Shown: positions 1 through 64,000 of the stretch, piece after piece
Position numbering within the stretch: the first letter of the stretch is position 1
How the letters are laid out: each line of letters starts with the position of its first letter
NCBI GenBank assembly: GCA_021814005.1
Contig: JAKAJC010000004.1
Coordinates: 230 to 64,229 of the forward strand
Direction: 5' to 3'
Source: Candidatus Micrarchaeota archaeon
GTDB taxonomy: Archaea > Micrarchaeota > Micrarchaeia > Anstonellales > Anstonellaceae
DNA length: 64,000 nucleotides
Made by a program: the position numbers and the translations under genes
The notes under the pieces: generated by a model
Told to the model about the DNA's origin: nothing
The model's input: only the letters and a program-made list of their open reading frames with translations
Database searches by the model: none

Positions 1-49
1 CCTGAGCAAGTAATTTTTCAAGCAGGCAAGGGATTTTTCAAGCAGGCAG

Positions 50-3000
50 CTATTCTTCGCCGAATCTCATTTTGAATCCCTTGCGCGCGGTTTCGAGCGT
101 GAGCGGCACCGTAACTATCCCGCTGGTCGCGGTCACACTGACCTCATATTCCTTTTCAGCCACAATCAGGCTCCTGAATTTCGGCTTGTTCTTATCCAGC
201 GTCTTTGTGTCAAGCTGCCCCAATTTTCCGTACATTTCGGTCGTAGCGTTAAGTATCACGCTATGCTCCCCCTTGTGCTCGTGGATTTCAACGTTGAGCT
301 TGGTCAGAAGGTCGTCCACCGTAACCAGCGCATTCTGGCTTGCGGGGTCTTTCTTCTTTTCCAGCGTTGTCTTGATTTCAGCCAGAGCTGCCGCATAGCC
401 AACCATGGCTTTTTCTGCAGTGGTAAGCTCGAGCGAAAGCCCGCGGCTGACTCCGGCCTTTACTTCGGCGTCGGCCTTGGCCTTTTCCTTTGCCTTGGCC
501 GTTTCCTCTGCCTCGCCAAGCTTGACCTTGCCCATCTTCTCGACGCCCTGGGTCAGCTTCTGCTCGATTCTCACGGTGAGCTTGTTCATGCGCTCCAGTG
601 AACTCTTGAGCGTCTTCTCCTCGGCCGGGCTCAGCTTCTGCCCGCTCGCGGCCTTGCCCTCCAACTGGGCAACAGTCTGCTGCTCCTTGGCGAACCGGTG
701 CACCAAATCTCGTCCTTCGGCGTCTCCGGCAAGTTTTCTTAGCGCCTGCTTGGTGTCCCTTACAACTGCATCCTCGCCCGGCGCCGGCCTGCTCAGGTCT
801 TTGGCATATTGCTCGTAATTCTCGAACCTCTTCTCCAGCAAATGCGCCCGTTTGCTGATGATTTTGTGGGTGACTATGAAAGTGCCGATAAACGCCAGCG
901 CGGCCATCTCCTGCGCGTTGAACTTGCCCTCCCTGACCAGCTCACTTACGAATTCAGTCGATTTCACTCCAAACAGCGCCTCGAGCATCTTGGTCGACAG
1001 CTGTTCGCTCACTTCCATAATCTCGTTTGTTGCCCCGACAACCTTGGCGCCGAATTTGGCATTGCTTGTGACGAGGTCAACTCCGGCCTGCTGGTATCCT
1101 GCCGCCTCAAGACTTGCCTGCTCGAAAAATGCACCGGCCTTGGTGCCGTTCAGGGCGCGGCCCATCATTTTCACCACGCTCGGCCCGCAGGCGCCTATGA
1201 TGGCGAGCGATATGCCGCCCTCCAGCAAAATTGAACCGGCGTTGCTTTGGGTGACTCCCTGCTTCTGCACCTCTTCATACAAGTTATACATTGTGTGGCC
1301 TGCGTCATATACGAAATAGACTGCCGCAATCGGCGCAACGACCGGAGCGGTGACCGGAACAATGGAGCCAATCATCAGCCCGCCCTGCAAAATAAGCGTG
1401 CCCCAGTCGTTCATGAACTGGCTGAACTCTATGCTCCCCTTGTGGTGCAGCGACTTGCCGGCCTCCCACTGTTTCTTGAGGTCTGTGCTGATTTCCTTCA
1501 CAGCCTCCTGATTTGCCTCGTGCTTGAGCGAGTATCTGATGCGGGCCAAATCGGCCGGGCTGGTCTCGGCCATCCTCTCCCTGCCGCCCGGGTAATAGTT
1601 GCCGTCCTTGTCACGGTGGCCGGTTGCTCCGTACCTCCCGTTAAAGTAGTCCTCGACGCTCTTGGCCTCTATCTTGAATCCTTGGGGGTGCGTCTTCTCA
1701 ACATAAACGCGGTATTTGCCGGTGCCGCTTCCCTCCTGCGGCACTAGAGTACCGTTCCCGTAATGGGCGTCCACCATGGCAGATGTGGCGTTCTCCAGCG
1801 TGGTGAATGCGTAGAACTGCCTTGTTCCTGTTTGGACATCAACATAATCGTCCATCATTTTGCGCCTTTGCATAATGCTCTCGGTGTTCTGTCCGAGCGG
1901 CGCCGGCTGGTCTTTCCACTCAATGGAGAAGCTGGTCATGTTGCTGGCGACTTTTTGCAGGCTCTTGCTCCGCTTGTCCTCTGCCCTGCTCAGCTCGTCC
2001 CAGAATTCCGGAGTTGCCTTGAGCCTGTCGATTGTCGCGCCTTTCAAATCCCCGTTGAAAATTCCGGGCGAGATGATGTCCATGACCGTGCTTGTAACCT
2101 GATTTACCTGCGCGCCTGTCGGGTTTTGCGCAAGCGTTGAGAGTGAAAGCCGCAGAGCCTGCAGTTTCATCCGCATGCCGCCTATCGAGCCTTCGGCCTC
2201 CTCGGCCAACTCAAGGCCCTCGCCGAAAAACATCCTGCGCTCGCGGTCTGTGTATTTGCGCAAAACGGCCGCCACGCCGTTCTCGTCAAATCCGCCGCCG
2301 GCCTTCTTGCTTTTGAGTTGCGCCTCAAGATATTCGATGTCTTTTTCCATCTGCGGAACAAGCTCTGCTCCAAGAGAAACAAGCGACTGCTGGAGCTGGC
2401 CGGCTGTTGATGGCGCAACCACTTTTGTCAAATCAACCTCTATGGGCCGCAGCAGCACTTCTGCGCCGCCCAAAATGTCCCTCTCCATGCTTCCAATCAA
2501 AAAGTCTGCCGGCAGCACTCCGTTGTTTTCCACGCAGGCCTCCAACGCTCTAATCGTAAGTTCAAGCGCCTCCGGAGTTTTGCCGCAATATTTCTGGACT
2601 ATGTCGGGATTGTATTTGTATTCTTCAACCAGCTTCTTGAGTTTGGTGATGCCAACCTCGAAATCCCCGTTGCCGATGGCTGCTTTTGCCACCTTCCAGT
2701 TGTTCGCCACCTCGTCGCTTATGCGGATGTAAGACTCCTCGAATATCTCCCGCTCGTCCTGGCTTTTGGCCTTGTTGAATTTTGCCCTGACACTGGTGCG
2801 GCCCTCCTTGATGCCTTCCTGTATTCTGATGTTCTCGTCCGTCTGCCGCTGCACAACCCCTTTCGGGCCGGTGTAATCGCTGGGCATGACATAAGGCATG
2901 GGGGCAATACCGCTGCCGGGCTTGTTCATTTCCTCGTGATTGTAATCCATCTGGCCTTTGAGGTCCTGCCTTAGCTTCTCAAGCAGGCCTTCCTGCCCTT

Positions 3001-4177
3001 TTGCTTTTTCATTGTCAACAAGTTGCGCCATTTTCGCAAGAGTTTCGATTTTGACAGCCACATTGAGGTCCGGGCTCATCACAATGTAATCCGCCTGTCC
3101 CGCAATGCTCTGGTCAATGGCATTGCGCTGTGTCTGGCCTTTGGTTTTTTCGTGCAAATCAAGAAGCGACTGCACCTTGTCAACGGAATTCTGCTCGGTA
3201 TTGACAATTGCGTCAATTTTTTTCTGAAATGCTGAACTGACCGGTTTGCCGGCCTTTTTCTCGCCTGTTTGCTTTTGTTTTTCCGCAATCTCGCGCACCA
3301 CTACTGCGCCGCCCTCGTTCGAGGCGAGCAAATTGTCAATTTCGTAATTATGCAAAATTCCTTTTTCGTCCTTGAGTGAAAACTTTCCTTTTTCATAATC
3401 ATCCATTGCAATCTGCACAAGCTGCCCGTTCGGCAAAGTTACCTGCGTTTTTTCATTTTCCCGCCTCATCTGCTCATACTGCTCGGGCGTGAGTCCGGCG
3501 TCCTCCTGCTGTTGCACGACTTTGCCCTGCTGCTGCACTATCTGGGCCGTTTCATGCAGGCTTTCGGCCTGCTGCGTTGTTTGCGCCAGAGGCATCTGTC
3601 CGGCGCCGGCCGGCACAATGCTCCCGTTCTCGCGAACCACCAGTTCGTATTTCTCGTACTCCGGGCCATTGACCTGATCCAAGACTGCCAGTATGTACTG
3701 TTTTGCATTTTCCTCGGTCAAGCCGAGGCCGATGACCGTGCTTGCAAGATGCGTGATGCTTTCCGGACCCTCTTGCCGGATTTTCTTGACCGCTTCTGTA
3801 AGGTCCATTCTCGTGCCGGCCGGCAGCGAAACAGGGGTGGAATTATCCATGGTCGCAATCATCGGGCTGTGCGCCGGCGCAGAAAGCGTGAGCTGGTTGC
3901 CGACAATCTGAAAAGCGTCTTTATTCATGTTGAGCGATTTGGCAGCGATGTCGATAATCTGCTCTTTTGGCAGGTTGATGAGGCTGATATCAATTGCCGC
4001 CATTATCGGCGCGCCTGTCGGATGCATGGATTCAAGATGCAGGATGGCCTGCCGGTTGTAATTTACCACCAAATCGCGCAGGCCGCATGAAAGCTTGTAG
4101 ATGTTTTCGCTCAGCTTCTGCACTGCGTCATCCGGCTTGGGGGCATATACCCCTCCCGTCAAGTCGAAAACAAACAT
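50..4177 (-). CDS. Giant hypothetical protein (1375 aa): Cys-poor, with a hydrophobic helix cluster at ~aa 930-1130 and a Lys/Glu/Ala-rich C-terminal tail
   Basis: Uninterrupted 4.1-kb ORF directly downstream of rpoP on the same strand. The ATG at 4177 is preceded by TTTTATTAA (minus strand) ~22-30 nt upstream. Only 4 Cys by hand count. No family recognised by eye. Confidence 0.7.
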   Translation of the reverse strand: MFVFDLTGGVYAPKPDDAVQKLSENIYKLSCGLRDLVVNYNRQAILHLESMHPTGAPIMAAIDISLINLPKEQIIDIAAKSLNMNKDAFQIVGNQLTLSAPAHSPMIATMDNSTPVSLPAGTRMDLTEAVKKIRQEGPESITHLASTVIGLGLTEENAKQYILAVLDQVNGPEYEKYELVVRENGSIVPAGAGQMPLAQTTQQAESLHETAQIVQQQGKVVQQQEDAGLTPEQYEQMRRENEKTQVTLPNGQLVQIAMDDYEKGKFSLKDEKGILHNYEIDNLLASNEGGAVVVREIAEKQKQTGEKKAGKPVSSAFQKKIDAIVNTEQNSVDKVQSLLDLHEKTKGQTQRNAIDQSIAGQADYIVMSPDLNVAVKIETLAKMAQLVDNEKAKGQEGLLEKLRQDLKGQMDYNHEEMNKPGSGIAPMPYVMPSDYTGPKGVVQRQTDENIRIQEGIKEGRTSVRAKFNKAKSQDEREIFEESYIRISDEVANNWKVAKAAIGNGDFEVGITKLKKLVEEYKYNPDIVQKYCGKTPEALELTIRALEACVENNGVLPADFLIGSMERDILGGAEVLLRPIEVDLTKVVAPSTAGQLQQSLVSLGAELVPQMEKDIEYLEAQLKSKKAGGGFDENGVAAVLRKYTDRERRMFFGEGLELAEEAEGSIGGMRMKLQALRLSLSTLAQNPTGAQVNQVTSTVMDIISPGIFNGDLKGATIDRLKATPEFWDELSRAEDKRSKSLQKVASNMTSFSIEWKDQPAPLGQNTESIMQRRKMMDDYVDVQTGTRQFYAFTTLENATSAMVDAHYGNGTLVPQEGSGTGKYRVYVEKTHPQGFKIEAKSVEDYFNGRYGATGHRDKDGNYYPGGRERMAETSPADLARIRYSLKHEANQEAVKEISTDLKKQWEAGKSLHHKGSIEFSQFMNDWGTLILQGGLMIGSIVPVTAPVVAPIAAVYFVYDAGHTMYNLYEEVQKQGVTQSNAGSILLEGGISLAIIGACGPSVVKMMGRALNGTKAGAFFEQASLEAAGYQQAGVDLVTSNAKFGAKVVGATNEIMEVSEQLSTKMLEALFGVKSTEFVSELVREGKFNAQEMAALAFIGTFIVTHKIISKRAHLLEKRFENYEQYAKDLSRPAPGEDAVVRDTKQALRKLAGDAEGRDLVHRFAKEQQTVAQLEGKAASGQKLSPAEEKTLKSSLERMNKLTVRIEQKLTQGVEKMGKVKLGEAEETAKAKEKAKADAEVKAGVSRGLSLELTTAEKAMVGYAAALAEIKTTLEKKKDPASQNALVTVDDLLTKLNVEIHEHKGEHSVILNATTEMYGKLGQLDTKTLDKNKPKFRSLIVAEKEYEVSVTATSGIVTVPLTLETARKGFKMRFGEE

Positions 4178-4198
4178 GGCGGATGGACTCTCGCGAGC

Positions 4199-4207
4199 TT
4201 AATAAAA
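4199..4207 (-). promoter_or_regulatory. TATA-like box for the 1375-aa gene (leaderless pattern)
   Basis: Minus strand reads GTCAGTTTTATTAAGC, ending ~22 nt upstream of ATG 4177. GTCAGTTTT occurs twice (plus-strand AAAACTGAC at 4204-4212 and 4222-4230). Confidence 0.4.
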
Positions 4208-4282
4208 CTGACTAGCCGGACAAAACTGACGATAAGAAGAACTTTTTGAAAAAGAGAATTTTTGGAAAAATAAAAATATTTT

Positions 4283-4414
4283 CTAATCTGTGCCGACTTC
4301 TTTGGCTATGGGCTGGCGCGCCTTGTAGAGCACCCTCCAGCCGCAGTGGGGGCAGCGGGTGAACTTGGCGTCAATTGCCTTGACGTCTTTTTTGCATTTT
4401 GCACAGCGGTACAT
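4283..4414 (-). CDS. rpoP: DNA-directed RNA polymerase subunit P (Rpo12/RpoP), 43 aa
   Basis: Not in the ORF track because it is too short. My translation is MYRCAKCKKDVKAIDAKFTRCPHCGWRVLYKARQPIAKEVGTD, a CxxC...CxxC zinc ribbon typical of RpoP. It sits immediately downstream of rpl37ae, as in the archaeal exosome superoperon. Confidence 0.8.
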   Translation of the reverse strand: MYRCAKCKKDVKAIDAKFTRCPHCGWRVLYKARQPIAKEVGTD

Positions 4415-4438
4415 AGAGATACCCCTAATTTACCGATT

Positions 4439-4705
4439 CTAGGCGTTCTTCGCCTTTGCTTCCTTTTCGCGGCGGTCGAAGTCTGCCGTCAGGCGGCTGG
4501 CCACCTCTCCTGCCGGAGTGGTGAGCGCATATGTCGCACCCGCGAACTCCTTGCCGCAGGCGCGGCATTCCCACAAAGCGTTGCTCACGCGGTGAACCTG
4601 CACCTTGGAGCAGCGCGGGCAGGGGTATGCGGCGCGCCTTGTCTGCGCTGTCGCCGAGGCGCGTTTGCGCAATTCCATGCCGTATCGAACATTGAAGTCT
4701 GCCAT
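4439..4705 (-). CDS. rpl37ae: 50S ribosomal protein L37Ae (eL43)
   Basis: The 88-aa sequence has a YPCPRCSK...WECRACGKEFAGATY zinc ribbon characteristic of L37Ae. Position after rrp42 is conserved. Confidence 0.9.
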   Translation of the reverse strand: MADFNVRYGMELRKRASATAQTRRAAYPCPRCSKVQVHRVSNALWECRACGKEFAGATYALTTPAGEVASRLTADFDRREKEAKAKNA

Positions 4706-4735
4706 TTGAGAATCACCATTAGTTCATTTCATCAA

Positions 4736-5521
4736 TTATTGCTGTATCAAGCGCCTAAGCTCGGCGCCTTTCTTAAAGGATATATCCACGAACTCCATTA
4801 TATCCTTTTGGGTGACCCCCTTCCAGCCCGTTTTCTGGGCCGCGCACACGAAATCGGGGGTGGTGGCGAGCGTGAAGCGCCCGTCCAGCCCCTTCTCCTC
4901 GTCAAGCGTGGGGTCGAGCAAATATGTGTTGCCCGCCATGCCGAATGTGCAGCTGACAGGCAGGCACGAAATGGGCAGATTGCCCTCGTACTCGCCGCGA
5001 ACAAGCTTCTCGCCCTCCATCTTGGGCATGCGCGTATTCGCAAGCGCGGCTACGGCCGCAAGCATGGCGGCGTCGAAAAGGTTGCCGTCGTGGTCCATAA
5101 TCCACAAATCCACGTAGACCGCCTTGACTTTTGTCACGCCCTCCACTTTGAGCGAAGACAAATCAATCATGTTGGCCGAGCGGATGCCGCGGTCAACCAC
5201 GCGGGCAAGCTCGATTGCCTCCACGCGGGGCGGGCCGGGCTCGAAAAGATGGCTGCCCAAAGGCGAGAATTCTGCGCCTGTGGAGAGCACGCCCTCTTCG
5301 GGGCGGTCTGGGAACGGGGTGGCCAAATCAATTTTCACGCCGGCCAGCACCTGAGTGCGGCCCAAATGGCACACTGCCGACCCTTCTGCATTTTGCAGCG
5401 GGTTTCTCTGCAGGCTGATGGAGCGGTATGTGAGCATGTCACGTCCGTCCTCGCGCTTGCCCGAGGCGAGCATCGAAAGCAGCTGGCTGTGCTTGAGTTC
5501 TTCCTGTACTTCCATGAACAT
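4736..5521 (-). CDS. rrp42: Exosome complex component Rrp42 (RNase PH-like, inactive subunit)
   Basis: RNase PH-like sequence (RxDGR, GSA...G.T.VLAGVK) following rrp41. ATG 5521 lies 4 nt after the rrp41 stop; GTG 5524 and ATG 5515 are alternative starts. Confidence 0.88.
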   Translation of the reverse strand: MFMEVQEELKHSQLLSMLASGKREDGRDMLTYRSISLQRNPLQNAEGSAVCHLGRTQVLAGVKIDLATPFPDRPEEGVLSTGAEFSPLGSHLFEPGPPRVEAIELARVVDRGIRSANMIDLSSLKVEGVTKVKAVYVDLWIMDHDGNLFDAAMLAAVAALANTRMPKMEGEKLVRGEYEGNLPISCLPVSCTFGMAGNTYLLDPTLDEEKGLDGRFTLATTPDFVCAAQKTGWKGVTQKDIMEFVDISFKKGAELRRLIQQ

Positions 5522-5525
5522 CACC

Positions 5526-6308
5526 TTATTGCCTGATTTCGCCGGGCGTGAGGTAGAGCGGCACGCTCACCTCGCCTCCGCGCTCATAGACGCGGCGCAG
5601 GGCCGCCGTCTGAATGGCATGCACTTTCTTCGAGGCCGCCATGCCCATTGTCATGGCCTGGTCAAGCTCCTCGCGTGTGAGCTGGCCGTCCATCTGGTAG
5701 AGCAAAACCTCGCCGTTGCGGCTTGCAAATGCGACGGGGTTGTCGGAGTCGCCCCAGTTGTCCTCCTCTTTGGACAGGTCGAGGGCGAGGTGGCCTTCCA
5801 CCTTGCCGACCGCAACTGCGGACACCATGTCTTTCATGGGAATGCCTGCGTCGGCCAGAGCAACTGCGGCCGCCGTTACTGCGGCGCAGCGCGTGCCGCC
5901 GTCAGACTGCAGCACGTCGATGAAAACATCAATGGCGCTCTTTGGGTAGGATTCGGCAATAACAACATTTTCGAAAGCCTCGGAAATTACCTTGGACAAC
6001 TCCTGGCTGCGGCGCGACGGGCCGGACCTTCCGTGCTCCTCAAGAGAGCAGAATGGAGCCATGTTGTAGCGGCACCGAATCACGGCGCGGTACGGGCTCT
6101 CGTCATGGCGGGGAATGCATTCGCGCGGGCCGAATACGCCTGCGAGAATTTTGTTCTTGCCCCAAATTACCAGCGCCGAGCCTGCGGCGTCGTTGAGCAC
6201 GCGGGCCTCTATGGAAAGAGGGCGCAGTTCGTCGAACGCGCGCCCGTCAAGGCGTTTGCCGTCCTCGCGAAGAAGAGGCGGTTTGCTTTTGGATGCACCA
6301 GTCATCAT
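5526..6308 (-). CDS. rrp41: Exosome complex exonuclease Rrp41 (RNase PH-like)
   Basis: LREDGKRLDGRAFDELRPL...GSALVIWGKNKILAGVFGPRE is a typical Rrp41 N-terminus. A GGTGA SD overlaps the track start (6314), so ATG 6308 or 6305 is preferred. Confidence 0.88.
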   Translation of the reverse strand: MMTGASKSKPPLLREDGKRLDGRAFDELRPLSIEARVLNDAAGSALVIWGKNKILAGVFGPRECIPRHDESPYRAVIRCRYNMAPFCSLEEHGRSGPSRRSQELSKVISEAFENVVIAESYPKSAIDVFIDVLQSDGGTRCAAVTAAAVALADAGIPMKDMVSAVAVGKVEGHLALDLSKEEDNWGDSDNPVAFASRNGEVLLYQMDGQLTREELDQAMTMGMAASKKVHAIQTAALRRVYERGGEVSVPLYLTPGEIRQ

Positions 6309-6353
6309 AGTCACCTTTTACAAAAATTATCTAATTTCATCAGAATAATTCAA

Positions 6354-7082
6354 TCAAACTTGGGGCTGATTCGGATTCTGCGGCGCTCTTGCCGAGCGGG
6401 GCGAATAATCTGAATCAGCCGCCTCGTCTCCCTGTCCGCCCGATGAGTGCACCGGAGCTGCCGGCGCTTTGGGCATTGCTTTGCCGCCCTTCTCCCTCAA
6501 GAGCGCGGCCACGCGGTCTGTCAATCCAGTGGTGTGGGCCTGCGCCTCCACCATGCGAATCGCCTCGACCGCCAACGCATGATTGCCGCCGAATGAAACA
6601 AACACATAGCCGTTGCGCCCGACTATCACCTGACAGCCGGTCATCTGCGCGATTGTGTTAATCATGGAATTCCGCTTGCCGATAAGGCGCGGCACCTTGA
6701 CTGGGGAAATGCGCTCAAGCCAGCCGCCCTCCAATGGGCGCGCGTCGGCCAAATCAATCGACTTCACTTCGTCGACGTTGATTACCCTTGCCTGCACCAT
6801 GCTGCCGAGGCGGAAAGTGGCCCTCGAATCTCGGCTGGACAAAAAGCCGGAGAACGGCTCGCCCAGCTCGACATTGTAGCCTGTGAAGCGGATGTCTGTG
6901 ACATAACCGACCACAATATCCTCGACAAGGGGCTCGTAAGGCCCTTCAAGGGGCACAAGGTGGCCGTCATCGCTCAAAAGGCTGAGCGCGGTCGCATATG
7001 TCTTGTGGCCGTCTGAAAAAGTGTAGGCCATGCGCTGGGGCTGGTCTGAAACGACTTCGCCTGGAACGACGATTTTGGACAT
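6354..7082 (-). CDS. rrp4: Exosome complex RNA-binding protein Rrp4 (S1 + KH domains)
   Basis: MSKIVVPGEVV... has S1-like then KH-like sequence and sits upstream of rrp41. Start moved from 7112 to ATG 7082, which is preceded by AGGAGGG. Confidence 0.88.
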   Translation of the reverse strand: MSKIVVPGEVVSDQPQRMAYTFSDGHKTYATALSLLSDDGHLVPLEGPYEPLVEDIVVGYVTDIRFTGYNVELGEPFSGFLSSRDSRATFRLGSMVQARVINVDEVKSIDLADARPLEGGWLERISPVKVPRLIGKRNSMINTIAQMTGCQVIVGRNGYVFVSFGGNHALAVEAIRMVEAQAHTTGLTDRVAALLREKGGKAMPKAPAAPVHSSGGQGDEAADSDYSPRSARAPQNPNQPQV

Positions 7083-7258
7083 AAGAATATCCCTCCTAAA
7101 TGCTTGGCCCAAACAGGGGCCATGGAACTACTAATCAGGTTCCGTTTTTGTTTCGAGTGTACGAGAGATAGTGGGGGCCCTATCTATAATAATATATATG
7201 GTTGGGCGGGCCCGCGAAAGCAGCCGGTTTGGCTCAAGCGGCCGGTTTGGCCAAATAT

Positions 7259-7969
7259 CTATTTTCCGGCATCCAGCATCTTGGTCTGGTTGTCGCCCGA
7301 TGTGGCCTTGTTCAGTTTGTCCAAAAATTCTCCAACCATGCCGGCCGGAATGGTGATGACGCCCATCAGACTTCCGTCCGAGCCCCATTCCTCGCGCTCC
7401 ATGTGCTGGCTTTTGAGCAAACCGAATGCGCGGTGCGCGTGAATTGCAGGAACCTTGATTGCAATGCGCTTTTTCTCCATCTTGATAGGCAGCTCAAGGC
7501 GCAATGCGGAAATGACTTTGTCCATTTGCGCGGCCGCATCCTGCATGGGGTCGATGTCAAGGCGCACCTTGTCCATGGACGCCTCTATGCGTGCAAGAGG
7601 ATGGGGCGCGCCCGTGCGCGGGTCTGTCGCCTCGCGCGCAATGAGCTGTGCAATCTGCTTTCTTTTCTGCTCCATCATCTTGTGCTTCTGGTCGGTGGTG
7701 AGGGCCAGCTCGCCGTCCTTGAGAATTTTCTCGGCAATAACGAAAACGTCCTGAGTGTGAAACGCTTTCTGCAATTCAGCCGCCTTGGCCCGCTCAGATG
7801 CCTTGGCGTCTGTGAAAATTTCCTCTACAACAAGAACATTGTTCAATTCTTTTTTCTGGCCCAAGCGATAGGCAAGTCCTGCGTCGGGGTCAACGTAGAT
7901 TTCGAACAGCTTGCCCTCTATCTTCATGTGCGCGATGATTGCCTTGTCAAGTGAAACCATGTTTATCAC
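7259..7969 (-). CDS. sdo1: SBDS (Shwachman-Bodian-Diamond) family ribosome maturation protein
   Basis: KLFEIYVDPD...ELNNVLVVEEIFTDA motif; conserved superoperon member. GTG 7969 overlaps the upstream stop (GTGA); ATG 7960 is the alternative start. Confidence 0.88.
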   Translation of the reverse strand: MINMVSLDKAIIAHMKIEGKLFEIYVDPDAGLAYRLGQKKELNNVLVVEEIFTDAKASERAKAAELQKAFHTQDVFVIAEKILKDGELALTTDQKHKMMEQKRKQIAQLIAREATDPRTGAPHPLARIEASMDKVRLDIDPMQDAAAQMDKVISALRLELPIKMEKKRIAIKVPAIHAHRAFGLLKSQHMEREEWGSDGSLMGVITIPAGMVGEFLDKLNKATSGDNQTKMLDAGK

Positions 7970-8745
7970 GACACAATCGAATTTTCGCCGGCATCAACCA
8001 CGTTCGTGGTCGGCAGCACGAATTCATCGTCCCAATAAACCGGGGCCACATATACAATCGCTTCCTGCACGATGCCGTTCCCTCTGTCGAATGACAGCAG
8101 GGCCCCGTCTTTGGGGTTATAGCAGTAGGTGCCTGAATTGACCGTGAATTTTGTCTCAAAGCATTCGGTCTGGATTGTGCCCCATTTTTTGGATTCCACT
8201 TTCTGCACGCGAGTCATCGTCCGGTTTTTCAGTTCGCCCAGCAGTCCGTTGTCCGGGCTGTAGAGCACAGACCGCGGCTTGGACTGGTTGTAGCACACCC
8301 ATTCCCCCTCGCGCGCGCCGGCCGAGGTTGTCCCGCTGTCATCGCAAAGATAGTAAGCCGGCCCGTTGAGGGCGTAATAGCGGAAGGTGCCGTCGCTGGC
8401 GCGCCATTGGCTTTTTCCGTCGTATGAACGGTTGACGTATCCCATAACCTCTGTGCCGTTCCAAATGATTTTGTATTCGGCATGCCACGAATGATTGGTC
8501 TCCAGTTCAAGAAGGCGCATCATCTCGTTTCTCGCGTCGCCTGCCGCCGCGGGTGCGGGAGTTCCATTTTGCGGAAGAGCCGCGCCGGCCGAGTTGTTAG
8601 GTTTCACCGCGCCGACCGTATTTTTGTCTTCAACCGGGCCCGAGCCGCCCGCCGCAGGCTGCTGATTTTGCGCCTGGGTGCAGCCGATGAAAATAAAACC
8701 GACGAAAATAAGAGAAATTAAAAAAAGAAATTTCAGCATGTTCAA
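7966..8745 (-). CDS. Hypothetical secreted/lipobox protein (259 aa)
   Basis: N-terminus MNMLKFLFLISLIFVGFIFIGC has a signal peptide ending in Cys, followed by a Gln/Pro/Ala/Gly-rich linker. It is wedged between psmA and SBDS with a 4-nt overlap to the SBDS start. Confidence 0.7.
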   Translation of the reverse strand: MNMLKFLFLISLIFVGFIFIGCTQAQNQQPAAGGSGPVEDKNTVGAVKPNNSAGAALPQNGTPAPAAAGDARNEMMRLLELETNHSWHAEYKIIWNGTEVMGYVNRSYDGKSQWRASDGTFRYYALNGPAYYLCDDSGTTSAGAREGEWVCYNQSKPRSVLYSPDNGLLGELKNRTMTRVQKVESKKWGTIQTECFETKFTVNSGTYCYNPKDGALLSFDRGNGIVQEAIVYVAPVYWDDEFVLPTTNVVDAGENSIVS

Positions 8746-8753
8746 TCACTCAC

Positions 8754-9464
8754 TCAAGCCTTGAGGTGCTTCTCAATCTCCTTTGTCGAGAGCACTTCAA
8801 ACACCTTGGTCTTGCTCGGGCAGATGGCGATTTCGACGTTCTGCGCCTCCAGCTTCAAATCGCCGGATTTGCGCAGCGCCTTGAGAGCGAGCGAGATGCC
8901 GGCGTCGAGGGTGAGGGATTCCTTGTATTCTTTTTCAAAGAACTCCTCAACCTCTTTGCGGCCCGAGCCGATGGCGCAGGCCTTGTAGCCTGTGAGAGCG
9001 CCCGAGGGTTCTGCCTCGTAGAGGCGCGGCTTGTCGTCAACGCCTGCCACAAGCAGTGTAACCCCGAAGGGTCTTACGCCGCCGTATTGAGTATATACCT
9101 GCATCAAATCGCACATCTCTTTTGCCATTGCCTCCAGACTCATGCTTTCGGCATAGGCCATGCGGTGGCGCTGCGCCTCGAGGCGCGCGATGTCCACCAA
9201 ACGGCGCGCGTCGGCAATCAGGCCGGACGCGGTGGTTGCGATGTGAGTGTCAATCTCAAACACCTTCTTCATCGACTCGGGCACAAGCAGGCCGGAGCCG
9301 GCGTTTTTGTAGGCAACAAGCGCCACTCCGTCGGCGCACACTATTCCGATTGCGGTTGCGCCGCGCCTCACCGCCTCTTTGGCGTATTCCACCTGAAACA
9401 GGCGGCCGTCTGGCGAGAAAACCGTGCTGGCGCGGTCATATGCTTGGGGCGATACGGGGTACAT
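8754..9464 (-). CDS. psmA: Proteasome subunit alpha
   Basis: YDRASTVFSPDGRLFQVEYAKEAV is the canonical alpha-subunit N-terminus. Start set to ATG 9464 (MYPVSP...), preceded by GAGGTG with 5-nt spacing. Confidence 0.92.
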   Translation of the reverse strand: MYPVSPQAYDRASTVFSPDGRLFQVEYAKEAVRRGATAIGIVCADGVALVAYKNAGSGLLVPESMKKVFEIDTHIATTASGLIADARRLVDIARLEAQRHRMAYAESMSLEAMAKEMCDLMQVYTQYGGVRPFGVTLLVAGVDDKPRLYEAEPSGALTGYKACAIGSGRKEVEEFFEKEYKESLTLDAGISLALKALRKSGDLKLEAQNVEIAICPSKTKVFEVLSTKEIEKHLKA

Positions 9465-9504
9465 GAAGACACCTCGAAGATAATGCACTGCATAACCGAA
9501 GAAG

Positions 9505-9514
9505 ATTTATAATT
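9505..9514 (-). promoter_or_regulatory. TATA-like box upstream of psmA
   Basis: AATTATAAAT on the minus strand lies ~40-50 nt upstream of ATG 9464, consistent with a short SD-containing leader. Confidence 0.4.
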
Positions 9515-9614
9515 GGGGCGCAGCGGCCCCAGACTTGCGCGGGCGAGAAGCTAATTCTGTTTTTGATTTTTTTGTTTTCCGGCCTTTGCCACCTCTTTTC
9601 GCATTCGACGGGAG

Positions 9615-9623
9615 TTTTATAAA
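9615..9623 (+). promoter_or_regulatory. TATA box of the nine-gene operon (leaderless first gene)
   Basis: TTTTATAAA ends 22 nt upstream of ATG 9646. There is no SD between them. Confidence 0.5.
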
Positions 9624-9645
9624 CGATATCAGTGTTGCATCGTCA

Positions 9646-12600
9646 ATGTCCCGCTCTAGGCCGCCTTCATATGCAGTATATGGCATAGCCCTCATTCTCA
9701 CCCTCTCATTCCTGCTTATTCTCATTCCGCCAGCGTCTGCCGGCGCAATCTGCTACGACTCGGCCAACACGACATATGTGCAGCTCAATTCAGACTGCAA
9801 CGCGCCGGGCCAGTTCTGCAATGTCGAGGCCTATGTCTACACCATGGTTTCGGCCCCGGGAGCCACCACTCCCAAATCGGAAGGAGTCAGCGGCGGGCTG
9901 GTAATCCTCAGCTGGGGGCAGGGCACAAGCAGGGCCTGCAAAATGGTCACCGGCTCCGACGGCAAGAACACGGCCAAACTGTCAGGCCCGAACTACCCTC
10001 CCGGCGCAACCTGCTGGAACGTGCGCGCAGTCTTCTGCCCGTTCACAAAAGACAACACAATAGAAAGCGGGCAGACCACGATGGCCGCCTGCGCCGGCCT
10101 GGTCGACGACGCCGGCAAATCCATCACTCGCATTGACTGGAATCAGGCGAGTCAGCTGCCAGACTGCGCCGCGCCTGCGCATGCGGTGAACAATTCAGCG
10201 ATGAATCAGGACCTCTCGCCATTTTTCCGCCCCTCGCAGGACTCGACAATGATATGCAACAGCGGCCCTTCTGCGGGGCAGGTGTCATTCTGCTGGGGCC
10301 TGGCCCTGGTGTTCGGGCTTCTCTTCTCGGCCTCTTTCCTCTCGGGCCGCAACCCGCTGATGTTCTTTGATTTCGGGGTGGCGCGCGGCGTGCGCATGAA
10401 CCGCGCGGCCGGCATATACACTCCAATCACCCAGAACGTGTCCATCAACCCGGTTGCCATTCTGCAGGCAATCGACAAGGCCGGCAGCATGGCTTCGACC
10501 GCGGTCGGCTCAGGCAGCAAGGACGACGAATACAACAAGAACTCGGACGGCACGGAAAAAAGCTTTGGCCAGAAGATGGATGCCGCCGGCCGGAAAGGAT
10601 TTATCACAAACGCGGTCGGCAAGACAATCAACGGCCTGTCGGACAGCTTGTTCGGCAAACTGACCGGCCAGTCGAGCGACGACTTGACCAAATCGCGGAA
10701 CGCGGCCTCGAAAGGTTTCACCTTGTCCAATGCGCTCAATTCGGTCGGGCAGAGGGCCATGGAAGGAATGGTGCTCGGCGCGCTCGGCACCCTGGCGGGC
10801 GGCAAGTTCGGCAAAATCGCGCTCGCCCACACTGGCAAGGAAGTTGCCAGCCAGATGTCGAAGGCGGCCGGTCACGGCATAGCGAGCGGGCTGGAAGCCG
10901 TCACTCCCAACGCCGACCTGGCCAAGAATGAAGGCAACAAAGGCCTTAGCGACAAAGACAGGGCCGAGCAGCTGAAAGTGCAGATTGCAGCCGCGCTTGA
11001 CAAGGATGTAAGCCTCTTCAACGTCGTGTCCGACGGCCGCGGCGGTTATTCAGTCAAGATGGGCGACGTGGTGGTCGGCGGCGTCACCCGGCCGAACGGC
11101 GCTGACGGGCCGCCGCTCTGCACATTCAACGACATCAGCTCCACGGGGCTGAGAGTGTCCAACGTGCTCCAAAATCTTGCCTTCGGCTCCAGCGCCGTGA
11201 CCTGGGTAATCCTCGATCCAGGCAAAGGTGTTGTAAAGGGGGCGGATGGCAAGTGGGCGCTTGCCGACCCCAATAACAACGGCATAACCGGGGCTTCCAA
11301 CATTTTCAACCGCGAGCAGATGATTGTTTCGGCTTCCAGCGGAGGCGTGAGAATACAGCTTCCCAACGGCCAGTGGGTGTCGATGAGCGGCAGCAGCGCC
11401 TTCTCCGACCATGTCGCCACCATACTGGATTCTATCGGGCTTTTCGTTCAGGGGCAACTCAACATCTTGGATTTGCTCAAGTCCATACTTTCGCCGGTGC
11501 TGTCCGTCGGGACGGTGGCCTCCAACGCCTTTGCCGCCCAGAACCACCCGACTGTGCAGGACGCAACCCGCATTATAGAGTTCAACAACCAGAATATTTT
11601 CATCAAGTCAAGCGGCGTCTATGAAAAAGACGAAACCACCGGCGAACTCAAGCCAATCGGCACCTATGACGTGAAAACAGAAACAATCAAATTCACCAAC
11701 GACATCCATGACCCCAAAAATCCGGCAAGCGAATCTTATCTGGAGGCCGGCGCCACCTACAAGCTCTCGCCCGACGGCACCATGACACTGGTGGACAAAG
11801 CGCATCCGCCAAAAGCACTTCCGGTTGTCATCACCACTGCCGCCAAAACCTCTGTAATCACAATAGATTCAGACAGCAACATCAAGAGCAAGGGGCTTGA
11901 CGGCGAAAAGGTCGCGCCGCCGGCCGCGCCGGCCGAAAAGGTCAATGTCGCGGTCAAACTCGCGAACGTGAACGGCGGCGGGGAGGAGAAGCTCGATTTC
12001 ACAATCACCCCGATGACATCAGACCACTCCGGCACGCGCGAGCTTGTCACCCTCTCGCACTTTGACCCGGTCGCGAAAGTCAACCTCCAGGTAATCGCCG
12101 AAGTGGACAACACCAAGAAGCCGACCGATACCGACTATATCGTGGGCGTGAAAGCCATTGTCAACCGCGCGCCTGAGACCGGCGGCCATGTTGTGGTCGG
12201 AGAGGTGCTGAGCATCGGTGACAGAAACGGCACGCCGTTGAAAGACGGCAAGTTCACATTTGACAACAACACATATGGCATCGGAAGCGCCACACTCTCA
12301 AGCGATGTCAAGATTGAACTCAAGTCCCCCGCCACTCAGACTGCGCCGGTGAAAGAGATATCAATCTCACCCACTACTCCGCCCGAAAAGATGACCGTTA
12401 TTCCGCTTGGCGCAACAGCCACGAGCGGTGATCCCGACGCCAAACTTGTGCTGGCCACCACGCTTAACACCAATACCCAGTACGTGATGGACAACACAAA
12501 CGAGGCCAATCCGAAAGTGCTGGCAGTAATCAAACGCGACGAGGACGGGCACGCGACAGCATACAAACCGAATGCCGACGGCACGGCCAGCTCGACCGAA

Positions 12601-13956
12601 ATCGACAAATTCGTTTTCCACGGCACGCAGCATGAAGTCGACATCACGACCAGGCACTATCCTCTCGGCAGCGAGCCGAGCACTGTTGTCATCTCCGACA
12701 CGCGCGTGGTGGACGGCGCAAGCGGCGACGCGTGGAAGGCGCAGCAAACCCTGCCCAGCGGCGAAAAGGTCATCTCATTCAACGGCACCACCTGCACTGT
12801 GCGCGAAACCGAAGTGGCATATGGCGCGGGTTCCAAGCCAGAAATGGTGGTATATGACGGCGGCCTGCCGGTCGGCACGGCTCAGTTCGATGACAAAGGC
12901 CATCTTCAAAGCGTGACAATAGACTACGACAATCAGGGCAGGAAGCTCTACGACCTGCCGCCCGTCGGTCCCAACCCCCCGTCAGTGCCTATTGCAGTGT
13001 TTGGCGACTATGCGCCCGGCACCGTGGTAAAGGCCAGCGGGCCGGAGGGCAAGGACCCCGAGCTCACAGAATATCTCAATTCTTCGCAAATGAACCGCCA
13101 CATGGTATTCGACGCAATCGGCGCGCAACTGGCCTCGGGCATAGACAGATTCGCCTCAGGCATGGACTACTTCGGCCTGTTCGGCAAGAAATTCTCTCCA
13201 GAAGGCGGCATGCAGTGGCTCACTGCATCGCTTTACAGCGAATATGTGAAATCTCCCATCGAAACAGCGCAACCTGGCCGGGGCTTTGACAGCATCAGGC
13301 GGGACGAGCTTAGGGAACTTTACGAAAAGTCGGGCGCAGAAGACTATGACGCCATGCGCCGTGAGGCAGAAGAGAAAAAGCAGCAGGAAGTTACGAAGTG
13401 GGTTCAGGATGTTGACAAGTTCAACAAGAGCGGCGCTGCCGGCCCTACTCCGCCCATGCCAGAGCCGCTGGAAAGAACCATGCCCTCGCGCTATGTCGAT
13501 TATCTGGTCAAACAGGTGGACGCTGGCATTGCCCCCGTCCTTTCCGCCCCGTTCACGGAAGGAATTCCCTATCGCGTTCAGGACAAAGAGGCGCGGCATG
13601 AGTCAGTTCTTTTCAAAAACCAGGCGGAGTTCGACGAGCTCAACTCAAACAATGACCCGAACAAGTATGCGATGAAAATAATCGAAAAAATAAATGCATA
13701 TGAAAACGACCTGCTCAAGCGCGTGAACAGCAGCGCGCAGAGCGGCGACCCCAACTACAAGCCGTTCACCAACTTGGGCGAGGCGCTCCTCGCTCACAGT
13801 TTCGCCACAACCGAGGACCCGAACATTGTCAAGCCCACGTGGGCCAAGAATCTTGACCCAGACCTTGTGAACGAGATGAGCAATTACATGAAAGTCTCAT
13901 CGTCTGTCAAGAAACTCGACAACCTGACGAAATACTATGAAAAGCAGGGCCAATGA
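9646..13956 (+). CDS. Operon gene 1: 1436-aa bitopic giant protein with a signal-like helix, a ~200-aa Cys-containing loop, a second TM, then a ~1190-aa Cys-poor region
   Basis: Same frame as track ORF 9535..13956. Start moved to ATG 9646 (MSRSRPPSYAVYGIALILTLSFLLILIPPASAGA). 10 of 12 Cys lie before or within the TM at ~10285-10345 (hand count). Arg residues follow the TM (positive-inside). No family recognised. Confidence 0.85.
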   Translation: MSRSRPPSYAVYGIALILTLSFLLILIPPASAGAICYDSANTTYVQLNSDCNAPGQFCNVEAYVYTMVSAPGATTPKSEGVSGGLVILSWGQGTSRACKMVTGSDGKNTAKLSGPNYPPGATCWNVRAVFCPFTKDNTIESGQTTMAACAGLVDDAGKSITRIDWNQASQLPDCAAPAHAVNNSAMNQDLSPFFRPSQDSTMICNSGPSAGQVSFCWGLALVFGLLFSASFLSGRNPLMFFDFGVARGVRMNRAAGIYTPITQNVSINPVAILQAIDKAGSMASTAVGSGSKDDEYNKNSDGTEKSFGQKMDAAGRKGFITNAVGKTINGLSDSLFGKLTGQSSDDLTKSRNAASKGFTLSNALNSVGQRAMEGMVLGALGTLAGGKFGKIALAHTGKEVASQMSKAAGHGIASGLEAVTPNADLAKNEGNKGLSDKDRAEQLKVQIAAALDKDVSLFNVVSDGRGGYSVKMGDVVVGGVTRPNGADGPPLCTFNDISSTGLRVSNVLQNLAFGSSAVTWVILDPGKGVVKGADGKWALADPNNNGITGASNIFNREQMIVSASSGGVRIQLPNGQWVSMSGSSAFSDHVATILDSIGLFVQGQLNILDLLKSILSPVLSVGTVASNAFAAQNHPTVQDATRIIEFNNQNIFIKSSGVYEKDETTGELKPIGTYDVKTETIKFTNDIHDPKNPASESYLEAGATYKLSPDGTMTLVDKAHPPKALPVVITTAAKTSVITIDSDSNIKSKGLDGEKVAPPAAPAEKVNVAVKLANVNGGGEEKLDFTITPMTSDHSGTRELVTLSHFDPVAKVNLQVIAEVDNTKKPTDTDYIVGVKAIVNRAPETGGHVVVGEVLSIGDRNGTPLKDGKFTFDNNTYGIGSATLSSDVKIELKSPATQTAPVKEISISPTTPPEKMTVIPLGATATSGDPDAKLVLATTLNTNTQYVMDNTNEANPKVLAVIKRDEDGHATAYKPNADGTASSTEIDKFVFHGTQHEVDITTRHYPLGSEPSTVVISDTRVVDGASGDAWKAQQTLPSGEKVISFNGTTCTVRETEVAYGAGSKPEMVVYDGGLPVGTAQFDDKGHLQSVTIDYDNQGRKLYDLPPVGPNPPSVPIAVFGDYAPGTVVKASGPEGKDPELTEYLNSSQMNRHMVFDAIGAQLASGIDRFASGMDYFGLFGKKFSPEGGMQWLTASLYSEYVKSPIETAQPGRGFDSIRRDELRELYEKSGAEDYDAMRREAEEKKQQEVTKWVQDVDKFNKSGAAGPTPPMPEPLERTMPSRYVDYLVKQVDAGIAPVLSAPFTEGIPYRVQDKEARHESVLFKNQAEFDELNSNNDPNKYAMKIIEKINAYENDLLKRVNSSAQSGDPNYKPFTNLGEALLAHSFATTEDPNIVKPTWAKNLDPDLVNEMSNYMKVSSSVKKLDNLTKYYEKQGQ

Positions 13957-14032
13957 TGAAGCGAACAGATGAGAAAAACAAATGATGAAGCGAACAAATG
14001 GGATTTGCAAAAATTTATTGAAGTGATTTGAA

Positions 14033-14971
14033 ATGGCAGACGAACTCGAACCGCCCGTCAACCGCCTCGGCATGAGCGCGGCGGAATTCAGCGAACTGGC
14101 GATGCGCCTGCGCGCGAAGCAGCCGCAGCTGCGCGCCATTGCCCAGCGCCTGCTGGCCGCGCGGGTCGTTATCAATTCAGTCGAGGAGCCGCTGCGCGAC
14201 GCCACAAGCAAACTGCTGGAGGCCGGGGAAATCCCGCCGGCAAAACTCAAAGACCAGTTCCTGTCCATGCGCCGCGTCAAGGAGGATGCAGAGCGCACTG
14301 CCGACTTCTACAAAGCGGCCGGCAACGCCCTCTCGTCGCTCTTTCTCTCCCCGCTGCCGCAGCAAAAGCATGCGGACGCGGCCGGCAAGAGAATGATTGA
14401 GCTTGGAGACGAATGGGAAAAATGCCGCTCAACAAATAGGCCCCGCGCCGATTACATCCGCCTGCTGCTCCGCGATTTGAGTTACACGATATTCTCCCTG
14501 CCCCTCACCCCGCCCGCCGACGGCATGGGCGCGGACCAGCGGCGCGAACTGCTGATGAGCGAAGCGATGGGGCGCGCAAAAGTCCAGACTCTTCAAACGC
14601 AAATTCCATTCGACACCGGCAACGGCATCATCTACCGCTCGCTGGAGCAGGCGCAGGCCGAAGCCGCGCAGCAAGCCGGACAAAAACTGGCGCCAATGCC
14701 GGGCCAGCCTTCGCGCCGCCCGTTGTCGGCCGTGGTCTATTCCCCTCCTCCGTCCATCGCCTCCGCTCCCCGCTCCAGAGCAAGCGGCGCCGGCATAAAG
14801 CCGGACCGCGCGGAGATGGTGCGGCAGATGGCGGTGCAATCGGCCCGCACGCGGCGCATCACTCCCGCGATAAGGCCGATTCCCCCCGCCGGAAAAACAA
14901 AATCATCCAAATCAAAATCTTCAGCGCGAAAACCAGCGGCAAAGAAAAAGAAACCAGAGCGGGGTGCCTGA
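14033..14971 (+). CDS. Operon gene 2: 312-aa soluble protein, helical N-terminal part with a Pro/Ser/Arg/Lys-rich basic tail
   Basis: No hydrophobic segment. Tail reads ...PPAGKTKSSKSKSSARKPAAKKKKPERGA. A GAAGTGA SD-like site lies 6 nt upstream of the ATG. Confidence 0.8.
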   Translation: MADELEPPVNRLGMSAAEFSELAMRLRAKQPQLRAIAQRLLAARVVINSVEEPLRDATSKLLEAGEIPPAKLKDQFLSMRRVKEDAERTADFYKAAGNALSSLFLSPLPQQKHADAAGKRMIELGDEWEKCRSTNRPRADYIRLLLRDLSYTIFSLPLTPPADGMGADQRRELLMSEAMGRAKVQTLQTQIPFDTGNGIIYRSLEQAQAEAAQQAGQKLAPMPGQPSRRPLSAVVYSPPPSIASAPRSRASGAGIKPDRAEMVRQMAVQSARTRRITPAIRPIPPAGKTKSSKSKSSARKPAAKKKKPERGA

Positions 14972-14974
14972 GCA

Positions 14975-16141
14975 ATGGTCGATTTTCTGGTGGCTGTCCC
15001 ATACGGCATAGCCATCGGCACCGGAATCGTCGCATTCGCCTACATGATAGGCTCGCTTCTGCAGTCGGACGCCATGAAATCGTGGAGCCGCCTTGAGCTT
15101 GGAGAGCTTGTGGTCTCGGCCATTCTTGTGGTGCTGGTTGCCGAGGCGCTCAGTCCGGCGGGGCAGGCCGGCATCATCAAGGCCTTCACCGGCGTGTCGA
15201 TGGGAATAGACGAGCTGCAGTCGAGGATGTATGTCTACATGGAGCTGCCGCTGGAAAAAGTGACAGAAGCCGTCGCAATAAGCAGCATGCATCTCAGCCG
15301 CATCATTTCCTACAATTACAACTACCAGCTGCCAATTCCCTACTTTTCGCCCACCGGCTCATCCAGCCCGGGCGCGGGAGCGGGGCCGCTGCAACTGTCG
15401 GTAATGATTGGCATGGATTCCACCGCTCTCAATCTCATGCTGGTCCATGCGGTCAAGCTGGTGTTTGTCTTCCTGATTTTCCTGCTGGGCACGTTCTTCA
15501 TGCCGCTCGGCATCATCCTGCGCTTCATCCCGCCTTTGCGGAAAATCGGAAGCATGCTGCTGGGCACGGGCCTGGCCGTCTATCTGGTGTTTCCCATCGC
15601 CATCTTCTGGGGCACGTCACTGCTGGCATTTTCGGTGAGCCCGCCCGATTACGACGCTGGCCGCCTGGTGCAGGACCCCGGCCGGCCTCCAACTTCCGGA
15701 TTCGTGTGCAGCACCGTCACGTCCGCCCTCTACAGCGCGGGCGAGCAGATTCCCGCATGGATAATCGGCGGAATAGTCTGCATCCCGACAATCATCACCG
15801 GCGGATACGTGGCCTGCGTCGGCACGCCCGGCTCGCCTCCGACATACGGGGGCGGAGTTGCCGGCATCGTTGCATACCTGATGTGGCTGTTCCAGTACGG
15901 CTTCCCCATCGCCACAACACAGTCGCTCAAGAGCGCGGGCGACACGCTGACGCCGGACTTCGTCTCCTCCGGCGTGTACCAGCCCATGGTGGGCTACCTT
16001 CTTCCATTGGCGGTGGTGCGAAATCTTGCGGTTCTTTTCATCGTAATCCTCGCGCTGGCGGCAACAATAATCCTGGCGCGCCAGTTCGCGCAGGTGCTGG
16101 GCGCGGAAGGGCAGTTCTACGGGCTGACAAAACTGGTGTAA
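14975..16141 (+). CDS. Operon gene 3: 388-aa polytopic membrane protein, paralog family member
   Basis: Starts 3 nt after the gene 2 stop. Carries Y-x17-E (AFAYMIGS...SRLEL), LRFIPPLRKIGSMLLGTGLAVYLVFP and the C-terminal VLGAEGQFYGLTKLV motifs. Confidence 0.85.
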   Translation: MVDFLVAVPYGIAIGTGIVAFAYMIGSLLQSDAMKSWSRLELGELVVSAILVVLVAEALSPAGQAGIIKAFTGVSMGIDELQSRMYVYMELPLEKVTEAVAISSMHLSRIISYNYNYQLPIPYFSPTGSSSPGAGAGPLQLSVMIGMDSTALNLMLVHAVKLVFVFLIFLLGTFFMPLGIILRFIPPLRKIGSMLLGTGLAVYLVFPIAIFWGTSLLAFSVSPPDYDAGRLVQDPGRPPTSGFVCSTVTSALYSAGEQIPAWIIGGIVCIPTIITGGYVACVGTPGSPPTYGGGVAGIVAYLMWLFQYGFPIATTQSLKSAGDTLTPDFVSSGVYQPMVGYLLPLAVVRNLAVLFIVILALAATIILARQFAQVLGAEGQFYGLTKLV

Positions 16142-16144
16142 TGG

Positions 16145-17197
16145 ATGGAAAACACGGCAGGAAAAATCGGTTCGGTTTCCCGTTTCGGGTTCGCCCCACT
16201 CGCAGTCCTCTCCCTGCTGTTTCTAGTCTCATCCTCTTCGGCCATCTTCGAGCCGCAGCTCTCGTGCTTCAACCAGACCTACAACATGGTGTATGATTTC
16301 GGCTCGCCAATCATCGCCGTCATTTTCATCATGGGCGTGCTCATCGCGATTGCGTACATGCTCGCGCAGCTTTTGGAAAAACCCGAGCTGTCGGTGTGGG
16401 CCAAGAGCGAAATAGTCACCCTGGGCTTTTCCATCCTTCTCATCGGCGCGGTGGTGGGCACGTTCGGACTTTCCTGCACAATCTCGAACTCGATGGTGTT
16501 TTCCGACTCGCGCGAATTCGCCAACAGCAGCGTGGTGGGGTCCGGCGCGCCGGCCAACGTTTTCACCAGCCCCGCGCAGAGGGCGGTGCAATATATCGAC
16601 AAGCTCACGCAGACCTACGGCCTGCGCCTCGCATCCGACCTCACCCGCCAGGCGGTGAACGACCAGCTCGGCGCGGTGGCATACGCGTACTGGTCCGTGC
16701 CGGTGCTTGACGGCGGCGGGCTTGCATACAAAGCCAACCAGCGCGCATGGGCGGCGCAGAAAGACATTCTCATCGACCTCTACATGCCGATGATGATTTC
16801 GCTGCAGGTGCAGAAATTCATGCTCAACCTGGCCATGGTCGGCGTGCTGAACATTCTTCTGCCGGCCGCGCTGCTTTTGCGCACGTTCTTCTTTTCGCGC
16901 GACATCGGCAACCTGCTCATCGCGCTCTCGTTTGCAATCTTCTTTGCCCTGCCGGTAGTCTATTCGTTCGGCTTCGAGGCGTCGGCAAATCTGCAGAAAC
17001 AGCTCTGTCCGTCGGGCTGCGACCCGCTCAATCCGTTCGGGCAGCTGAACATAGTCAAGGACCGCGTGGTTGGCGACAGCTATGCGAGAATCGGCTTCAT
17101 CTCCACACAAGCGATTTTAATCCCTAATCTCGCGCTGGTTGTGATGATAACCATGACCATGGCCCTAAACAAGGCCTTGAGAGGGTTCACAGGATGA
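16145..17197 (+). CDS. Operon gene 4: 350-aa polytopic membrane protein, paralog family member
   Basis: Starts 3 nt after the gene 3 stop. Carries AIAYMLAQ...WAKSEI and LRTFFFSRDIGNLLIALSFAIFFALP. The C-terminal tail motif is degenerate (KALRGFTG). Confidence 0.85.
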   Translation: MENTAGKIGSVSRFGFAPLAVLSLLFLVSSSSAIFEPQLSCFNQTYNMVYDFGSPIIAVIFIMGVLIAIAYMLAQLLEKPELSVWAKSEIVTLGFSILLIGAVVGTFGLSCTISNSMVFSDSREFANSSVVGSGAPANVFTSPAQRAVQYIDKLTQTYGLRLASDLTRQAVNDQLGAVAYAYWSVPVLDGGGLAYKANQRAWAAQKDILIDLYMPMMISLQVQKFMLNLAMVGVLNILLPAALLLRTFFFSRDIGNLLIALSFAIFFALPVVYSFGFEASANLQKQLCPSGCDPLNPFGQLNIVKDRVVGDSYARIGFISTQAILIPNLALVVMITMTMALNKALRGFTG

Positions 17198-20100
17198 GAA
17201 ATGAAAACGAAAACCCGGCGCGCCGCGAATCCGGCGTTTGCTTTGCGCCAGTCAATACGGCGCCAGCCGGCTTCCTGCCGCTGCACGCGCCGCATGTTTT
17301 CCTCTTCCTCCTCTGCCTTCTCTGTATCTCTCCAATAATTTTCTCCCAAAACACCACAATCCAGCCCGTGCTCACCGCCCAGAACGCGACTTTCGGGTTC
17401 GACAATTACGTGCGGGCAACCCTCGCGGCCGCCGCCCTCATGGCCGCAATCATGGCTCTGGTCTACATGGCAGGCATATTTTTCCAGAGCGAGGATGCCA
17501 AACAGCTGGCGCGCACTGAAATTCTGCAGACTGCTCTCAGCGTGATAATAGTCGCATTTCTTCTGGCCATTCTGCTCGGCGTCGACACCGGCCTTCGCCT
17601 TACCTCGGCCGAAATAGTCTCGCCCTGCGTGGGCCGCACCCTGCCCGCAAGCATCACGTCCGCCACTCTTCTCAACCAGTATGCATTCTGCTATGCGCAG
17701 GGCCTCAACGAAATGGCCATCGCGCAGGGCGACACCACAATCCGCAAGTCTGTCACATTTGCCAAGAAAGCGTATCGCATGGAAGGTTTCCAGACAGATT
17801 TGTGGTGGCTGCTCTACGGCGGCCTGACGCGCCGGCCCGATGCCAACCTGCGCCTTGACTCGGAAATCATGGGACAAGAGTTCACTCTTCTCACGTCATT
17901 CATGGTGAGCCTGCAGGGGCAGCTGGCATTTCTGCAATATATCGTGCCCGCGCTCGCGCCGGCGCTGCTTTTCCTTGGCGTCATCCTCCGCTCGCTTTTC
18001 TTCACCCGCAAACTTGGTGGCATGATGCTGGCAGCGGGAGCCGGATTATTGCTGGTGTGGCCGGCCACCTATCTGCTCTCATGGTTCACATTGCAGGTTG
18101 CGGTGTTCGGGCCGTCGGTGATGGGCGAGGAGCCGGGCTCGACCTGTCCAACCTCATGCAAAATCCTTCCCCCCGCCGGCTACAACATCTCAACAGCAAA
18201 TCCCGATTCATGGGGCAGTCCGCCTGCGGGTTCGCCTTATGCAACCGGCGCAATCAGCGCAAAGCAAATGGCAAGCGCCGGCGGCAGCTCGATTGCGCCT
18301 GACATCGGCGACGAGGCGGCCTGGAAACTGCGGGGCGTCCAGACCTGTTATCCGCAATACAATTACACTGAAGACAAGACAACCGGCACCCGCACATACA
18401 CTCTGCCGGCCGGCTATTCCAGCAGCGTGCCCGTGCAGTCTTCGGACAAGTGCCCCTCGGAGTGCCGCTTCCTTCCCACCCCGACGGATTTGAACTGCGA
18501 CCTGGCCGCCTGTGACAACATACCAATAGCCTGCAAGGCAATCAGGGCCATGAACCTTTCCACCTCGCCCCTGCCGAACCCGCCGGACAACTGCAACTCG
18601 TGCACCAGCTGCCCGGCGTTCTGCCGCACAATTTTGCCGCAGGTGAAATATGCAAACCCCGCAAACCCGGCCGCCGGAGTTGTGCCGACAACGAACGCGA
18701 ATTCATGCTCGGCCAATCCCGGCAATGCAACCCTATGCCCGCTCTACTGCCGCTCCTATTTGCACACGGACGCCAGCAACACGATTTCCTATTCCACTCC
18801 CGACTGCCAGGCCGCATGCCAAGCGACTCTTGACAACAAGAAAGACGCGGCAACGAGCCAGCCCGACTGCATGCTCGGCATTCCGGCCGCCATGATGGAG
18901 TGCAACACCCCCAACGTGTGCGGCCCTGCCATGAACCTTGAGGCTGCCATCGCCTCGGGCCGCACCGACCTCTGCCCGATTGAATGCCGCGTGAATTTCA
19001 ATTCATCTGGCACCGAGGACAGATACAAGGACCCGACATTCAACCAATACTGCACCGGCTCCGGCAAGTTCGGCACCGCGTGCGACACGCAATGCCCGAG
19101 CACGTGCAAGGTGAAAGCAAGCGCCGAGAACGCGGCGCTGCCAAATTCATTCTCGCTGGGCGTGCCCAACTCGTTCATAGTTTCGACCGGCGCAGGCAGT
19201 GTTCTTTGCGCGGCAGCCCCCACTTTCACAAACGGCCAGATGGACTCGAGCGTGAACGGGCAGTGCGCACGCTGCCCGCTCTCATGCCGCCTGCGCAACC
19301 CCTCCTCCATCCTCGACCTTGACAACAACCACAGCACTTACTTCTTCTCGCAGTCGCATTATGCCCTCACCTGCAATTACCGCAACACCACCCCAATCAT
19401 CCTGTACTCCGGCGCGTGCAGAAATTCCACATTCCCGCCCGGCTGGCTTGCGTTCGCTTCCGAAGATCCATCCGGCATTTCGTTGAGCCAAATCGGCCGC
19501 GGCCCGCCGGAATGCGCGCCAACCGCCCGCATTTACCTGCGCATGGATTCGTCAGACCCGCTCTGCCCGCTCTTTCTGGCCCCAATCCCGCCTTACATCA
19601 AGGACGGCACTCTTTCAAACGACCCTTCCAATTCCGCGGTGTCTGCCATCATTCCGCCAAACACCGACGTGTCGGCCGAATGCTCCACTCCCGATGCGCA
19701 GAAATACTGCCTCGGCAAAGACCCGCAGGGCCAGCCCTATTGCGACATTTCCTGCCAGCCAGACCGCGCCGTGAACGGGCCGTTCTACTGCCACTTGACC
19801 GACCTCTACAGCCCGCTCTCCAGCATTCCCGACAACACGCAGCGCTGCGGCGCCTGTTCGAGCCCGGCAGCAGACAATTCCAAGGGGCCGCAATGCCAAG
19901 TCATGCTGACAAGCGGCAGCACCCTCTATCTGCCCAAAGGCTGCGACCCGTCCTGCGCGCCCGGCTCGCTTGACACTGCGACCGGAATAATCCTCAACCC
20001 CGACACAGACCCCAAGTCGAGGGCTTCATGCGGCGGCTTCTGCTATCCGCGCCTGCCCATCCCCTCGTGCAGCGCATATGCCCCCGCCAGCACAACCAAT

Positions 20101-21423
20101 CCCAACGGCCGCGCGTTCGCCTCCTGTGCCGCCTGCCCAACCGACTGCCGCTATGATTATCTCACTGCCGCGGGCATCAGGCGCCCAAACAGCCAGGACA
20201 ACTACTGCGGCTGGAGCTTCACCGCGCCAACCGCATGCTTTTCCATCACGCTGGAGCGCCTGCGCGGCAGCGACATCCCAAGCGTGAACAACACCCGCTA
20301 TTATTCGTGCACGCAGACCGAAGCAGGCCAATACCACTGGGTGCGCACAAGCAGCGGCGTTGACAACAGAAGCGACAGCGGCTGCAACGCGGCCTGGTAT
20401 CCGATTGGCCACTTCACCAACCAAACCGTTGCCAACCTCGCGTGCGGCCCAGGCACTTTCAGCAACACCACGAGCGATGTCTACTCATGCACGCCGGTCC
20501 ACAAGTATCCGGCCCTCGACAGCCTTGTCACCTCTTCGGGCGGGCCTTCCGATTACCGCGAATGCGGAGACATAAGCGTCAACGGCCAGAATCCGAACAA
20601 CAACCTCTGCGGCGCGCGCACGTTCGGCGGCGCAAGCGTCCAGCTGTGCAAGAACGACCGCGCGGCAACAGATTCGTGCTTTGCCCACTTCAACGCGCTC
20701 GCGGTTGCCTGCCTGCCGATTACCGGCGTGGTGAATGATTACACAGACCCCGCCAACAATCCGACCAAGGCGGAGGAGAGCTGCCAGAACTGCCCGCTCT
20801 TCTGCCGCATAGACAACGGCGGCCAGATATGCTCGCCGTGGTCTGCCGGCGGCGAGCCTCCCAAATGTGATTTCCCCAACCAGTGCGACCGGCGCACTGC
20901 TCAGGGCAGCGGCTACTGCGGCATCCCGTCATCAGCATTCAAAATTGGCCAGGGCTGCGCGAATTACACCGGCGGCTCCGGCGTGGGCTGCCCCGCCCGC
21001 TGCCGCGTTTCACTGCCGTCCGGCAACGTGCCATACGGCTGCTCGGGCGGTGAAATCGGCAACGCATGCTCGCCCGGCAATCTTGATTCGGCATGCACCG
21101 CCACCCCGCCCGACAATCCGTGCGCAGGCTGCGGCGAATGCGACACCGACTGCCGCTCCACGCCTTATGTGCGGCAGAACTGCGACGACCTCTGCCTGCC
21201 GACAGACTTTGCCACCGGAGCCTCGCCCATCACGCCCAAGGACCTTTTGATGTCGTGGGAAGGCGCGTCGGGCAACCCCGACTGGCGCTCATTGGGCTCT
21301 TTGGGCATCGCCGCTTTCCTGCTGCCGATTCTCAACATCATACTCACTCTTGCATTCATCCGCAGCCTCTCGCCGGTGCTGGGCGGCGACATCGAGATTC
21401 CGGGAATACTCAAGGTGCTGTGA
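17194..21423 (+). CDS. Operon gene 5: 1409-aa paralog with a ~1020-aa Cys-rich ectodomain inserted before the last TM
   Basis: ATGA start/stop overlap with gene 4. Carries ALVYMAGI...LARTEI, LRSLFFTRKLGGMMLAAGAGLLLVWP and the C-terminal VLGGDIEIPGILKVL. There are 80 Cys between codons 318 and 1334 (hand count), and many N-x-S/T sequons. Confidence 0.88.
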   Translation: MRNENENPARRESGVCFAPVNTAPAGFLPLHAPHVFLFLLCLLCISPIIFSQNTTIQPVLTAQNATFGFDNYVRATLAAAALMAAIMALVYMAGIFFQSEDAKQLARTEILQTALSVIIVAFLLAILLGVDTGLRLTSAEIVSPCVGRTLPASITSATLLNQYAFCYAQGLNEMAIAQGDTTIRKSVTFAKKAYRMEGFQTDLWWLLYGGLTRRPDANLRLDSEIMGQEFTLLTSFMVSLQGQLAFLQYIVPALAPALLFLGVILRSLFFTRKLGGMMLAAGAGLLLVWPATYLLSWFTLQVAVFGPSVMGEEPGSTCPTSCKILPPAGYNISTANPDSWGSPPAGSPYATGAISAKQMASAGGSSIAPDIGDEAAWKLRGVQTCYPQYNYTEDKTTGTRTYTLPAGYSSSVPVQSSDKCPSECRFLPTPTDLNCDLAACDNIPIACKAIRAMNLSTSPLPNPPDNCNSCTSCPAFCRTILPQVKYANPANPAAGVVPTTNANSCSANPGNATLCPLYCRSYLHTDASNTISYSTPDCQAACQATLDNKKDAATSQPDCMLGIPAAMMECNTPNVCGPAMNLEAAIASGRTDLCPIECRVNFNSSGTEDRYKDPTFNQYCTGSGKFGTACDTQCPSTCKVKASAENAALPNSFSLGVPNSFIVSTGAGSVLCAAAPTFTNGQMDSSVNGQCARCPLSCRLRNPSSILDLDNNHSTYFFSQSHYALTCNYRNTTPIILYSGACRNSTFPPGWLAFASEDPSGISLSQIGRGPPECAPTARIYLRMDSSDPLCPLFLAPIPPYIKDGTLSNDPSNSAVSAIIPPNTDVSAECSTPDAQKYCLGKDPQGQPYCDISCQPDRAVNGPFYCHLTDLYSPLSSIPDNTQRCGACSSPAADNSKGPQCQVMLTSGSTLYLPKGCDPSCAPGSLDTATGIILNPDTDPKSRASCGGFCYPRLPIPSCSAYAPASTTNPNGRAFASCAACPTDCRYDYLTAAGIRRPNSQDNYCGWSFTAPTACFSITLERLRGSDIPSVNNTRYYSCTQTEAGQYHWVRTSSGVDNRSDSGCNAAWYPIGHFTNQTVANLACGPGTFSNTTSDVYSCTPVHKYPALDSLVTSSGGPSDYRECGDISVNGQNPNNNLCGARTFGGASVQLCKNDRAATDSCFAHFNALAVACLPITGVVNDYTDPANNPTKAEESCQNCPLFCRIDNGGQICSPWSAGGEPPKCDFPNQCDRRTAQGSGYCGIPSSAFKIGQGCANYTGGSGVGCPARCRVSLPSGNVPYGCSGGEIGNACSPGNLDSACTATPPDNPCAGCGECDTDCRSTPYVRQNCDDLCLPTDFATGASPITPKDLLMSWEGASGNPDWRSLGSLGIAAFLLPILNIILTLAFIRSLSPVLGGDIEIPGILKVL

Positions 21424-21428
21424 GAAAA

Positions 21429-22718
21429 ATGGCGCGAGCTCAAAAAACAAAAACAAAAAATGAAAAAGAAAACGGCTGCTCCCGTTTCGCGAGCATTGGC
21501 TTCGCGCGCGCCAGCCCTGCGCGCGCCAGCCCCGCGTTTTCTTCGGCGCGCTCGAGCGCGCTGCGGCATTTTGTTTTCTTGTTTATTACGGCCTCTCTGT
21601 TCCTTATCCCATCAATTCACGCGGCCGCCGCATGGCAGCCGGCAGTTTTCGCAGCCGTGCTCATCTCCGTCTCCGTGCTGGCAGTCGTTTACATGATTGT
21701 AACCGTGCTGAAATGGGACAGGTTCAAGGGCATCATAAAAGACGAGCTCGGCCAGACGTTCATCACATTTCTTCTGGTGGTCCTGCTTGTTGCAGGCATG
21801 TCCGAAGGCGAAACCCAAGCGTCGAAACTTGTGTGCGGCATTTCCGGCATGCCAGACTCCGGCTTCTGCCCGACTCCCGCGCGCGACACCATGATTTTCT
21901 GCAAAACTGCCGGAAGCAATCCCACCACATGCCCCATCACCGGCAGCCAGCCGCTCAACAACTGGGCCCTCTCGCTCAACACCAACGCGCAGTCTCTCCT
22001 GAGCACCAACCTGCTCGCCAAGGCGCTGGAGTTCAACCAAAAACTCGGCTATGTGAGCTCGGTGTCGGGCTTCTGCAACATGCTTGGCGTGGGCTTCTCC
22101 ATCGCCGGCTGCTCCACTTACGGCGTGCTGCGCGGACCCGTCGGCCAGCTGCTCAACGCAATCGGCATCGGATTGATGGATTTGCAGGCAGAGCGGATTC
22201 TGCTCCAGCTCAACACTGCCGGTTTCACGCTGAGCCTGCTTTTGCCGCTTGGCATCCTGCTCCGCGCGCTGCACTGGACCAGAAAGGCGGGCGGCACGCT
22301 CATCGCCCTCGCACTCTCGCTCTACTTCATTTTCCCCGCGTCGCTTTTGCTTGGGCAGGCGATGGCAGACCAGTTCATCAAGACGGGCAGCCCGTATCAG
22401 GCCCTCGCAGCCGGCCCGACGTTTCCGGCAATGAGCGGCAGCTACAATCCGCTCGACACATCTACCGTCGAATGCAATCCATTTGACCCAAGCACCGGCA
22501 AGATGGTCAACACCATGAACAGCTTCCTCACGCGCAGTCCTTCCGACCCCGCGAACGTCAAGAATCCATCCACCATCGACCAGATTCTTTTCGTTGTGAT
22601 GATACGCAACCTGATGATAACCATCGTGGCGCTCACAGTCACCCTCTCCGCCACGCGCGTGCTGGGCCACGCCCTTGGCGCGGAAATCGACGTGTGGGGC
22701 ATTGCGAGGCTGAGCTAA
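21429..22718 (+). CDS. Operon gene 6: 429-aa polytopic membrane protein, paralog family member
   Basis: The track ORF (21093..) overlaps gene 5. The ATG at 21429 lies 5 nt after the gene 5 stop, with AGGTG upstream. Carries AVVYMIVT...IIKDEL, LRALHWTRKAGGTLIALALSLYFIFP and the C-terminal ALGAEIDVWGIARLS. Confidence 0.85.
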   Translation: MARAQKTKTKNEKENGCSRFASIGFARASPARASPAFSSARSSALRHFVFLFITASLFLIPSIHAAAAWQPAVFAAVLISVSVLAVVYMIVTVLKWDRFKGIIKDELGQTFITFLLVVLLVAGMSEGETQASKLVCGISGMPDSGFCPTPARDTMIFCKTAGSNPTTCPITGSQPLNNWALSLNTNAQSLLSTNLLAKALEFNQKLGYVSSVSGFCNMLGVGFSIAGCSTYGVLRGPVGQLLNAIGIGLMDLQAERILLQLNTAGFTLSLLLPLGILLRALHWTRKAGGTLIALALSLYFIFPASLLLGQAMADQFIKTGSPYQALAAGPTFPAMSGSYNPLDTSTVECNPFDPSTGKMVNTMNSFLTRSPSDPANVKNPSTIDQILFVVMIRNLMITIVALTVTLSATRVLGHALGAEIDVWGIARLS

Positions 22719-25700
22719 ATGGAGAAAAAGAACCGGCCGCATTCACCGAAGTTCTCATCGCCATCGCCCATGCCGCACCTTGCGCTGTTATTTCTCTTGG
22801 CCGCAGTTCTGCTCGCTCCATTTGTTTCGGCAGACATAACCGCAACAATTGATTACAACAGCGCCCCTCCCCCGCCCGCCTCGCCCTGGCTCACCATAAC
22901 TCCGATGACTGTGGGCGTGAGCGCCGACTGCGGCACCATACCGCCCTGCGTGCCGCCGTTCAGAATCAATTTCCAGTTCGTCTGCGGCGGCACCCCTGTG
23001 CAGGAAACATTCACAAACGTCCCGCCGGCCTCCCGAACAGCATACACCTATTATCCAAACTCCGACCCCGCATGCCGCGAGCCGACGCCGCTGAATTCCA
23101 TAATCACAATCACCGACACTACTGGACAATCATTTTTCACGCAAAGTTTCCCCGTAGCTCTGGCAAATGGTACAGACACCACTCCGCCGGGCATCTCGTG
23201 GAATCCCGTGCCGCCGCCAGAATATGATGCGGGCGCAACCATCAGCTTCGGCTTCACAGTCACCGACCCTGACGACAACACCAACGCGATTCCGACATTG
23301 TATCCAAATGTCGCCACGGCCGAGGTGGAAATCACCGACTTGGGAAACGGCCAGGTCTATGGGCCATATGACATGGGCCCGTTCCCTCCACCGAACGGCT
23401 GGAGCACCCAAGTCTTTCATATAGAAGGCACCCCCAGCGCCGACCACACTGTTGAAATCAACTGCAGCCGCCTCAACTGCGTCGGAGATTTGCAAATAAA
23501 AGTCAGGTCCCACGACCCTGCGGGCCTTGGCATTACCCTGCCGCCAATGATTGTGCGCAGGCGCGGCGGCCTGGTTCTTCCCTCTCCCATATTGGGCATC
23601 ATCCCGCCCGCACCCGTCTGCCCCAACGCGGCCATCCGCGCCATGGCAAACCAGCCGTCTGGCTCCCCTGCAATAGACAGCCATGAATACAGCTGGTCCA
23701 TCACTCCAAATCCTCCGGTGCAGATAGATACTGTGCCCGACACCGCCAAAACGGGCGCCACTTCAGACACATTCGACTGCGCGGCGCGCAACTGCCAGAA
23801 CGGCCAGACCGTGTCAGTAAGCGTGCTCGCCATCGCCGGCGCCCAGCGCTCCCCTCCCAACGCCACCCTGATTCTCGTCGACGGCAGCAGCCTTGACTGC
23901 AGAATGCCGGCAGCCCCGCTTCTCACCAACCAGACAATATCCATCTCGCCCTTCAACGCGATAGTGCTGGCAAACCAGAGCAACAACGATCCGCGAGCCG
24001 TGCTCCACCGCTATGTCTGGACCATGGCCGACGGCACAGTCATCGAATCCCCGCTCATGCCCCTGCCAATCCAAAATGTCACATCAGCTCCCGTGCCCTG
24101 CGCCGCGAATCCAAACCTCTACTGCCCGTCGGGAGGAACCGTCCTTCTCACGGTCTATTCATACACTGCGCAGAATGTGCAATCCCAGCCAGCATTTATC
24201 TCCATCTTAATTCCGGCGCGCTCAGCCCTCAATCCGCCGGTGGTTGTCACCAAGCCCTTCAGCCCGTATGACAACGACACCATCGTGCTTGTTGCAAACA
24301 ACCAGAACGAAGAGGTGGACCGGCACCAGTACCGCCTGCTCATCATCAATGCGGACGGCACTATATACCAAGAAATCGATGCTCCAATCTACGACACTGT
24401 TTCCACAACCGCGGCAGACAAACACACCACCACATCCAAGCCATTCACCTGCACGACAAGCGTATGCAGGGGCCGCTTTGCCAACATAACCGCCCGCGCC
24501 TACAATTCCCTTGGCTGGTCAGACTGGTCTCCCTGGCTGAGCGTCCCATTCGGCCCGCCGCCGATTCCTGCGCCAATACTTGTGCGCATCGACCCGATTC
24601 CACCCGGCAATTCGATGCTGTCAGACATCAATTCCGGACTTGGCGCGCTCCTCAACACCTCGCTTGCCTACAGCTTCACAATAACCCCGCCCGCCGGCCA
24701 GCCGCCGTTCAACGACTATATTCCAACCCTCACAGTCAACGGCGCAGACGCGCCGGTTTCATCCAGCCGCTCGGGCAACAATCTCATCATCACTCTGGCC
24801 TGCACCCCGTCATCATGTCCGAACGGCTCAATCCTCACATACAAGGTAATCGGCGTGCAGGCGGGAGCGAATTCCACTCCCCTGTATTTCTCGCTTGTAG
24901 TTCCGCAGGCGAGCGGCATGCCCGCGCAGGTGGGCGTCATCTGTTCCGGCGCCGAACTGCAAAGATGGCTGCAGGTGATGGCCATCGGCATGATGGCCCT
25001 TCTCGCCCTTATCGCGCTCGTCTATATGATTGGCGAGGCGCTGCACCACCCGCAGCTTTTGGAATGGTCCAAATCAGAAATCGGGCACGTGGGCATGACC
25101 ATCATCCTCTTCTTCCTCATCGTATGGCTGATTCAGTTCCAGTGCAACCTGACGGTGGGCGAATTCCTCAACTGGTCTGGCTCGTCAAACCCCCTCTACT
25201 CGTCAGGCATGACGCTTTCACAGGCAGGTCTCAAATCGCTTGAATGGGGCATCACCCAGACGCGGCTCACCCTCGTGGCCATGCGCTACGAGATGGGAGT
25301 GCTCAACATGCGGGCCACCTATTCCTCCTACTCCACCCAGTTCCCCGGAATGGGCGGCAACGGCTACAGCTTCATGCCCTTCTCGGGCGATTACACCCTG
25401 CTCGGCTCGTTCGGCATGCTCACCAACCTCAACTCCACTTTCCTGCTCGCGCTCCTCTTCCAGCTATTCTCGCTGTTCTTCTTTTCCTCTTCCAGCGGGC
25501 TGTTCATATTCCTCGTGCCGGTCGGCCTCATACTGCGCTCGGTTCCGTTCATACGCGGATTCGGCGGCTCGCTGGTGGCCATCGGCATCGGCTTCTACAT
25601 ATTCTATCCGATTCTGCTTGCCTTCACCGGCCTTCTGCTCGCGCCGCTCTACTCGGGCATTGACTCCACCAGCCAGCTCGGCATCGCCGACGCCTCGCAG

Positions 25701-25991
25701 CTGGAGGCAAAAGAGCTTGCGATTCACACGCCATTCAGCAGCACCGGCCTTGCTGGCGACAACATTTTCAGCTACAATCCGGGCGACCCGTATCCGGGGC
25801 CGCTGATGCCCACCGCCGGCAAGGACTCGCCGCCGAAGCTGGGAATATATTTCAATCTAACTGCCCTGAATTTCCTGCGCGCCATCCTCATTCCGACCGC
25901 AGGGCTGATAGTGACCGTGTCATTTGTGCGCGACCTCGCGGCCATTTTCGGCGAAGAGGTGGACGCGTCGAAACTGATTGCCATGATTTAG
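22719..25991 (+). CDS. Operon gene 7: 1090-aa protein with a signal peptide, a ~720-aa repeat-containing ectodomain, then the paralog membrane module
   Basis: The ATG abuts the gene 6 stop (TAAATG). There are five C-x4-7-C pairs at aa 249/254, 354/359, 461/469, 578/583 and 695/700. The module begins ALVYMIGE...WSKSEI, then LRSVPFIRGFGGSLVAIGIGFYIFYP, with C-terminal IFGEEVDASKLIAMI. Confidence 0.88.
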   Translation: MEKKNRPHSPKFSSPSPMPHLALLFLLAAVLLAPFVSADITATIDYNSAPPPPASPWLTITPMTVGVSADCGTIPPCVPPFRINFQFVCGGTPVQETFTNVPPASRTAYTYYPNSDPACREPTPLNSIITITDTTGQSFFTQSFPVALANGTDTTPPGISWNPVPPPEYDAGATISFGFTVTDPDDNTNAIPTLYPNVATAEVEITDLGNGQVYGPYDMGPFPPPNGWSTQVFHIEGTPSADHTVEINCSRLNCVGDLQIKVRSHDPAGLGITLPPMIVRRRGGLVLPSPILGIIPPAPVCPNAAIRAMANQPSGSPAIDSHEYSWSITPNPPVQIDTVPDTAKTGATSDTFDCAARNCQNGQTVSVSVLAIAGAQRSPPNATLILVDGSSLDCRMPAAPLLTNQTISISPFNAIVLANQSNNDPRAVLHRYVWTMADGTVIESPLMPLPIQNVTSAPVPCAANPNLYCPSGGTVLLTVYSYTAQNVQSQPAFISILIPARSALNPPVVVTKPFSPYDNDTIVLVANNQNEEVDRHQYRLLIINADGTIYQEIDAPIYDTVSTTAADKHTTTSKPFTCTTSVCRGRFANITARAYNSLGWSDWSPWLSVPFGPPPIPAPILVRIDPIPPGNSMLSDINSGLGALLNTSLAYSFTITPPAGQPPFNDYIPTLTVNGADAPVSSSRSGNNLIITLACTPSSCPNGSILTYKVIGVQAGANSTPLYFSLVVPQASGMPAQVGVICSGAELQRWLQVMAIGMMALLALIALVYMIGEALHHPQLLEWSKSEIGHVGMTIILFFLIVWLIQFQCNLTVGEFLNWSGSSNPLYSSGMTLSQAGLKSLEWGITQTRLTLVAMRYEMGVLNMRATYSSYSTQFPGMGGNGYSFMPFSGDYTLLGSFGMLTNLNSTFLLALLFQLFSLFFFSSSSGLFIFLVPVGLILRSVPFIRGFGGSLVAIGIGFYIFYPILLAFTGLLLAPLYSGIDSTSQLGIADASQLEAKELAIHTPFSSTGLAGDNIFSYNPGDPYPGPLMPTAGKDSPPKLGIYFNLTALNFLRAILIPTAGLIVTVSFVRDLAAIFGEEVDASKLIAMI

Positions 25992-26004
25992 GAGAGAACC
26001 TGCC

Positions 26005-27198
26005 ATGACAAAACAAAAAATAAAATCAAAAACAAATTCGGCCCCCATGTCGGGATTGCTTTCGGCCAGCCGCGCACGTTTCACCCTCTCCTCCTTCTTC
26101 CTCACATTCTTCTTCATCCTCTTCCTCTCGTCAATTCTCGCGGCTCTCGACCCCAACGCCCTCACATGGAGCAATCCCGACAAGCTCATGGTCCGCTCGG
26201 CCGGCTACTTCCAGCCAACCTCGCCCAACAGCTGGTACCGCATGGTCATTCCCGCTCTGGCCATCTGCATTTTTGCCAACACTCTTGTCTATGTGTTCGG
26301 GCGCGTTGCGAACGCGCCGCACGTGGTCCAGTTCGCGAAATCAGAATTCTACCAGGTCACGGCCTCGGCAGTCATGATATTCATTTTGGTGGCCGCGGGC
26401 GCGGAATCATTCCGCTATATTCAGGACAGCGGCCTGCTGCCCGCAGGCACCACGACTTTGTGCTACGGACAGGCGATGTCAGTTTGGGATGTGGGGCCGT
26501 TCGGCATAATCCGCTGCAAGCTGCAGGAGAAAATCGACTATGTTGAAGACCTCTACAATCAGGCATGGACTCTCAACGCCAATGTCGAGCCTCTCACCAC
26601 CTATTCGCTCTACCTCTTCAACATACCCGTCTATGTGTGGGACTGGAACACCGCCCTGCATTCGCAGATGGAGCAGGCCCACTTCATAGCCAACAAGCTC
26701 ACGCCAATCGGCATCAGCCTTCACGCGCAATTCATGTTTGCAGAATATCTTGCCCAGAACATGCTCAACGTATTTTTGCCGGTCGGCCTGCTGCTGCGCA
26801 TCTTCCCCATCCTGCGCGGCATCGGCTCTCTCATGGTGGCCATCTCAATCGGCTTCTTCTTCGTGTTCCCCATCGCATACATTTTGATGGACCCGACAAC
26901 CGTGCGGCCCGACCCTGCCACCCTCATACCGGCGGTCAATGACAACAAGGCCAACGTGTGCTACACTTCGTTCAGCGGCATGGTGACCACCTACACCCAA
27001 ATCGCCCCGAAGGTGGCGCAAAAGGCGGAGACGGCCGACATCACCCAAATAGGCTCGGAACTTGCCAAACTGCAGATAGAGGCGTTCTTCTATCCGCTTG
27101 CCGCGCTTGCCACCGCGCTGGTGTTCATCTCCATCGCCACGCCAATCTTGGGCGGCGACTCGGGGGAAATCATGCACTTCCTCACAAAGGTGATATGA
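26005..27198 (+). CDS. Operon gene 8: 397-aa polytopic membrane protein, paralog family member
   Basis: A GGAGAG SD-like site lies in the 13-nt gap after gene 7. Carries TLVYVFGR...FAKSEF, LRIFPILRGIGSLMVAISIGFFFVFP and the C-terminal ILGGDSGEIMHFLTKVI. Confidence 0.85.
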   Translation: MTKQKIKSKTNSAPMSGLLSASRARFTLSSFFLTFFFILFLSSILAALDPNALTWSNPDKLMVRSAGYFQPTSPNSWYRMVIPALAICIFANTLVYVFGRVANAPHVVQFAKSEFYQVTASAVMIFILVAAGAESFRYIQDSGLLPAGTTTLCYGQAMSVWDVGPFGIIRCKLQEKIDYVEDLYNQAWTLNANVEPLTTYSLYLFNIPVYVWDWNTALHSQMEQAHFIANKLTPIGISLHAQFMFAEYLAQNMLNVFLPVGLLLRIFPILRGIGSLMVAISIGFFFVFPIAYILMDPTTVRPDPATLIPAVNDNKANVCYTSFSGMVTTYTQIAPKVAQKAETADITQIGSELAKLQIEAFFYPLAALATALVFISIATPILGGDSGEIMHFLTKVI

Positions 27199-27199
27199 G

Positions 27200-30100
27200 T
27201 TGGGAAAAGAAAAAGAAATTGAGAGCATGCGCGCACAGGCGCCGCACCCGTCGCGGGAATCGGACAGTGGAACAAATATCAATCTGTTGTTTTTGGCCGC
27301 CATCTCCCTCTCCCTTCTCTCCCTCATTTTCCTCTCGGGCTGCGTGCAGCCCAACTCCAACCTCTCCTACGGCGCGTGCTGCATGCAGAGCAATTCGTTC
27401 TATACCTGCCAGGTGCGCACCGACGCCAACGGCACGCAGCAGCGGGATTCGAACGGCAACCTTCTCATCGACGGCTGCGGCCCCTGCATTGCCGTTGCCA
27501 AGAACGGCACGGTTTACAACTCGTCCGGCCCAACCGACGCCGCGCTCTGCACAAACAACTGCAACTTCAAGCAGTCCAACTGCACCAATTTCGACGGCAA
27601 AAACACCTGCTATCTTGTGGACAAGAACATGCAGACAACCAACGAATCGGTGGGCCCGATTTGCATGGCCGCAACCGACCCGTGCGTGCAGAACAACTGC
27701 ACTGCCATGGTTTACGGCAAGCCGCTTCCATCCCCCAAGCGCAGCATCAACTCCCAGTCGGTGCAGCAGTCCAACAACCCGGACGGCAACGCGTTCAAGC
27801 AGGACGCGGCCAACCAGAAGACCGGCCTTGTGGGCCGCATCATGCAGTTCAGCCAGTTCAACACCCGCCTTGCCCGCCTCTTGAAAAGTCCGGACTGGTC
27901 TGTGAACACTTTGCGCCTCGGCCTCCAAGGACAATTTTCCGACTACGACCGCGCGCGTTTCTATCTTCCGCCCTCGGATTACTTCTGCCCGCAAAACAAC
28001 CCCAACGCAATAGTTGACCGCTACACCGCCTATCTGGACGGGTTGAGCGCGCTCCCGCCTTTCCGCTCATACTACACTGTCAATTACGCAACAACCTGCA
28101 GCCCCGGCCACAAAAAACCCCCGTATGGCGGCTGGTATTCAACATGCACCTGCACTCCCTCCAGCCCTCCCGCCCCGCCGTGCGGCAAGGATTTCATGGG
28201 TTCTTCTGCCCTTGATGCAGAAGACATGTGCAACTCCTCCTGCACGAATTTCAGCCGTGTATACAGCACGCCCAATTTCAAGAATCCGCTCAGCCTCTGC
28301 CGCCTCGAGCCGGCATCAGGCGCCAATCTCTCCTACTTCTACTGCGATGTCAATCCCGGGCTCAAGTTCACCATCGCCGACCCGTCCGACCAGCTGCGCG
28401 CATATCTTTCCTGCCAGAAAGCATGCAGTTACAGCCAATACCGCACATGCAGCCAGAATCAGGACCTTCTGACCTACAACGCCAATCTCCACCCCAATAT
28501 TTATTCGCCCTCCAATTGGCCTCCACAAACACCTCCGGCCGGCTCAATCCAGCCGTTCATCGACATCGACCAATATGCCAAGGCGCTTGCGAACGCTTAT
28601 CCGACTCCGACCGGGCCGGCCTGGTGCCCCGCGCTTGTGGCGCTAAGACCCGACCCTGCCAAGGAGGCGGCGATGAAGAATGACCCGCGCAATTACTACA
28701 AATGCCTTCTGCCCGAACCCAACAGTGCCGGCGCCAACCAGACCATAGCCGCCTACGGCATCACGGCCGACCAGTACAACACCACCTATATGAGCGAGGG
28801 CATCAAGCCCGGGCCTGCCGGCGGCAAGGTGTTTGAGTGCACCGGCGGCGGCGACTGCCTCTCCGGCATCTGCGACAAATCCACCTATTCGCGCACCTCA
28901 TGCTTCCTCAAAGACGGCTCTGCGGTTGACTGCGCCTGCCGCTGGGTAACCAATTGCAAGCTCGCGTACCAATGCTCGGGTTACGAAGCCCGCAGCATCA
29001 GAAAAGACCAGTGCGAGGTGAACCTCAACAACTGCCAGGAGGCACAGGGAGGCTCGGACTATCCGGTGCTGATGTGCGAGTACCGCATCAATCCGCTCAC
29101 TCCCCAGACCGCCAATCCGCCCATCCATGGCCTGCGCACCCCCTACGCCTCCAGTGGCAACTATGTTTTCAACGACGGCCGCAACGGCTACGGCATTCTG
29201 CATATCGAGGAATTCAACAAATACATCGACGCTGCGGTCGCGGACGCCGAGCTTGCCACGGTGCAAAGGCCCTCCACTTCGCTCGAATTGTGCCCAAGCC
29301 GCGTGCGCCGGCCATGCGCCTCTTCAACAGAACAGGGCTGCTATGTGAGGAACACCAATCCTCCCGACGTGTCGGTGCTCTGGCAGCATGACGGCGACAG
29401 CGACGTATACCAGAACATACCGGCCTACACGCCCACCTACGACGCCTGCCCAAGCGGCGGCACGCTGTCCAATGTCTCTGGCTGGAAAGACACTCCCAAG
29501 GCATTTGGCGACTATTTGCGCGACAGTTCCTACCCCTCGCGCGAAACATTTGCTCTCGTGCCCACGCAGCAGGCGGTGGCCGGGCCGGGAGGCGCGCATT
29601 TCATCACCACCAGCCGCTATGTGACATGGCAGAATGACAACTGCTATTTCTCGCTCTCCGGCTACACTCTGAGCGGCTCAAAATGTCCGGCAGACCAGGT
29701 CCGCTTCCCGCTCTTTCAGGCCTGCAACATGAGCGTTAATTCCGAATATTTCAACAAAGCCGCAGGCAGCAGGAGCTATCCTTATCAGGACGCGTATCAG
29801 GCCGAAATATACAATGCCCGCGGGCAGGATGCGGCCGGCTCCGCGTTTGATGTGAAATATGTGGACGGCTATTCCTACGACCCAAACAACAACGACACCC
29901 TTTATTCCTACGGCGGCTCTGACCCCTACCGCATAGACAAGACGTGGGCAATCTACAGTTTCGGCGCCTGCCAGGTCCAGCCAAGCACCCCATCCGCTCC
30001 GGCGGTGTCGGGCAAGAGCCCGCCGCCGGTGGTGTTCAGCTACGGCATGTGCCGCTCGTGCGGCACCCTGCTGTCCATGGCTTACCAGCCGGTGAAGGAT

Positions 30101-31864
30101 TCGCCTCTGGCCTTCCCATACGACTTCAACGGCTACTGCCCCTCGGGCTGCAAAAAGTATATTTGGAACGGCTTTCTGAATATGGGGCCGAAATTCTCGT
30201 GGTGCGCCGAGTGCCCGTCCAGCTATCCTGCGCAGACTTTCAGCCAATTCGCAAGAGGCTCGCCGGCAATGTATCCTGATTTCGGATTTCTGGCCGACAA
30301 AATCAACGAATACCAGTCATCCAACATCCTGCCAGTTCTGGATGTGCGCAACTACCACTATGCCGACGGGGGCAGCACTGTTGTGAGAGTGCCGTTCTCA
30401 AATCTCTGCCAGACGCTCGGCGGCAAGAGGGGCGGCTCCGGCGCAATCAACCAAAACGGCGGCGTGTATCAGGGTTCTGCCTGGGACTGCACCCTTCCCG
30501 CACAGCCCGACTGGCTGCTTGCATATCTGAACAAGAACCACTCGGCCGCGGTTCTTATCGTGGCCAACCTGCCCCCCGCCGCAATCGACCCGGCTGTCGT
30601 GCAGGCGGAGGTGGACCGCTCTGCGAAGGCCTGCCCCAACTGCCTGCGGGCGCTCGAATACGTCCCGCTTCTCACGCCTTCCGACGTGACGGGGGCAGAC
30701 TACAATTATCCTTCAGCCCTCAACGACTCGGTGGCTTCATACACGAACGTGTCATTCAATCCCCTGCGCGTCAGCACGCCTCCCGAATGGCTGTCCAACC
30801 GCGGCAAGAAGCCCGACAACGTGCGGCAGGTGGACATGATAGTGCTTGAGCTTGACATGTCCGGCGTGGACATGACCAACGAGACGACCGTGGACAACGC
30901 AGTCCTCGCTTATGTCAACCTCTCGCGCCGCCTGCTGCAGCACGTGGGCTGGCCGACAATTTGGAAAATCAATTACAGATTCGGCATGTACCCCTCCGCG
31001 CTCACCAACGACGTCCTCTACCGCCGCATCATAGCGCACGAGCGCGAGATGACGCTGGCAGGGGTGAGCGGCGTGCTTATGCCGGCCATGGACAACGGCG
31101 ACCCGGACGGGCACATCACCGGCCCGCCCACCGAGCAGTTCGGCCGCCTTCTTCCCAACACCGGCGGCTTGAGCGGCTCGAGCCTTATCCGCGCATCCGG
31201 CACGCCTTTCTGCGCCCTGCAAAATGCCTCGGCCGAATTCCTGCATCCCAAGATGATGGTCGGCACCCAGAAAATTCTGGCCAAGAACAACTGCTCCTGC
31301 CTGCCGTGCAGCGACATGGACCTTCTGGCCGGCAACTGCAACAACAAGTGCTATGACGGGCTGGCCTGCGAGGCTCCCGGCGGCGGCACAAGCGCCGGCA
31401 GCAAGTGCGAGCCATACTGCGTGCGCAACAGCTTCTGCCAAAACAACCTGTGCAACGGCACCCAGATTGGAAGCAAGACAACAACCTGCACCGCCCTGCG
31501 CCCCACCAACCTGCCGCCTGTCTCCTGCGGCGCCAACAACGCCCTCTTCCCCAAGTGCGACGTGCTGGCCGATGCCGCGCTCAAAGACATAGCCGCATTG
31601 CCGCAGGCGCCGCAGCTTATCGGCGGATTGCCGCCGGGGCAGGGCTGCTGCCTGTCGCAGAATCGCACCTATTACACCTACCGCTCTGCCGGTTCTGCCG
31701 CCACTTCAGCAGAGCCGGTCATTTTCCCCGGCTACGGCGCCAACACCACAGACTGCGGGCGCGTGCCGGACCCGGGCGACCCCTATTCCGACCCGTCCGC
31801 AAACTGCGCCGTGCCGCCTGCTCCGCTAAGCAATGTGATGTGGACCTGCACCCCGCCGAGATGA
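27200..31864 (+). CDS. Operon gene 9: 1554-aa Cys-rich secreted protein with a lipobox-like signal (LIFLSGC), lacking the paralog membrane module
   Basis: TTG 27200 lies 1 nt after the gene 8 stop, with AGGTGA 6 nt upstream; ATG 27227 is the alternative start. About 75 Cys by hand count. There is no C-terminal TM and no family recognised. Confidence 0.85.
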   Translation: MGKEKEIESMRAQAPHPSRESDSGTNINLLFLAAISLSLLSLIFLSGCVQPNSNLSYGACCMQSNSFYTCQVRTDANGTQQRDSNGNLLIDGCGPCIAVAKNGTVYNSSGPTDAALCTNNCNFKQSNCTNFDGKNTCYLVDKNMQTTNESVGPICMAATDPCVQNNCTAMVYGKPLPSPKRSINSQSVQQSNNPDGNAFKQDAANQKTGLVGRIMQFSQFNTRLARLLKSPDWSVNTLRLGLQGQFSDYDRARFYLPPSDYFCPQNNPNAIVDRYTAYLDGLSALPPFRSYYTVNYATTCSPGHKKPPYGGWYSTCTCTPSSPPAPPCGKDFMGSSALDAEDMCNSSCTNFSRVYSTPNFKNPLSLCRLEPASGANLSYFYCDVNPGLKFTIADPSDQLRAYLSCQKACSYSQYRTCSQNQDLLTYNANLHPNIYSPSNWPPQTPPAGSIQPFIDIDQYAKALANAYPTPTGPAWCPALVALRPDPAKEAAMKNDPRNYYKCLLPEPNSAGANQTIAAYGITADQYNTTYMSEGIKPGPAGGKVFECTGGGDCLSGICDKSTYSRTSCFLKDGSAVDCACRWVTNCKLAYQCSGYEARSIRKDQCEVNLNNCQEAQGGSDYPVLMCEYRINPLTPQTANPPIHGLRTPYASSGNYVFNDGRNGYGILHIEEFNKYIDAAVADAELATVQRPSTSLELCPSRVRRPCASSTEQGCYVRNTNPPDVSVLWQHDGDSDVYQNIPAYTPTYDACPSGGTLSNVSGWKDTPKAFGDYLRDSSYPSRETFALVPTQQAVAGPGGAHFITTSRYVTWQNDNCYFSLSGYTLSGSKCPADQVRFPLFQACNMSVNSEYFNKAAGSRSYPYQDAYQAEIYNARGQDAAGSAFDVKYVDGYSYDPNNNDTLYSYGGSDPYRIDKTWAIYSFGACQVQPSTPSAPAVSGKSPPPVVFSYGMCRSCGTLLSMAYQPVKDSPLAFPYDFNGYCPSGCKKYIWNGFLNMGPKFSWCAECPSSYPAQTFSQFARGSPAMYPDFGFLADKINEYQSSNILPVLDVRNYHYADGGSTVVRVPFSNLCQTLGGKRGGSGAINQNGGVYQGSAWDCTLPAQPDWLLAYLNKNHSAAVLIVANLPPAAIDPAVVQAEVDRSAKACPNCLRALEYVPLLTPSDVTGADYNYPSALNDSVASYTNVSFNPLRVSTPPEWLSNRGKKPDNVRQVDMIVLELDMSGVDMTNETTVDNAVLAYVNLSRRLLQHVGWPTIWKINYRFGMYPSALTNDVLYRRIIAHEREMTLAGVSGVLMPAMDNGDPDGHITGPPTEQFGRLLPNTGGLSGSSLIRASGTPFCALQNASAEFLHPKMMVGTQKILAKNNCSCLPCSDMDLLAGNCNNKCYDGLACEAPGGGTSAGSKCEPYCVRNSFCQNNLCNGTQIGSKTTTCTALRPTNLPPVSCGANNALFPKCDVLADAALKDIAALPQAPQLIGGLPPGQGCCLSQNRTYYTYRSAGSAATSAEPVIFPGYGANTTDCGRVPDPGDPYSDPSANCAVPPAPLSNVMWTCTPPR

Positions 31865-31909
31865 GCGGGCATCAGCGCAATCGCCGTCTCGGCAGGTCCG
31901 ACCTCTTCG

Positions 31910-31917
31910 TTTATATT
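31910..31917 (+). promoter_or_regulatory. TATA-like box upstream of tRNA-His
   Basis: TTTATATT lies 29-36 nt upstream of the tRNA 5' end. Confidence 0.35.
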
Positions 31918-31945
31918 GTTACTTCGTCCCAGATTAATTTATCGT

Positions 31946-32058
31946 GGCCAAGGTGGTGTAGCCTGGTAGCACTGGGGATTGTGGAAACCCCTTGCCCGGA
32001 TTGTCGGGCAATTAGTTGCAGACCTCCCTTAGCCCGGGTTCAAATCCCGGCCTTGGCC
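31946..32058 (+). tRNA. tRNA-His (GUG) with genome-encoded G-1 and a 39-nt intron at the canonical 37/38 position
   Basis: Hand fold: G-1:C73 gives an 8-bp acceptor (GGCCAAGG/CCTTGGCC). D arm GTGT/GCAC. Anticodon stem GGGGA/TCCCT with loop TTGTGG|intron 31985-32023|C. T arm CCGGG-TTCAAAT-CCCGG. The intron contains a 7-bp hairpin, TTGCCCG/CGGGCAA. Confidence 0.8.
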
Positions 32059-32065
32059 CATTTTT

Positions 32066-32740
32066 TTATTCTCTGCGCCTGTCTTTTACCGGCTCTTCCT
32101 TTTCGCCTTTCTCAAGCCGAAGCAAAAACGTGGAGCGCAAAAGCGGCTTGCCGTTTTTCTCGCCGACCAGCTTTTCTGTTCGCACGAATTTGTAGCCCTC
32201 GAGGCGGATGATGTTTTCCACATCCTTTTTTTCGCCGACCTGAATGTCCATGCCGCCGTGCATGGGTGCAACATCCTGCAAAAACGTCCTGCGCTCGAGG
32301 CGGCGCACCAGCCTCTTTCTCGCGCTCTCCACACGCACCGGGTCTCCGCGAATCTGAATTATTGCCTCATGATAGCTGCTTCCAATGCGGCCGCAGTTGG
32401 GGCACATATGCTCCGTGTACTTGACTGTAAATGGATGCGTATATGCAATTTTCGCCCCCTCCTCGTTGAATATGCCCTCCCACTGCTGCGCCTCTATATT
32501 GTAATGGCCATTCAGCCCCTTTTTCTCGAACTGGTGAGACACCAAATCCGAAACCAGCTGCGCGTCGGGGTGTTTCCACTCCCTGTCCCGATAAACGCGC
32601 TTGCAGGTGGGGCACTGCTTGAGCTCAAGGCCGCTCGGCCAGTCCTTGCGGCTGCGGTCAAGCGTGCATTCCACGCACAGCTCGCCAACAAAAGGCCTCT
32701 CGTTGGATGACTTGCCGCAGACTGGGCATATTCTTTCCAT
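32066..32740 (-). CDS. nmd3: NMD3 family (60S subunit export/maturation adaptor homolog)
   Basis: N-terminal CPVCG...CVEC...CPTC zinc clusters plus a later CPNCG, with the overall NMD3-like pattern, in 224 aa. Confidence 0.8.
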   Translation of the reverse strand: MERICPVCGKSSNERPFVGELCVECTLDRSRKDWPSGLELKQCPTCKRVYRDREWKHPDAQLVSDLVSHQFEKKGLNGHYNIEAQQWEGIFNEEGAKIAYTHPFTVKYTEHMCPNCGRIGSSYHEAIIQIRGDPVRVESARKRLVRRLERRTFLQDVAPMHGGMDIQVGEKKDVENIIRLEGYKFVRTEKLVGEKNGKPLLRSTFLLRLEKGEKEEPVKDRRRE

Positions 32741-32762
32741 GATGTCTTTTGGCGCGTCCGGA

Positions 32763-32777
32763 CATTATAATATATAC
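32763..32777. promoter_or_regulatory. AT-rich bidirectional TATA region between nmd3 and a small ORF
   Basis: CATTATAATATATAC lies 23-37 nt from ATG 32740 (minus strand) and 23-37 nt from ATG 32800 (plus strand). This spacing suggests both transcripts are leaderless. Confidence 0.45.
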
Positions 32778-32799
32778 TTTTACTCGTCCACCCAATCCC

Positions 32800-33012
32800 A
32801 TGGAAGAAGAGAAGGCCAACGCCAATTCGGAGCTGCGCTATATCGCGCTCGAGCTGACCAAACTCGCCGAGAAGCGCAAAAAGCCGTTCAAAATCGTGGC
32901 TGCCGAATACATGCTCAATGTTTTCGAATTGGAAAGCATGCTGCGCGCAGCCCCGCCAGTTCCGCGCACAGGCCGCAAAACGCGCCACTCCATAAGCGAG
33001 CGCGAACAATAA
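32800..33012 (+). CDS. Small hypothetical protein (70 aa), helical and Lys/Glu-rich
   Basis: In-frame ATG of track ORF 32749..33012 at leaderless distance from the TATA region, followed by a T-rich tract. No family recognised. Confidence 0.45.
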   Translation: MEEEKANANSELRYIALELTKLAEKRKKPFKIVAAEYMLNVFELESMLRAAPPVPRTGRKTRHSISEREQ

Positions 33013-33107
33013 TTTCATTTTCCTCTTTTTTCATTTTCTTGTTTTTGTGTTTTTCTTAATTTCAGCCAATCCCTCATCTTTTTAGCCCCTCGCGTTGTTC
33101 CTCTCCT

Positions 33108-34910
33108 ATGGAATCAGCCAAGACGGCGCTGGGGCTCACCCGCTATTTCGTGGCCCTGCCGCCCGCCAAGCACATGCTCGCCTTTCTCCTTCTCTCCACG
33201 CTCATAGGCGGCGCGCTGCTTGACTGGGCCCGCTCCGGCCGCCTTGACGGCGTTTCTCTTATGAGCGGCGCGGGCAGCGCGCTTATCACCATCGCCATTC
33301 CCTCCCTCATTGCCGCGGGCGCATTGGCGGTTTTGCGCAGGCGCGTAACCCCGCAGCGCGCCTTGGCGGTCGGCCTGATTTCAGGGCTGACCTATCTGTT
33401 CTTTTTCATCTGTGCCGCCGCCCTGAGCCACTTCTATCTTCCGGCATCCAACCTTGTCTTTGTGGGTTTTGGCGTCGCATTTCTTCTCTGGCTCACGGTT
33501 CTCAAATACGCGTTCGGCCTCACCCGCTCGGCATGGCTGTTTGCCATCGCCCAGCTTTTGGGCTACACTTTCTTCATGCTGGCCGGCTCCTCGCTCTATC
33601 TGGAGGCCCCCACCGACACCCTGATGCGCGTGGTGCTTGCAGCATCCGTGTTCGTGGCCGCCCTTTATGCAGTGCTCTCATTTGCCTCCGGCCCCCTCAA
33701 GCGCAATCTCGGGCTCAAATCAGGCGACATATTGTCAGGCTTTTCCAGCCAGTGGCTTTTTGGTGAAAACGATTTGGAGGAGGCGTTTGACGAAATCGGC
33801 GAAAACGTGCAAACCTATGTTGGCATGGCCGAGTGGCGCACAAAGCACGGCAATCTGCGGTGGGTGGTGCCCTATGTCCACTTCGGCCCGTTCGGCTCAT
33901 TGGGCGGCAGCCACTTTTCCTACAAAATGGCCGAGGCCCTCTCAAACCAGCGCACAATGGCAATGGTGTTTCACGGCACCTGCACCCACGACTTTGACCC
34001 GGTTTCATCCAAGCAAATCAACGCACTTCTGGCGGCCTGCCAGACCATGAGTTCAAAATTCTCTTTCAAACCCGCGCGCTTCACATACAAAGAGGGCAGT
34101 GCCGGCGCCAGCCGCTGCTACTTTCTGGCTGTAAACAATTCCGCCCTGCCAAGCTTTTCGCGCGCGCCACTTTCCACAGAAGACGTGAATTTCGGAGTGG
34201 GCCTTGCGCTTATGGCAAGGGCCGAAACAGCATATTCAAACGCCCTTGTCTTCGACTGCCACAATGCCGAGACGGGAGATTTGGATTATATCGAGCCCGG
34301 CTCGGCCGAGTCGTTTGAAATGATTGACTCTTTGGAGCACGCATTGTCGAGCATGGCCAAAAATACAAAATCCTCCCCAATGTGCGCAGGCTGGTCTGCA
34401 TCAGATGCAGAAGGCATAGGCGGCATCGGAGACGGCGGAATAAAGGTGAGCTGCTTTGCGCCCGCAGGCCGCGCAGACGAATCCCTTTTCTACATCCTCA
34501 TCGACTCCAACGGCATCACCGCCGGCGCGCGCGACCGGCTTATCGGCGCTGTGCGCACCTATTACCCGCGCTCATCGTTTATCGAAGTGCTCACAACCGA
34601 CACCCACCAGCTCAATTCAGTGCGCGGCGTGTTCAACCCCGCAGGCGCGACAGACGAGGCCGCGCTTGAGAAAATGGCGGTGCAATTGTGCGCGCAGGCG
34701 CACGGCCGCCTCTCGCCCGCCACATTCGCAATGGCAAAGCAGAGGGTAGAGGTGAAAGTGCTAGGGCCTTATCAGTCAGCCGAAATAGTCGCAACCCTAA
34801 ATTCGGTTGTCGCGGTGCTCAAATTCGCCCTGCCAATAATATTTTTGGCAGCCATCGCGCTGGTGCTGTTCATACTCGGCAAAATTCCGGGAAGCACGAT
34901 AGCATTATAA
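33108..34910 (+). CDS. Polytopic membrane protein (600 aa) with a large soluble C-terminal domain and a terminal TM; possibly DUF2070-like
   Basis: The N-terminal ~200 aa has several hydrophobic helices, a ~350-aa soluble region follows, and there is a final TM (LPIIFLAAIALVLFILG). The size and architecture resemble archaeal DUF2070, but this is unverified. Confidence 0.7.
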   Translation: MESAKTALGLTRYFVALPPAKHMLAFLLLSTLIGGALLDWARSGRLDGVSLMSGAGSALITIAIPSLIAAGALAVLRRRVTPQRALAVGLISGLTYLFFFICAAALSHFYLPASNLVFVGFGVAFLLWLTVLKYAFGLTRSAWLFAIAQLLGYTFFMLAGSSLYLEAPTDTLMRVVLAASVFVAALYAVLSFASGPLKRNLGLKSGDILSGFSSQWLFGENDLEEAFDEIGENVQTYVGMAEWRTKHGNLRWVVPYVHFGPFGSLGGSHFSYKMAEALSNQRTMAMVFHGTCTHDFDPVSSKQINALLAACQTMSSKFSFKPARFTYKEGSAGASRCYFLAVNNSALPSFSRAPLSTEDVNFGVGLALMARAETAYSNALVFDCHNAETGDLDYIEPGSAESFEMIDSLEHALSSMAKNTKSSPMCAGWSASDAEGIGGIGDGGIKVSCFAPAGRADESLFYILIDSNGITAGARDRLIGAVRTYYPRSSFIEVLTTDTHQLNSVRGVFNPAGATDEAALEKMAVQLCAQAHGRLSPATFAMAKQRVEVKVLGPYQSAEIVATLNSVVAVLKFALPIIFLAAIALVLFILGKIPGSTIAL

Positions 34911-34986
34911 ACTAAAACAACACTATCTATAACAAGCATATCATCCAATCTTCAGCGGCCAGCTTGAAGCTTAGAGGTGCATTTCG

Positions 34987-35460
34987 ATGAAAGACAAAAT
35001 ATTCATAGCCAAACTAATGAAGCTCCCGGTGCCCATAGTCAGCATCAGCGGCATCCCCACCCTGCCTGAGCTCAAGCAGCACATCCACCTTGCGAATGCC
35101 GGCTCCAAGCACATAGTGATAAGCGCCCACCACATCTTCAACGCCCGCCATGTTCCGTCAGATGAAAAAATCTCATGGGCTCAGGACAAGCTGAAAGCAA
35201 TCAAAACGTCTGAAAACGCCATTAACGGCTTTTCAGAGCTTTTGAATCAGGATTCGGCCCTGCTTGCCCACTGGTACAATGTCCGAATTTTTGATTTGGC
35301 CGACAGAAAAGACACCCTTATCAGCATGGTGTACAAGCTGCAATACTGGGATTTTGTCCAGGAGGAAACAAGGAACGGAAGGGAGCCCATAAACCTGCAT
35401 CTTCAGAAAACCGAAGACAAAATCGCCATCTTTGTGGACGGCAAACACATCAACCCTTAG
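34987..35460 (+). CDS. Hypothetical protein (157 aa)
   Basis: ATG is preceded by GAGGTG with 8-nt spacing. GC is visibly lower than in the neighbours. No family recognised. Confidence 0.6.
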   Translation: MKDKIFIAKLMKLPVPIVSISGIPTLPELKQHIHLANAGSKHIVISAHHIFNARHVPSDEKISWAQDKLKAIKTSENAINGFSELLNQDSALLAHWYNVRIFDLADRKDTLISMVYKLQYWDFVQEETRNGREPINLHLQKTEDKIAIFVDGKHINP

Positions 35461-35533
35461 GCCGGCCAAGTATAATTCGAGAATAATGAAGATAATTAGT
35501 TTTCCAAGGTTTTTTGCCTCGAGCAAAAAAGCT

Positions 35534-35607
35534 TGCCAATGGCCGGATTTGAACCAGCAACACATCGGTCTTCAGCCGATTGCTCTCCCAGGTTGAGCTA
35601 CATTGGC
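35534..35607 (-). tRNA. tRNA-Phe (GAA)
   Basis: Hand fold of the reverse complement: GCCAATG-TA-GCTC-AACCTGGGA-GAGC-A-ATCGG-CTGAAGA-CCGAT-GTGTT-GCTGG-TTCAAAT-CCGGC-CATTGGC-A. TTTTTATTC lies ~25-33 nt upstream. Confidence 0.9.
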
Positions 35608-35660
35608 GCGAATGAACTAGGCACAAGCAAAGAATAAAAACAAGCGTTTGGGGGCAGACG

Positions 35661-36263
35661 TCATTTTCCGCCGCCTATCTTCGGCCTTGAGGTCAAAAGC
35701 TGCCTGCCAAGCTCTCGGTGCCCGTCCCGCATGGCGTCATTTTCCAAAAGCCGGCGGATGGCCTCCCAATCCCTGTTGCAGGCCATTTCAACCAGCACGC
35801 CGGGCACTATGTGCATGTTTTCAAAATTCTCGTGGGCCAGATTTACCAAAAGCTCCTTTTTCCCGCCCAGCGAGAGCAATTTGATTGAATTGGCAATAAG
35901 CGTCTTGCGCTGGCGCATGTCGAACTCCCCTTTAGTGGCTCCCACCACGCAGGCCTTGAGCAGGCCCTCGGTCACGCTCATCCCGACTTCGGGGTGGCTG
36001 ACCAGCAGGTGCGAGGACGGGTCTGATGCCAGCGCATTCACCAGCTGAAAAGTTTTGTCATAGCGGCCCACTTTTATTGACGGCATTATCCATTTGCCTA
36101 CGCTAAGTGTAATCTCGCCCAGCGGCACGCGGTCTTTGCCCTCCTTTTTGGCCTGCGTGATGCGGTGCTCCAAATCTTTTTTGAACAAATGAGGCCAGAA
36201 CCTTTTGTCGTTGGCCTTATTCGCCTGCGGATTAGCCCACCATCTGTTTTGCATACCCGTCAC
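35661..36263 (-). CDS. Hypothetical protein (200 aa)
   Basis: Clean ORF divergent from the Lon-like gene. No family recognised. Confidence 0.6.
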   Translation of the reverse strand: MTGMQNRWWANPQANKANDKRFWPHLFKKDLEHRITQAKKEGKDRVPLGEITLSVGKWIMPSIKVGRYDKTFQLVNALASDPSSHLLVSHPEVGMSVTEGLLKACVVGATKGEFDMRQRKTLIANSIKLLSLGGKKELLVNLAHENFENMHIVPGVLVEMACNRDWEAIRRLLENDAMRDGHRELGRQLLTSRPKIGGGK

Positions 36264-36311
36264 CTGTATTTTCAGCCCCCTTCTTGAGGCTAAGGCTGAG
36301 CTTTTGATATT

Positions 36312-36392
36312 CTATTTTTTTGCTGTTTTGCTGTTGCCTATTTTTGCTATTCTGTTACTGCCTATTGTTCGCTGTTCTGCTTTGCCTGCTTC
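36312..36392. repeat. Adenine-poor T/G/C low-complexity tract with degenerate GCTGTT / TGCCTATT repeats
   Basis: Sequence is ttttttgctgttttgctgttgcctatttttgctattctgttactgcctattgttcgctgttctgctttgcctgctt, in a divergent intergenic region. It generates the artefactual N-terminus MLFCCCLFLLFCYC of track ORF 36320. Confidence 0.6.
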
Positions 36393-36487
36393 AATTCGGG
36401 CATAAAAGAATATATACCCCAATCAGGGCACGGGGAGCGCATAAGCCAATCCATCTCCCTTTTATTCCTCCATGCCTTTATTTTTTT

Positions 36488-37924
36488 GTGGGAAACCCGT
36501 TTGATTTCGACGACACGTCGAGCGTAAAAGTGCCGTCCACTTTGCTCGAGCAGGTAATCGGGCAGGAGGAAGCCGTGCGCCTTGCCCGCGTCATCGCAAA
36601 GCAGCGCCGCCATCTTCTGCTGGTAGGCCCGCCCGGCACAGGCAAATCCATGGTGGCGCAGGCCATCTCCTCTATCTTGCCCAGGCCGACTCAGGAAGTT
36701 TCCGTGCTTCACAATCCTGCCAAACCAGAGCGCCCATTCCTAGAAGTACGCACCCGCCCCCAAATCGAGGAGCAGGTCCGCGGCAGGCCTCCCGCAGGCC
36801 TTCTAATGCCAATCGAGCAGGCGCCCCCCTTTGTGACCGAGCGCCTCGGCTACCGCTGCCACGCATGCAGCCGCAACTCATCTCCAGACGCGCCTCTCTG
36901 CCCGCATTGCGGCGCCGAGAAATTCCGCGGCGGCGCGGGCCCGTTCGATGATTTGGTTGTGGGCCTTGGCGCGCCCGAGCGCGAGGAATCTGTTTCCACC
37001 ACCCGCATAATGGGCGGCAAGGAAGAGCTTGTGGTGTTCGAGCGCTTTGACGACCGCTGCGTGCGCGCGCTTGACCAGAAAGAGCTTTCCAAGCTCGACC
37101 ATTCCGACACGCAGCTGCCGCGCAACATTCTTCTCAATCTTGAGCGCCCCTGCTTTGTGCAGGCGACAGGCGCGTCAGAAACAGAGCTTCTGGGCGATGT
37201 GCGCCACGACCCGTACGGAGGGCATTACCAAATCGGCACTCCGCCCTATTCGCGCGTGGTGGCTGGAGGCGTGCACGAGGCGCACGAGGGTGTGCTGTTT
37301 ATCGACGAGCTGGTCTCTCTGGGACGGCTGCAGCGCCACCTTCTCACCGCAATGCAGGAGCGAAAATTCCCAATCACCGGGCGCAACGCATCCTCAACCG
37401 GCGCGTCTGTGCGCGTGGATTCAGTGCCGTGCGAATTCATTCTTGTCGCGGCAGTAAACACATCCGACTTGCGCAAAATCCTGCCACCACTGCGCTCGCG
37501 CATAGGCGGCAACGGCTACGAGCTGCTCATCAACACCACCATGCCCGACACCGAGGCAAACGTGCAGAAGCTGGCCCAGTTCGCGGCTCAGGAAGTGCGG
37601 CGCGACGGCCGCATTCCGCACGCAAGCCGCGCGGCCGTGGAGGCGCTGGTGGGCGAGGCGCGCCGCCGCGCCAAATCTGTTGACCACGCGGCCGGCCTCA
37701 CGCTGCGCCTTCGCTCTTTGTCAGGCATTCTCAAAATGGCCGGAGACTGGGCGGTGTCAGACACTGCCCCGCTTATCGAGGAAAAGCATGTGAAGCTGGC
37801 GATTGAGCGCGGCAAGCCTGTTGAAGAGCAGATTATGGGCCGCTACGGCAGCGCATACAAGGCCGCCATGTCGGACTGGGGGCTTTCAAACCGCGTGCCC
37901 ACTGATGACAAAAACATCGGCTAG
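36488..37924 (+). CDS. LonB-like AAA+ ATPase lacking the protease domain and the TM insert, with a zinc ribbon between Walker A and Walker B
   Basis: VPSTLLEQVIGQEEAV...LLLVGPPGTGKS (Walker A), ETELLGDVRHDPYGG, GVLFIDE (Walker B), VPCEFILVAAVN and LTLRLRSLSGILKMAGDWA all match the archaeal LonB ATPase pattern. The ORF stops ~35 aa after the alpha-domain. Start assumed at in-frame GTG 36488 and is uncertain. Confidence 0.75.
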   Translation: MGNPFDFDDTSSVKVPSTLLEQVIGQEEAVRLARVIAKQRRHLLLVGPPGTGKSMVAQAISSILPRPTQEVSVLHNPAKPERPFLEVRTRPQIEEQVRGRPPAGLLMPIEQAPPFVTERLGYRCHACSRNSSPDAPLCPHCGAEKFRGGAGPFDDLVVGLGAPEREESVSTTRIMGGKEELVVFERFDDRCVRALDQKELSKLDHSDTQLPRNILLNLERPCFVQATGASETELLGDVRHDPYGGHYQIGTPPYSRVVAGGVHEAHEGVLFIDELVSLGRLQRHLLTAMQERKFPITGRNASSTGASVRVDSVPCEFILVAAVNTSDLRKILPPLRSRIGGNGYELLINTTMPDTEANVQKLAQFAAQEVRRDGRIPHASRAAVEALVGEARRRAKSVDHAAGLTLRLRSLSGILKMAGDWAVSDTAPLIEEKHVKLAIERGKPVEEQIMGRYGSAYKAAMSDWGLSNRVPTDDKNIG

Positions 37925-37947
37925 AAAAAGCCGATTAAGCATTCGGA

Positions 37948-38769
37948 CTAATTAGCCGCCTTTTTCATGCGCCCGGCCCAGGCAGTCTCGCGGGCGCGCT
38001 CTTCTCCGTAAATGTATATGTCCTCGAGCATTTTTTCGCCAGTTTTCACCCATTTCAAAAACGCGCGCTGCTCAGCCCCGTCCATGTACATCGCAGTCTT
38101 GTGCATTATTCCGGTCATGAAATAAATCAGTTCGGCCGCTTTCGGCTCTGGCGCATCAGGATTGTTTTTGAAATACCGCTGGCGGGAAATGGCATCTTCC
38201 AAATCATTGAACCGATAGACAAACCACTCAACCGAAATTGCGAACGCTATGGATTTCACCAGCGCAACCTGCTCCGCGCTCGCCTCTTTTCTCGGACCCG
38301 CTTCGGCGAAAAAGGCCTGATTCTCCTCAGGTGTTCTCTTCATGGCCCGCATGACTGAAGGGCCCCAAAGCACGAGATTCATATATGCCTCGAAGGGGCT
38401 TCCGCGCTTGTGATACAACACCTGAGGCGAGTCGGACAGCGCGCCAAGCCATTGCTTCATGGGGCCGGTGATTGATTCCGGCGCCTGCCCCTCAAACGGC
38501 TTTATTTCTTTAATCAATTCAAACCACTGGCTGGCTGCGGCGCCAAATTCGCGGATTTGCTGCATCCGATATTCTGAAACCGCTATGCCCATTTTTGATT
38601 TGTCTATCTCCGGCGCCAGCCGTTCTATCTTATGGCGTCCCCTGCGGTTGAGGCGAATCGGCACAATCTCCGGCGTCAGCCGTTCAATCTTATGGAGTCC
38701 ACTGCGGTTGAGGCGAATCGACGCAATGTCAAGCTTGCCGCTCGGCGTGGAGTTTATCGCTTTTCGCAT
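37948..38769 (-). CDS. Hypothetical protein (273 aa) with an N-terminal duplicated 20-aa motif
   Basis: Start moved from 39084 to ATG 38769, since the upstream part overlaps the herA-like start and promoter. ATTAAAAA lies 24-31 nt upstream. No family recognised. Confidence 0.65.
   Translation of the reverse strand: MRKAINSTPSGKLDIASIRLNRSGLHKIERLTPEIVPIRLNRRGRHKIERLAPEIDKSKMGIAVSEYRMQQIREFGAAASQWFELIKEIKPFEGQAPESITGPMKQWLGALSDSPQVLYHKRGSPFEAYMNLVLWGPSVMRAMKRTPEENQAFFAEAGPRKEASAEQVALVKSIAFAISVEWFVYRFNDLEDAISRQRYFKNNPDAPEPKAAELIYFMTGIMHKTAMYMDGAEQRAFLKWVKTGEKMLEDIYIYGEERARETAWAGRMKKAAN
38606..38725. repeat. Two tandem 60-bp units (~90% identical), in frame within CDS 37948..38769
   Basis: Unit 1 (38606-38665) and unit 2 (38666-38725) align with ~6 mismatches. 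They encode IRLNRxGxHKIERLxPEI twice. Confidence 0.85.
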
Positions 38770-38809
38770 GTTGTTTACTATGGTTTTTGTTGTTTTTAAT
38801 AGCAGAGGG

Positions 38810-38834
38810 GCGGAAAAGCGCCTCCCATCTCTTT
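38810..38834. repeat. 25-nt direct repeat, copy 1 (GCGGAAAAGCGCCTCCCATCTCTTT)
   Basis: Perfect copy of 38911-38935. Lies 10 nt from the minus-strand TATA (38793-38800). Confidence 0.85.
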
Positions 38835-38843
38835 CCGAACCGC

Positions 38844-38867
38844 GGAGGGGGGCTTTGGCCCCCCTCC
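38844..38867. other. GC-rich perfect hairpin (10-bp stem, 4-nt loop) centred between the two 25-nt repeats
   Basis: GGAGGGGGGC-TTTG-GCCCCCCTCC. Confidence 0.8.
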
Positions 38868-38910
38868 CCAGTTTGAGGTTCTTCCTGACCCTCCCCCCAC
38901 GAATATTTGA

Positions 38911-38935
38911 GCGGAAAAGCGCCTCCCATCTCTTT
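38911..38935. repeat. 25-nt direct repeat, copy 2, abutting the herA-like TATA
   Basis: Perfect copy of 38810-38834. Its 3' end merges into CTTTTTATTG (38932-38941), 21-30 nt upstream of ATG 38962. Confidence 0.85.
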
Positions 38936-38961
38936 TTATTGTTCACGACGTAAAGCGAGAC

Positions 38962-40506
38962 ATGGTTTCCGGCCCAACCACCTCCCCTCTTCCCGCTTCC
39001 GCGCTGGGCACTGTCATCTCCACTTTCGAGGGCACCCCCAACACGGCCGAATTTCATTTTGTCATCCAGTCGGGCGACGTGCACAAGGGCCAGTTCGTGC
39101 AGGTTGTCACCCCTTCCGGCCCTGTCCTTGGCTCGATAACCGAAATCTCGCGCGCCAACCGCTATTTCGAGCGCGCCGAATCTGTTGCAGAATACGAGCG
39201 CCTTGGCGTGCTATCATCGCAGTTCCCCACAACCGAATGGGAATACATGGTTGCGGTGGTGCGGGTGCAGGGCGTGCTCAACGGCGCGCACATGGGCCGC
39301 TGCTCCATCCCCGTCGCCCCCGGCGCGGCCGTTTCGGCAGCAACAGAGGAGCAGCTCAAATCTTTTCTTGGGTTTGACGATTCGGGCCTTCATGTGGGCA
39401 CAGTGGCCTATCATACGCTGCCAGTGCGCCTTGGTTTGGGCCGCCTTTTGCAAAAGCATCTGGCAATTCTGGCCATGTCTGGCGCAGGCAAATCCTATCT
39501 TGCCTCTGTTCTAATCGAGGAGCTGCTTGACCGGCCGGCAGCCAGCGGCCGCCTGGCCGTTGTTGCGCTTGACCAGCACGGAGAATATGTTGGCTTCAAA
39601 GATTCAATTTACCGCGACCGCGTCACCGTGGTGCCGGGCAAGAAAATCCGCATCGGCCTTCGCCATCTCTCAGCCTCCCATCTGGCCGAATGGTCTGAAA
39701 TGTCATCCACCGCGCGCCGCGCTCTTGACAAGCATGTGGCTGCCCTCAAGGCCGAGATAAAAGAAAAGCAGGAGCCGGTTGGCCTCTCCGAATTGATTGA
39801 GCGCGTGCGCGACGATGCCGACCTCAACAAAAAGGAAAATGTGCGCGGCCCCCTTCTTGCCGCGCTCGAAGAGCTTGAGCATCTGCACCTCATAGGCACA
39901 ACCGACACCCTCAAACTTTCCGAGCTGATAAAGCCCGGACATCTCATAGTGCTCGACCTTTCCGACATTGACGATTTGCGCAAAAAGCAGATGATTGTCG
40001 CATACTACGGCCGCAAACTGTTCCGCCAGCGCAAGAAAGGCCTTATCCCGCCCTATGTCATGCTGGTGGAAGAGGCGCACAATTTTGCGCGCGAAAAGGC
40101 CGAGCGGCGCAACGCGCTTTCAAAATCCATGATTGAAACCATTGCGCGCGAGGGAAGAAAATTCGGCGCAAGTCTTTGTCTCATCACCCAGCGCCCCGTC
40201 CAATTGTCCACAACCGCCCTCTCGCAATGCAATTCCAACATCATTTTGCGTGTAACAAATCCGTTCGACCTCAAGCACATCGGCGAATCATGCGAGGGCA
40301 TCGACTCGCACATGCTTGACTCCATCACCTCATTGCGCGTGGGCGAGGCCCTTGTGGTGGGCGAGGCCGTGGGCGCGCCCATCTTTGTCAAGGTGAGGCA
40401 GCGCAAAAGCAAAGTTGTGGCGCGCGGCGAGTCTTTGGAAAAGCTGGCAAAAGAATTTGAGGAAAAAGACAAAAGAAAAGAGGACGAGATTGAGGCATTT
40501 CTCTAA
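38962..40506 (+). CDS. HerA-like ATPase (DUF87/COG0433, FtsK-HerA superfamily)
   Basis: N-terminal barrel pattern (GTVISTFEGTPNTAEFHFVI...GQFVQVV), Walker A LAMSGAGKSY, Walker B HLIVLDLSD and VMLVEEAHNF, in 514 aa. Confidence 0.85.
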   Translation: MVSGPTTSPLPASALGTVISTFEGTPNTAEFHFVIQSGDVHKGQFVQVVTPSGPVLGSITEISRANRYFERAESVAEYERLGVLSSQFPTTEWEYMVAVVRVQGVLNGAHMGRCSIPVAPGAAVSAATEEQLKSFLGFDDSGLHVGTVAYHTLPVRLGLGRLLQKHLAILAMSGAGKSYLASVLIEELLDRPAASGRLAVVALDQHGEYVGFKDSIYRDRVTVVPGKKIRIGLRHLSASHLAEWSEMSSTARRALDKHVAALKAEIKEKQEPVGLSELIERVRDDADLNKKENVRGPLLAALEELEHLHLIGTTDTLKLSELIKPGHLIVLDLSDIDDLRKKQMIVAYYGRKLFRQRKKGLIPPYVMLVEEAHNFAREKAERRNALSKSMIETIAREGRKFGASLCLITQRPVQLSTTALSQCNSNIILRVTNPFDLKHIGESCEGIDSHMLDSITSLRVGEALVVGEAVGAPIFVKVRQRKSKVVARGESLEKLAKEFEEKDKRKEDEIEAFL

Positions 40507-41030
40507 GCCTTCTTTGACTTCCTGCCTCTTGCCGCCATTTCCTTTCTCTCTTTTTTGATATAATCATCCAAAAGCGCGTTTTCGGCCAGAGCGTAGAACT
40601 CTGTTTTTATGTTTTTCAGCATATGGCGCGCCTGGTCGTAAAATCCGGCGTCTCTCAGACCGGTGGAAATGTCAATCCACACGAAGTCGCGGTCGTACAC
40701 CGACATGGCGTCAGTTTCAACAACTTTTTGCGCCTGCAATATGGCATCCTCGAAAGTGTGGCTTGCCACCTTCCACATCCCGTGTTTGGCCTCCTCCACG
40801 GCGCACGACACCTTGTCTTTTATGTTAAAGGTGGCGAGCATGCCAAACTCGTTCAGTATGGCCTTTTTGTTGCGGTTGTGCCAGTAGATGTTGAAAACAT
40901 TGCGTTTTATCTGCGCCGGTATTTTTTTTATCTGGTTGAATTTTTCCGGCCTGCGCCAGTCTGGAAAAGGAGAAGGTTTCAATTCGGGGTTCGGGGCCAA
41001 TGTCTGTATCCTCAGTCCCTCCATATACAA
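40503..41030 (-). CDS. Hypothetical protein (175 aa)
   Basis: ORF convergent with the herA-like gene, with stops overlapping by 4 nt. GC is visibly lower. No family recognised. Confidence 0.55.
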   Translation of the reverse strand: MYMEGLRIQTLAPNPELKPSPFPDWRRPEKFNQIKKIPAQIKRNVFNIYWHNRNKKAILNEFGMLATFNIKDKVSCAVEEAKHGMWKVASHTFEDAILQAQKVVETDAMSVYDRDFVWIDISTGLRDAGFYDQARHMLKNIKTEFYALAENALLDDYIKKERKEMAARGRKSKKA

Positions 41031-41113
41031 TCAATACGCGTGGGAAAAGAATAAAAATCGGTGTTTTCGTCAATTCCCAAACCGATAAAACACAAGGCTG
41101 TGAGAACTTCATC

Positions 41114-42013
41114 ATGCGCAAAATCAACGCCGTGGCCAATCTTCCGCTGCAGTTGCGAAACTTCTGGCACGGCAAAATAGGCAATCAGCAGATGCAGTTC
41201 CACCTCTATACTGCCTCCGCGCGCGCCGCATTGCGAACCGAAGTAGAAAAAGCAGTAGAAAAATACGAAAATTCGGGCAATATGCTTTCCGCAGACAGGC
41301 TTTCGCGCTACTGGGAATATTTGTCTGCCTACATTGCGGCGCAAAACGAGAATAGCGGCGGCAAACCTGTCAGGCCCTCCTTCGATCTCTCGTCTTTTCT
41401 GCGCCTTCTTTACGCCGGCAAAAAACCTGCAAAATTCTGGCATGATTTTTCGCACACTTACAATTTGCGTGCGCCAATCGGCGGAATGTTCTGGGATTAT
41501 TTTGAGGAATTTCAAATCAGGCGGCTGGACATTGCCAATTGGCTTGCCGAAAATTCAAAAGGAAAAATCCTTGACATCGGTGCGGGCGCACATTCCTATA
41601 TTCCGGTCGATACGGCAGCCGACATTTCGAAAACTGCGCTGGCCGAAAATAAAAACGCAAAAAGAAAAATCGTGATAAATCCGCTGGACGAAATGACGGC
41701 CAATAACTGGCCGTTTGCGCGCCATTCGTTTGACACCGTCATGCTCAATTCAATTCTTTCTTATGTGAAAAATCACAAGCGTCTGCTGGCACTTATCCGC
41801 TCAACTCTGCGAAATGGCGGGGTTCTTCTCATCACAAATGCGCCGATTCTGCCGCACCATCCTGCCGCATTTTTTGTCAAAAAAGAAGTAAGCGCAAAAT
41901 CTCTTGCCCGTTCCCTCCATCAGGCAGGATTTGAGTTTGAAAACCACTCGCGCGGCGAAATTCTTCTAATCAAATCCACGCCACGCTCCACGCGCCGGCA
42001 TAAGCCAGCATGA
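41114..42013 (+). CDS. Class I SAM-dependent methyltransferase (299 aa)
   Basis: Motif I KILDIGAGAHSY, a later DTVMLNSILSYV and GGVLLITNAP. Start moved to ATG 41114. Confidence 0.7.
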   Translation: MRKINAVANLPLQLRNFWHGKIGNQQMQFHLYTASARAALRTEVEKAVEKYENSGNMLSADRLSRYWEYLSAYIAAQNENSGGKPVRPSFDLSSFLRLLYAGKKPAKFWHDFSHTYNLRAPIGGMFWDYFEEFQIRRLDIANWLAENSKGKILDIGAGAHSYIPVDTAADISKTALAENKNAKRKIVINPLDEMTANNWPFARHSFDTVMLNSILSYVKNHKRLLALIRSTLRNGGVLLITNAPILPHHPAAFFVKKEVSAKSLARSLHQAGFEFENHSRGEILLIKSTPRSTRRHKPA

Positions 42014-42563
42014 TGAAGCGCACTATTCTTCCTGCAATGCACCAGAAAAGAAATTCATACCATTTCATCCCCATCAGGCCTGCCGCAATTCCTGCAAAAT
42101 CAAAGAACGGATTGGGCAGGGCCGAGAGAAGAAACACGCCCGCCCCCGCCCATCGCGTGAGAATTGATGACTGCAGTTTCAAAAGCCACTTCAAAGTTTT
42201 GTCTTTTGTTTTGAGAAGATGGGTGGAGCCCTGTCCGATGAAAAATCCTGACAATTCTCCAATGCCCGAGCCTATGCCTGCAACCAAACCGAGCAGAAGC
42301 GGGTCAAGCGTGCGGCCAAGGCCGACAATTGCAAATTGCAGCGGCCCTGCAGGCACGAAAACCGTTGCAGATGCAAGAAACGCGATAAGAAATGCGCCAA
42401 AATAGGAGTATCTGCCCAAGATGCGGGCCAGATGGGGCGCGGCAAGCCAGATAATGGCCGAAACCAGCAGCATTGCGGCTATTTCAAAAAGCCCGATGCG
42501 AAATTCCTTTCCTGACTTGGCGCGAGAGGCAATATTTGTTTTTTTCCCTCTGTTCTTGCCCAT
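41970..42563 (-). CDS. DedA/VTT-domain membrane protein (YqaA-like)
   Basis: Polytopic 197-aa protein with YFGAFLIAFLASATVFVPAGP and ALPNPFFDFAGIAAG motifs typical of YqaA/DedA. Confidence 0.65.
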   Translation of the reverse strand: MGKNRGKKTNIASRAKSGKEFRIGLFEIAAMLLVSAIIWLAAPHLARILGRYSYFGAFLIAFLASATVFVPAGPLQFAIVGLGRTLDPLLLGLVAGIGSGIGELSGFFIGQGSTHLLKTKDKTLKWLLKLQSSILTRWAGAGVFLLSALPNPFFDFAGIAAGLMGMKWYEFLFWCIAGRIVRFIMLAYAGAWSVAWI

Positions 42564-42625
42564 ATGTCCAGTCGTTCGTCTTATCGTTTTAAATCCTCTG
42601 CCCTCATTTGCCCATTGGCGTTTCT

Positions 42626-43618
42626 ATGGCATCTCTTCCGAATTCAGAGCCTGAAGCCAACGAGCTTCGCACAGACTTCCTGGGCCGCAGCGTGGTGCTC
42701 ACCCCGCGCCGCGCATCCCGCCCCCATGATTTCGCCCCGGTAGTGCCGCAAAAGAGCGGCCTTCCCGCCCAATGTTTCTTCTGCCCAGGCAATGAAAGCA
42801 AAACTCCGCCCGAAATCGAGCGCGTGGCGGCCGACGGCTCATTCAAGCCGGCAGTCTCGCTCAATTCTCCCGACGTTTCCAAATGGCTTACGCGCGTTTT
42901 CCCAAACAAATTCCCAGCATTTGGCAAAAATTCCAAATCAGCATACGGCGCTCACGAGGTTATTGTGGAAACTTCCGACCACACCAAAACCCTTTCGCAA
43001 TTGGATGAGGCGGCTTTTGTGCGCTACTTGGGCATGATGGCCCGCCGCCTGCGCGCGCACGCAAAAGACCGCAAAATCAAATACACCTGCGTTTTCAAAA
43101 ACGAGTGGGCGGATGCGGGCGCATCTTTGGAGCACACCCACACCCAAATGGTTGCCATGAATGTGGTGCCTGACAACATCAAGAAGCAGAAGCGTTTGTG
43201 CGCATCCTCCTGCCCCTTCTGCCTTTTGGCTGTTGATGACAAATTTTCCAAAATCATAGACACTGGCCCGTTCCTTGTTGTTGCCCCCTATGCCCCGCGC
43301 TTTAACCACGAGGTCTGGATTGTGCCCCGCATGCACACTGCCAACATAGTTGATTTGGACGAGGAGGCTATCAAAGCCCTTGCGCGCACATTGCGCACAG
43401 TGCTGCGCGCGCAAGATTCCTATCTCAACTACCCAGCCTACAACATCCTCTTCTTCCTCGCCCCGCACCGCGAGAAGGCGTTCCACTTCCACATCGAAAT
43501 CTGCCCGCGCATGGCCAAATGGGCGGGCTTCGAGTACGGGGCCGAAACCGTGATGAATTCCATCAAGCCCGAATGGACTGCGGCCGAATACAAAGAGGAA
43601 ATTTCAAAGTTGAAATGA
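42626..43618 (+). CDS. Galactose-1-phosphate uridylyltransferase-like HIT-family nucleotidyltransferase
   Basis: CFFCPGNE zinc motif plus LEHTHTQ (HxHxQ active-site pattern) and a duplicated half-domain. ATG 42626 is preferred over TTG 42608. Confidence 0.75.
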   Translation: MASLPNSEPEANELRTDFLGRSVVLTPRRASRPHDFAPVVPQKSGLPAQCFFCPGNESKTPPEIERVAADGSFKPAVSLNSPDVSKWLTRVFPNKFPAFGKNSKSAYGAHEVIVETSDHTKTLSQLDEAAFVRYLGMMARRLRAHAKDRKIKYTCVFKNEWADAGASLEHTHTQMVAMNVVPDNIKKQKRLCASSCPFCLLAVDDKFSKIIDTGPFLVVAPYAPRFNHEVWIVPRMHTANIVDLDEEAIKALARTLRTVLRAQDSYLNYPAYNILFFLAPHREKAFHFHIEICPRMAKWAGFEYGAETVMNSIKPEWTAAEYKEEISKLK

Positions 43619-43666
43619 GGCTGCCTACCCCCACCTTTTTTTAGCTCTCCTCTCTATTGCTAGCCC

Positions 43667-45046
43667 GTGTACTCCAACCAGATAGAGCCGGTCCTCAAGT
43701 CGGCAGGAATCAAAATCGGTGAGCGCCTCCGCTATGAGCGCGAGGGCTGGTCAATCGAGGGACTTCTCATGCCGCGCCCCGATGTCGGCGACCCGGACTG
43801 CATTGTGCTCAAGCTGTCGTCAGGCTACAACATCGGCCTCTGCATGGAGGGCGCGAAAATAGAGAAAATCAAAGGCGAGGCGGTCAGCATTGCAGGCAGG
43901 GGCGGCTCAAAAGAGAGTGTTTCGGCACCCGCCCAATCCTCCCCATCACCTCATCGCCCCCATATTTTCCTTCTTTCAACCGGCGGCACCATCACATCCA
44001 AAGTCGACTATGTCACCGGCGCTGTTCATCCTGTCATGGATGCCGAGCAGCTGCTCTCCACCTACCCCCGCCTTGCACCCTTGGGCCCTTTCAAATCTGT
44101 TTCACTCATGCGCATCCTGTCCGAGGACATGCACCCGTTGCGCTGGACCACTCTGGCGCGCGGTGTTGCGGACGCGCTTCGCGATGGCTCGGAAGGCATT
44201 GTGATAACCCATGGCACAGACACCATGGGCTATTCTGCAGCCGCCCTCTCATTCGCCCTCCAAAATCTGCCAGTTCCTGTGCTGCTCACAGGCGCGCAGC
44301 GCTCGCCCGACCGAGGCTCGTCAGATGCGGGCGACAATTTATTCTGCGCAGCAGCCGCGGCCCGCGCCAATTTTGCCGGAGTGGGTTTGTGCATGCCCAC
44401 CGAACCTGCCGGCGGCCGCTGCAATCTTCATCTCGGCACGCGCGTGCGCAAATGCCACACATCAGCCCGCTGGGCTTTCCGCTCAATCGGCGCGCAGCCG
44501 TTCGGCACAGTGGATATGCGCACAGGCGATGTGCGCCTCGAGCCGAATTCACCCGTCGCGGCCCGCGACCATTCGCGCAGTCTTCACATGAGTGAGAAAT
44601 TCTCGGAAAATGTTCATCTTGCATGGGTGTATCCCGGCCTCACGCCCAAAACAGTTTCCTCGTGGGCTGATTATGATGGCGTGGTGCTGGCAGCCACCGG
44701 CCTTGGCAACGCTCCTGTTTCTGCAGACGAGCCAAACTCGCCCCGCTCCGTGCTTCCCGCCATTCGCGAGCTTGTAGAGTCCGGAGTTATAGTTGCCATT
44801 GCCCCGCAAACACTGGAGGGGCGCATCAACATGGATGTTTATTCGGCCGGCCGCCTGCTGCACGAGGCCGGTGTAATCGGACAGGGGGCCGACTGGCTGC
44901 CCGAAACAGCCTATGCCAAATTGTGCTGGGCTCTGGGGCAGGGCCATGATGCAGCACTTGTGAAAAAACTTATGATGACTCCAATCGCAGGCGACATCAC
45001 CCCGCGCTCGGGCGCGCCTGATGGCCTCGGGCAGCAGACAATCTGA
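43667..45046 (+). CDS. gatD: Glutamyl-tRNA(Gln) amidotransferase subunit D
   Basis: N-terminal AD1-like domain then an asparaginase-like domain (LSTGGTITSKVDYVTGAV, ITHGTDTM). GTG start. Directly upstream of gatE. Confidence 0.88.
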   Translation: MYSNQIEPVLKSAGIKIGERLRYEREGWSIEGLLMPRPDVGDPDCIVLKLSSGYNIGLCMEGAKIEKIKGEAVSIAGRGGSKESVSAPAQSSPSPHRPHIFLLSTGGTITSKVDYVTGAVHPVMDAEQLLSTYPRLAPLGPFKSVSLMRILSEDMHPLRWTTLARGVADALRDGSEGIVITHGTDTMGYSAAALSFALQNLPVPVLLTGAQRSPDRGSSDAGDNLFCAAAAARANFAGVGLCMPTEPAGGRCNLHLGTRVRKCHTSARWAFRSIGAQPFGTVDMRTGDVRLEPNSPVAARDHSRSLHMSEKFSENVHLAWVYPGLTPKTVSSWADYDGVVLAATGLGNAPVSADEPNSPRSVLPAIRELVESGVIVAIAPQTLEGRINMDVYSAGRLLHEAGVIGQGADWLPETAYAKLCWALGQGHDAALVKKLMMTPIAGDITPRSGAPDGLGQQTI

Positions 45047-45063
45047 TTTTTTGGGTTTTGTTT

Positions 45064-46905
45064 ATGGAAGAACTCACCTGCGGACTGGAAATTCACCAGC
45101 GCCTGGCGGGGCGCAAACTGTTCTGCTCCTGCCCCTGCCCCTCTCCTGACGAGGCGGTGCCAGCAGACGCTCCCCATCTTGTCCGCCGCATGTCACTGGC
45201 TGTGGGCGAATTGGGCGGAGTGGACAAGGCGGCAGCATTTGCAGTGGCCCAAGGCCGTGAAATTGACTACACCCTTCCTCCGGCATTCACCTGCCTTGTT
45301 GATGCAGACGAGGAGCCGCCCCACGAAATCAACCCCCAGAGCCTTGCCGCCGTTCTTACTCTTGCGCGCGCCTGCGGCTCAAACATTTCAGGCGAAGTGC
45401 AGGTGATGCGCAAAACAATTTTGGACGGCTCGGCAGTCACCGGCTTTCAGCGCACCTCACTGGTCGCCCTCGGCGGCAGCATCCCCTCTCCTAAGGGCGG
45501 CAAGCCGATTGCATTGCAAACCATTTGCATTGAAGAGGAAAGCGCAGGCATTCTGCCACCAATCGCGGGGCGCACATCTTTCCGCCTCGACCGCCTCGGC
45601 ATTCCGCTCATTGAAATCGCAACCGACCCGGTCTTTCATTCCGCGCAAGAGGCATTGGAGGGCGCAGAAGCAATCGGCCTCTTTTTGCGCATGCTGCCCC
45701 AAGTGATGCGAGGCTTGGGCACCATCCGCCAAGACGTCAACATTTCAATTCCGCACGGCGCGCGCGTGGAAATCAAGGGCATGCAGGAATTGCGCATGCT
45801 GCCTGTTCTTATTGAAAATGAAGTGACAAGACAAAAGGCACTCTTGGAAATAATCTCGGAATTGAAGAAGAGGGGCATCGGATTTGGCGTGAGCGAAAAA
45901 GAGAAAAAAGAAAAAAATGCCGAACACTTGTGGCTCGACGTCACACCCATCTTCGCGCATTCCACCTGCAAGGTGGTGAGCCGCGCTCTTGCTTCTGGCG
46001 GAGTTGTTCTTGCTGCGCGCCTGGCAGGTTATGCCGGCCTTTTGGGCCGCGCAACAGGCCCCAACAAACGTTTTGGCACCGAATTGTCTGATTACGCGAA
46101 AATGGCCGGCGGCGTGCACGGGCTTATTCATTCTGACGAAGACATGCAGAAATATGGGTTTGCGCCCGAAGAGCTGGCAAACCTTCACAAGGCCCTTCAC
46201 CTCGAAAAAGAGGATGCGTTCATTCTCATCGCAGATGCGCGCCAAAAGGCCGAGCCAGCCATTGTCGCAGCCATATCGCGCGCGGGCCGCCTTGAAATTC
46301 CGGGCGAAACGCGCAGGGCGAACGAGGACGGCACCTCATCTTTCATGCGCCCTCTTGCAGGCGCGCACCGCATGTATCCCGAAACGGACGTGCGGCCCAT
46401 TCGCATTACTGAAGAAATGCTGGCAAACCTGCCAAAGCTGGAAACTCCCGCCGCCCGCCGCTCGCGTCTGGTTTCCATCCTCGGTCCAGAGCTTGGCGAG
46501 CAGATGATGGGTTCATCCAATTTCGCAGACTTTGAAAAATTGACTGCCGGCGGAAATGTTGATGCAAAGCTTGCCGCAGTAACATTGGAGCAGACAATTG
46601 TTTCGCTGCGAAGAGAAGGCGTTGCGGTGGAAAAAATTTCTCTCGATTCAATCTCTCAATTGCTCGAAATGGCCACTTTAGGCCAAATAACAAAGGCAGT
46701 AATTCCCGAAGTGCTCAAAGAACTGGCAAAAACTACTGGCGCCAAACCCGAAGCAGTCATCGCATCGCACAGCTGGAACCGCCTGTCCGGCCCAGCGCTC
46801 GCGCAGGCATGGGCAGCATCCGGGGGCGACATGCGCGCCTTCATGGCCAAAAACCGCCTTGTTGTCGACGGCTCGGACGTAGCGGCGCTTATGAAAAAGA
46901 AATAG
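45064..46905 (+). CDS. gatE: Glutamyl-tRNA(Gln) amidotransferase subunit E
   Basis: MEELTCGLEIHQRL..KLFCSC N-terminus is typical of GatE/GatB, and the size (~613 aa) fits GatE. Confidence 0.88.
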   Translation: MEELTCGLEIHQRLAGRKLFCSCPCPSPDEAVPADAPHLVRRMSLAVGELGGVDKAAAFAVAQGREIDYTLPPAFTCLVDADEEPPHEINPQSLAAVLTLARACGSNISGEVQVMRKTILDGSAVTGFQRTSLVALGGSIPSPKGGKPIALQTICIEEESAGILPPIAGRTSFRLDRLGIPLIEIATDPVFHSAQEALEGAEAIGLFLRMLPQVMRGLGTIRQDVNISIPHGARVEIKGMQELRMLPVLIENEVTRQKALLEIISELKKRGIGFGVSEKEKKEKNAEHLWLDVTPIFAHSTCKVVSRALASGGVVLAARLAGYAGLLGRATGPNKRFGTELSDYAKMAGGVHGLIHSDEDMQKYGFAPEELANLHKALHLEKEDAFILIADARQKAEPAIVAAISRAGRLEIPGETRRANEDGTSSFMRPLAGAHRMYPETDVRPIRITEEMLANLPKLETPAARRSRLVSILGPELGEQMMGSSNFADFEKLTAGGNVDAKLAAVTLEQTIVSLRREGVAVEKISLDSISQLLEMATLGQITKAVIPEVLKELAKTTGAKPEAVIASHSWNRLSGPALAQAWAASGGDMRAFMAKNRLVVDGSDVAALMKKK

Positions 46906-46991
46906 ACGCTTTTTGAAATCCGACTTCCCGCCATTTTGTCAAAACCTCTTTTATCGGAACCTTTTTCTTCTTCGCCGCCCGAATTCATTTC

Positions 46992-48506
46992 GTGCCAGAA
47001 GAGCTGCTTTCCCCCGTTTCCTTGGCCGGCGCCGCCCAATTCAAGCTTGGGCTTGAGCATTTCCCGCACACCTCTCTCGACCCGCAAGTGAGCGCCAAGC
47101 TTTCCGAGCTATTGCCTCTCGTGCACGGAAAAGACGCCCAGTATCAGCAATACTTCCAGCGCCAGATGGAGCGTTACCTGAATTCAACAAATTCGGCTCC
47201 GGTCTCTGAGCAGCTTCGCGCGCTTTCGGAAATCCAGCAGATATGCGCGAAGCAGCCCTCTCTGGAACTCGGGGCTGTTCTCGCGCTCTATCAGGCGGTG
47301 TCCGGCGCCCCGGCAGGACCGTCTCTCGGCCCAGAGCAGAAGGCCGAAAAGATTTTGCAGATGCAGGCGGTCCTCGGCCAAAATTACGGCATCAACGGCG
47401 CCCGCTGGTGCTCCATTCCGCCCGAATACCTCGCTTCCACCTACGAGAATCATTTCAAGCCAGACAAGAAGGGGCTCACACTGGTGATAGTCTCCCCCGA
47501 GGCGGGCGACATCCAATCAACCGACATGGTCGGCATGGGCCTTTTCGGCATCCTGCGCCCGTCACTGGCCGCATCTGATGTCATAGTGTGCGTGGCGCAT
47601 GACGACTCGGAAGTCGGCCGCCGCGTGCTGGGCCGCGGGACGCTCACCGAGGTTCCCGACGCGCAGAAAGCGGGGGCATATTCGGACGCCTTCGTAGTCT
47701 CGCATGCGCGGGCGGAAGGCCTGCTCATCGGCCAGCTGCCCGACTCATATTCCCCCGAGCAGTTCGGCTCGGCATATTCCTCCATCGACAGCAAGGTGTT
47801 CGACCCGGGCGATTACACAAAATTCCCGGCAACCCGTGCGCGTGCGTGGTCCGGCATGTTCAGCCCGGACGCCGGCATCTATCTCATCGCCTGCTCGGCC
47901 GGAGGCATTGCGAACACCCCGATTCCGCACATCGAGTCATTCGGCAACGTTGCGCGCTTTCTCGCCGCCCTCTCAGACCGGCCGGTTCATGCCTCCGCCA
48001 TTCCAATGGACGCCACCACAAAAGTGACGCGCCGGCCCGACGGCCACTATGCAATGTCCTTTGTCAAGGACGGCATCGAACGCGTCGCGGTCTTCACGGC
48101 GCCCCATCTCGAAGCATTCCCTATCAAAAACGAAATGCTTATGGCGGACAACAGCCAGACAAAAACCGGCCCGTTCATTGGCATCGAGCAGGAATATTCG
48201 AAGATAAAGTCGGCCATCTCAGACCTGCTGGCATATCGGAACTTCGGCCTTCACGTGTCAAAGAACGGCATCGCCCGGGCATATGCGTCTTCCCGAACGC
48301 GGGAAATCCGCTTATGCGACCCGCAGGGGGCCGTCCTCTCGTCAGAAACTGTCAAGTCCGAAGGCGGCATCCTCGCCGTGCCGGCTGGCCTGCCGGACGG
48401 CGTCTATCGGCTGGTGTTCGAGCCGAAGAATCCATCCGCCAAAACACCCACTCTGGATTTCGCAATAATCGACGGCAAATTCTATGCGGGAGGCAAGAGG
48501 AAATAG
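46992..48506 (+). CDS. Hypothetical protein (504 aa)
   Basis: Long clean ORF with a GTG start. No TM or family recognised. Confidence 0.65.
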   Translation: MPEELLSPVSLAGAAQFKLGLEHFPHTSLDPQVSAKLSELLPLVHGKDAQYQQYFQRQMERYLNSTNSAPVSEQLRALSEIQQICAKQPSLELGAVLALYQAVSGAPAGPSLGPEQKAEKILQMQAVLGQNYGINGARWCSIPPEYLASTYENHFKPDKKGLTLVIVSPEAGDIQSTDMVGMGLFGILRPSLAASDVIVCVAHDDSEVGRRVLGRGTLTEVPDAQKAGAYSDAFVVSHARAEGLLIGQLPDSYSPEQFGSAYSSIDSKVFDPGDYTKFPATRARAWSGMFSPDAGIYLIACSAGGIANTPIPHIESFGNVARFLAALSDRPVHASAIPMDATTKVTRRPDGHYAMSFVKDGIERVAVFTAPHLEAFPIKNEMLMADNSQTKTGPFIGIEQEYSKIKSAISDLLAYRNFGLHVSKNGIARAYASSRTREIRLCDPQGAVLSSETVKSEGGILAVPAGLPDGVYRLVFEPKNPSAKTPTLDFAIIDGKFYAGGKRK

Positions 48507-48567
48507 CTGGCAGCGGAAAGCAGCCCCCTCCAAAATCAGTTAAGGCCCGCCCGCCCTCTTTCTCCCT

Positions 48568-48792
48568 ATGGTTCTTTTGCTCAAGCACCACGCGCTTCTC
48601 TGCCCCTCCTGCGGGCAGGTGCAGTCCAGTTCAGCCAAAACGCGGGCGAAATGCCTCTCATGCAACCATTCATGGGCTCTTTCGCAAAAAGGCATGTCTA
48701 TCGGCGTGCTGGGCTCCTATTGGCGGCCGGCAGAAGCCGGCGCGCATGTAAAAATGGCAAAAGAAGCAAGAGCCGGCGCGCAGTGCGGATAA
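48568..48792 (+). CDS. Small putative zinc-ribbon protein (74 aa)
   Basis: CPSCG...CLSC pattern. No clear SD or TATA, so coding status is uncertain. Confidence 0.35.
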   Translation: MVLLLKHHALLCPSCGQVQSSSAKTRAKCLSCNHSWALSQKGMSIGVLGSYWRPAEAGAHVKMAKEARAGAQCG

Positions 48793-48828
48793 TTGGTCGG
48801 GAGCGTGCCGAGGCGCACGGCTGATTAA

Positions 48829-49650
48829 TTATTCTTTTCTGCTCGGCTGCAAATAGTTCTGGTCTTCAAGATGCTTTTTCTTTCCATGCCACAAAATGTC
48901 AAGCCGCTGCCTTGAATATTCCAGATAGTGCCTGTCTTCGGAATGCACTTCCAAAGTGATTGTGCCGTCGTATTTCTCCTTTAGCGCGGCAACTGTTTTC
49001 TCCACATCAATCTTGCCGGCGCCAAGAGGCAGATGGTCATCGGTCTGCCCCATGTTGTCGTGCAGATGCACGTGCCTTATGCGGGGGGCGAAATGCTTGA
49101 GATAGGTTTCCAGCCCCTCGCCTTTTGCCGTGTTGGCATGGCCGACGTCAAACGTCATGCCCATGTCAACTTCGGAAAAGAGGCGGGTGAATTCGCGCAC
49201 TGAAAATGACTTGGAATCCAGATTCTCAATCAGCAGGTCAAGCCCCATGTTCATTGCTTCCTTGTGCAAAGTCTTGAGGCTGCGAATGGTTCCGTCCACG
49301 TGTGACTCGCGGCTCTGAATCGAGGGCGAAAGCGTCTCGGTGTGAAGCGTGATTTTCTTTGCGCCCAAAAGCGCGGCAATGCGGAAAGCGGAAATGAATT
49401 CTGTGTGGGTGGCCTTCTCAATGCGCTCGTAGGGGTTGGCAAGCGAAAAATACCACGGCAAATGCGTGACAATCCCCAAATTGTAGGTGGAAAGCGCGTC
49501 CAGTATGTCTTTCTTGTTTTTCTCGATAAATTCGGGCCGCGCATGCGGATGTTCAATCGTTATCTCGGCATAATCAAAATTCATTTCGCCGAAAAGCATG
49601 AGCTCCTCGATAAGCTTCTTGTGTGGGTTGTTCATTGCGCCGATAATCAT
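48829..49650 (-). CDS. Xylose isomerase-like TIM-barrel protein (sugar phosphate isomerase/epimerase family)
   Basis: The ITLHTE, LLIENL, FDVGHAN and HVHLHDN strand-end motifs are typical of this fold. Start moved to ATG 49650, with CTTTTTATCC (minus strand) 23-31 nt upstream. Confidence 0.7.
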   Translation of the reverse strand: MIIGAMNNPHKKLIEELMLFGEMNFDYAEITIEHPHARPEFIEKNKKDILDALSTYNLGIVTHLPWYFSLANPYERIEKATHTEFISAFRIAALLGAKKITLHTETLSPSIQSRESHVDGTIRSLKTLHKEAMNMGLDLLIENLDSKSFSVREFTRLFSEVDMGMTFDVGHANTAKGEGLETYLKHFAPRIRHVHLHDNMGQTDDHLPLGAGKIDVEKTVAALKEKYDGTITLEVHSEDRHYLEYSRQRLDILWHGKKKHLEDQNYLQPSRKE

Positions 49651-49870
49651 GAACAGAGTTGGCCTACAAGAGGATAAAAAGAAGACGGGTAAGGGGGGCG
49701 GGCGGCTCTTCTTTTCCAAACCCGCCCGTTTCTTGGCCGCCTTATTCGCCATATTTAAATAGTTGTTTAGAAATGTAAAAACGTGAAGCGCATCCCCTAT
49801 ACTTTAAATACACTCATTCTCAATTATCCACTTACTTTCGTTCTAATCCATTGAACATATAGGTGACTTG

Positions 49871-50266
49871 ATGTCTGGCGAGAAACTGTTCTCAGAAGCC
49901 AAAGAGCTCAAAGAAGGAAAATACATCCTTATCGACGACATACCCTGCCGCGTGGTGGGCATCGACACGTCGAAACCCGGCAAGCACGGCGCAGCCAAGA
50001 TGCGCGTGACGGCCATCGGCGTGTTCGACGGCCAGAAGAAGCAGTGGCTGGGCCCGTCCGACCAGGATGTCGAGGTTCCGGTCATCGACCGCGGCAACGC
50101 GCAAATCGTGTCGCTCAACGGCAAGGTCGCGCAGCTGATGGACACCGTCACATTCGAAACATTCGAGCTTGAAGTGCCCGAAGAAATGCTGAAGGATGCG
50201 GCGCCCGGCAAGGAAGTCGAGCTGCTGTCCGCAATGGGCCGCCGCGCGATTCAGCGCATCCGCTAA
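49871..50266 (+). CDS. eif5a: Translation initiation factor 5A (aIF5A)
   Basis: GKYILIDDIPCRVV...TSKPGKHGAAK contains the hypusine-site motif. An AGGTGA SD lies 5 nt upstream of the ATG. Confidence 0.92.
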   Translation: MSGEKLFSEAKELKEGKYILIDDIPCRVVGIDTSKPGKHGAAKMRVTAIGVFDGQKKQWLGPSDQDVEVPVIDRGNAQIVSLNGKVAQLMDTVTFETFELEVPEEMLKDAAPGKEVELLSAMGRRAIQRIR

Positions 50267-50303
50267 ACAAAAAATCTGTTCCGTTCTTTAGGAGGTAATA
50301 TTT

Positions 50304-50633
50304 GTGAACATCTCAATTGATTCCAAAAACACCAACGCGCTCTTAGGCCGCACCGACGTGAAGTTCTCCATCGAGTTCGAGGGCGGCGTTCCGTCGCGAA
50401 AAGCAGTGCGCGAGGCGCTCGCAGCCGCGCTCTCGGTTCCGGCTGAGCGCATAGTCGTGGTTCGCCTGGACAGCTCGTTCGGCGTGCACACCTTGAGAGG
50501 CATTTCCCACCTTTATCAGACTCCCGAGGCCGCGCTCAAAAACGAGAAAAAGCACCTTCTCATCCGCGACGGCCTTGCTGTCAAGGAAGAGAAAAAGAAA
50601 GAGGAGAAAAAGGCCGCTCCGGCCAAGAAGTAG
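50304..50633 (+). CDS. rps24e: 30S ribosomal protein S24e
   Basis: NALLGRTDVKFSIEFEGGVPSRKAVREALA is S24e-like. GTG start 7 nt after GGAGGT. Upstream of S27ae, as is typical. Confidence 0.88.
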   Translation: MNISIDSKNTNALLGRTDVKFSIEFEGGVPSRKAVREALAAALSVPAERIVVVRLDSSFGVHTLRGISHLYQTPEAALKNEKKHLLIRDGLAVKEEKKKEEKKAAPAKK

Positions 50634-50664
50634 GTAAAAACCAAATTATTTTGATGTGATTTTC

Positions 50665-50817
50665 ATGGCAGACGAAAAGAAAGCACCCGCAAAAAAGAAA
50701 TCGTTCAAGCCCTACAAGGCCGGCAAGTCCTGCCCCAAGTGCGGCTCAGGCATCCGCCTCGCCGACCACAAGGACCGCCGCTCCTGCGGCAAGTGCGGCT
50801 ACTTCGAGAAAAAATAA
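50665..50817 (+). CDS. rps27ae: 30S ribosomal protein S27ae (eS31), 50 aa
   Basis: Not in the ORF track. My translation is [50 protein letters not shown], with a CxxC...CxxC ribbon. Confidence 0.85.
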
Positions 50818-50889
50818 ATTAAAAAGAAATAAAATAAAAAGAAAAATAAAATAAAAATACTTTTTGTCTTTTTTCGTTCTCTATTTTTT

Positions 50890-51153
50890 CTACGCCTTGT
50901 TATACGCCCAGGCGAAGACATAGGCAGCCGCGGCTCCGGCAACCGCGCCCCAGAGCAGGCCCGACACCCATGCCAGCGGGGTGAAGCCGTAGCCATAATA
51001 GCGGCCCATCATCCCATATCCCCAGCCGCCCATCATGGCGCCAAAGCCCATCAGGCCCATGCATATTGCGCCAATCAGCGCGCCGGCAAGCGCCATCTTG
51101 CGCTCATCAAGGCGCATTGCCGTCTTTGCGGGCATGTTTTGTTTTTTAGCCAT
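50890..51153 (-). CDS. Small Gly/Met/Tyr-rich membrane protein (87 aa)
   Basis: Two hydrophobic helices flank GGWGYGMMGRYYGYG. Downstream of kae1 on the same strand. Confidence 0.5.
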   Translation of the reverse strand: MAKKQNMPAKTAMRLDERKMALAGALIGAICMGLMGFGAMMGGWGYGMMGRYYGYGFTPLAWVSGLLWGAVAGAAAAYVFAWAYNKA

Positions 51154-51174
51154 TTTCTCACCCCTCTTTCCATC

Positions 51175-52173
51175 TCAAACAATCTGGTCTATTCTCCATT
51201 TCTGTTCATACCACATTTTTTCCGGCAGAATAGCGGCCTCTTTGCCTTTGCGCTCCATTTCGCGCGCGCCTAAAAGCGCAATCATGCCGCCGTTGTCTGC
51301 ATTATACTGGTTTTCACACGTCGAGCATTTTGCATTGTGCAAACCAGCCATTGCCTTCATCTTGTCCATAAGCACGGTGTTCTGCGCCACGCCGCCGCAG
51401 ACAACAACCTCTTCCTTGTTTGTCATCAACAGCGCCCTCTCGCTCGCCTCACACAATTCCGCGAAAGCGGTTTCCATCAATGAATAGCACAAGTCATTTG
51501 CCTCGATTTTTCCAACTCTTTTCGAGGCATAAGTCAAGAGGCCAGAAAAGGCGAAATTCATCCCCTTCACGGTGTAGGGCAGCTCATGATAATTTTTGCC
51601 CACCATCGCCATTTTTGCCACAACCGAGCCGTGGGCAAATTCCAAGCCCAGCTCGCGGGCAAACGCGTCAAACAAATTTCCGATGCCTATGTCCAGAGTT
51701 TCGCCAAGAACAGTAAATGGCGGGCCGTAAATTTTGCCTTTTTTCGTGCCTGTCAATATTTGTGTGTTCCCGCCGCTGACATAAAGCACGAGCGGGTCAT
51801 CAAATCCAGACTGCCAGCGCGCGGCCTCAATGTGCGCAGGCCCGTGATGCACTGGGATAAGCGGCTTGTGGTGCAGTCCTGCCAAAAAGGCGGCCGAACT
51901 CGCTCCAATCTGCAGGCAGGGGCCCAAGCCCGGACCTGCTGCATAAGAAATCGCATCAATGTCTTGCCAGCTGCTTTTGCTTTGCTCAAGCGCCTGTCTG
52001 ATTATTTCCTGCGCATGCTCCCGATGATGCTCTGCCGCCACAATAGGAACAATGCCCTGCCCTGCAGGCGATTTGTAAAATGCCTTCGGGTTTGCGAGCA
52101 TGGCGTCTGCTGTCGAATCAAATACGCCAACCCCGAATGTGTGGGCAGTGGATTCTATTCCAAGCACTCGCAT
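51175..52173 (-). CDS. kae1: tRNA N6-adenosine threonylcarbamoyltransferase Kae1
   Basis: MRVLGIESTAHTFGVGV, HHGPAHIE and VVCGGVAQN motifs of the Kae1/TsaD family. ATG 52173 is preferred over TTG 52179. Confidence 0.9.
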   Translation of the reverse strand: MRVLGIESTAHTFGVGVFDSTADAMLANPKAFYKSPAGQGIVPIVAAEHHREHAQEIIRQALEQSKSSWQDIDAISYAAGPGLGPCLQIGASSAAFLAGLHHKPLIPVHHGPAHIEAARWQSGFDDPLVLYVSGGNTQILTGTKKGKIYGPPFTVLGETLDIGIGNLFDAFARELGLEFAHGSVVAKMAMVGKNYHELPYTVKGMNFAFSGLLTYASKRVGKIEANDLCYSLMETAFAELCEASERALLMTNKEEVVVCGGVAQNTVLMDKMKAMAGLHNAKCSTCENQYNADNGGMIALLGAREMERKGKEAAILPEKMWYEQKWRIDQIV

Positions 52174-52203
52174 AATCAATTTTGGCCAAAGGGGGCTTAT
52201 TAA

Positions 52204-52740
52204 TCAATTCGCAAACGAGCCGAGGCAGCCGCCCTGCGAGATAGTGTTGTTTATTTTGCCGCATGCCGTCCGGCAGGCGTCCTTGTCCAAAACAAGGATA
52301 TTTTCATTGCACGTCTTGACGCACTCCTGTCCGAACTTGTCTCCCAAATCGGGCGCAGCGCCGATTATGCGCCGCTCTCCGACAAGAGAAGCGTAAATCA
52401 CAATATTTTGCTCATCTAAAGGCAGGCCGTAGCGTATGGTGGAGTTGGCAAAATAGGCCCACCCCTCGCGCCTCACCGAGCGCACCGCTATTTCGGTTTT
52501 GTTTATGCCGCGAATAAGATAAGATGAAATCAGTTTCGCATATGTATCTGACTGGTTCGGGGCGTCATATGGCGCGAGCCGGTCAATGAGGCAGTTTTTT
52601 GTTTTGTTGAATTCGCCTTTCACTCCCGCGCGCAGCGCATCTTCACTAAAGGCAGTGTACATCAAAACTTCGGCAACAAGAAAAACTAAGACTAGAATTA
52701 TGGTCAAAACAACAAGCCAGCGGGGGATATGTTCAAGCAT
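52204..52740 (-). CDS. Hypothetical N-terminally anchored protein (178 aa) with a Cys-containing ectodomain
   Basis: N-terminal TM WLVVLTIILVLVFLVAEVLMY and C-terminal Cys residues. No family recognised. Confidence 0.6.
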   Translation of the reverse strand: MLEHIPRWLVVLTIILVLVFLVAEVLMYTAFSEDALRAGVKGEFNKTKNCLIDRLAPYDAPNQSDTYAKLISSYLIRGINKTEIAVRSVRREGWAYFANSTIRYGLPLDEQNIVIYASLVGERRIIGAAPDLGDKFGQECVKTCNENILVLDKDACRTACGKINNTISQGGCLGSFAN

Positions 52741-52757
52741 GCCGTCCCCCCGCGTCT

Positions 52758-53777
52758 TTACATCAAATTGATTTTTTTGCCGGCCTGCACAAGCGTCACG
52801 CCCTCCTCTTTGACCACGCGGCCGATTTGCCGGCTTTCCATTCCGCTCTTTTTCACGATTTTCATCACGCTTTCCGCCGCCGCCGGCTCGCAGGCAATCA
52901 CCATGCCGATGCCCATGTTGAATGTGCGGTAAGCTTCGCGCGCGTCTCCCATCTTTTTGTAAAGCTCTGCCATTACCCCCTGCGGCTTTGGCATATTGTC
53001 AAGCTCAAAACCGACAGAGGCGTGCGCGCCTATTCTTGCAAGCTTGGAAAACGCCCCGCCGGTTATGTGGGCAATGCCGTGAACAGAAGACGGGTGCGCC
53101 TTGAGCATTTCCAGCACCGGCTTGACATAAAGCGCGGTCGGCTCAAGCATCTCCTCGCCCCACTCGTCTGTTGAGAGAAGCTTTCGCGCGAGCGTGTATC
53201 CGTTTGAATGCAAACCCGAAGAGGCAAGGCCGACAAGCGCGTCCCCAGCCTTCATCTTCGCGCCAGTAATCGGCTCGCCGTTCAGCGTGCCGACAACAGT
53301 CATAGCCAAATCATAATCTGCGCGGGCCGGATTTTTCTTCACGTCCCCCTTTATCATGTCGGGCAATATTGCCGTCTCGCCGCCGATGAGCGCCACTCCG
53401 CTCTCGCGGCAGCCGGCCACGAGCCCGCGCATCACCTGCTCCACAAGAGCGTCGTCCAGCTTTGAGAGGGCCAGATAATCCACGCCCACAATTGGCGTCG
53501 AGCCCACGCAAACAATGTCGTTGGCGTTCATTGCCAGCGCGTCAATTCCAATCGTGTCATGCTTGTCAAGCGCCTGCGCAACAAGGATTTTCGAGCCCAC
53601 GCCGTCGCAGTGCATTGTCATCTTCTGCCCGCCCGCCTCAAACACTCCGGCATAATGGCCTGCCAGAAAGTGCGGGGTGTGCTTGTTGGATGTGGAGCCG
53701 ATGAGGGCGTTTATGCGCGCCTGAACCGCCTTGACCGCCCGAACATCCACTCCGCTGTCCGCATAAGTAGCTTTCAT
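52758..53777 (-). CDS. purM: Phosphoribosylformylglycinamidine cyclo-ligase (AIR synthase)
   Basis: MKATYADSGVDV, DGVGSK and TGGAF motifs typical of PurM. ATG 53777 is preferred over GTG 53786. Confidence 0.9.
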   Translation of the reverse strand: MKATYADSGVDVRAVKAVQARINALIGSTSNKHTPHFLAGHYAGVFEAGGQKMTMHCDGVGSKILVAQALDKHDTIGIDALAMNANDIVCVGSTPIVGVDYLALSKLDDALVEQVMRGLVAGCRESGVALIGGETAILPDMIKGDVKKNPARADYDLAMTVVGTLNGEPITGAKMKAGDALVGLASSGLHSNGYTLARKLLSTDEWGEEMLEPTALYVKPVLEMLKAHPSSVHGIAHITGGAFSKLARIGAHASVGFELDNMPKPQGVMAELYKKMGDAREAYRTFNMGIGMVIACEPAAAESVMKIVKKSGMESRQIGRVVKEEGVTLVQAGKKINLM

Positions 53778-53868
53778 GCATCTCACATGTAAGCAATCTT
53801 TAAAAACTCTAGACGGATGTGCTCTCTATCAGGACCTTTTACCTTAGGTTAGGTCTTGGGGTGAATCA

Positions 53869-54423
53869 ATGACTCTTGAATTAGGTGTGGTTTTGGGCGA
53901 GGTCGTCATCGGCCTGCTGTCCGGCGTGCTCCAGCTCTTGATTGGCCTCGGCCTTGCCATGAGCTCGGTGTATCTGGGCCTGCGCATGTTCGACCGCATG
54001 ACCAGCGGCATCAACGAAATGGCGGAGCTGAAGAAAGGGAACGTGGCTGTCGGCATTCTCATGGCCGCCGTCATCTTCTCCATCGCCAACGTGATACAGG
54101 GCGGCGTGGCGCGCCTCACGGCTGTCATCCACCCGGGTGCGCCAATGGCTGTGGTCGTCATCGGCCTGCTGTTCGGCATCCTGCAGCTCCTCATCACAAT
54201 CGCGGCTGCGGCTTTCTCCATCAACCTTGCGCTCAAGGTGTGGGACAAGATAACAACCGAGATTGACGAGACCAAGGAGCTCAAGCGCGGCAACGTGGCG
54301 GTCGCCATCGTTATGGCCGGCGTGCTTCTGGCGGTTTCGGTGATTGTCGCCTCAGGCGTTGTGGGCCTTGCGTCAGCCGTTGACCCGGTCCGCCTTGCCT
54401 CAGCACTCGGCCTTCTGGCCTAA
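53869..54423 (+). CDS. DUF350-like membrane protein with an internal duplication
   Basis: Two similar halves, each with ...E(L/M)KKGNVAV(G/A)I..A. flanked by helices. Confidence 0.65.
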   Translation: MTLELGVVLGEVVIGLLSGVLQLLIGLGLAMSSVYLGLRMFDRMTSGINEMAELKKGNVAVGILMAAVIFSIANVIQGGVARLTAVIHPGAPMAVVVIGLLFGILQLLITIAAAAFSINLALKVWDKITTEIDETKELKRGNVAVAIVMAGVLLAVSVIVASGVVGLASAVDPVRLASALGLLA

Positions 54424-54545
54424 ACCCAGCTCAAAATCCATTTTTTCTTTTTTCGGGGCTCCGGAGCGGGCCCCACCTATATCTATTATATACATGATTA
54501 AACCAACCTTTCTTTAGCTCATTCAATTAGAGTCGAGGTTTTCAC

Positions 54546-54842
54546 ATGACCAATGTATCAGAAATACGCCCCGGCACCGGCAATGTTACGGTTGAGGGCG
54601 AAATCTCAGCAAAAGACGAGCCCCGCGACGTTGTGTCGAAATTCGGCAAGCGCCTGCGCGTCTGCTCCGCCACCCTCAAGGACGAGAGCGGCGAAATCAC
54701 CCTGTCTTTGTGGAACGATGACATCGACCGCATCAACGTGGGCGACAAGGTCAAGATTGAGAACGGCTGGGTGTCCGACTTCAAGGGTCAGGCCCAGATT
54801 TCAGCCGGCAAATACGGCAAAATCACGGTGATGGGCAAGTAG
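54546..54842 (+). CDS. Single OB-fold ssDNA-binding protein (SSB/RPA-like), 98 aa
   Basis: The VTVEGEI...ATLKDESGEITLSLWNDD...GDKVKIENGWVSDFKGQAQI pattern matches short archaeal OB-fold SSBs. GAGG lies upstream. Confidence 0.75.
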   Translation: MTNVSEIRPGTGNVTVEGEISAKDEPRDVVSKFGKRLRVCSATLKDESGEITLSLWNDDIDRINVGDKVKIENGWVSDFKGQAQISAGKYGKITVMGK

Positions 54843-55007
54843 AAAATAAGGGTGGCCGCCCATCGAGCGGCCCCGGCCCGCGCCAATCAACATAAATTTT
54901 TTATTTTTTCACAACAATAATTGGCTTGAAACGCATTTAGGGGACATCTTCTCTCCCAAGTGCATATTCTCTTGCAAAACAAACGCGATTTATCGAGGTG
55001 TTTTAAT

Positions 55008-56648
55008 ATGGCAGACAGAATGCAGAACCAGAACGGCCTGCCTGAGGGCAGCCAGCGCGTTTTGGGCCGCGACGCTCAGCGCACCAACATCATGGTGGGC
55101 TATGCAGTGGCCAACATCGTGCGCACCACGCTCGGGCCCAAGGGCATGGACAAAATGCTTGTGTCCGACCTTGGAGACATCATCATCACAAACGACGGCG
55201 CCACCATCTTGGAGGAAATGAACGTCGAGCACCCGGCCGCCAAAATCATGGTCGAGATTGCCAAGACGCAGGACAAGGAGGTCGGCGACGGCACCACGAC
55301 AGCGGTCGTCATTGCAGGCGCTCTCTTGAAGAACGCGGGCGATTTGCTTGACCAGGACATCCATGCCTCCACCATTGTCAAGGGCTACATGGACGCGGCC
55401 GCGCGCTGCGAAGAGTTTTTGGGCAACATCAGCCAGCCCGTCAGCCTCAACGACACGGCCAACCTCGAGAAAATGGCCTCCATCTCAATGGGCTCCAAGT
55501 CTATTGCGGGCGGCGCTGTCAAGGACGAGCTTGCCAAGCTGGTTGTCAAGGCGGTCACGCAGGTGGCCGAGAAGAAGGGCAACAAATATTTTGTTGACGA
55601 CGAGCTCATCAAGATTGAAAAGAAGTCTGGCGGCGACATCCACGACACCAAGCTGATTCAGGGAGTATTGGTGGACAAGGAGGTCGTGCACTCGGGAATG
55701 CCCAAGACGCTGAACAAGGCCAAAATCGCCCTCGTTGACTCGGCCCTCGAAATCGAGAAGACCGAAATCGACGCCAAGATTGACATCAAGTCCCCCGACC
55801 AGATGCAGTCTTTCCTCGATCAGGAGGAGAAGATGCTCAAGGACATGGTGGACAAAATCGCCAAATCGGGCGCCACTGCCGTCTTCTGCCAGAAGGGCAT
55901 CGACGACATGGCCCAGCATTTCCTGGCCAAGAAGAATATTATGGCGGTTAGGCGCGTGAAGAAGTCCGACATGGAGAAGCTTGCCCGCGCAACAGGCGCG
56001 CGCATAGTCTCCTCGCTCGACGACCTCGCGTCCAAGGATTTGGGCGACGCGGGAACGGTGGAGGAGCGCTCCATCTCCGGCGAGAAGATGGTCTTTGTCG
56101 AGAACTGCAAAGACCCCAAGTCGGTCACGCTCTTTGTGCGCGCATCAACCGAGCACGTGGTTGCCGAGGCCGAGAGGGCCATTGTGGACGCAATCGGCGC
56201 GGTTTCAGCCGCAATCGAGGAAGGCCACTATGTCTATGGCGGCGGCTCTGCCGAAATGGAGCTGGCTGCGCGCCTGGGCGAGTATGCCAAAAAGGTGGGC
56301 GGCCGCGAACAGCTGGCCATCAACGCCTTTGCCGAAGCGCTCGAGTTCATCCCCCGCACGCTGGCGGAGAACACGGGCATGGACGCCATCGACACGCTGG
56401 TGTCCCTGCGCTCCAAGCACAGCTCTTCGGGCAACGCCTCATGGGGCATTGACGTCTATGCGGCCAAGGTGGCCGACGTCAAGACCACTGGTGTTCTCGA
56501 GCCGGCCAAGGTCAAGAGGCAGGCAATCCAGTCGGCCTCAGAGGCCGCGCGCATGATTTTGCGCATCGACGACATGATTTCCTCCAAGGCCAAGGCGCCA
56601 CAGGGCGGCCCCGGCGGCATGGGAGGCATGGGCGGCGACGACTACTAA
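55008..56648 (+). CDS. ths: Thermosome subunit (group II chaperonin)
   Basis: [28 protein letters not shown] and [11 protein letters not shown] motifs, with a GGM-rich C-terminal tail. ATG 55008 follows GAGGTG. Confidence 0.93.
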
Positions 56649-56649
56649 G

Positions 56650-56686
56650 TTTTTTTCTTTTTATTTTTCATTTTTTCCTAATATTA
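56650..56686 (+). terminator. T-rich tract after the thermosome gene (archaeal oligo-T terminator candidate)
   Basis: tttttttctttttatttttcattttttcc lies immediately after the TAA stop. Confidence 0.5.
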
Positions 56687-56910
56687 TACAATACATGCAA
56701 TTCCGCCTTTTCCACCGAACATTAAACAAAGCAGCTATAACCAGATTTTGCCAATTTTCTCTCGTATTCAACAGCCGTTTTTGGGCCTTCTCCAAAGCCC
56801 CGTATAGTTTCGAAACCTATATAAACATGTAAGTTTATACTCATGTCAATATGTGGTAATGCACATAATGCATTGCTGAATTCACCTTTTGGAAAGGTGT
56901 GGGTGATTAG

Positions 56911-57984
56911 ATGAAAATGAACACTGTTGGTAAACTTGTTGTTGGAGCGGGCATCGGCGTCAGCTCCATCGCCGGCGTTAATGCTGCCAAGGCGCAGGAA
57001 GTCGGCCAGATGTCGATTAATGACATCAAGGCCGCGCATGCGCGCACTCTCGATTCCTTGAAAACTGTCATCAAGACAACCAAGGCAATCAACGAGGCCA
57101 AGCTTGACTACAAGCTCGACAGCCTTTCCTATCAGAAAGAGCTCAATGCAGCGCAGAAAGCGTATCTCCGGGAAATGAACGCCCTGTTGGCTGACACGAC
57201 CGGCGAGCTTTCGGCTTCGACCAAGGTCAAAATCACAGCAGAAGGCGGCATGCTTACAGCGACCGACATGAACAGCAACGTGCCACTTTCAGGCAAGTAC
57301 TTTGGCACAACCATTGACTGGAATGCCTCAAAGACATTGCAGCCCTATGCGCGCGTGCAGGGCAACTTCGGCATGACCACGCCCAACACAACGGCCGGTC
57401 AGACCGTAACGCAGGCGATTGCGGGCGCAAAAATCAACCTTGAGCCCGTCAATCTCGACATCGCAGGTTTCTATGCCGACCGCCCCTCTCCGGGCGTGCG
57501 CGGAGCCGGCGGTGTTATCGGGGAGGCAAAAGTGAGCGTGCCCCAGAGTTCTGACAGCCCGATTGGTTTCAGCATGACAGCCGGCGGCGCAGGCCAGTAC
57601 TCCAAAGAGGGATTCTTTCCGGTCTACCGTTTTGACTCCAAGCTGCAGTTGGCGCTTGAGGACTCGCAAATCCTTTCCTCAATCTTTGGCCTGCCGATTT
57701 CAGCCGAGGTCAATTACTCGCCCATCCACAACATCAACACCCTCTTGAAAACAAACGGCTTGTATGCCCCGCTCACGACCAGCACAATCGGCGGCAAACT
57801 CAAGTTCAATACCTTGAGCGGTCTGGTGTTCAGCGGTGATGTCGAAGGCGGCTCCAGCCTGTTCCGCATGAATGCCGGCGTCGGCACCAACAGCTGGCAG
57901 CTCAACTTCAACCTTGAGCAGTACAACAACCGGGACCTGAACGTGCGCAAAGTCGGCGTTAAGGGCAGCGTGAATATCCGCTAG
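56911..57984 (+). CDS. Hypothetical secreted protein (357 aa): helical N-terminal part, then a Gly/Ser/Thr/Asn-rich region with alternating polar/hydrophobic pattern (beta-rich)
   Basis: Signal-like MKMNTVGKLVVGAGIGVSSIAGVNAAKA and no Cys. A CTATATAAA box lies ~90 nt upstream and GGTGA is the SD. No family recognised. Confidence 0.7.
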   Translation: MKMNTVGKLVVGAGIGVSSIAGVNAAKAQEVGQMSINDIKAAHARTLDSLKTVIKTTKAINEAKLDYKLDSLSYQKELNAAQKAYLREMNALLADTTGELSASTKVKITAEGGMLTATDMNSNVPLSGKYFGTTIDWNASKTLQPYARVQGNFGMTTPNTTAGQTVTQAIAGAKINLEPVNLDIAGFYADRPSPGVRGAGGVIGEAKVSVPQSSDSPIGFSMTAGGAGQYSKEGFFPVYRFDSKLQLALEDSQILSSIFGLPISAEVNYSPIHNINTLLKTNGLYAPLTTSTIGGKLKFNTLSGLVFSGDVEGGSSLFRMNAGVGTNSWQLNFNLEQYNNRDLNVRKVGVKGSVNIR

Positions 57985-57987
57985 TTG

Positions 57988-57998
57988 GGATTTTGGGC
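57988..57998. repeat. 11-nt direct repeat GGATTTTGGGC, copy 1 (copy 2 at 58250-58260)
   Basis: A perfect 11-mer pair brackets a ~250-bp GC-rich non-coding segment. Confidence 0.7.
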
Positions 57999-58009
57999 AA
58001 TGAACGGAA

Positions 58010-58032
58010 CTGGCCGGTCAGACACCGGCCAG
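58010..58032 (+). other. Perfect 9-bp stem-loop CTGGCCGGT-CAGAC-ACCGGCCAG
   Basis: Lies 25 nt downstream of the stop at 57984. It is the first of several GC-rich hairpins in 58000-58210, which are followed by T-runs at 58214-58240. Confidence 0.7.
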
Positions 58033-58249
58033 TCCGCAAGCCCTTTTCCGTTTCTTCAGCCACCGCTCGGTGGGGAAGTTCGGTCTCTTGGTGAATGGAT
58101 GCGGCCGGGGCGCTTTTGCGTCTTGTACGCACGGGCGTCCCGTCGCAGGGACACACCATTCCCATAAAATCACCCCAACTTTCCAGCCCGGACCCCATGA
58201 CCGGCCGGAGGTTCTTTTTTCATTTTTAATTTTATTTTCGTCATACGCC

Positions 58250-58260
58250 GGATTTTGGGC
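58250..58260. repeat. 11-nt direct repeat GGATTTTGGGC, copy 2
   Basis: Perfect match to 57988-57998. Confidence 0.7.
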
Positions 58261-58319
58261 CGCTTTTACATCGCTTATATAATGTTTCTTGTCCATGCTC
58301 TAACCAGTGTGGGATTGCC

Positions 58320-58721
58320 ATGAAACAGATTACTCTTGTAGTCGACGACAAGGTTGGCCTTCTGGCCGACGTCTCATATCTTTTGGGCCGCTCCAAAATC
58401 AACATTGAGGCCATCAGCGCCGCAATGGTGGGCGGCAAGTCAATCGTCACTCTTACAATCAAGGACAGCCGCCGCGCCCTCGAGGTTCTGGCGGCCAACG
58501 GCTACCACTGCCTTGAGGCGGACAGCCTTGTGGCAAAGCTCGACAACAAGGCGGGCGAGCTGGCCAAGATGTCACGCCTTCTGGCGGACAACAATGTCAA
58601 CATCGAGAGCGTCACCATGATAAGCCAGGACGACCGCGTCTCGATATACTCCCTGCGCGTGGACAAGCCGAGCAAGGCCGAGAAAATCCTCGGGCCTTAC
58701 CTGAGCGTAGAGAACATTTGA
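58320..58721 (+). CDS. ACT-domain protein (2 ACT-like halves), paralog 1
   Basis: MKQITLVVDDKVGLLADVSYLLGRSKINIEAIS and a second half AKLDNKAGELAKMSRLLADNNVNIESV. Confidence 0.75.
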   Translation: MKQITLVVDDKVGLLADVSYLLGRSKINIEAISAAMVGGKSIVTLTIKDSRRALEVLAANGYHCLEADSLVAKLDNKAGELAKMSRLLADNNVNIESVTMISQDDRVSIYSLRVDKPSKAEKILGPYLSVENI

Positions 58722-58746
58722 TTTCCTAAAATTCGGGGGTTTTATC

Positions 58747-59145
58747 ATGAAGCAGCTCACTATTGTAGCCGATGACAAGGTAGGCCTTCTGGCCGACATC
58801 TCATACCTTTTGGGCCACGCCAAGGTCAACATCGAGTCGATTTCGGTGAGCGTGGCGGGCGGCAAGGCGTTCATCAACCTGGGCGTGCGCGACGACTCGC
58901 GCGTGCTGCAGGTGCTCAAAGCCAACGGCTACGACGTCATCGCGTCAGACCTTCTTGTGGTCAAGCTGGCCGACAAGCCCGGCGAGCTGGCCCGCATCGC
59001 CAAACTGCTCTCGGACGGGGGCGTCTCGATTGAGAACGTGGTGATTCTGGCCAAGATGGAGGGCATGGTGTTCGACTGCATCAAAGTCGACAAGCTGGAA
59101 AAGGCGCGCAAGCTTTTGGGCCCCTATTTGGATTTGGAGCGCTAG
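58747..59145 (+). CDS. ACT-domain protein, paralog 2 (tandem duplicate)
   Basis: MKQLTIVADDKVGLLADISYLLGHAKVNIESIS is collinear with the upstream paralog. Confidence 0.75.
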   Translation: MKQLTIVADDKVGLLADISYLLGHAKVNIESISVSVAGGKAFINLGVRDDSRVLQVLKANGYDVIASDLLVVKLADKPGELARIAKLLSDGGVSIENVVILAKMEGMVFDCIKVDKLEKARKLLGPYLDLER

Positions 59146-59192
59146 CCCGCATCCGTTCGGGTTTTTAACCCCGCCACACAAAATAATATCAT

Positions 59193-59264
59193 AGCCCCTT
59201 CGTCTAGCGGCAAGGACATCAGGCTCTGAACCTGAGGACATCGGTTCGAATCCGGTAGGGGCTA
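59193..59264 (+). tRNA. tRNA-Gln (CUG)
   Basis: Hand fold: AGCCCCT-TC-GTCT-AGCGGCAA-GGAC-A-TCAGG-CTCTGAA-CCTGA-GGAC-ATCGG-TTCGAAT-CCGGT-AGGGGCT-A. It has the A1:U72 pair typical of archaeal tRNA-Gln. Confidence 0.88.
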
Positions 59265-59267
59265 AGC

Positions 59268-59331
59268 TTTTTTCTTTCTCTTTCTGCGGAAAGAGGAAAG
59301 AAAAAACCTTGGAAAAAAGAAAGAGAAAGAC
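59268..59331. terminator. Homopyrimidine/homopurine hairpin plus purine mirror repeat between tRNA-Gln and a convergent gene
   Basis: TTTTTTCTTTCTCTTTC-TGCG-GAAAGAGGAAAGAAAAAA forms a ~17-bp stem with one bulge. It is followed by CCTTGG and AAAAAAGAAAGAGAAAG, the mirror image of the purine arm. Confidence 0.55.
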
Positions 59332-59360
59332 AAACTCCTTCTCAGTCAAAGCTCGCCAAA

Positions 59361-60431
59361 CTAACCTCTTCGCGCGGCCAAAACCGCGAACAATGCCACG
59401 ACCGAGAGGGCAAACATGCTCAGCGGGCAGGCGGCCGGCTTTGCGCCGCCGGAAGAAGCGGCCGCCGAAGCTGCCTTTTGCAGCGCGGCTGTCGAGGCGA
59501 TGTAGGCATCTTGAATCTCGTCTTGCGCGCTTCCGGCCTCCTGCGTTGAATTTTCAAACAGCGAATTACGTGCATCCCACTGCTCTTGCGTGAGCTGTGT
59601 GATATTCACCACTCCGCGCGCATCCACCACAGCCAATTGGCCGGCTTCCACAGTTTTTTTCAAATCTGTGCGGTTCACCCCGCCGACTATGGGCGTGACG
59701 TCAACAAGCCCCTCGTGCAGATAAAGCGTCGTGATGTTCTCGTTCTGTTCCAGAATAAATTCTGTTCCGCGCGGCGCAATGACCGCATTCGGGGTAAGAA
59801 TATAGAAATTAAACCATGACTTGGACATTCTCTCCGCCAGTTTCAAATCCCCATCAAGCAGGACGGGCGCAAGATTTTTCATCAGCGTCAAGATGGTGCC
59901 CCTGCCGGTTTTGTACATGTGGCCGTCCGGCATTGTCACCCATGCCAGCCCCCGCACGGTGTAGCTGTCTTCTTTCATGGTAACGCTTGTGCCTGAATAC
60001 ACATGAAGCCTTGTTCCGTCGCTGAGTTTGAGCGCGACATCACCTTTTGCAACGCGCAGGGTGTCGCCGGCCCTAAGATTATTGTCGCCCGGCGGCGCTA
60101 TCGTGCCGTCTGCATGAAAAATCCTAAAACTGCTGTTTTCACTCTCGATTGTGCCGGTGAGATTGGTCGGCGTGCCGGTAGTCTGGCCGGTTGAACCAGT
60201 TGTCTGGCCCCCCGTTGCGGCCGAACAGCCGGCATTGTTTTTGAAAGCCTCATACTGGCAGCACTCGGCGCCCTGGCAGCAGCCGCCCTGCTCTTTTGGA
60301 ATGTATTCTCCGCTGGCGGTGAATCCGCCGGCGCAAACTGCATCCGGAACCTCGGGCACCTGGGCCTGGATAATTCCGGCCGACAGCAAAAGGGCCATCG
60401 CCATGCACAGCATCACAAAGAGTCTGGCCAT
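59361..60431 (-). CDS. Hypothetical secreted protein (356 aa) with a Cys-knot N-terminus, a Thr/Gly linker, a beta-rich (FecR-like?) core and a C-terminal TM anchor
   Basis: Signal MARLFVMLCMAMALLLSAGIIQA, then CAGG...GGCCQGAECCQYEAFKNNAGC and a GQTTGSTGQTTGT linker. The segment RAGDTLRVAKGDVALKLSDGTRLHVYSGTSV resembles FecR-type domains. C-terminus is ACPLSMFALSVVALFAVLAARRG. Confidence 0.7.
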   Translation of the reverse strand: MARLFVMLCMAMALLLSAGIIQAQVPEVPDAVCAGGFTASGEYIPKEQGGCCQGAECCQYEAFKNNAGCSAATGGQTTGSTGQTTGTPTNLTGTIESENSSFRIFHADGTIAPPGDNNLRAGDTLRVAKGDVALKLSDGTRLHVYSGTSVTMKEDSYTVRGLAWVTMPDGHMYKTGRGTILTLMKNLAPVLLDGDLKLAERMSKSWFNFYILTPNAVIAPRGTEFILEQNENITTLYLHEGLVDVTPIVGGVNRTDLKKTVEAGQLAVVDARGVVNITQLTQEQWDARNSLFENSTQEAGSAQDEIQDAYIASTAALQKAASAAASSGGAKPAACPLSMFALSVVALFAVLAARRG

Positions 60432-60471
60432 GGCGGCAGTTATGGGCAGGAGATATTTAACACAAACAGCT

Positions 60472-60544
60472 TGGACCCGGAGCGAATCGAACGCTCAGTC
60501 TTCTGCGTGTAAGGCAGACGTGTTAACCATTCCACCACGGGTCC
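60472..60544 (-). tRNA. tRNA-Val (UAC)
   Basis: Hand fold of the reverse complement: GGACCCG-TG-GTGG-AATGGTTA-ACAC-G-TCTGC-CTTACAC-GCAGA-AGACT-GAGCG-TTCGATT-CGCTC-CGGGTCC-A. Confidence 0.88.
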
Positions 60545-60604
60545 GATGGTTCCGAATTAGATTGAGCCGCCAATGATTAAAAAGCGGCTCCGGCATTTGG
60601 TTTT

Positions 60605-60907
60605 ATGCATCTCGTCTTCACCTCGGTTGCGAAAAAGGCGCAAGCGGCGAAAATGGCCAAATCCCTTGTCCGCTCGTCTCTTGCGGCCTGCGTGTCCTTG
60701 AGCCCCATTGAATCTGTCTATTCATGGAAAAACGAAATGATTCATGCGCGCGAATATTTGCTTGAAATCAAGACAGCAAATCCGGCCGCGGTCCGCGCAT
60801 GGCTGGCCAAACACCACCCCTACCGCCTCCCGATGATTTATTCTCAAAAAACAACGGCAGTGGAATCACGCTATGCCAAATGGGTAAAAAGCGCGCACAA
60901 GAGGTAA
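60605..60907 (+). CDS. cutA: Divalent-cation tolerance protein CutA
   Basis: LAACVSLSPIESVYSWKNEM...LLEIKT...HPYRLPMI matches the CutA1 pattern. Confidence 0.8.
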   Translation: MHLVFTSVAKKAQAAKMAKSLVRSSLAACVSLSPIESVYSWKNEMIHAREYLLEIKTANPAAVRAWLAKHHPYRLPMIYSQKTTAVESRYAKWVKSAHKR

Positions 60908-60911
60908 GCAC

Positions 60912-61259
60912 ATGCCAAACCAGAAAGCTGCAAAACCGGCATCAAATTCCTCACTAATCCGTTTCCGGCTGCACAAGCAGGGGGACGAATTGGTGCTGGC
61001 TGCGGCAGATGAGGATGCTCTTGGCCTGCGCCACGAAGGCAATGGCCGCGTGCTCGACTTGGTCAAATTCGCGTCATTTTACGGGGAGGAAACCATCGAG
61101 GCAGCAGACTTGGCGCCCCACCTCTCTGCCTGCACTTCAGCCAATCTGGTCGGCGAAAAAGCGGTCGGCGCGGCCCTCTCAATGGGGCTGGCCGAAAAGG
61201 GGGCGGTGGTGCGAATCGGGGCCGTGCCCCATCTGCAGCTCTACCGCGCCCGCCCCTAA
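60912..61259 (+). CDS. DUF424 family protein
   Basis: LAAADEDALGL...FYGEE...ANLVGEKAV...IGAVPHLQLY matches the archaeal DUF424 pattern. Confidence 0.65.
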   Translation: MPNQKAAKPASNSSLIRFRLHKQGDELVLAAADEDALGLRHEGNGRVLDLVKFASFYGEETIEAADLAPHLSACTSANLVGEKAVGAALSMGLAEKGAVVRIGAVPHLQLYRARP

Positions 61260-61347
61260 TCTGCTACCTTTTCACGTCGAGAGCGGGCAAAGCTATTTAA
61301 AATAAAAGGTGGTAGCGCAAGACAGAGTGAAAAGATAGGTGATACTC

Positions 61348-61602
61348 ATGACGAAGATCGTCATCGCCAAGCAATTAGCAGGCAAGAAAATCATTACCAA
61401 CGACGGTGAGGAGCTCGGCAAGCTCATCGATTTGAACGTCCACGATGTGAGCGGGAAAATCGAGAGCATGCTGGTGGAGCCCAATCTGGACAACGCATTG
61501 GCGCGCGCGCTCAACAAGGAGGAAGGGCTCATCAACATCCCCTACTCCTCGGTGCTTGCGTCATCCGACCACATCATCGTCGACAAGAAAGCGATTCACT
61601 AA
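61348..61602 (+). CDS. PRC-barrel domain protein
   Basis: LAGKKIITNDGEELGKLIDLNVHDVSGKIESMLV is a typical PRC barrel. ATG 61348 lies 5 nt after AGGTGA. Confidence 0.75.
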   Translation: MTKIVIAKQLAGKKIITNDGEELGKLIDLNVHDVSGKIESMLVEPNLDNALARALNKEEGLINIPYSSVLASSDHIIVDKKAIH

Positions 61603-61664
61603 GTTTTTTCTATTTTAGTTTTTCATTTTTACTTTTAGTTTTTATCATTTCTTTGGGAGTTTGA

Positions 61665-62507
61665 ATGCTGATGGACCCTCTTTCTATTCTTATTCTGGGT
61701 GCCGTGCAGGGCATAGCAGAATGGCTGCCAATATCCTCCAAAACCCTTGACACCGCCGTCTTTCTCCAGATGCTGGGCGGCTCGCGCGAGGCGGTCGTTC
61801 CCCTCCTGCTCTACCTCCATCTGGGCACATTTCTCGCAGCCCTCGTCTACTTCCGCTCCCAGCTAATCGAGCTGATTCGCGCCGGATGGCAAATCGTGCG
61901 CAGCGCCGGCAAAAACAAGGAGCGGGGGAGCGAACTCCTCTTCTTTGTCTTTGCCCTCTTTGGCACAGGCCTAATCGCCTTGCCATTGCTGTGGCTGTCG
62001 AAAAACTTTCTTGCCAACCTTGATTTGGGCTTTTTGTTTGCCTTTATGGGCGCGGGGCTCATCATCACCGCGCTGCTTCTTCATTCGCAAAAAGGGCGGC
62101 GCCAGTACAGAACCACTTCAGCTGCCGGCCCTCTCGATGGCCTGACAGTCGGGTTGATGCAGGGCCTCAGCGTGCTGCCCGGCCTCTCCCGCTCCGGCGT
62201 GAGCACAACCGCCCTCATCTGGCGCGGCTTTGACGCCTACTCGGCCTTCGAGCTGAGCTTCATTCTATCCATTCCGACCGTGCTCTGTGCTGAGATGGTG
62301 CTGTGGGGCTACCAGCTTTTCGCCGACCGCTCGCTTTTGGGCGCGCTGGCAGTGGGAGACGGGCTCATGCTGGCCGCATCCAGCGCAGTCTTCGGTTATC
62401 TCACAATAGGCGCCCTTCTCAGGCTGGCCCGCAAGCTCGACTTCTCAGTCATTGCGGGCGCATTTGGCCTTCTCATGCTCATCGCGGGCCTTGTACGGCT
62501 GACCTGA
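61665..62507 (+). CDS. uppP: Undecaprenyl-diphosphatase (UppP/BacA family)
   Basis: ILGAVQGIAEWLPISS N-terminal motif, the later PGLSRSG motif, and ~8 TM helices. Confidence 0.85.
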   Translation: MLMDPLSILILGAVQGIAEWLPISSKTLDTAVFLQMLGGSREAVVPLLLYLHLGTFLAALVYFRSQLIELIRAGWQIVRSAGKNKERGSELLFFVFALFGTGLIALPLLWLSKNFLANLDLGFLFAFMGAGLIITALLLHSQKGRRQYRTTSAAGPLDGLTVGLMQGLSVLPGLSRSGVSTTALIWRGFDAYSAFELSFILSIPTVLCAEMVLWGYQLFADRSLLGALAVGDGLMLAASSAVFGYLTIGALLRLARKLDFSVIAGAFGLLMLIAGLVRLT

Positions 62508-62690
62508 TTTTGCAGATATTGTGCGGCTTGGCCTATCCAGTGCGGCAGGCCTGTTTTCCCTCATTTTGCCTGCGCGGGCGCGGGCATTTAAATCTCTTTT
62601 TCCCTATCTCTGTGCAATGATGAAATCGAGGTATTCCTGACGCCCGAACCTCAGAGCTTTGGGCGGCCATGAGGAAGATCTTGAGTACTG

Positions 62691-63752
62691 ATGCAAACTA
62701 CTGGTCATTTTATGCCACGGCATGCACGCGCAAAGCGCCATCAGCCAAAAAGCCAGCCCGCCCGCCCCAAACTTCTTGTTGCAGTGGCAGGCGCGTCGGG
62801 CCGATTGGGCCTTCACGTGCTGCGCAAGCTCCGCTCGCACAGATGGCGCTGCGTTGCGCTTGTGCGCTCGCGCGCGGCCGCGCAGAAGCTGCCAAAAGGA
62901 ATCAATTGGCGGCTGGTGGACTATTCCGACGTCGACGCGCTTGCGCTCACGCTGGCCGATGTCACCCACATAGTGAACTGCACCGGCAGGCCGGACCAGA
63001 ATTCCTCCCTGCACGAAATGATGGCTGCCAACGTGCTGCCCACCCGCGCCCTCCTGATTGCATCCCCGGCTGCCTTGCAGAAATTCGTGCACATCAGCTC
63101 CATTTCAGTCTATGGCTGGAATCCAAAAAGCGGGGCAGACGAATTCTCGCCCCGCCGGCCGGACACGCCGTATGCGCACAGCAAGCTGGAGGCGGAAAAA
63201 CTCGTGCTGGCGCAGGCCCACAAGCGGCCAGTCGTGGTGCTGCAGCCGGGCATGATATTTGGCACAGATTTTCACGAAGGATTCTGGCCCGCCCTGCGCA
63301 TGATTATGCAGGGGCAGATGAGAATTCTTGGAAGCGGAAAGAACCGCCTGCCCCTTGTGCATGTTGACGATGTTGCGAGAGGAATAATTTGCGCCCTTCG
63401 CGCCCCCGTCATTTCCGGCTCGGTATTTTTGCTTGTCGGCCCCGAACAAATCACGCAGGAAAAGGCAATCTCTTCAGCCGCCGTCGAGCTTGGCGTCATG
63501 GCACCGCAAAGCCATCTTTCTCTTCACCTTGCCAATCTTATGTCTCACAGCCATTCATTTGTGCGAAGTTTGCAGGGCCGCCAGTCATCCCTTAGCCCTG
63601 AAATGGTGCGCCAGATGTCGTCAGACCGTTTCTTCGACTGCTCGCGCGCGCGCACGCTTTTGCACTGGCGGCCTTCCGTACCATTTAAAATAGGTCTAAG
63701 GCAAGTCGTATCACAGTTCGAATCATCGCAGCGAGGCGAATCCTATGGCTGA
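62691..63752 (+). CDS. NAD-dependent epimerase/dehydratase (extended SDR)
   Basis: Rossmann VAVAGASGRLG, and YAHSK (YxxxK) after ISSISVYG. The start is uncertain (62691 or 62712). Confidence 0.8.
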   Translation: MQTTGHFMPRHARAKRHQPKSQPARPKLLVAVAGASGRLGLHVLRKLRSHRWRCVALVRSRAAAQKLPKGINWRLVDYSDVDALALTLADVTHIVNCTGRPDQNSSLHEMMAANVLPTRALLIASPAALQKFVHISSISVYGWNPKSGADEFSPRRPDTPYAHSKLEAEKLVLAQAHKRPVVVLQPGMIFGTDFHEGFWPALRMIMQGQMRILGSGKNRLPLVHVDDVARGIICALRAPVISGSVFLLVGPEQITQEKAISSAAVELGVMAPQSHLSLHLANLMSHSHSFVRSLQGRQSSLSPEMVRQMSSDRFFDCSRARTLLHWRPSVPFKIGLRQVVSQFESSQRGESYG

Positions 63753-64000
63753 CAAAACCTACCAATATCTTCTCGAGTCACTCTCGGCGCGCGGCGCATT
63801 GCTGGCCGCCCTAATCGACCCCCTCGACCACCCAAGCCCTGCCGCGGCAGTGAAGGCCGGCGTGTCGGCAGCCAATGCTGGCGCAGACTATGTGCTTATC
63901 GGCGGCTCCACCGGGGTGGGCGGAGAGCTCCTTGATGGAGTTGCAAAAGACATCAAATCCCAAATTTCGGTGCCGCTCGTTCTTTTCCCCGGCAATGTGA
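63745..64000 (+). CDS. Geranylgeranylglyceryl phosphate synthase (PcrB/GGGPS family), 5' partial at the window edge
   Basis: ALIDPLD...GADYVLIGGSTGV...VPLVLFPGN is the GGGPS pattern. ATG 63745 overlaps the upstream stop (ATGGCTGA). Truncated by the window end. Confidence 0.8.
   Translation, partial: MADKTYQYLLESLSARGALLAALIDPLDHPSPAAAVKAGVSAANAGADYVLIGGSTGVGGELLDGVAKDIKSQISVPLVLFPGNV

Follow-up and report, generated by a model that had tools for sequence, protein, structure and literature searches.

Lon proteases are defined by a motor and a protease that share one chain. In the stretch of DNA analysed here (the window; 64,000 nucleotides from a Candidatus Micrarchaeota archaeon), a gene encodes a 478-aa protein that follows archaeal LonB through the ATPase part and stops where the protease domain of LonB would begin. 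Is it a LonB that was broken, or a Lon-type motor that natively operates with no protease of its own, and, if so, on what does it act? The gene and the element preceding it are as follows.

36317-36387, no strand assigned: intergenic tandem repeat of three 24-nt units upstream of the ATPase gene; homologues have no equivalent N-terminal extension
36488-37924, plus strand: coding sequence of a protease-less LonB-like AAA+ ATPase, 478 aa, with a GTG start and a TAG stop; TIGR00764 matches at E=1e-103, in the ATPase part only

The enclosing open reading frame (36320-37924, plus strand) extends further 5' than the assigned coding sequence, and an earlier, sequence-only reading of this DNA had left the true start unclear, having noted an A-poor repeat tract upstream. 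We place the start at the GTG at position 36488, because the N-termini of 14 inspected close homologues (M-x-x-x-FDF-[DE]-DTS) align there and because the alignment with Thermococcus onnurineus LonB begins as early as residue 6 of the ATPase. The repeat tract does exist, but it is intergenic, consists of three 24-nt units and does not code for the ATPase. The TAG stop occupies positions 37922-37924. The next open reading frame is convergent and its own stop lies 23 nt downstream, close to the 24 nt given earlier.

Every motif quoted in the sequence-only reading was found in the translation, including ETELLGDVRHDPYGG (aa 231-245), VPCEFILVAAVN (aa 313-324), LTLRLRSLSGILKMAGDWA (aa 404-422) and HVKLAIERG (aa 434-442). 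The last of these is followed by 36 aa before the stop, where ca. 35 had been estimated. Residue conservation was judged on an alignment of 40 diverse members of the family described below (alignment A1). The elements of the motor are listed here; the assignment of pore loop-1 and the name of the RKH loop are taken from PMC9569914.

36626-36649, plus strand: Walker A, GPPGTGKS, aa 47-54; G47, P49, G50, G52, K53 and S54 invariant
37193-37270, plus strand: equivalent of the long LonB pore loop-1, GDVRHDPYGG...AGG, aa 236-261; nearly identical to TonLonB
37289-37309, plus strand: Walker B, GVLFIDE, aa 268-274; D273 and E274 invariant
37373-37429, plus strand: equivalent of the LonB RKH loop, ITGRNASSTGASVRVDSVP, aa 296-314; aligned to, and near-identical with, TonLonB ITGQSEMSSGAMVRTEPVP
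37442-37510, plus strand: sensor-1 (N324) and arginine-finger region (LRSRIGG, R336/R338); N324 and R338 invariant, R336 kept in at least 90% of sequences
37697-37717, plus strand: sensor-2 region in the lid domain (LTLRLRS, R407/R409); L406, R407, L408 and R409 invariant

The residues invariant in the 40 members thus comprise the pore-loop signature GD-x-x-HDPYG (G236, D237, H240, D241, P242, Y243 and G244) together with K53, D273/E274, N324, R338 and R407/R409.

The archaeal LonB model of NCBIfam (TIGR00764) matches the protein with E=1.1e-103, but the score of 348 bits falls short of the 516.6 set as cut-off. The strongest part of the match spans positions 170-406 of the 608 in the profile, which is the ATPase module only. 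Among proteins of known structure, the best match is TonLonB (PDB 3k1j; E=2.6e-86), with query residues 6-89 and 209-453 aligned, and Foldseek returns the same structure with E=1e-27. Pfam LonB_AAA-LID is found on aa 378-441 (22.6 bits against a cut-off of 22.4). The AAA+ module is therefore homologous to that of archaeal LonB (TIGR00764; MEROPS S16, subfamily B; TonLonB, PDB 3k1j/4zpx) along its whole length, sharing Walker A and B, the long pore loop-1, the RKH loop, sensor-1, the arginine finger, sensor-2 and a LonB-type lid, as well as an insert at the same site between Walker A and Walker B. Unlike archaeal LonB, it has neither membrane helices nor an S16 Ser-Lys protease domain: a domain search of the protein found no Lon_C, the profile stretch stops at position 406 of 608, and the chain ends 36 aa after the lid helix. 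The absence of a protease domain claimed from the letters alone is borne out by these results. Structure prediction for the whole chain is of middling quality (pLDDT 70.6), and it is poor in the pore-loop region (aa 205-267).

The insert is where the two proteins part.

36755-37111, plus strand: family-specific soluble insert, aa ca. 90-208, in place of the membrane-anchoring (MA) insert of LonB; no LonB counterpart
36857-36910, plus strand: four-cysteine zinc ribbon, CHAC-x10-CPHC, aa 124-141; C124, C127, C138 and C141 invariant in 40 sequences

A soluble insert containing a cysteine motif had been proposed, and both features stand, but the length of ca. 190 aa given for it was approximate: the Walker A lysine and the Walker B aspartate are 220 aa apart, and the part without a LonB counterpart is ca. 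120 aa. The spacing between the cysteine pairs had been miscounted as x11; it is x10. The maximal 19-residue hydropathy is 1.31 in the ATPase, versus 1.9-2.7 in the insert of six canonical LonBs, and the scan revealed no membrane helix anywhere in the protein. A motif of the CHAC-x10-CPHC type is present in 117 of 120 close homologues and in every distant member checked, the four cysteines being kept in Korarchaeota and Thorarchaeota as well. The zinc-ribbon segment is net positive in all family members (+1 to +7, mean +4.3). The insert is modelled confidently (pLDDT 82) and matches Pfam Zn_ribbon_3 below the cut-off (E=0.006). The family carries a soluble zinc-ribbon domain unrelated to the LonB insert. 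A search with an insert-only profile, seemingly incomplete, returned 16 fragments, all from the same family and none in another architecture.

The A1 profile matches the window protein over its whole length, insert included (817.7 bits), and the protein shares with the rest of the family the four invariant cysteines and an end soon after the lid. Out of 164 related loci examined, which span at least four phyla, the complete proteins stop at a common point, 0-37 residues past the point at which the ATPase profile ends. Because related genomes contribute loci that are not independent, these counts overstate the number of independent events. An HMM of canonical LonB tails matched no family protein: over both locus sets, its only hits were two separate open reading frames (loci L029 and L035), and the metagenome set gave none. 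The domain searches, the hydropathy scan and the common end point together support the earlier proposal of a soluble, natively protease-less Lon-type ATPase. Judged by these comparisons, the family never had a protease domain of its own, and the window gene is complete.

In a neighbour-joining tree, the family forms one clade, with canonical LonB as its sister group (bootstrap 99/100), and the window protein scores under the TIGR00764 cut-off. Members were found in Micrarchaeota (the phylum of the window), Thermoplasmatota, Korarchaeota and Thorarchaeota. Among the complete genomes with a member are CP058998.1 and that of Aciduliprofundum boonei T469. Since canonical LonB with Lon_C is also present in Micrarchaeota, and in Anstonellales, we conclude from the sequences that the family is a paralogue of LonB; the co-occurrence holds at the phylum and order level, the assemblies examined for the two proteins being different ones. 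The gene is present once per locus in every locus examined and looks vertically conserved. It had been considered that the protein might belong to an already described AAA+ clade that natively lacks a protease. It does belong to a natively protease-less clade, but no published description of the family, or of a dnaG-linked Lon-like ATPase, was found by full-text searches or in papers on LonBA, HbYX, Lon-like-Ms and DnaG. The family is widespread and seemingly unstudied. It represents a conserved, apparently ancient archaeal lineage in which the motor alone was kept and the membrane anchor was swapped for a zinc-binding domain.

Comparison with LonB and LonC models, suggested earlier, yielded a match to the LonB-type AAA+ module, with LonC far below cut-off: TIGR02903 scored 37 bits (cut-off 678.8) and TIGR02902 33.6 bits (cut-off 723.3), so neither LonC nor the bacterial LonB-type matches the whole protein. 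The second-best structural neighbour is LonC of Meiothermus taiwanensis (PDB 4fw9), a relative of Lon that is likewise soluble and whose AAA-like module holds a large insert. LonC retains the protease but no longer acts as an ATPase (PMC3391209), whereas the family is the reverse, keeping the motor without the protease. RuvBL1/RuvBL2 (TIP49), AAA+ rings in which a sizeable globular domain separates Walker A from Walker B, are also among the Foldseek matches. Mg-chelatase, YifB-ComM, MCM and sigma-54 activator groups gave local matches only, around Walker A (aa 20-70) or Walker B (aa 259-310), the YifB model scoring 51.6 bits against a cut-off of 362.

Two further features of the family bear on its function. 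DnaG is both a subunit of the RNA exosome and a Toprim primase. Of the 65 testable loci in which the ATPase has an aromatic C-terminal tail, 63 have dnaG as the immediate upstream neighbour of the ATPase gene, in the same orientation; dnaG often overlaps the ATPase gene or is a few nucleotides away (Thermoplasmatota, Asgard-like and some Micrarchaeota loci), and its product is archaeal DnaG by NF003108 (455-550 bits, cut-off 300). Such near-obligate linkage could shed light on what DnaG does in archaea, a role that is unexplained. In 88 sequences, the tail has Tyr or Phe as its last residue but one, despite linkers of variable length; a Thermoplasmatota member, for example, ends in ...GYQ. The tail resembles the HbYX motif by which ATPases dock on the 20S proteasome, and in which the penultimate Tyr/Phe is the key feature (PMC3493965, PMC11475706). 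In the window protein, the tail is different.

37871-37921, plus strand: C-terminal tail, ...DDKNIG, of the Micrarchaeota type x-[E/N/D]-[V/I/T]-x; lacks the penultimate aromatic residue of most other lineages

The window protein ends in K-N-I-G, which is not an HbYX motif, and no DnaG open reading frame was found within the 64-kb window. In the Micrarchaeota subgroup as a whole, dnaG is adjacent in 10 of 55 loci. The window gene is a derived member, from a subgroup that has lost, for the most part, both the dnaG linkage and the aromatic tail. As both are absent here, what is said below about partners may not apply to the window protein.

We judge the chances about even that the family is a soluble hexameric ring that unfolds or remodels proteins and uses the zinc-ribbon domain for recognition. 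The motor and LonB derive from one ancestor, and the motor has retained both the LonB ATP-hydrolysis site and the pore loops that grip the substrate. Because these are retained, the protein likely pulls polypeptides through a central pore, resulting in ATP-driven unfolding or remodelling; hexamer formation and polypeptide translocation are what the sequence would predict. The soluble zinc-ribbon domain of ca. 120 aa would take the place of the LonB membrane anchor, a pair of helices at the entry face of the ring, so that six such domains would crown the pore entrance and could select substrates or partner proteins. With no protease in the chain, the output would be a remodelled or released protein, or one handed over to a separate machine. 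The upstream dnaG and the HbYX-like tail of most lineages suggest an ancestral job in which clients associated with DnaG and the exosome were linked with protein unfolding, and possibly with proteasomal degradation; DnaG/exosome or the 20S proteasome would then be the presumptive partner. The Micrarchaeota subgroup of the window has kept the motor and the zinc ribbon and lost the linkage and the aromatic tail.

A protein that may work alike is ClpX, an AAA+ unfoldase without its own protease, which uses a four-cysteine N-terminal zinc-binding domain to recognise substrates and adaptors and docks on ClpP through IGF loops. By analogy, the zinc-binding domain would in both cases lie on the substrate-entry side. 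In ClpX it is N-terminal and in the family it is inserted, and the two zinc domains have no detectable homology; ClpX was absent from the matches in every search run.

The sequence-only reading had offered an unfoldase or a nucleic-acid-associated factor, and this remains the right pair: the conserved pore loops favour the unfoldase, and the dnaG linkage keeps the nucleic-acid alternative in play. It is possible, if unlikely, that the protein is a nucleic-acid motor partnered with DnaG, the ring translocating on RNA or single-stranded DNA in the manner of RuvB or MCM. Such a motor could be a primosome-like helicase for the Toprim protein DnaG, or the unwinding motor that the archaeal exosome is missing; the zinc ribbon would be the zinc-binding module for nucleic acids that is absent from archaeal DnaG. 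The position of dnaG immediately upstream across lineages and the consistently positive zinc-ribbon segment fit a nucleic-acid role as well as they fit an unfoldase, RuvB and RuvBL are among the structural neighbours (after Lon), and DnaG is an exosome-bound, RNA-binding protein (PMC3672285, PMC4227792).

The same tail that recalls HbYX could make the protein a proteasome activator, docking the ring on the 20S alpha ring and feeding unfolded proteins in; we consider this rather improbable. It would then do the work of PAN or Cdc48 with a motor derived from LonB, chiefly in lineages without PAN, which is missing from Thermoplasmata and Korarchaeota (PMC3493965), and the tail might thus bear on how the proteasome is served there. 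PAN, Cdc48 (VAT) and AMA likewise end in a penultimate Tyr/Phe, as do most family members outside Micrarchaeota, an unfoldase that has lost its protease domain needs an outlet, and a 20S alpha subunit gene is present in the window (8754-9488). However, the family motif often reads G-Y-x or S-Y-x, with Gly or Ser at the first position where PAN-type HbYX tails are hydrophobic, and is not canonical. In the window protein and in most members from Micrarchaeota, the last residues read x-E-[V/I]-x, with no aromatic residue, and the gene is linked to dnaG, not to proteasome genes. PAN, Cdc48 and AMA are, moreover, classical AAA proteins, whereas the family belongs to the Lon-type, a different AAA+ lineage.

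More speculative, and in our view improbable, is that the family represents a third, unrecognised class of archaeal proteasome- or exosome-coupled unfoldase, in which the zinc-ribbon crown and DnaG recruit clients and the HbYX-like tail docks on 20S. If so, a LonB-derived ring devoid of its own protease and anchor would physically couple RNA decay to protein degradation, and the Micrarchaeota form in the window would have been rewired and would dock through another kind of tail. A link between the two processes was reportedly predicted by Koonin and colleagues from an exosome-proteasome superoperon.

The neighbourhood of the gene could suggest instead a split Lon protease that reassembles from the ATPase and a separate protease or anchor, which we regard as very unlikely. 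A DUF2070 membrane protein is encoded nearby in the window (33108-34910), in 11 related loci and in locus L097, several of the pairs being convergent with gaps of 0-11 nt, but this linkage is restricted to a single sub-lineage of close relatives, and comparison of DUF2070 with the anchor and the protease of LonB gave no similarity (hhalign probability <1%), which speaks against a detached part of LonB. A Lon_C-domain protein is encoded 1-2 kb downstream in L029 and L035, but these are two of 164 loci, and the two S16 proteins have a signal peptide and a C-terminal membrane helix, which makes them extracytoplasmic and irrelevant here. Full-length LonB, furthermore, exists separately in the phylum.

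BrxL of BREX systems is a Lon-like protein, and a HerA-like ATPase is encoded 1 kb downstream of the window gene (PADLOC HerA, E=9e-45), both of which could be taken to favour a defence-system ATPase of the BrxL or another Lon-like kind. We give this reading very little credence: PADLOC returned short P-loop matches only and no BrxL model, the neighbours are housekeeping genes (DnaG, Pelota, NMD3), and single-copy, vertical-looking inheritance argues against it. A LonB truncated by mis-assembly, frameshift or pseudogenisation, as the abrupt end and the convergent frame 23 nt on might suggest, is scarcely credible, given a length conserved across phyla in 164 loci, invariant catalytic residues, a clade separate from LonB and an insert wholly unlike that of LonB.

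Database labels of family proteins ("Archaeal Lon protease", "peptidase" or "ATP-binding protein") hide the nature of the family, and such genes should not be counted as Lon proteases in annotation. One member, ADD09201.1, is encoded by Aciduliprofundum boonei, a cultured archaeon, which makes experiments feasible.

The ORF list holds a single long frame here, 36320-37924 on the + strand. In 14 inspected close homologues the N-terminus M-x-x-x-FDF-[DE]-DTS aligns with the GTG at 36488, and the alignment of the ATPase to Thermococcus onnurineus LonB (TonLonB, PDB 3k1j) starts by residue 6. We therefore place the gene at 36488-37924. The hydrophobic upstream extension (36320-36487) has a counterpart in no homologue.

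36488-37924, + strand: protease-less LonB-like ATPase gene, 478 aa, GTG start, TAG stop
36317-36387: intergenic tandem repeat, 24 nt x 3, overlapped by the extension

A TTTTATT element at 36460-36466, about 25 nt 5' of the GTG start, would by eye fit an archaeal TATA box for a leaderless transcript.

The NCBIfam LonB model TIGR00764 matched the protein with E=1.1e-103 and 348 bits, below its cut-off of 516.6, the best stretch covering profile positions 170-406 of 608; no NCBIfam model matched at its curated cut-off. Pfam recognised AAA+ fragments and the archaeal LonB lid domain, gave no match to Lon_C, the protease domain of canonical LonB, and covered the insert with no domain model. The best solved relative was TonLonB (E=2.6e-86), whose ATPase module aligned with residues 6-89 and 209-453; unaligned residues 90-208 fall exactly at the site of the LonB membrane-anchoring insert (PMC9569914, PMC4864567). 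The hydropathy maximum was 1.31, versus 1.9-2.7 for the inserts of six canonical LonBs. A Foldseek search with an AF2 model (pLDDT 70.6) returned TonLonB at the top (E=1e-27), followed by LonC, RuvB and RuvBL. Together, these analyses confirm the proposal of the sequence-only reading that this is a LonB motor lacking both protease and membrane anchor. The protein fails on three features that define LonB and so should not be classed among the Lon proteases.

Every ATPase motif quoted in that reading was found where it had been placed. Its zinc motif is present, with the spacing corrected from x11 to CHAC-x10-CPHC (aa 124-141). The insert is indeed soluble, but of the roughly 190 aa ascribed to it only about 120 (aa 90-208) lack a LonB counterpart, the spacing between Walker A and Walker B being 220 aa. 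Invariance was judged on a 40-sequence family alignment.

Invariant residues in the 40-sequence alignment include:
Walker A: K53
Walker B: D273/E274
Sensor-1: N324
Arg finger: R338
Sensor-2: R407/R409
Core of the long LonB pore loop-1: G236, D237, H240, D241, P242, Y243, G244
Zinc-ribbon cysteines: C124, C127, C138, C141

The CxxC...CxxC pattern is shared by 117 of the 120 close homologues and by every distant member checked. Each of the three exceptions has one CxxC pair broken, two of them through an apparent one-residue gap, and these may be sequencing errors.

The window gene is one among many database homologues, and the interest lies with the family more than with the gene itself. The best 120 homologues (55-100% identity, 448-530 aa) belong almost without exception to Micrarchaeota, under the database names 'Archaeal Lon protease', 'peptidase' or 'ATP-binding protein'. 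When the GTDB species were scanned at one genome each, 598 relatives were obtained, the best 80 of which include Thermoplasmata, Methanomassiliicoccales and DHVE2 proteins as well as Micrarchaeota ones; in all of these 80, the ORF ends no more than about 40 aa past the end of the ATPase profile. We conclude that the protease-less architecture is native to the family. An exhaustive HMMER search separated full-length single-stretch matches (440-511 aa, identity down to 34%), including Aciduliprofundum boonei ADD09201.1, a Korarchaeota MAG and Thorarchaeota MAGs, from two-stretch matches, mostly of about 585-1159 aa, with canonical LonB among them. A neighbour-joining tree of 389 shared columns recovered the family as one clade in 99 of 100 bootstraps, with archaeal LonB as its sister group. 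Canonical LonB with Lon_C occurs in Micrarchaeota and Anstonellales (database matches P0191, P0328, P0392, P0439); the family is therefore a paralogue at the phylum level, not a decayed LonB, the assemblies in which the two genes were seen being different ones. In the tree, Thermoplasmatota members are nested within Micrarchaeota members, and those of Asgard and Korarchaeota branch deeper; this pattern, obtained by a crude tree method, fits a transfer of the gene between the first two phyla.

A second set of LonB-like ATPases (P0145, P0149, P0152, P0155, P0158; about 630-650 aa) also ends directly past the lid without a protease. The LonB-like match begins only at about residue 390-410 in these proteins, and Pfam places an AAA+ module from about residue 230-250 of P0145 and P0152, preceded by an N-terminal extension with, in P0152, HEAT repeats. 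Protease-less LonB derivatives seem to have more than one origin.

Neighbouring ORFs were clustered over 84 loci. An upstream Toprim protein was present in 36, and it is archaeal DnaG (NF003108, 455-550 bits; cut-off 300). Where Thermoplasmatota-type loci had upstream sequence (22 loci), dnaG was always the direct neighbour on the strand of the ATPase gene, with spacing from an overlap to a 17-nt gap. At a Thorarchaeota locus, DnaG is followed in one direction by a small OsmC gene, then by the ATPase and then by Pelota. A metagenome scan with a Thorarchaeota seed added 80 loci; at the Asgard-like ones (L098-L111), DnaG lies 78-732 nt 5' of the ATPase wherever sequence suffices. Examples of dnaG directly 5' of the ATPase gene and on its strand, among many others, are:

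L048, 8169-9572
L029, 8693-9931
L003, 8476-9807
L084, 4061-5293

In the literature we found neither this gene pair nor a description of the ATPase family, its zinc-ribbon insert, the dnaG linkage or the C-terminal tail described below. Pelota, a ribosome-rescue factor, lies directly 3' of the Thorarchaeota ATPase gene on the same strand (L084 7516-8565, L085 1930-2979), and adds an RNA/translation flavour to the neighbourhood.

No DnaG ORF was found within the 64-kb window. In its sub-lineage (12 loci), the ATPase gene is instead near two other genes, present also at L002, L007, L009, L010 and L014:

33108-34910, + strand: DUF2070 membrane protein (E=2e-102)
32066-32740, - strand: NMD3-like gene

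The DUF2070 gene is often convergent to the ATPase gene, with a gap of 0-11 nt. In Anstonellales (L088 3001-5569, L089, L090), an NMD3-like gene directly follows and overlaps canonical LonB; its presence beside canonical LonB there and beside the protease-less paralogue here may be chance or the trace of an older gene order.

Outside Micrarchaeota, the proteins end with a penultimate aromatic residue, Tyr or Phe (GYQ, GYG, GYS, SYM, MFH, MFS, YFF etc.; e.g. L048, L061, L099, L118), and Thermoplasmatota members carry a conserved Y-[YF]-W-N a few residues before this tail. The aromatic residue is kept at the extreme end despite varying linker length, which points, by analogy, to an HbYX-like motif anchored at the C-terminal carboxylate. 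Micrarchaeota members end in x-[E/N/D]-[V/I/T]-x. When 164 loci, which are phylogenetically non-independent, were pooled, aromatic-tailed proteins (88 sequences; Thermoplasmatota, Asgard-like and some Micrarchaeota) had dnaG directly 5' on the same strand at 63 of their 65 testable loci, and proteins with a non-aromatic tail (68 sequences, the window's ...KNIG included) had an adjacent dnaG at 10 of 55. The association covers at least three phyla.

We propose, with moderate confidence, that the window protein has an unfoldase or remodeller core: it would be a soluble, ring-forming, ATP-driven polypeptide translocase, since its ATPase site is intact and its pore loops match those of LonB nearly residue for residue. 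The insert leaves the ATPase fold where the LonB membrane anchor does, so six zinc-ribbon domains should ring the substrate-entry side. There they could choose clients or partners, by analogy with ClpX, which has a zinc-binding domain.

For the family, the gene coupling argues for a putative functional tie to DnaG, which binds RNA and belongs to the exosome (PMC3672285, PMC4227792). The aromatic tail argues for possible docking on a ring that offers HbYX-type pockets, of which the 20S proteasome is the known example (PMC3493965, PMC11475706); PAN is absent in Thermoplasmata and Korarchaeota (PMC3493965). In the window organism, the 20S alpha subunit gene lies within an exosome gene cluster (5526-9488):

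5526-6314, - strand: RNase PH subunit
6354-7112, - strand: KH-domain Rrp4-like protein
7966-8745, - strand: unassigned 259-aa ORF
8754-9488, - strand: 20S proteasome alpha subunit (PF00227 E=7e-56)

The window protein has neither dnaG linkage nor aromatic tail; only the unfoldase or remodeller core is therefore claimed for it, and partners are treated as rivals or extensions. A nucleic-acid motor serving DnaG, favoured by the operon with dnaG and by the basic zinc ribbon, is unlikely given pore loops of Lon type, and a role as dedicated proteasome activator is decidedly doubtful. It is very improbable that the protein is half of a split Lon, with DUF2070 or a separate S16 domain as the protease part: hhalign revealed no likeness of DUF2070 to the LonB anchor or protease, and the sole nearby Lon_C proteins, at 2 of 164 loci, appear extracytoplasmic. 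A defence ATPase, with BrxL match absent, is highly improbable, and an assembly artefact hardly conceivable.

Two Micrarchaeota genomes encode stand-alone S16 (Lon_C) proteins of about 600 aa at 1-2 kb 3' of the ATPase gene (L029 12421-14232, L035 13669-15396). Inspection of the L029 protein sequence showed a signal or anchor sequence at the N-terminus and a membrane helix at the C-terminus, so this protein is a predicted extracytoplasmic Lon-type peptidase.

Elsewhere in the window, eight ORFs that share one direction (1473, 312, 388, 350, 1409, 1090, 397 and 1554 aa) form a 22-kb run, interrupted by one ORF on the opposite strand; none of the nine had a Pfam match. Between 18 and 30 kb, GC is raised (~0.6) and GC skew is strongly negative (-0.19). 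The run could encode giant surface proteins or be an integrated element.

9535-31864, + strand: eight-ORF run
21612-22742, - strand: interrupting 376-aa ORF
37948-39084, - strand: 378-aa ORF convergent to the ATPase gene on its 3' side, no family match
38962-42563: HerA-like ATPase (DUF87 + HAS barrel; PADLOC HerA E=9e-45), then methyltransferase and VTT-domain membrane protein

The 378-aa ORF contains a near-duplicate unit of about 18 aa (IRLNRSGLHKIERLTPEI / IRLNRRGRHKIERLAPEI). With its start as called, the ORF shares 123 nt with the beginning of the HerA-like gene, and its true start is therefore probably internal. No NurA-like partner was recognised adjoining the HerA-like gene. The order of the HerA-like, methyltransferase and VTT genes is identical in the related locus L001.
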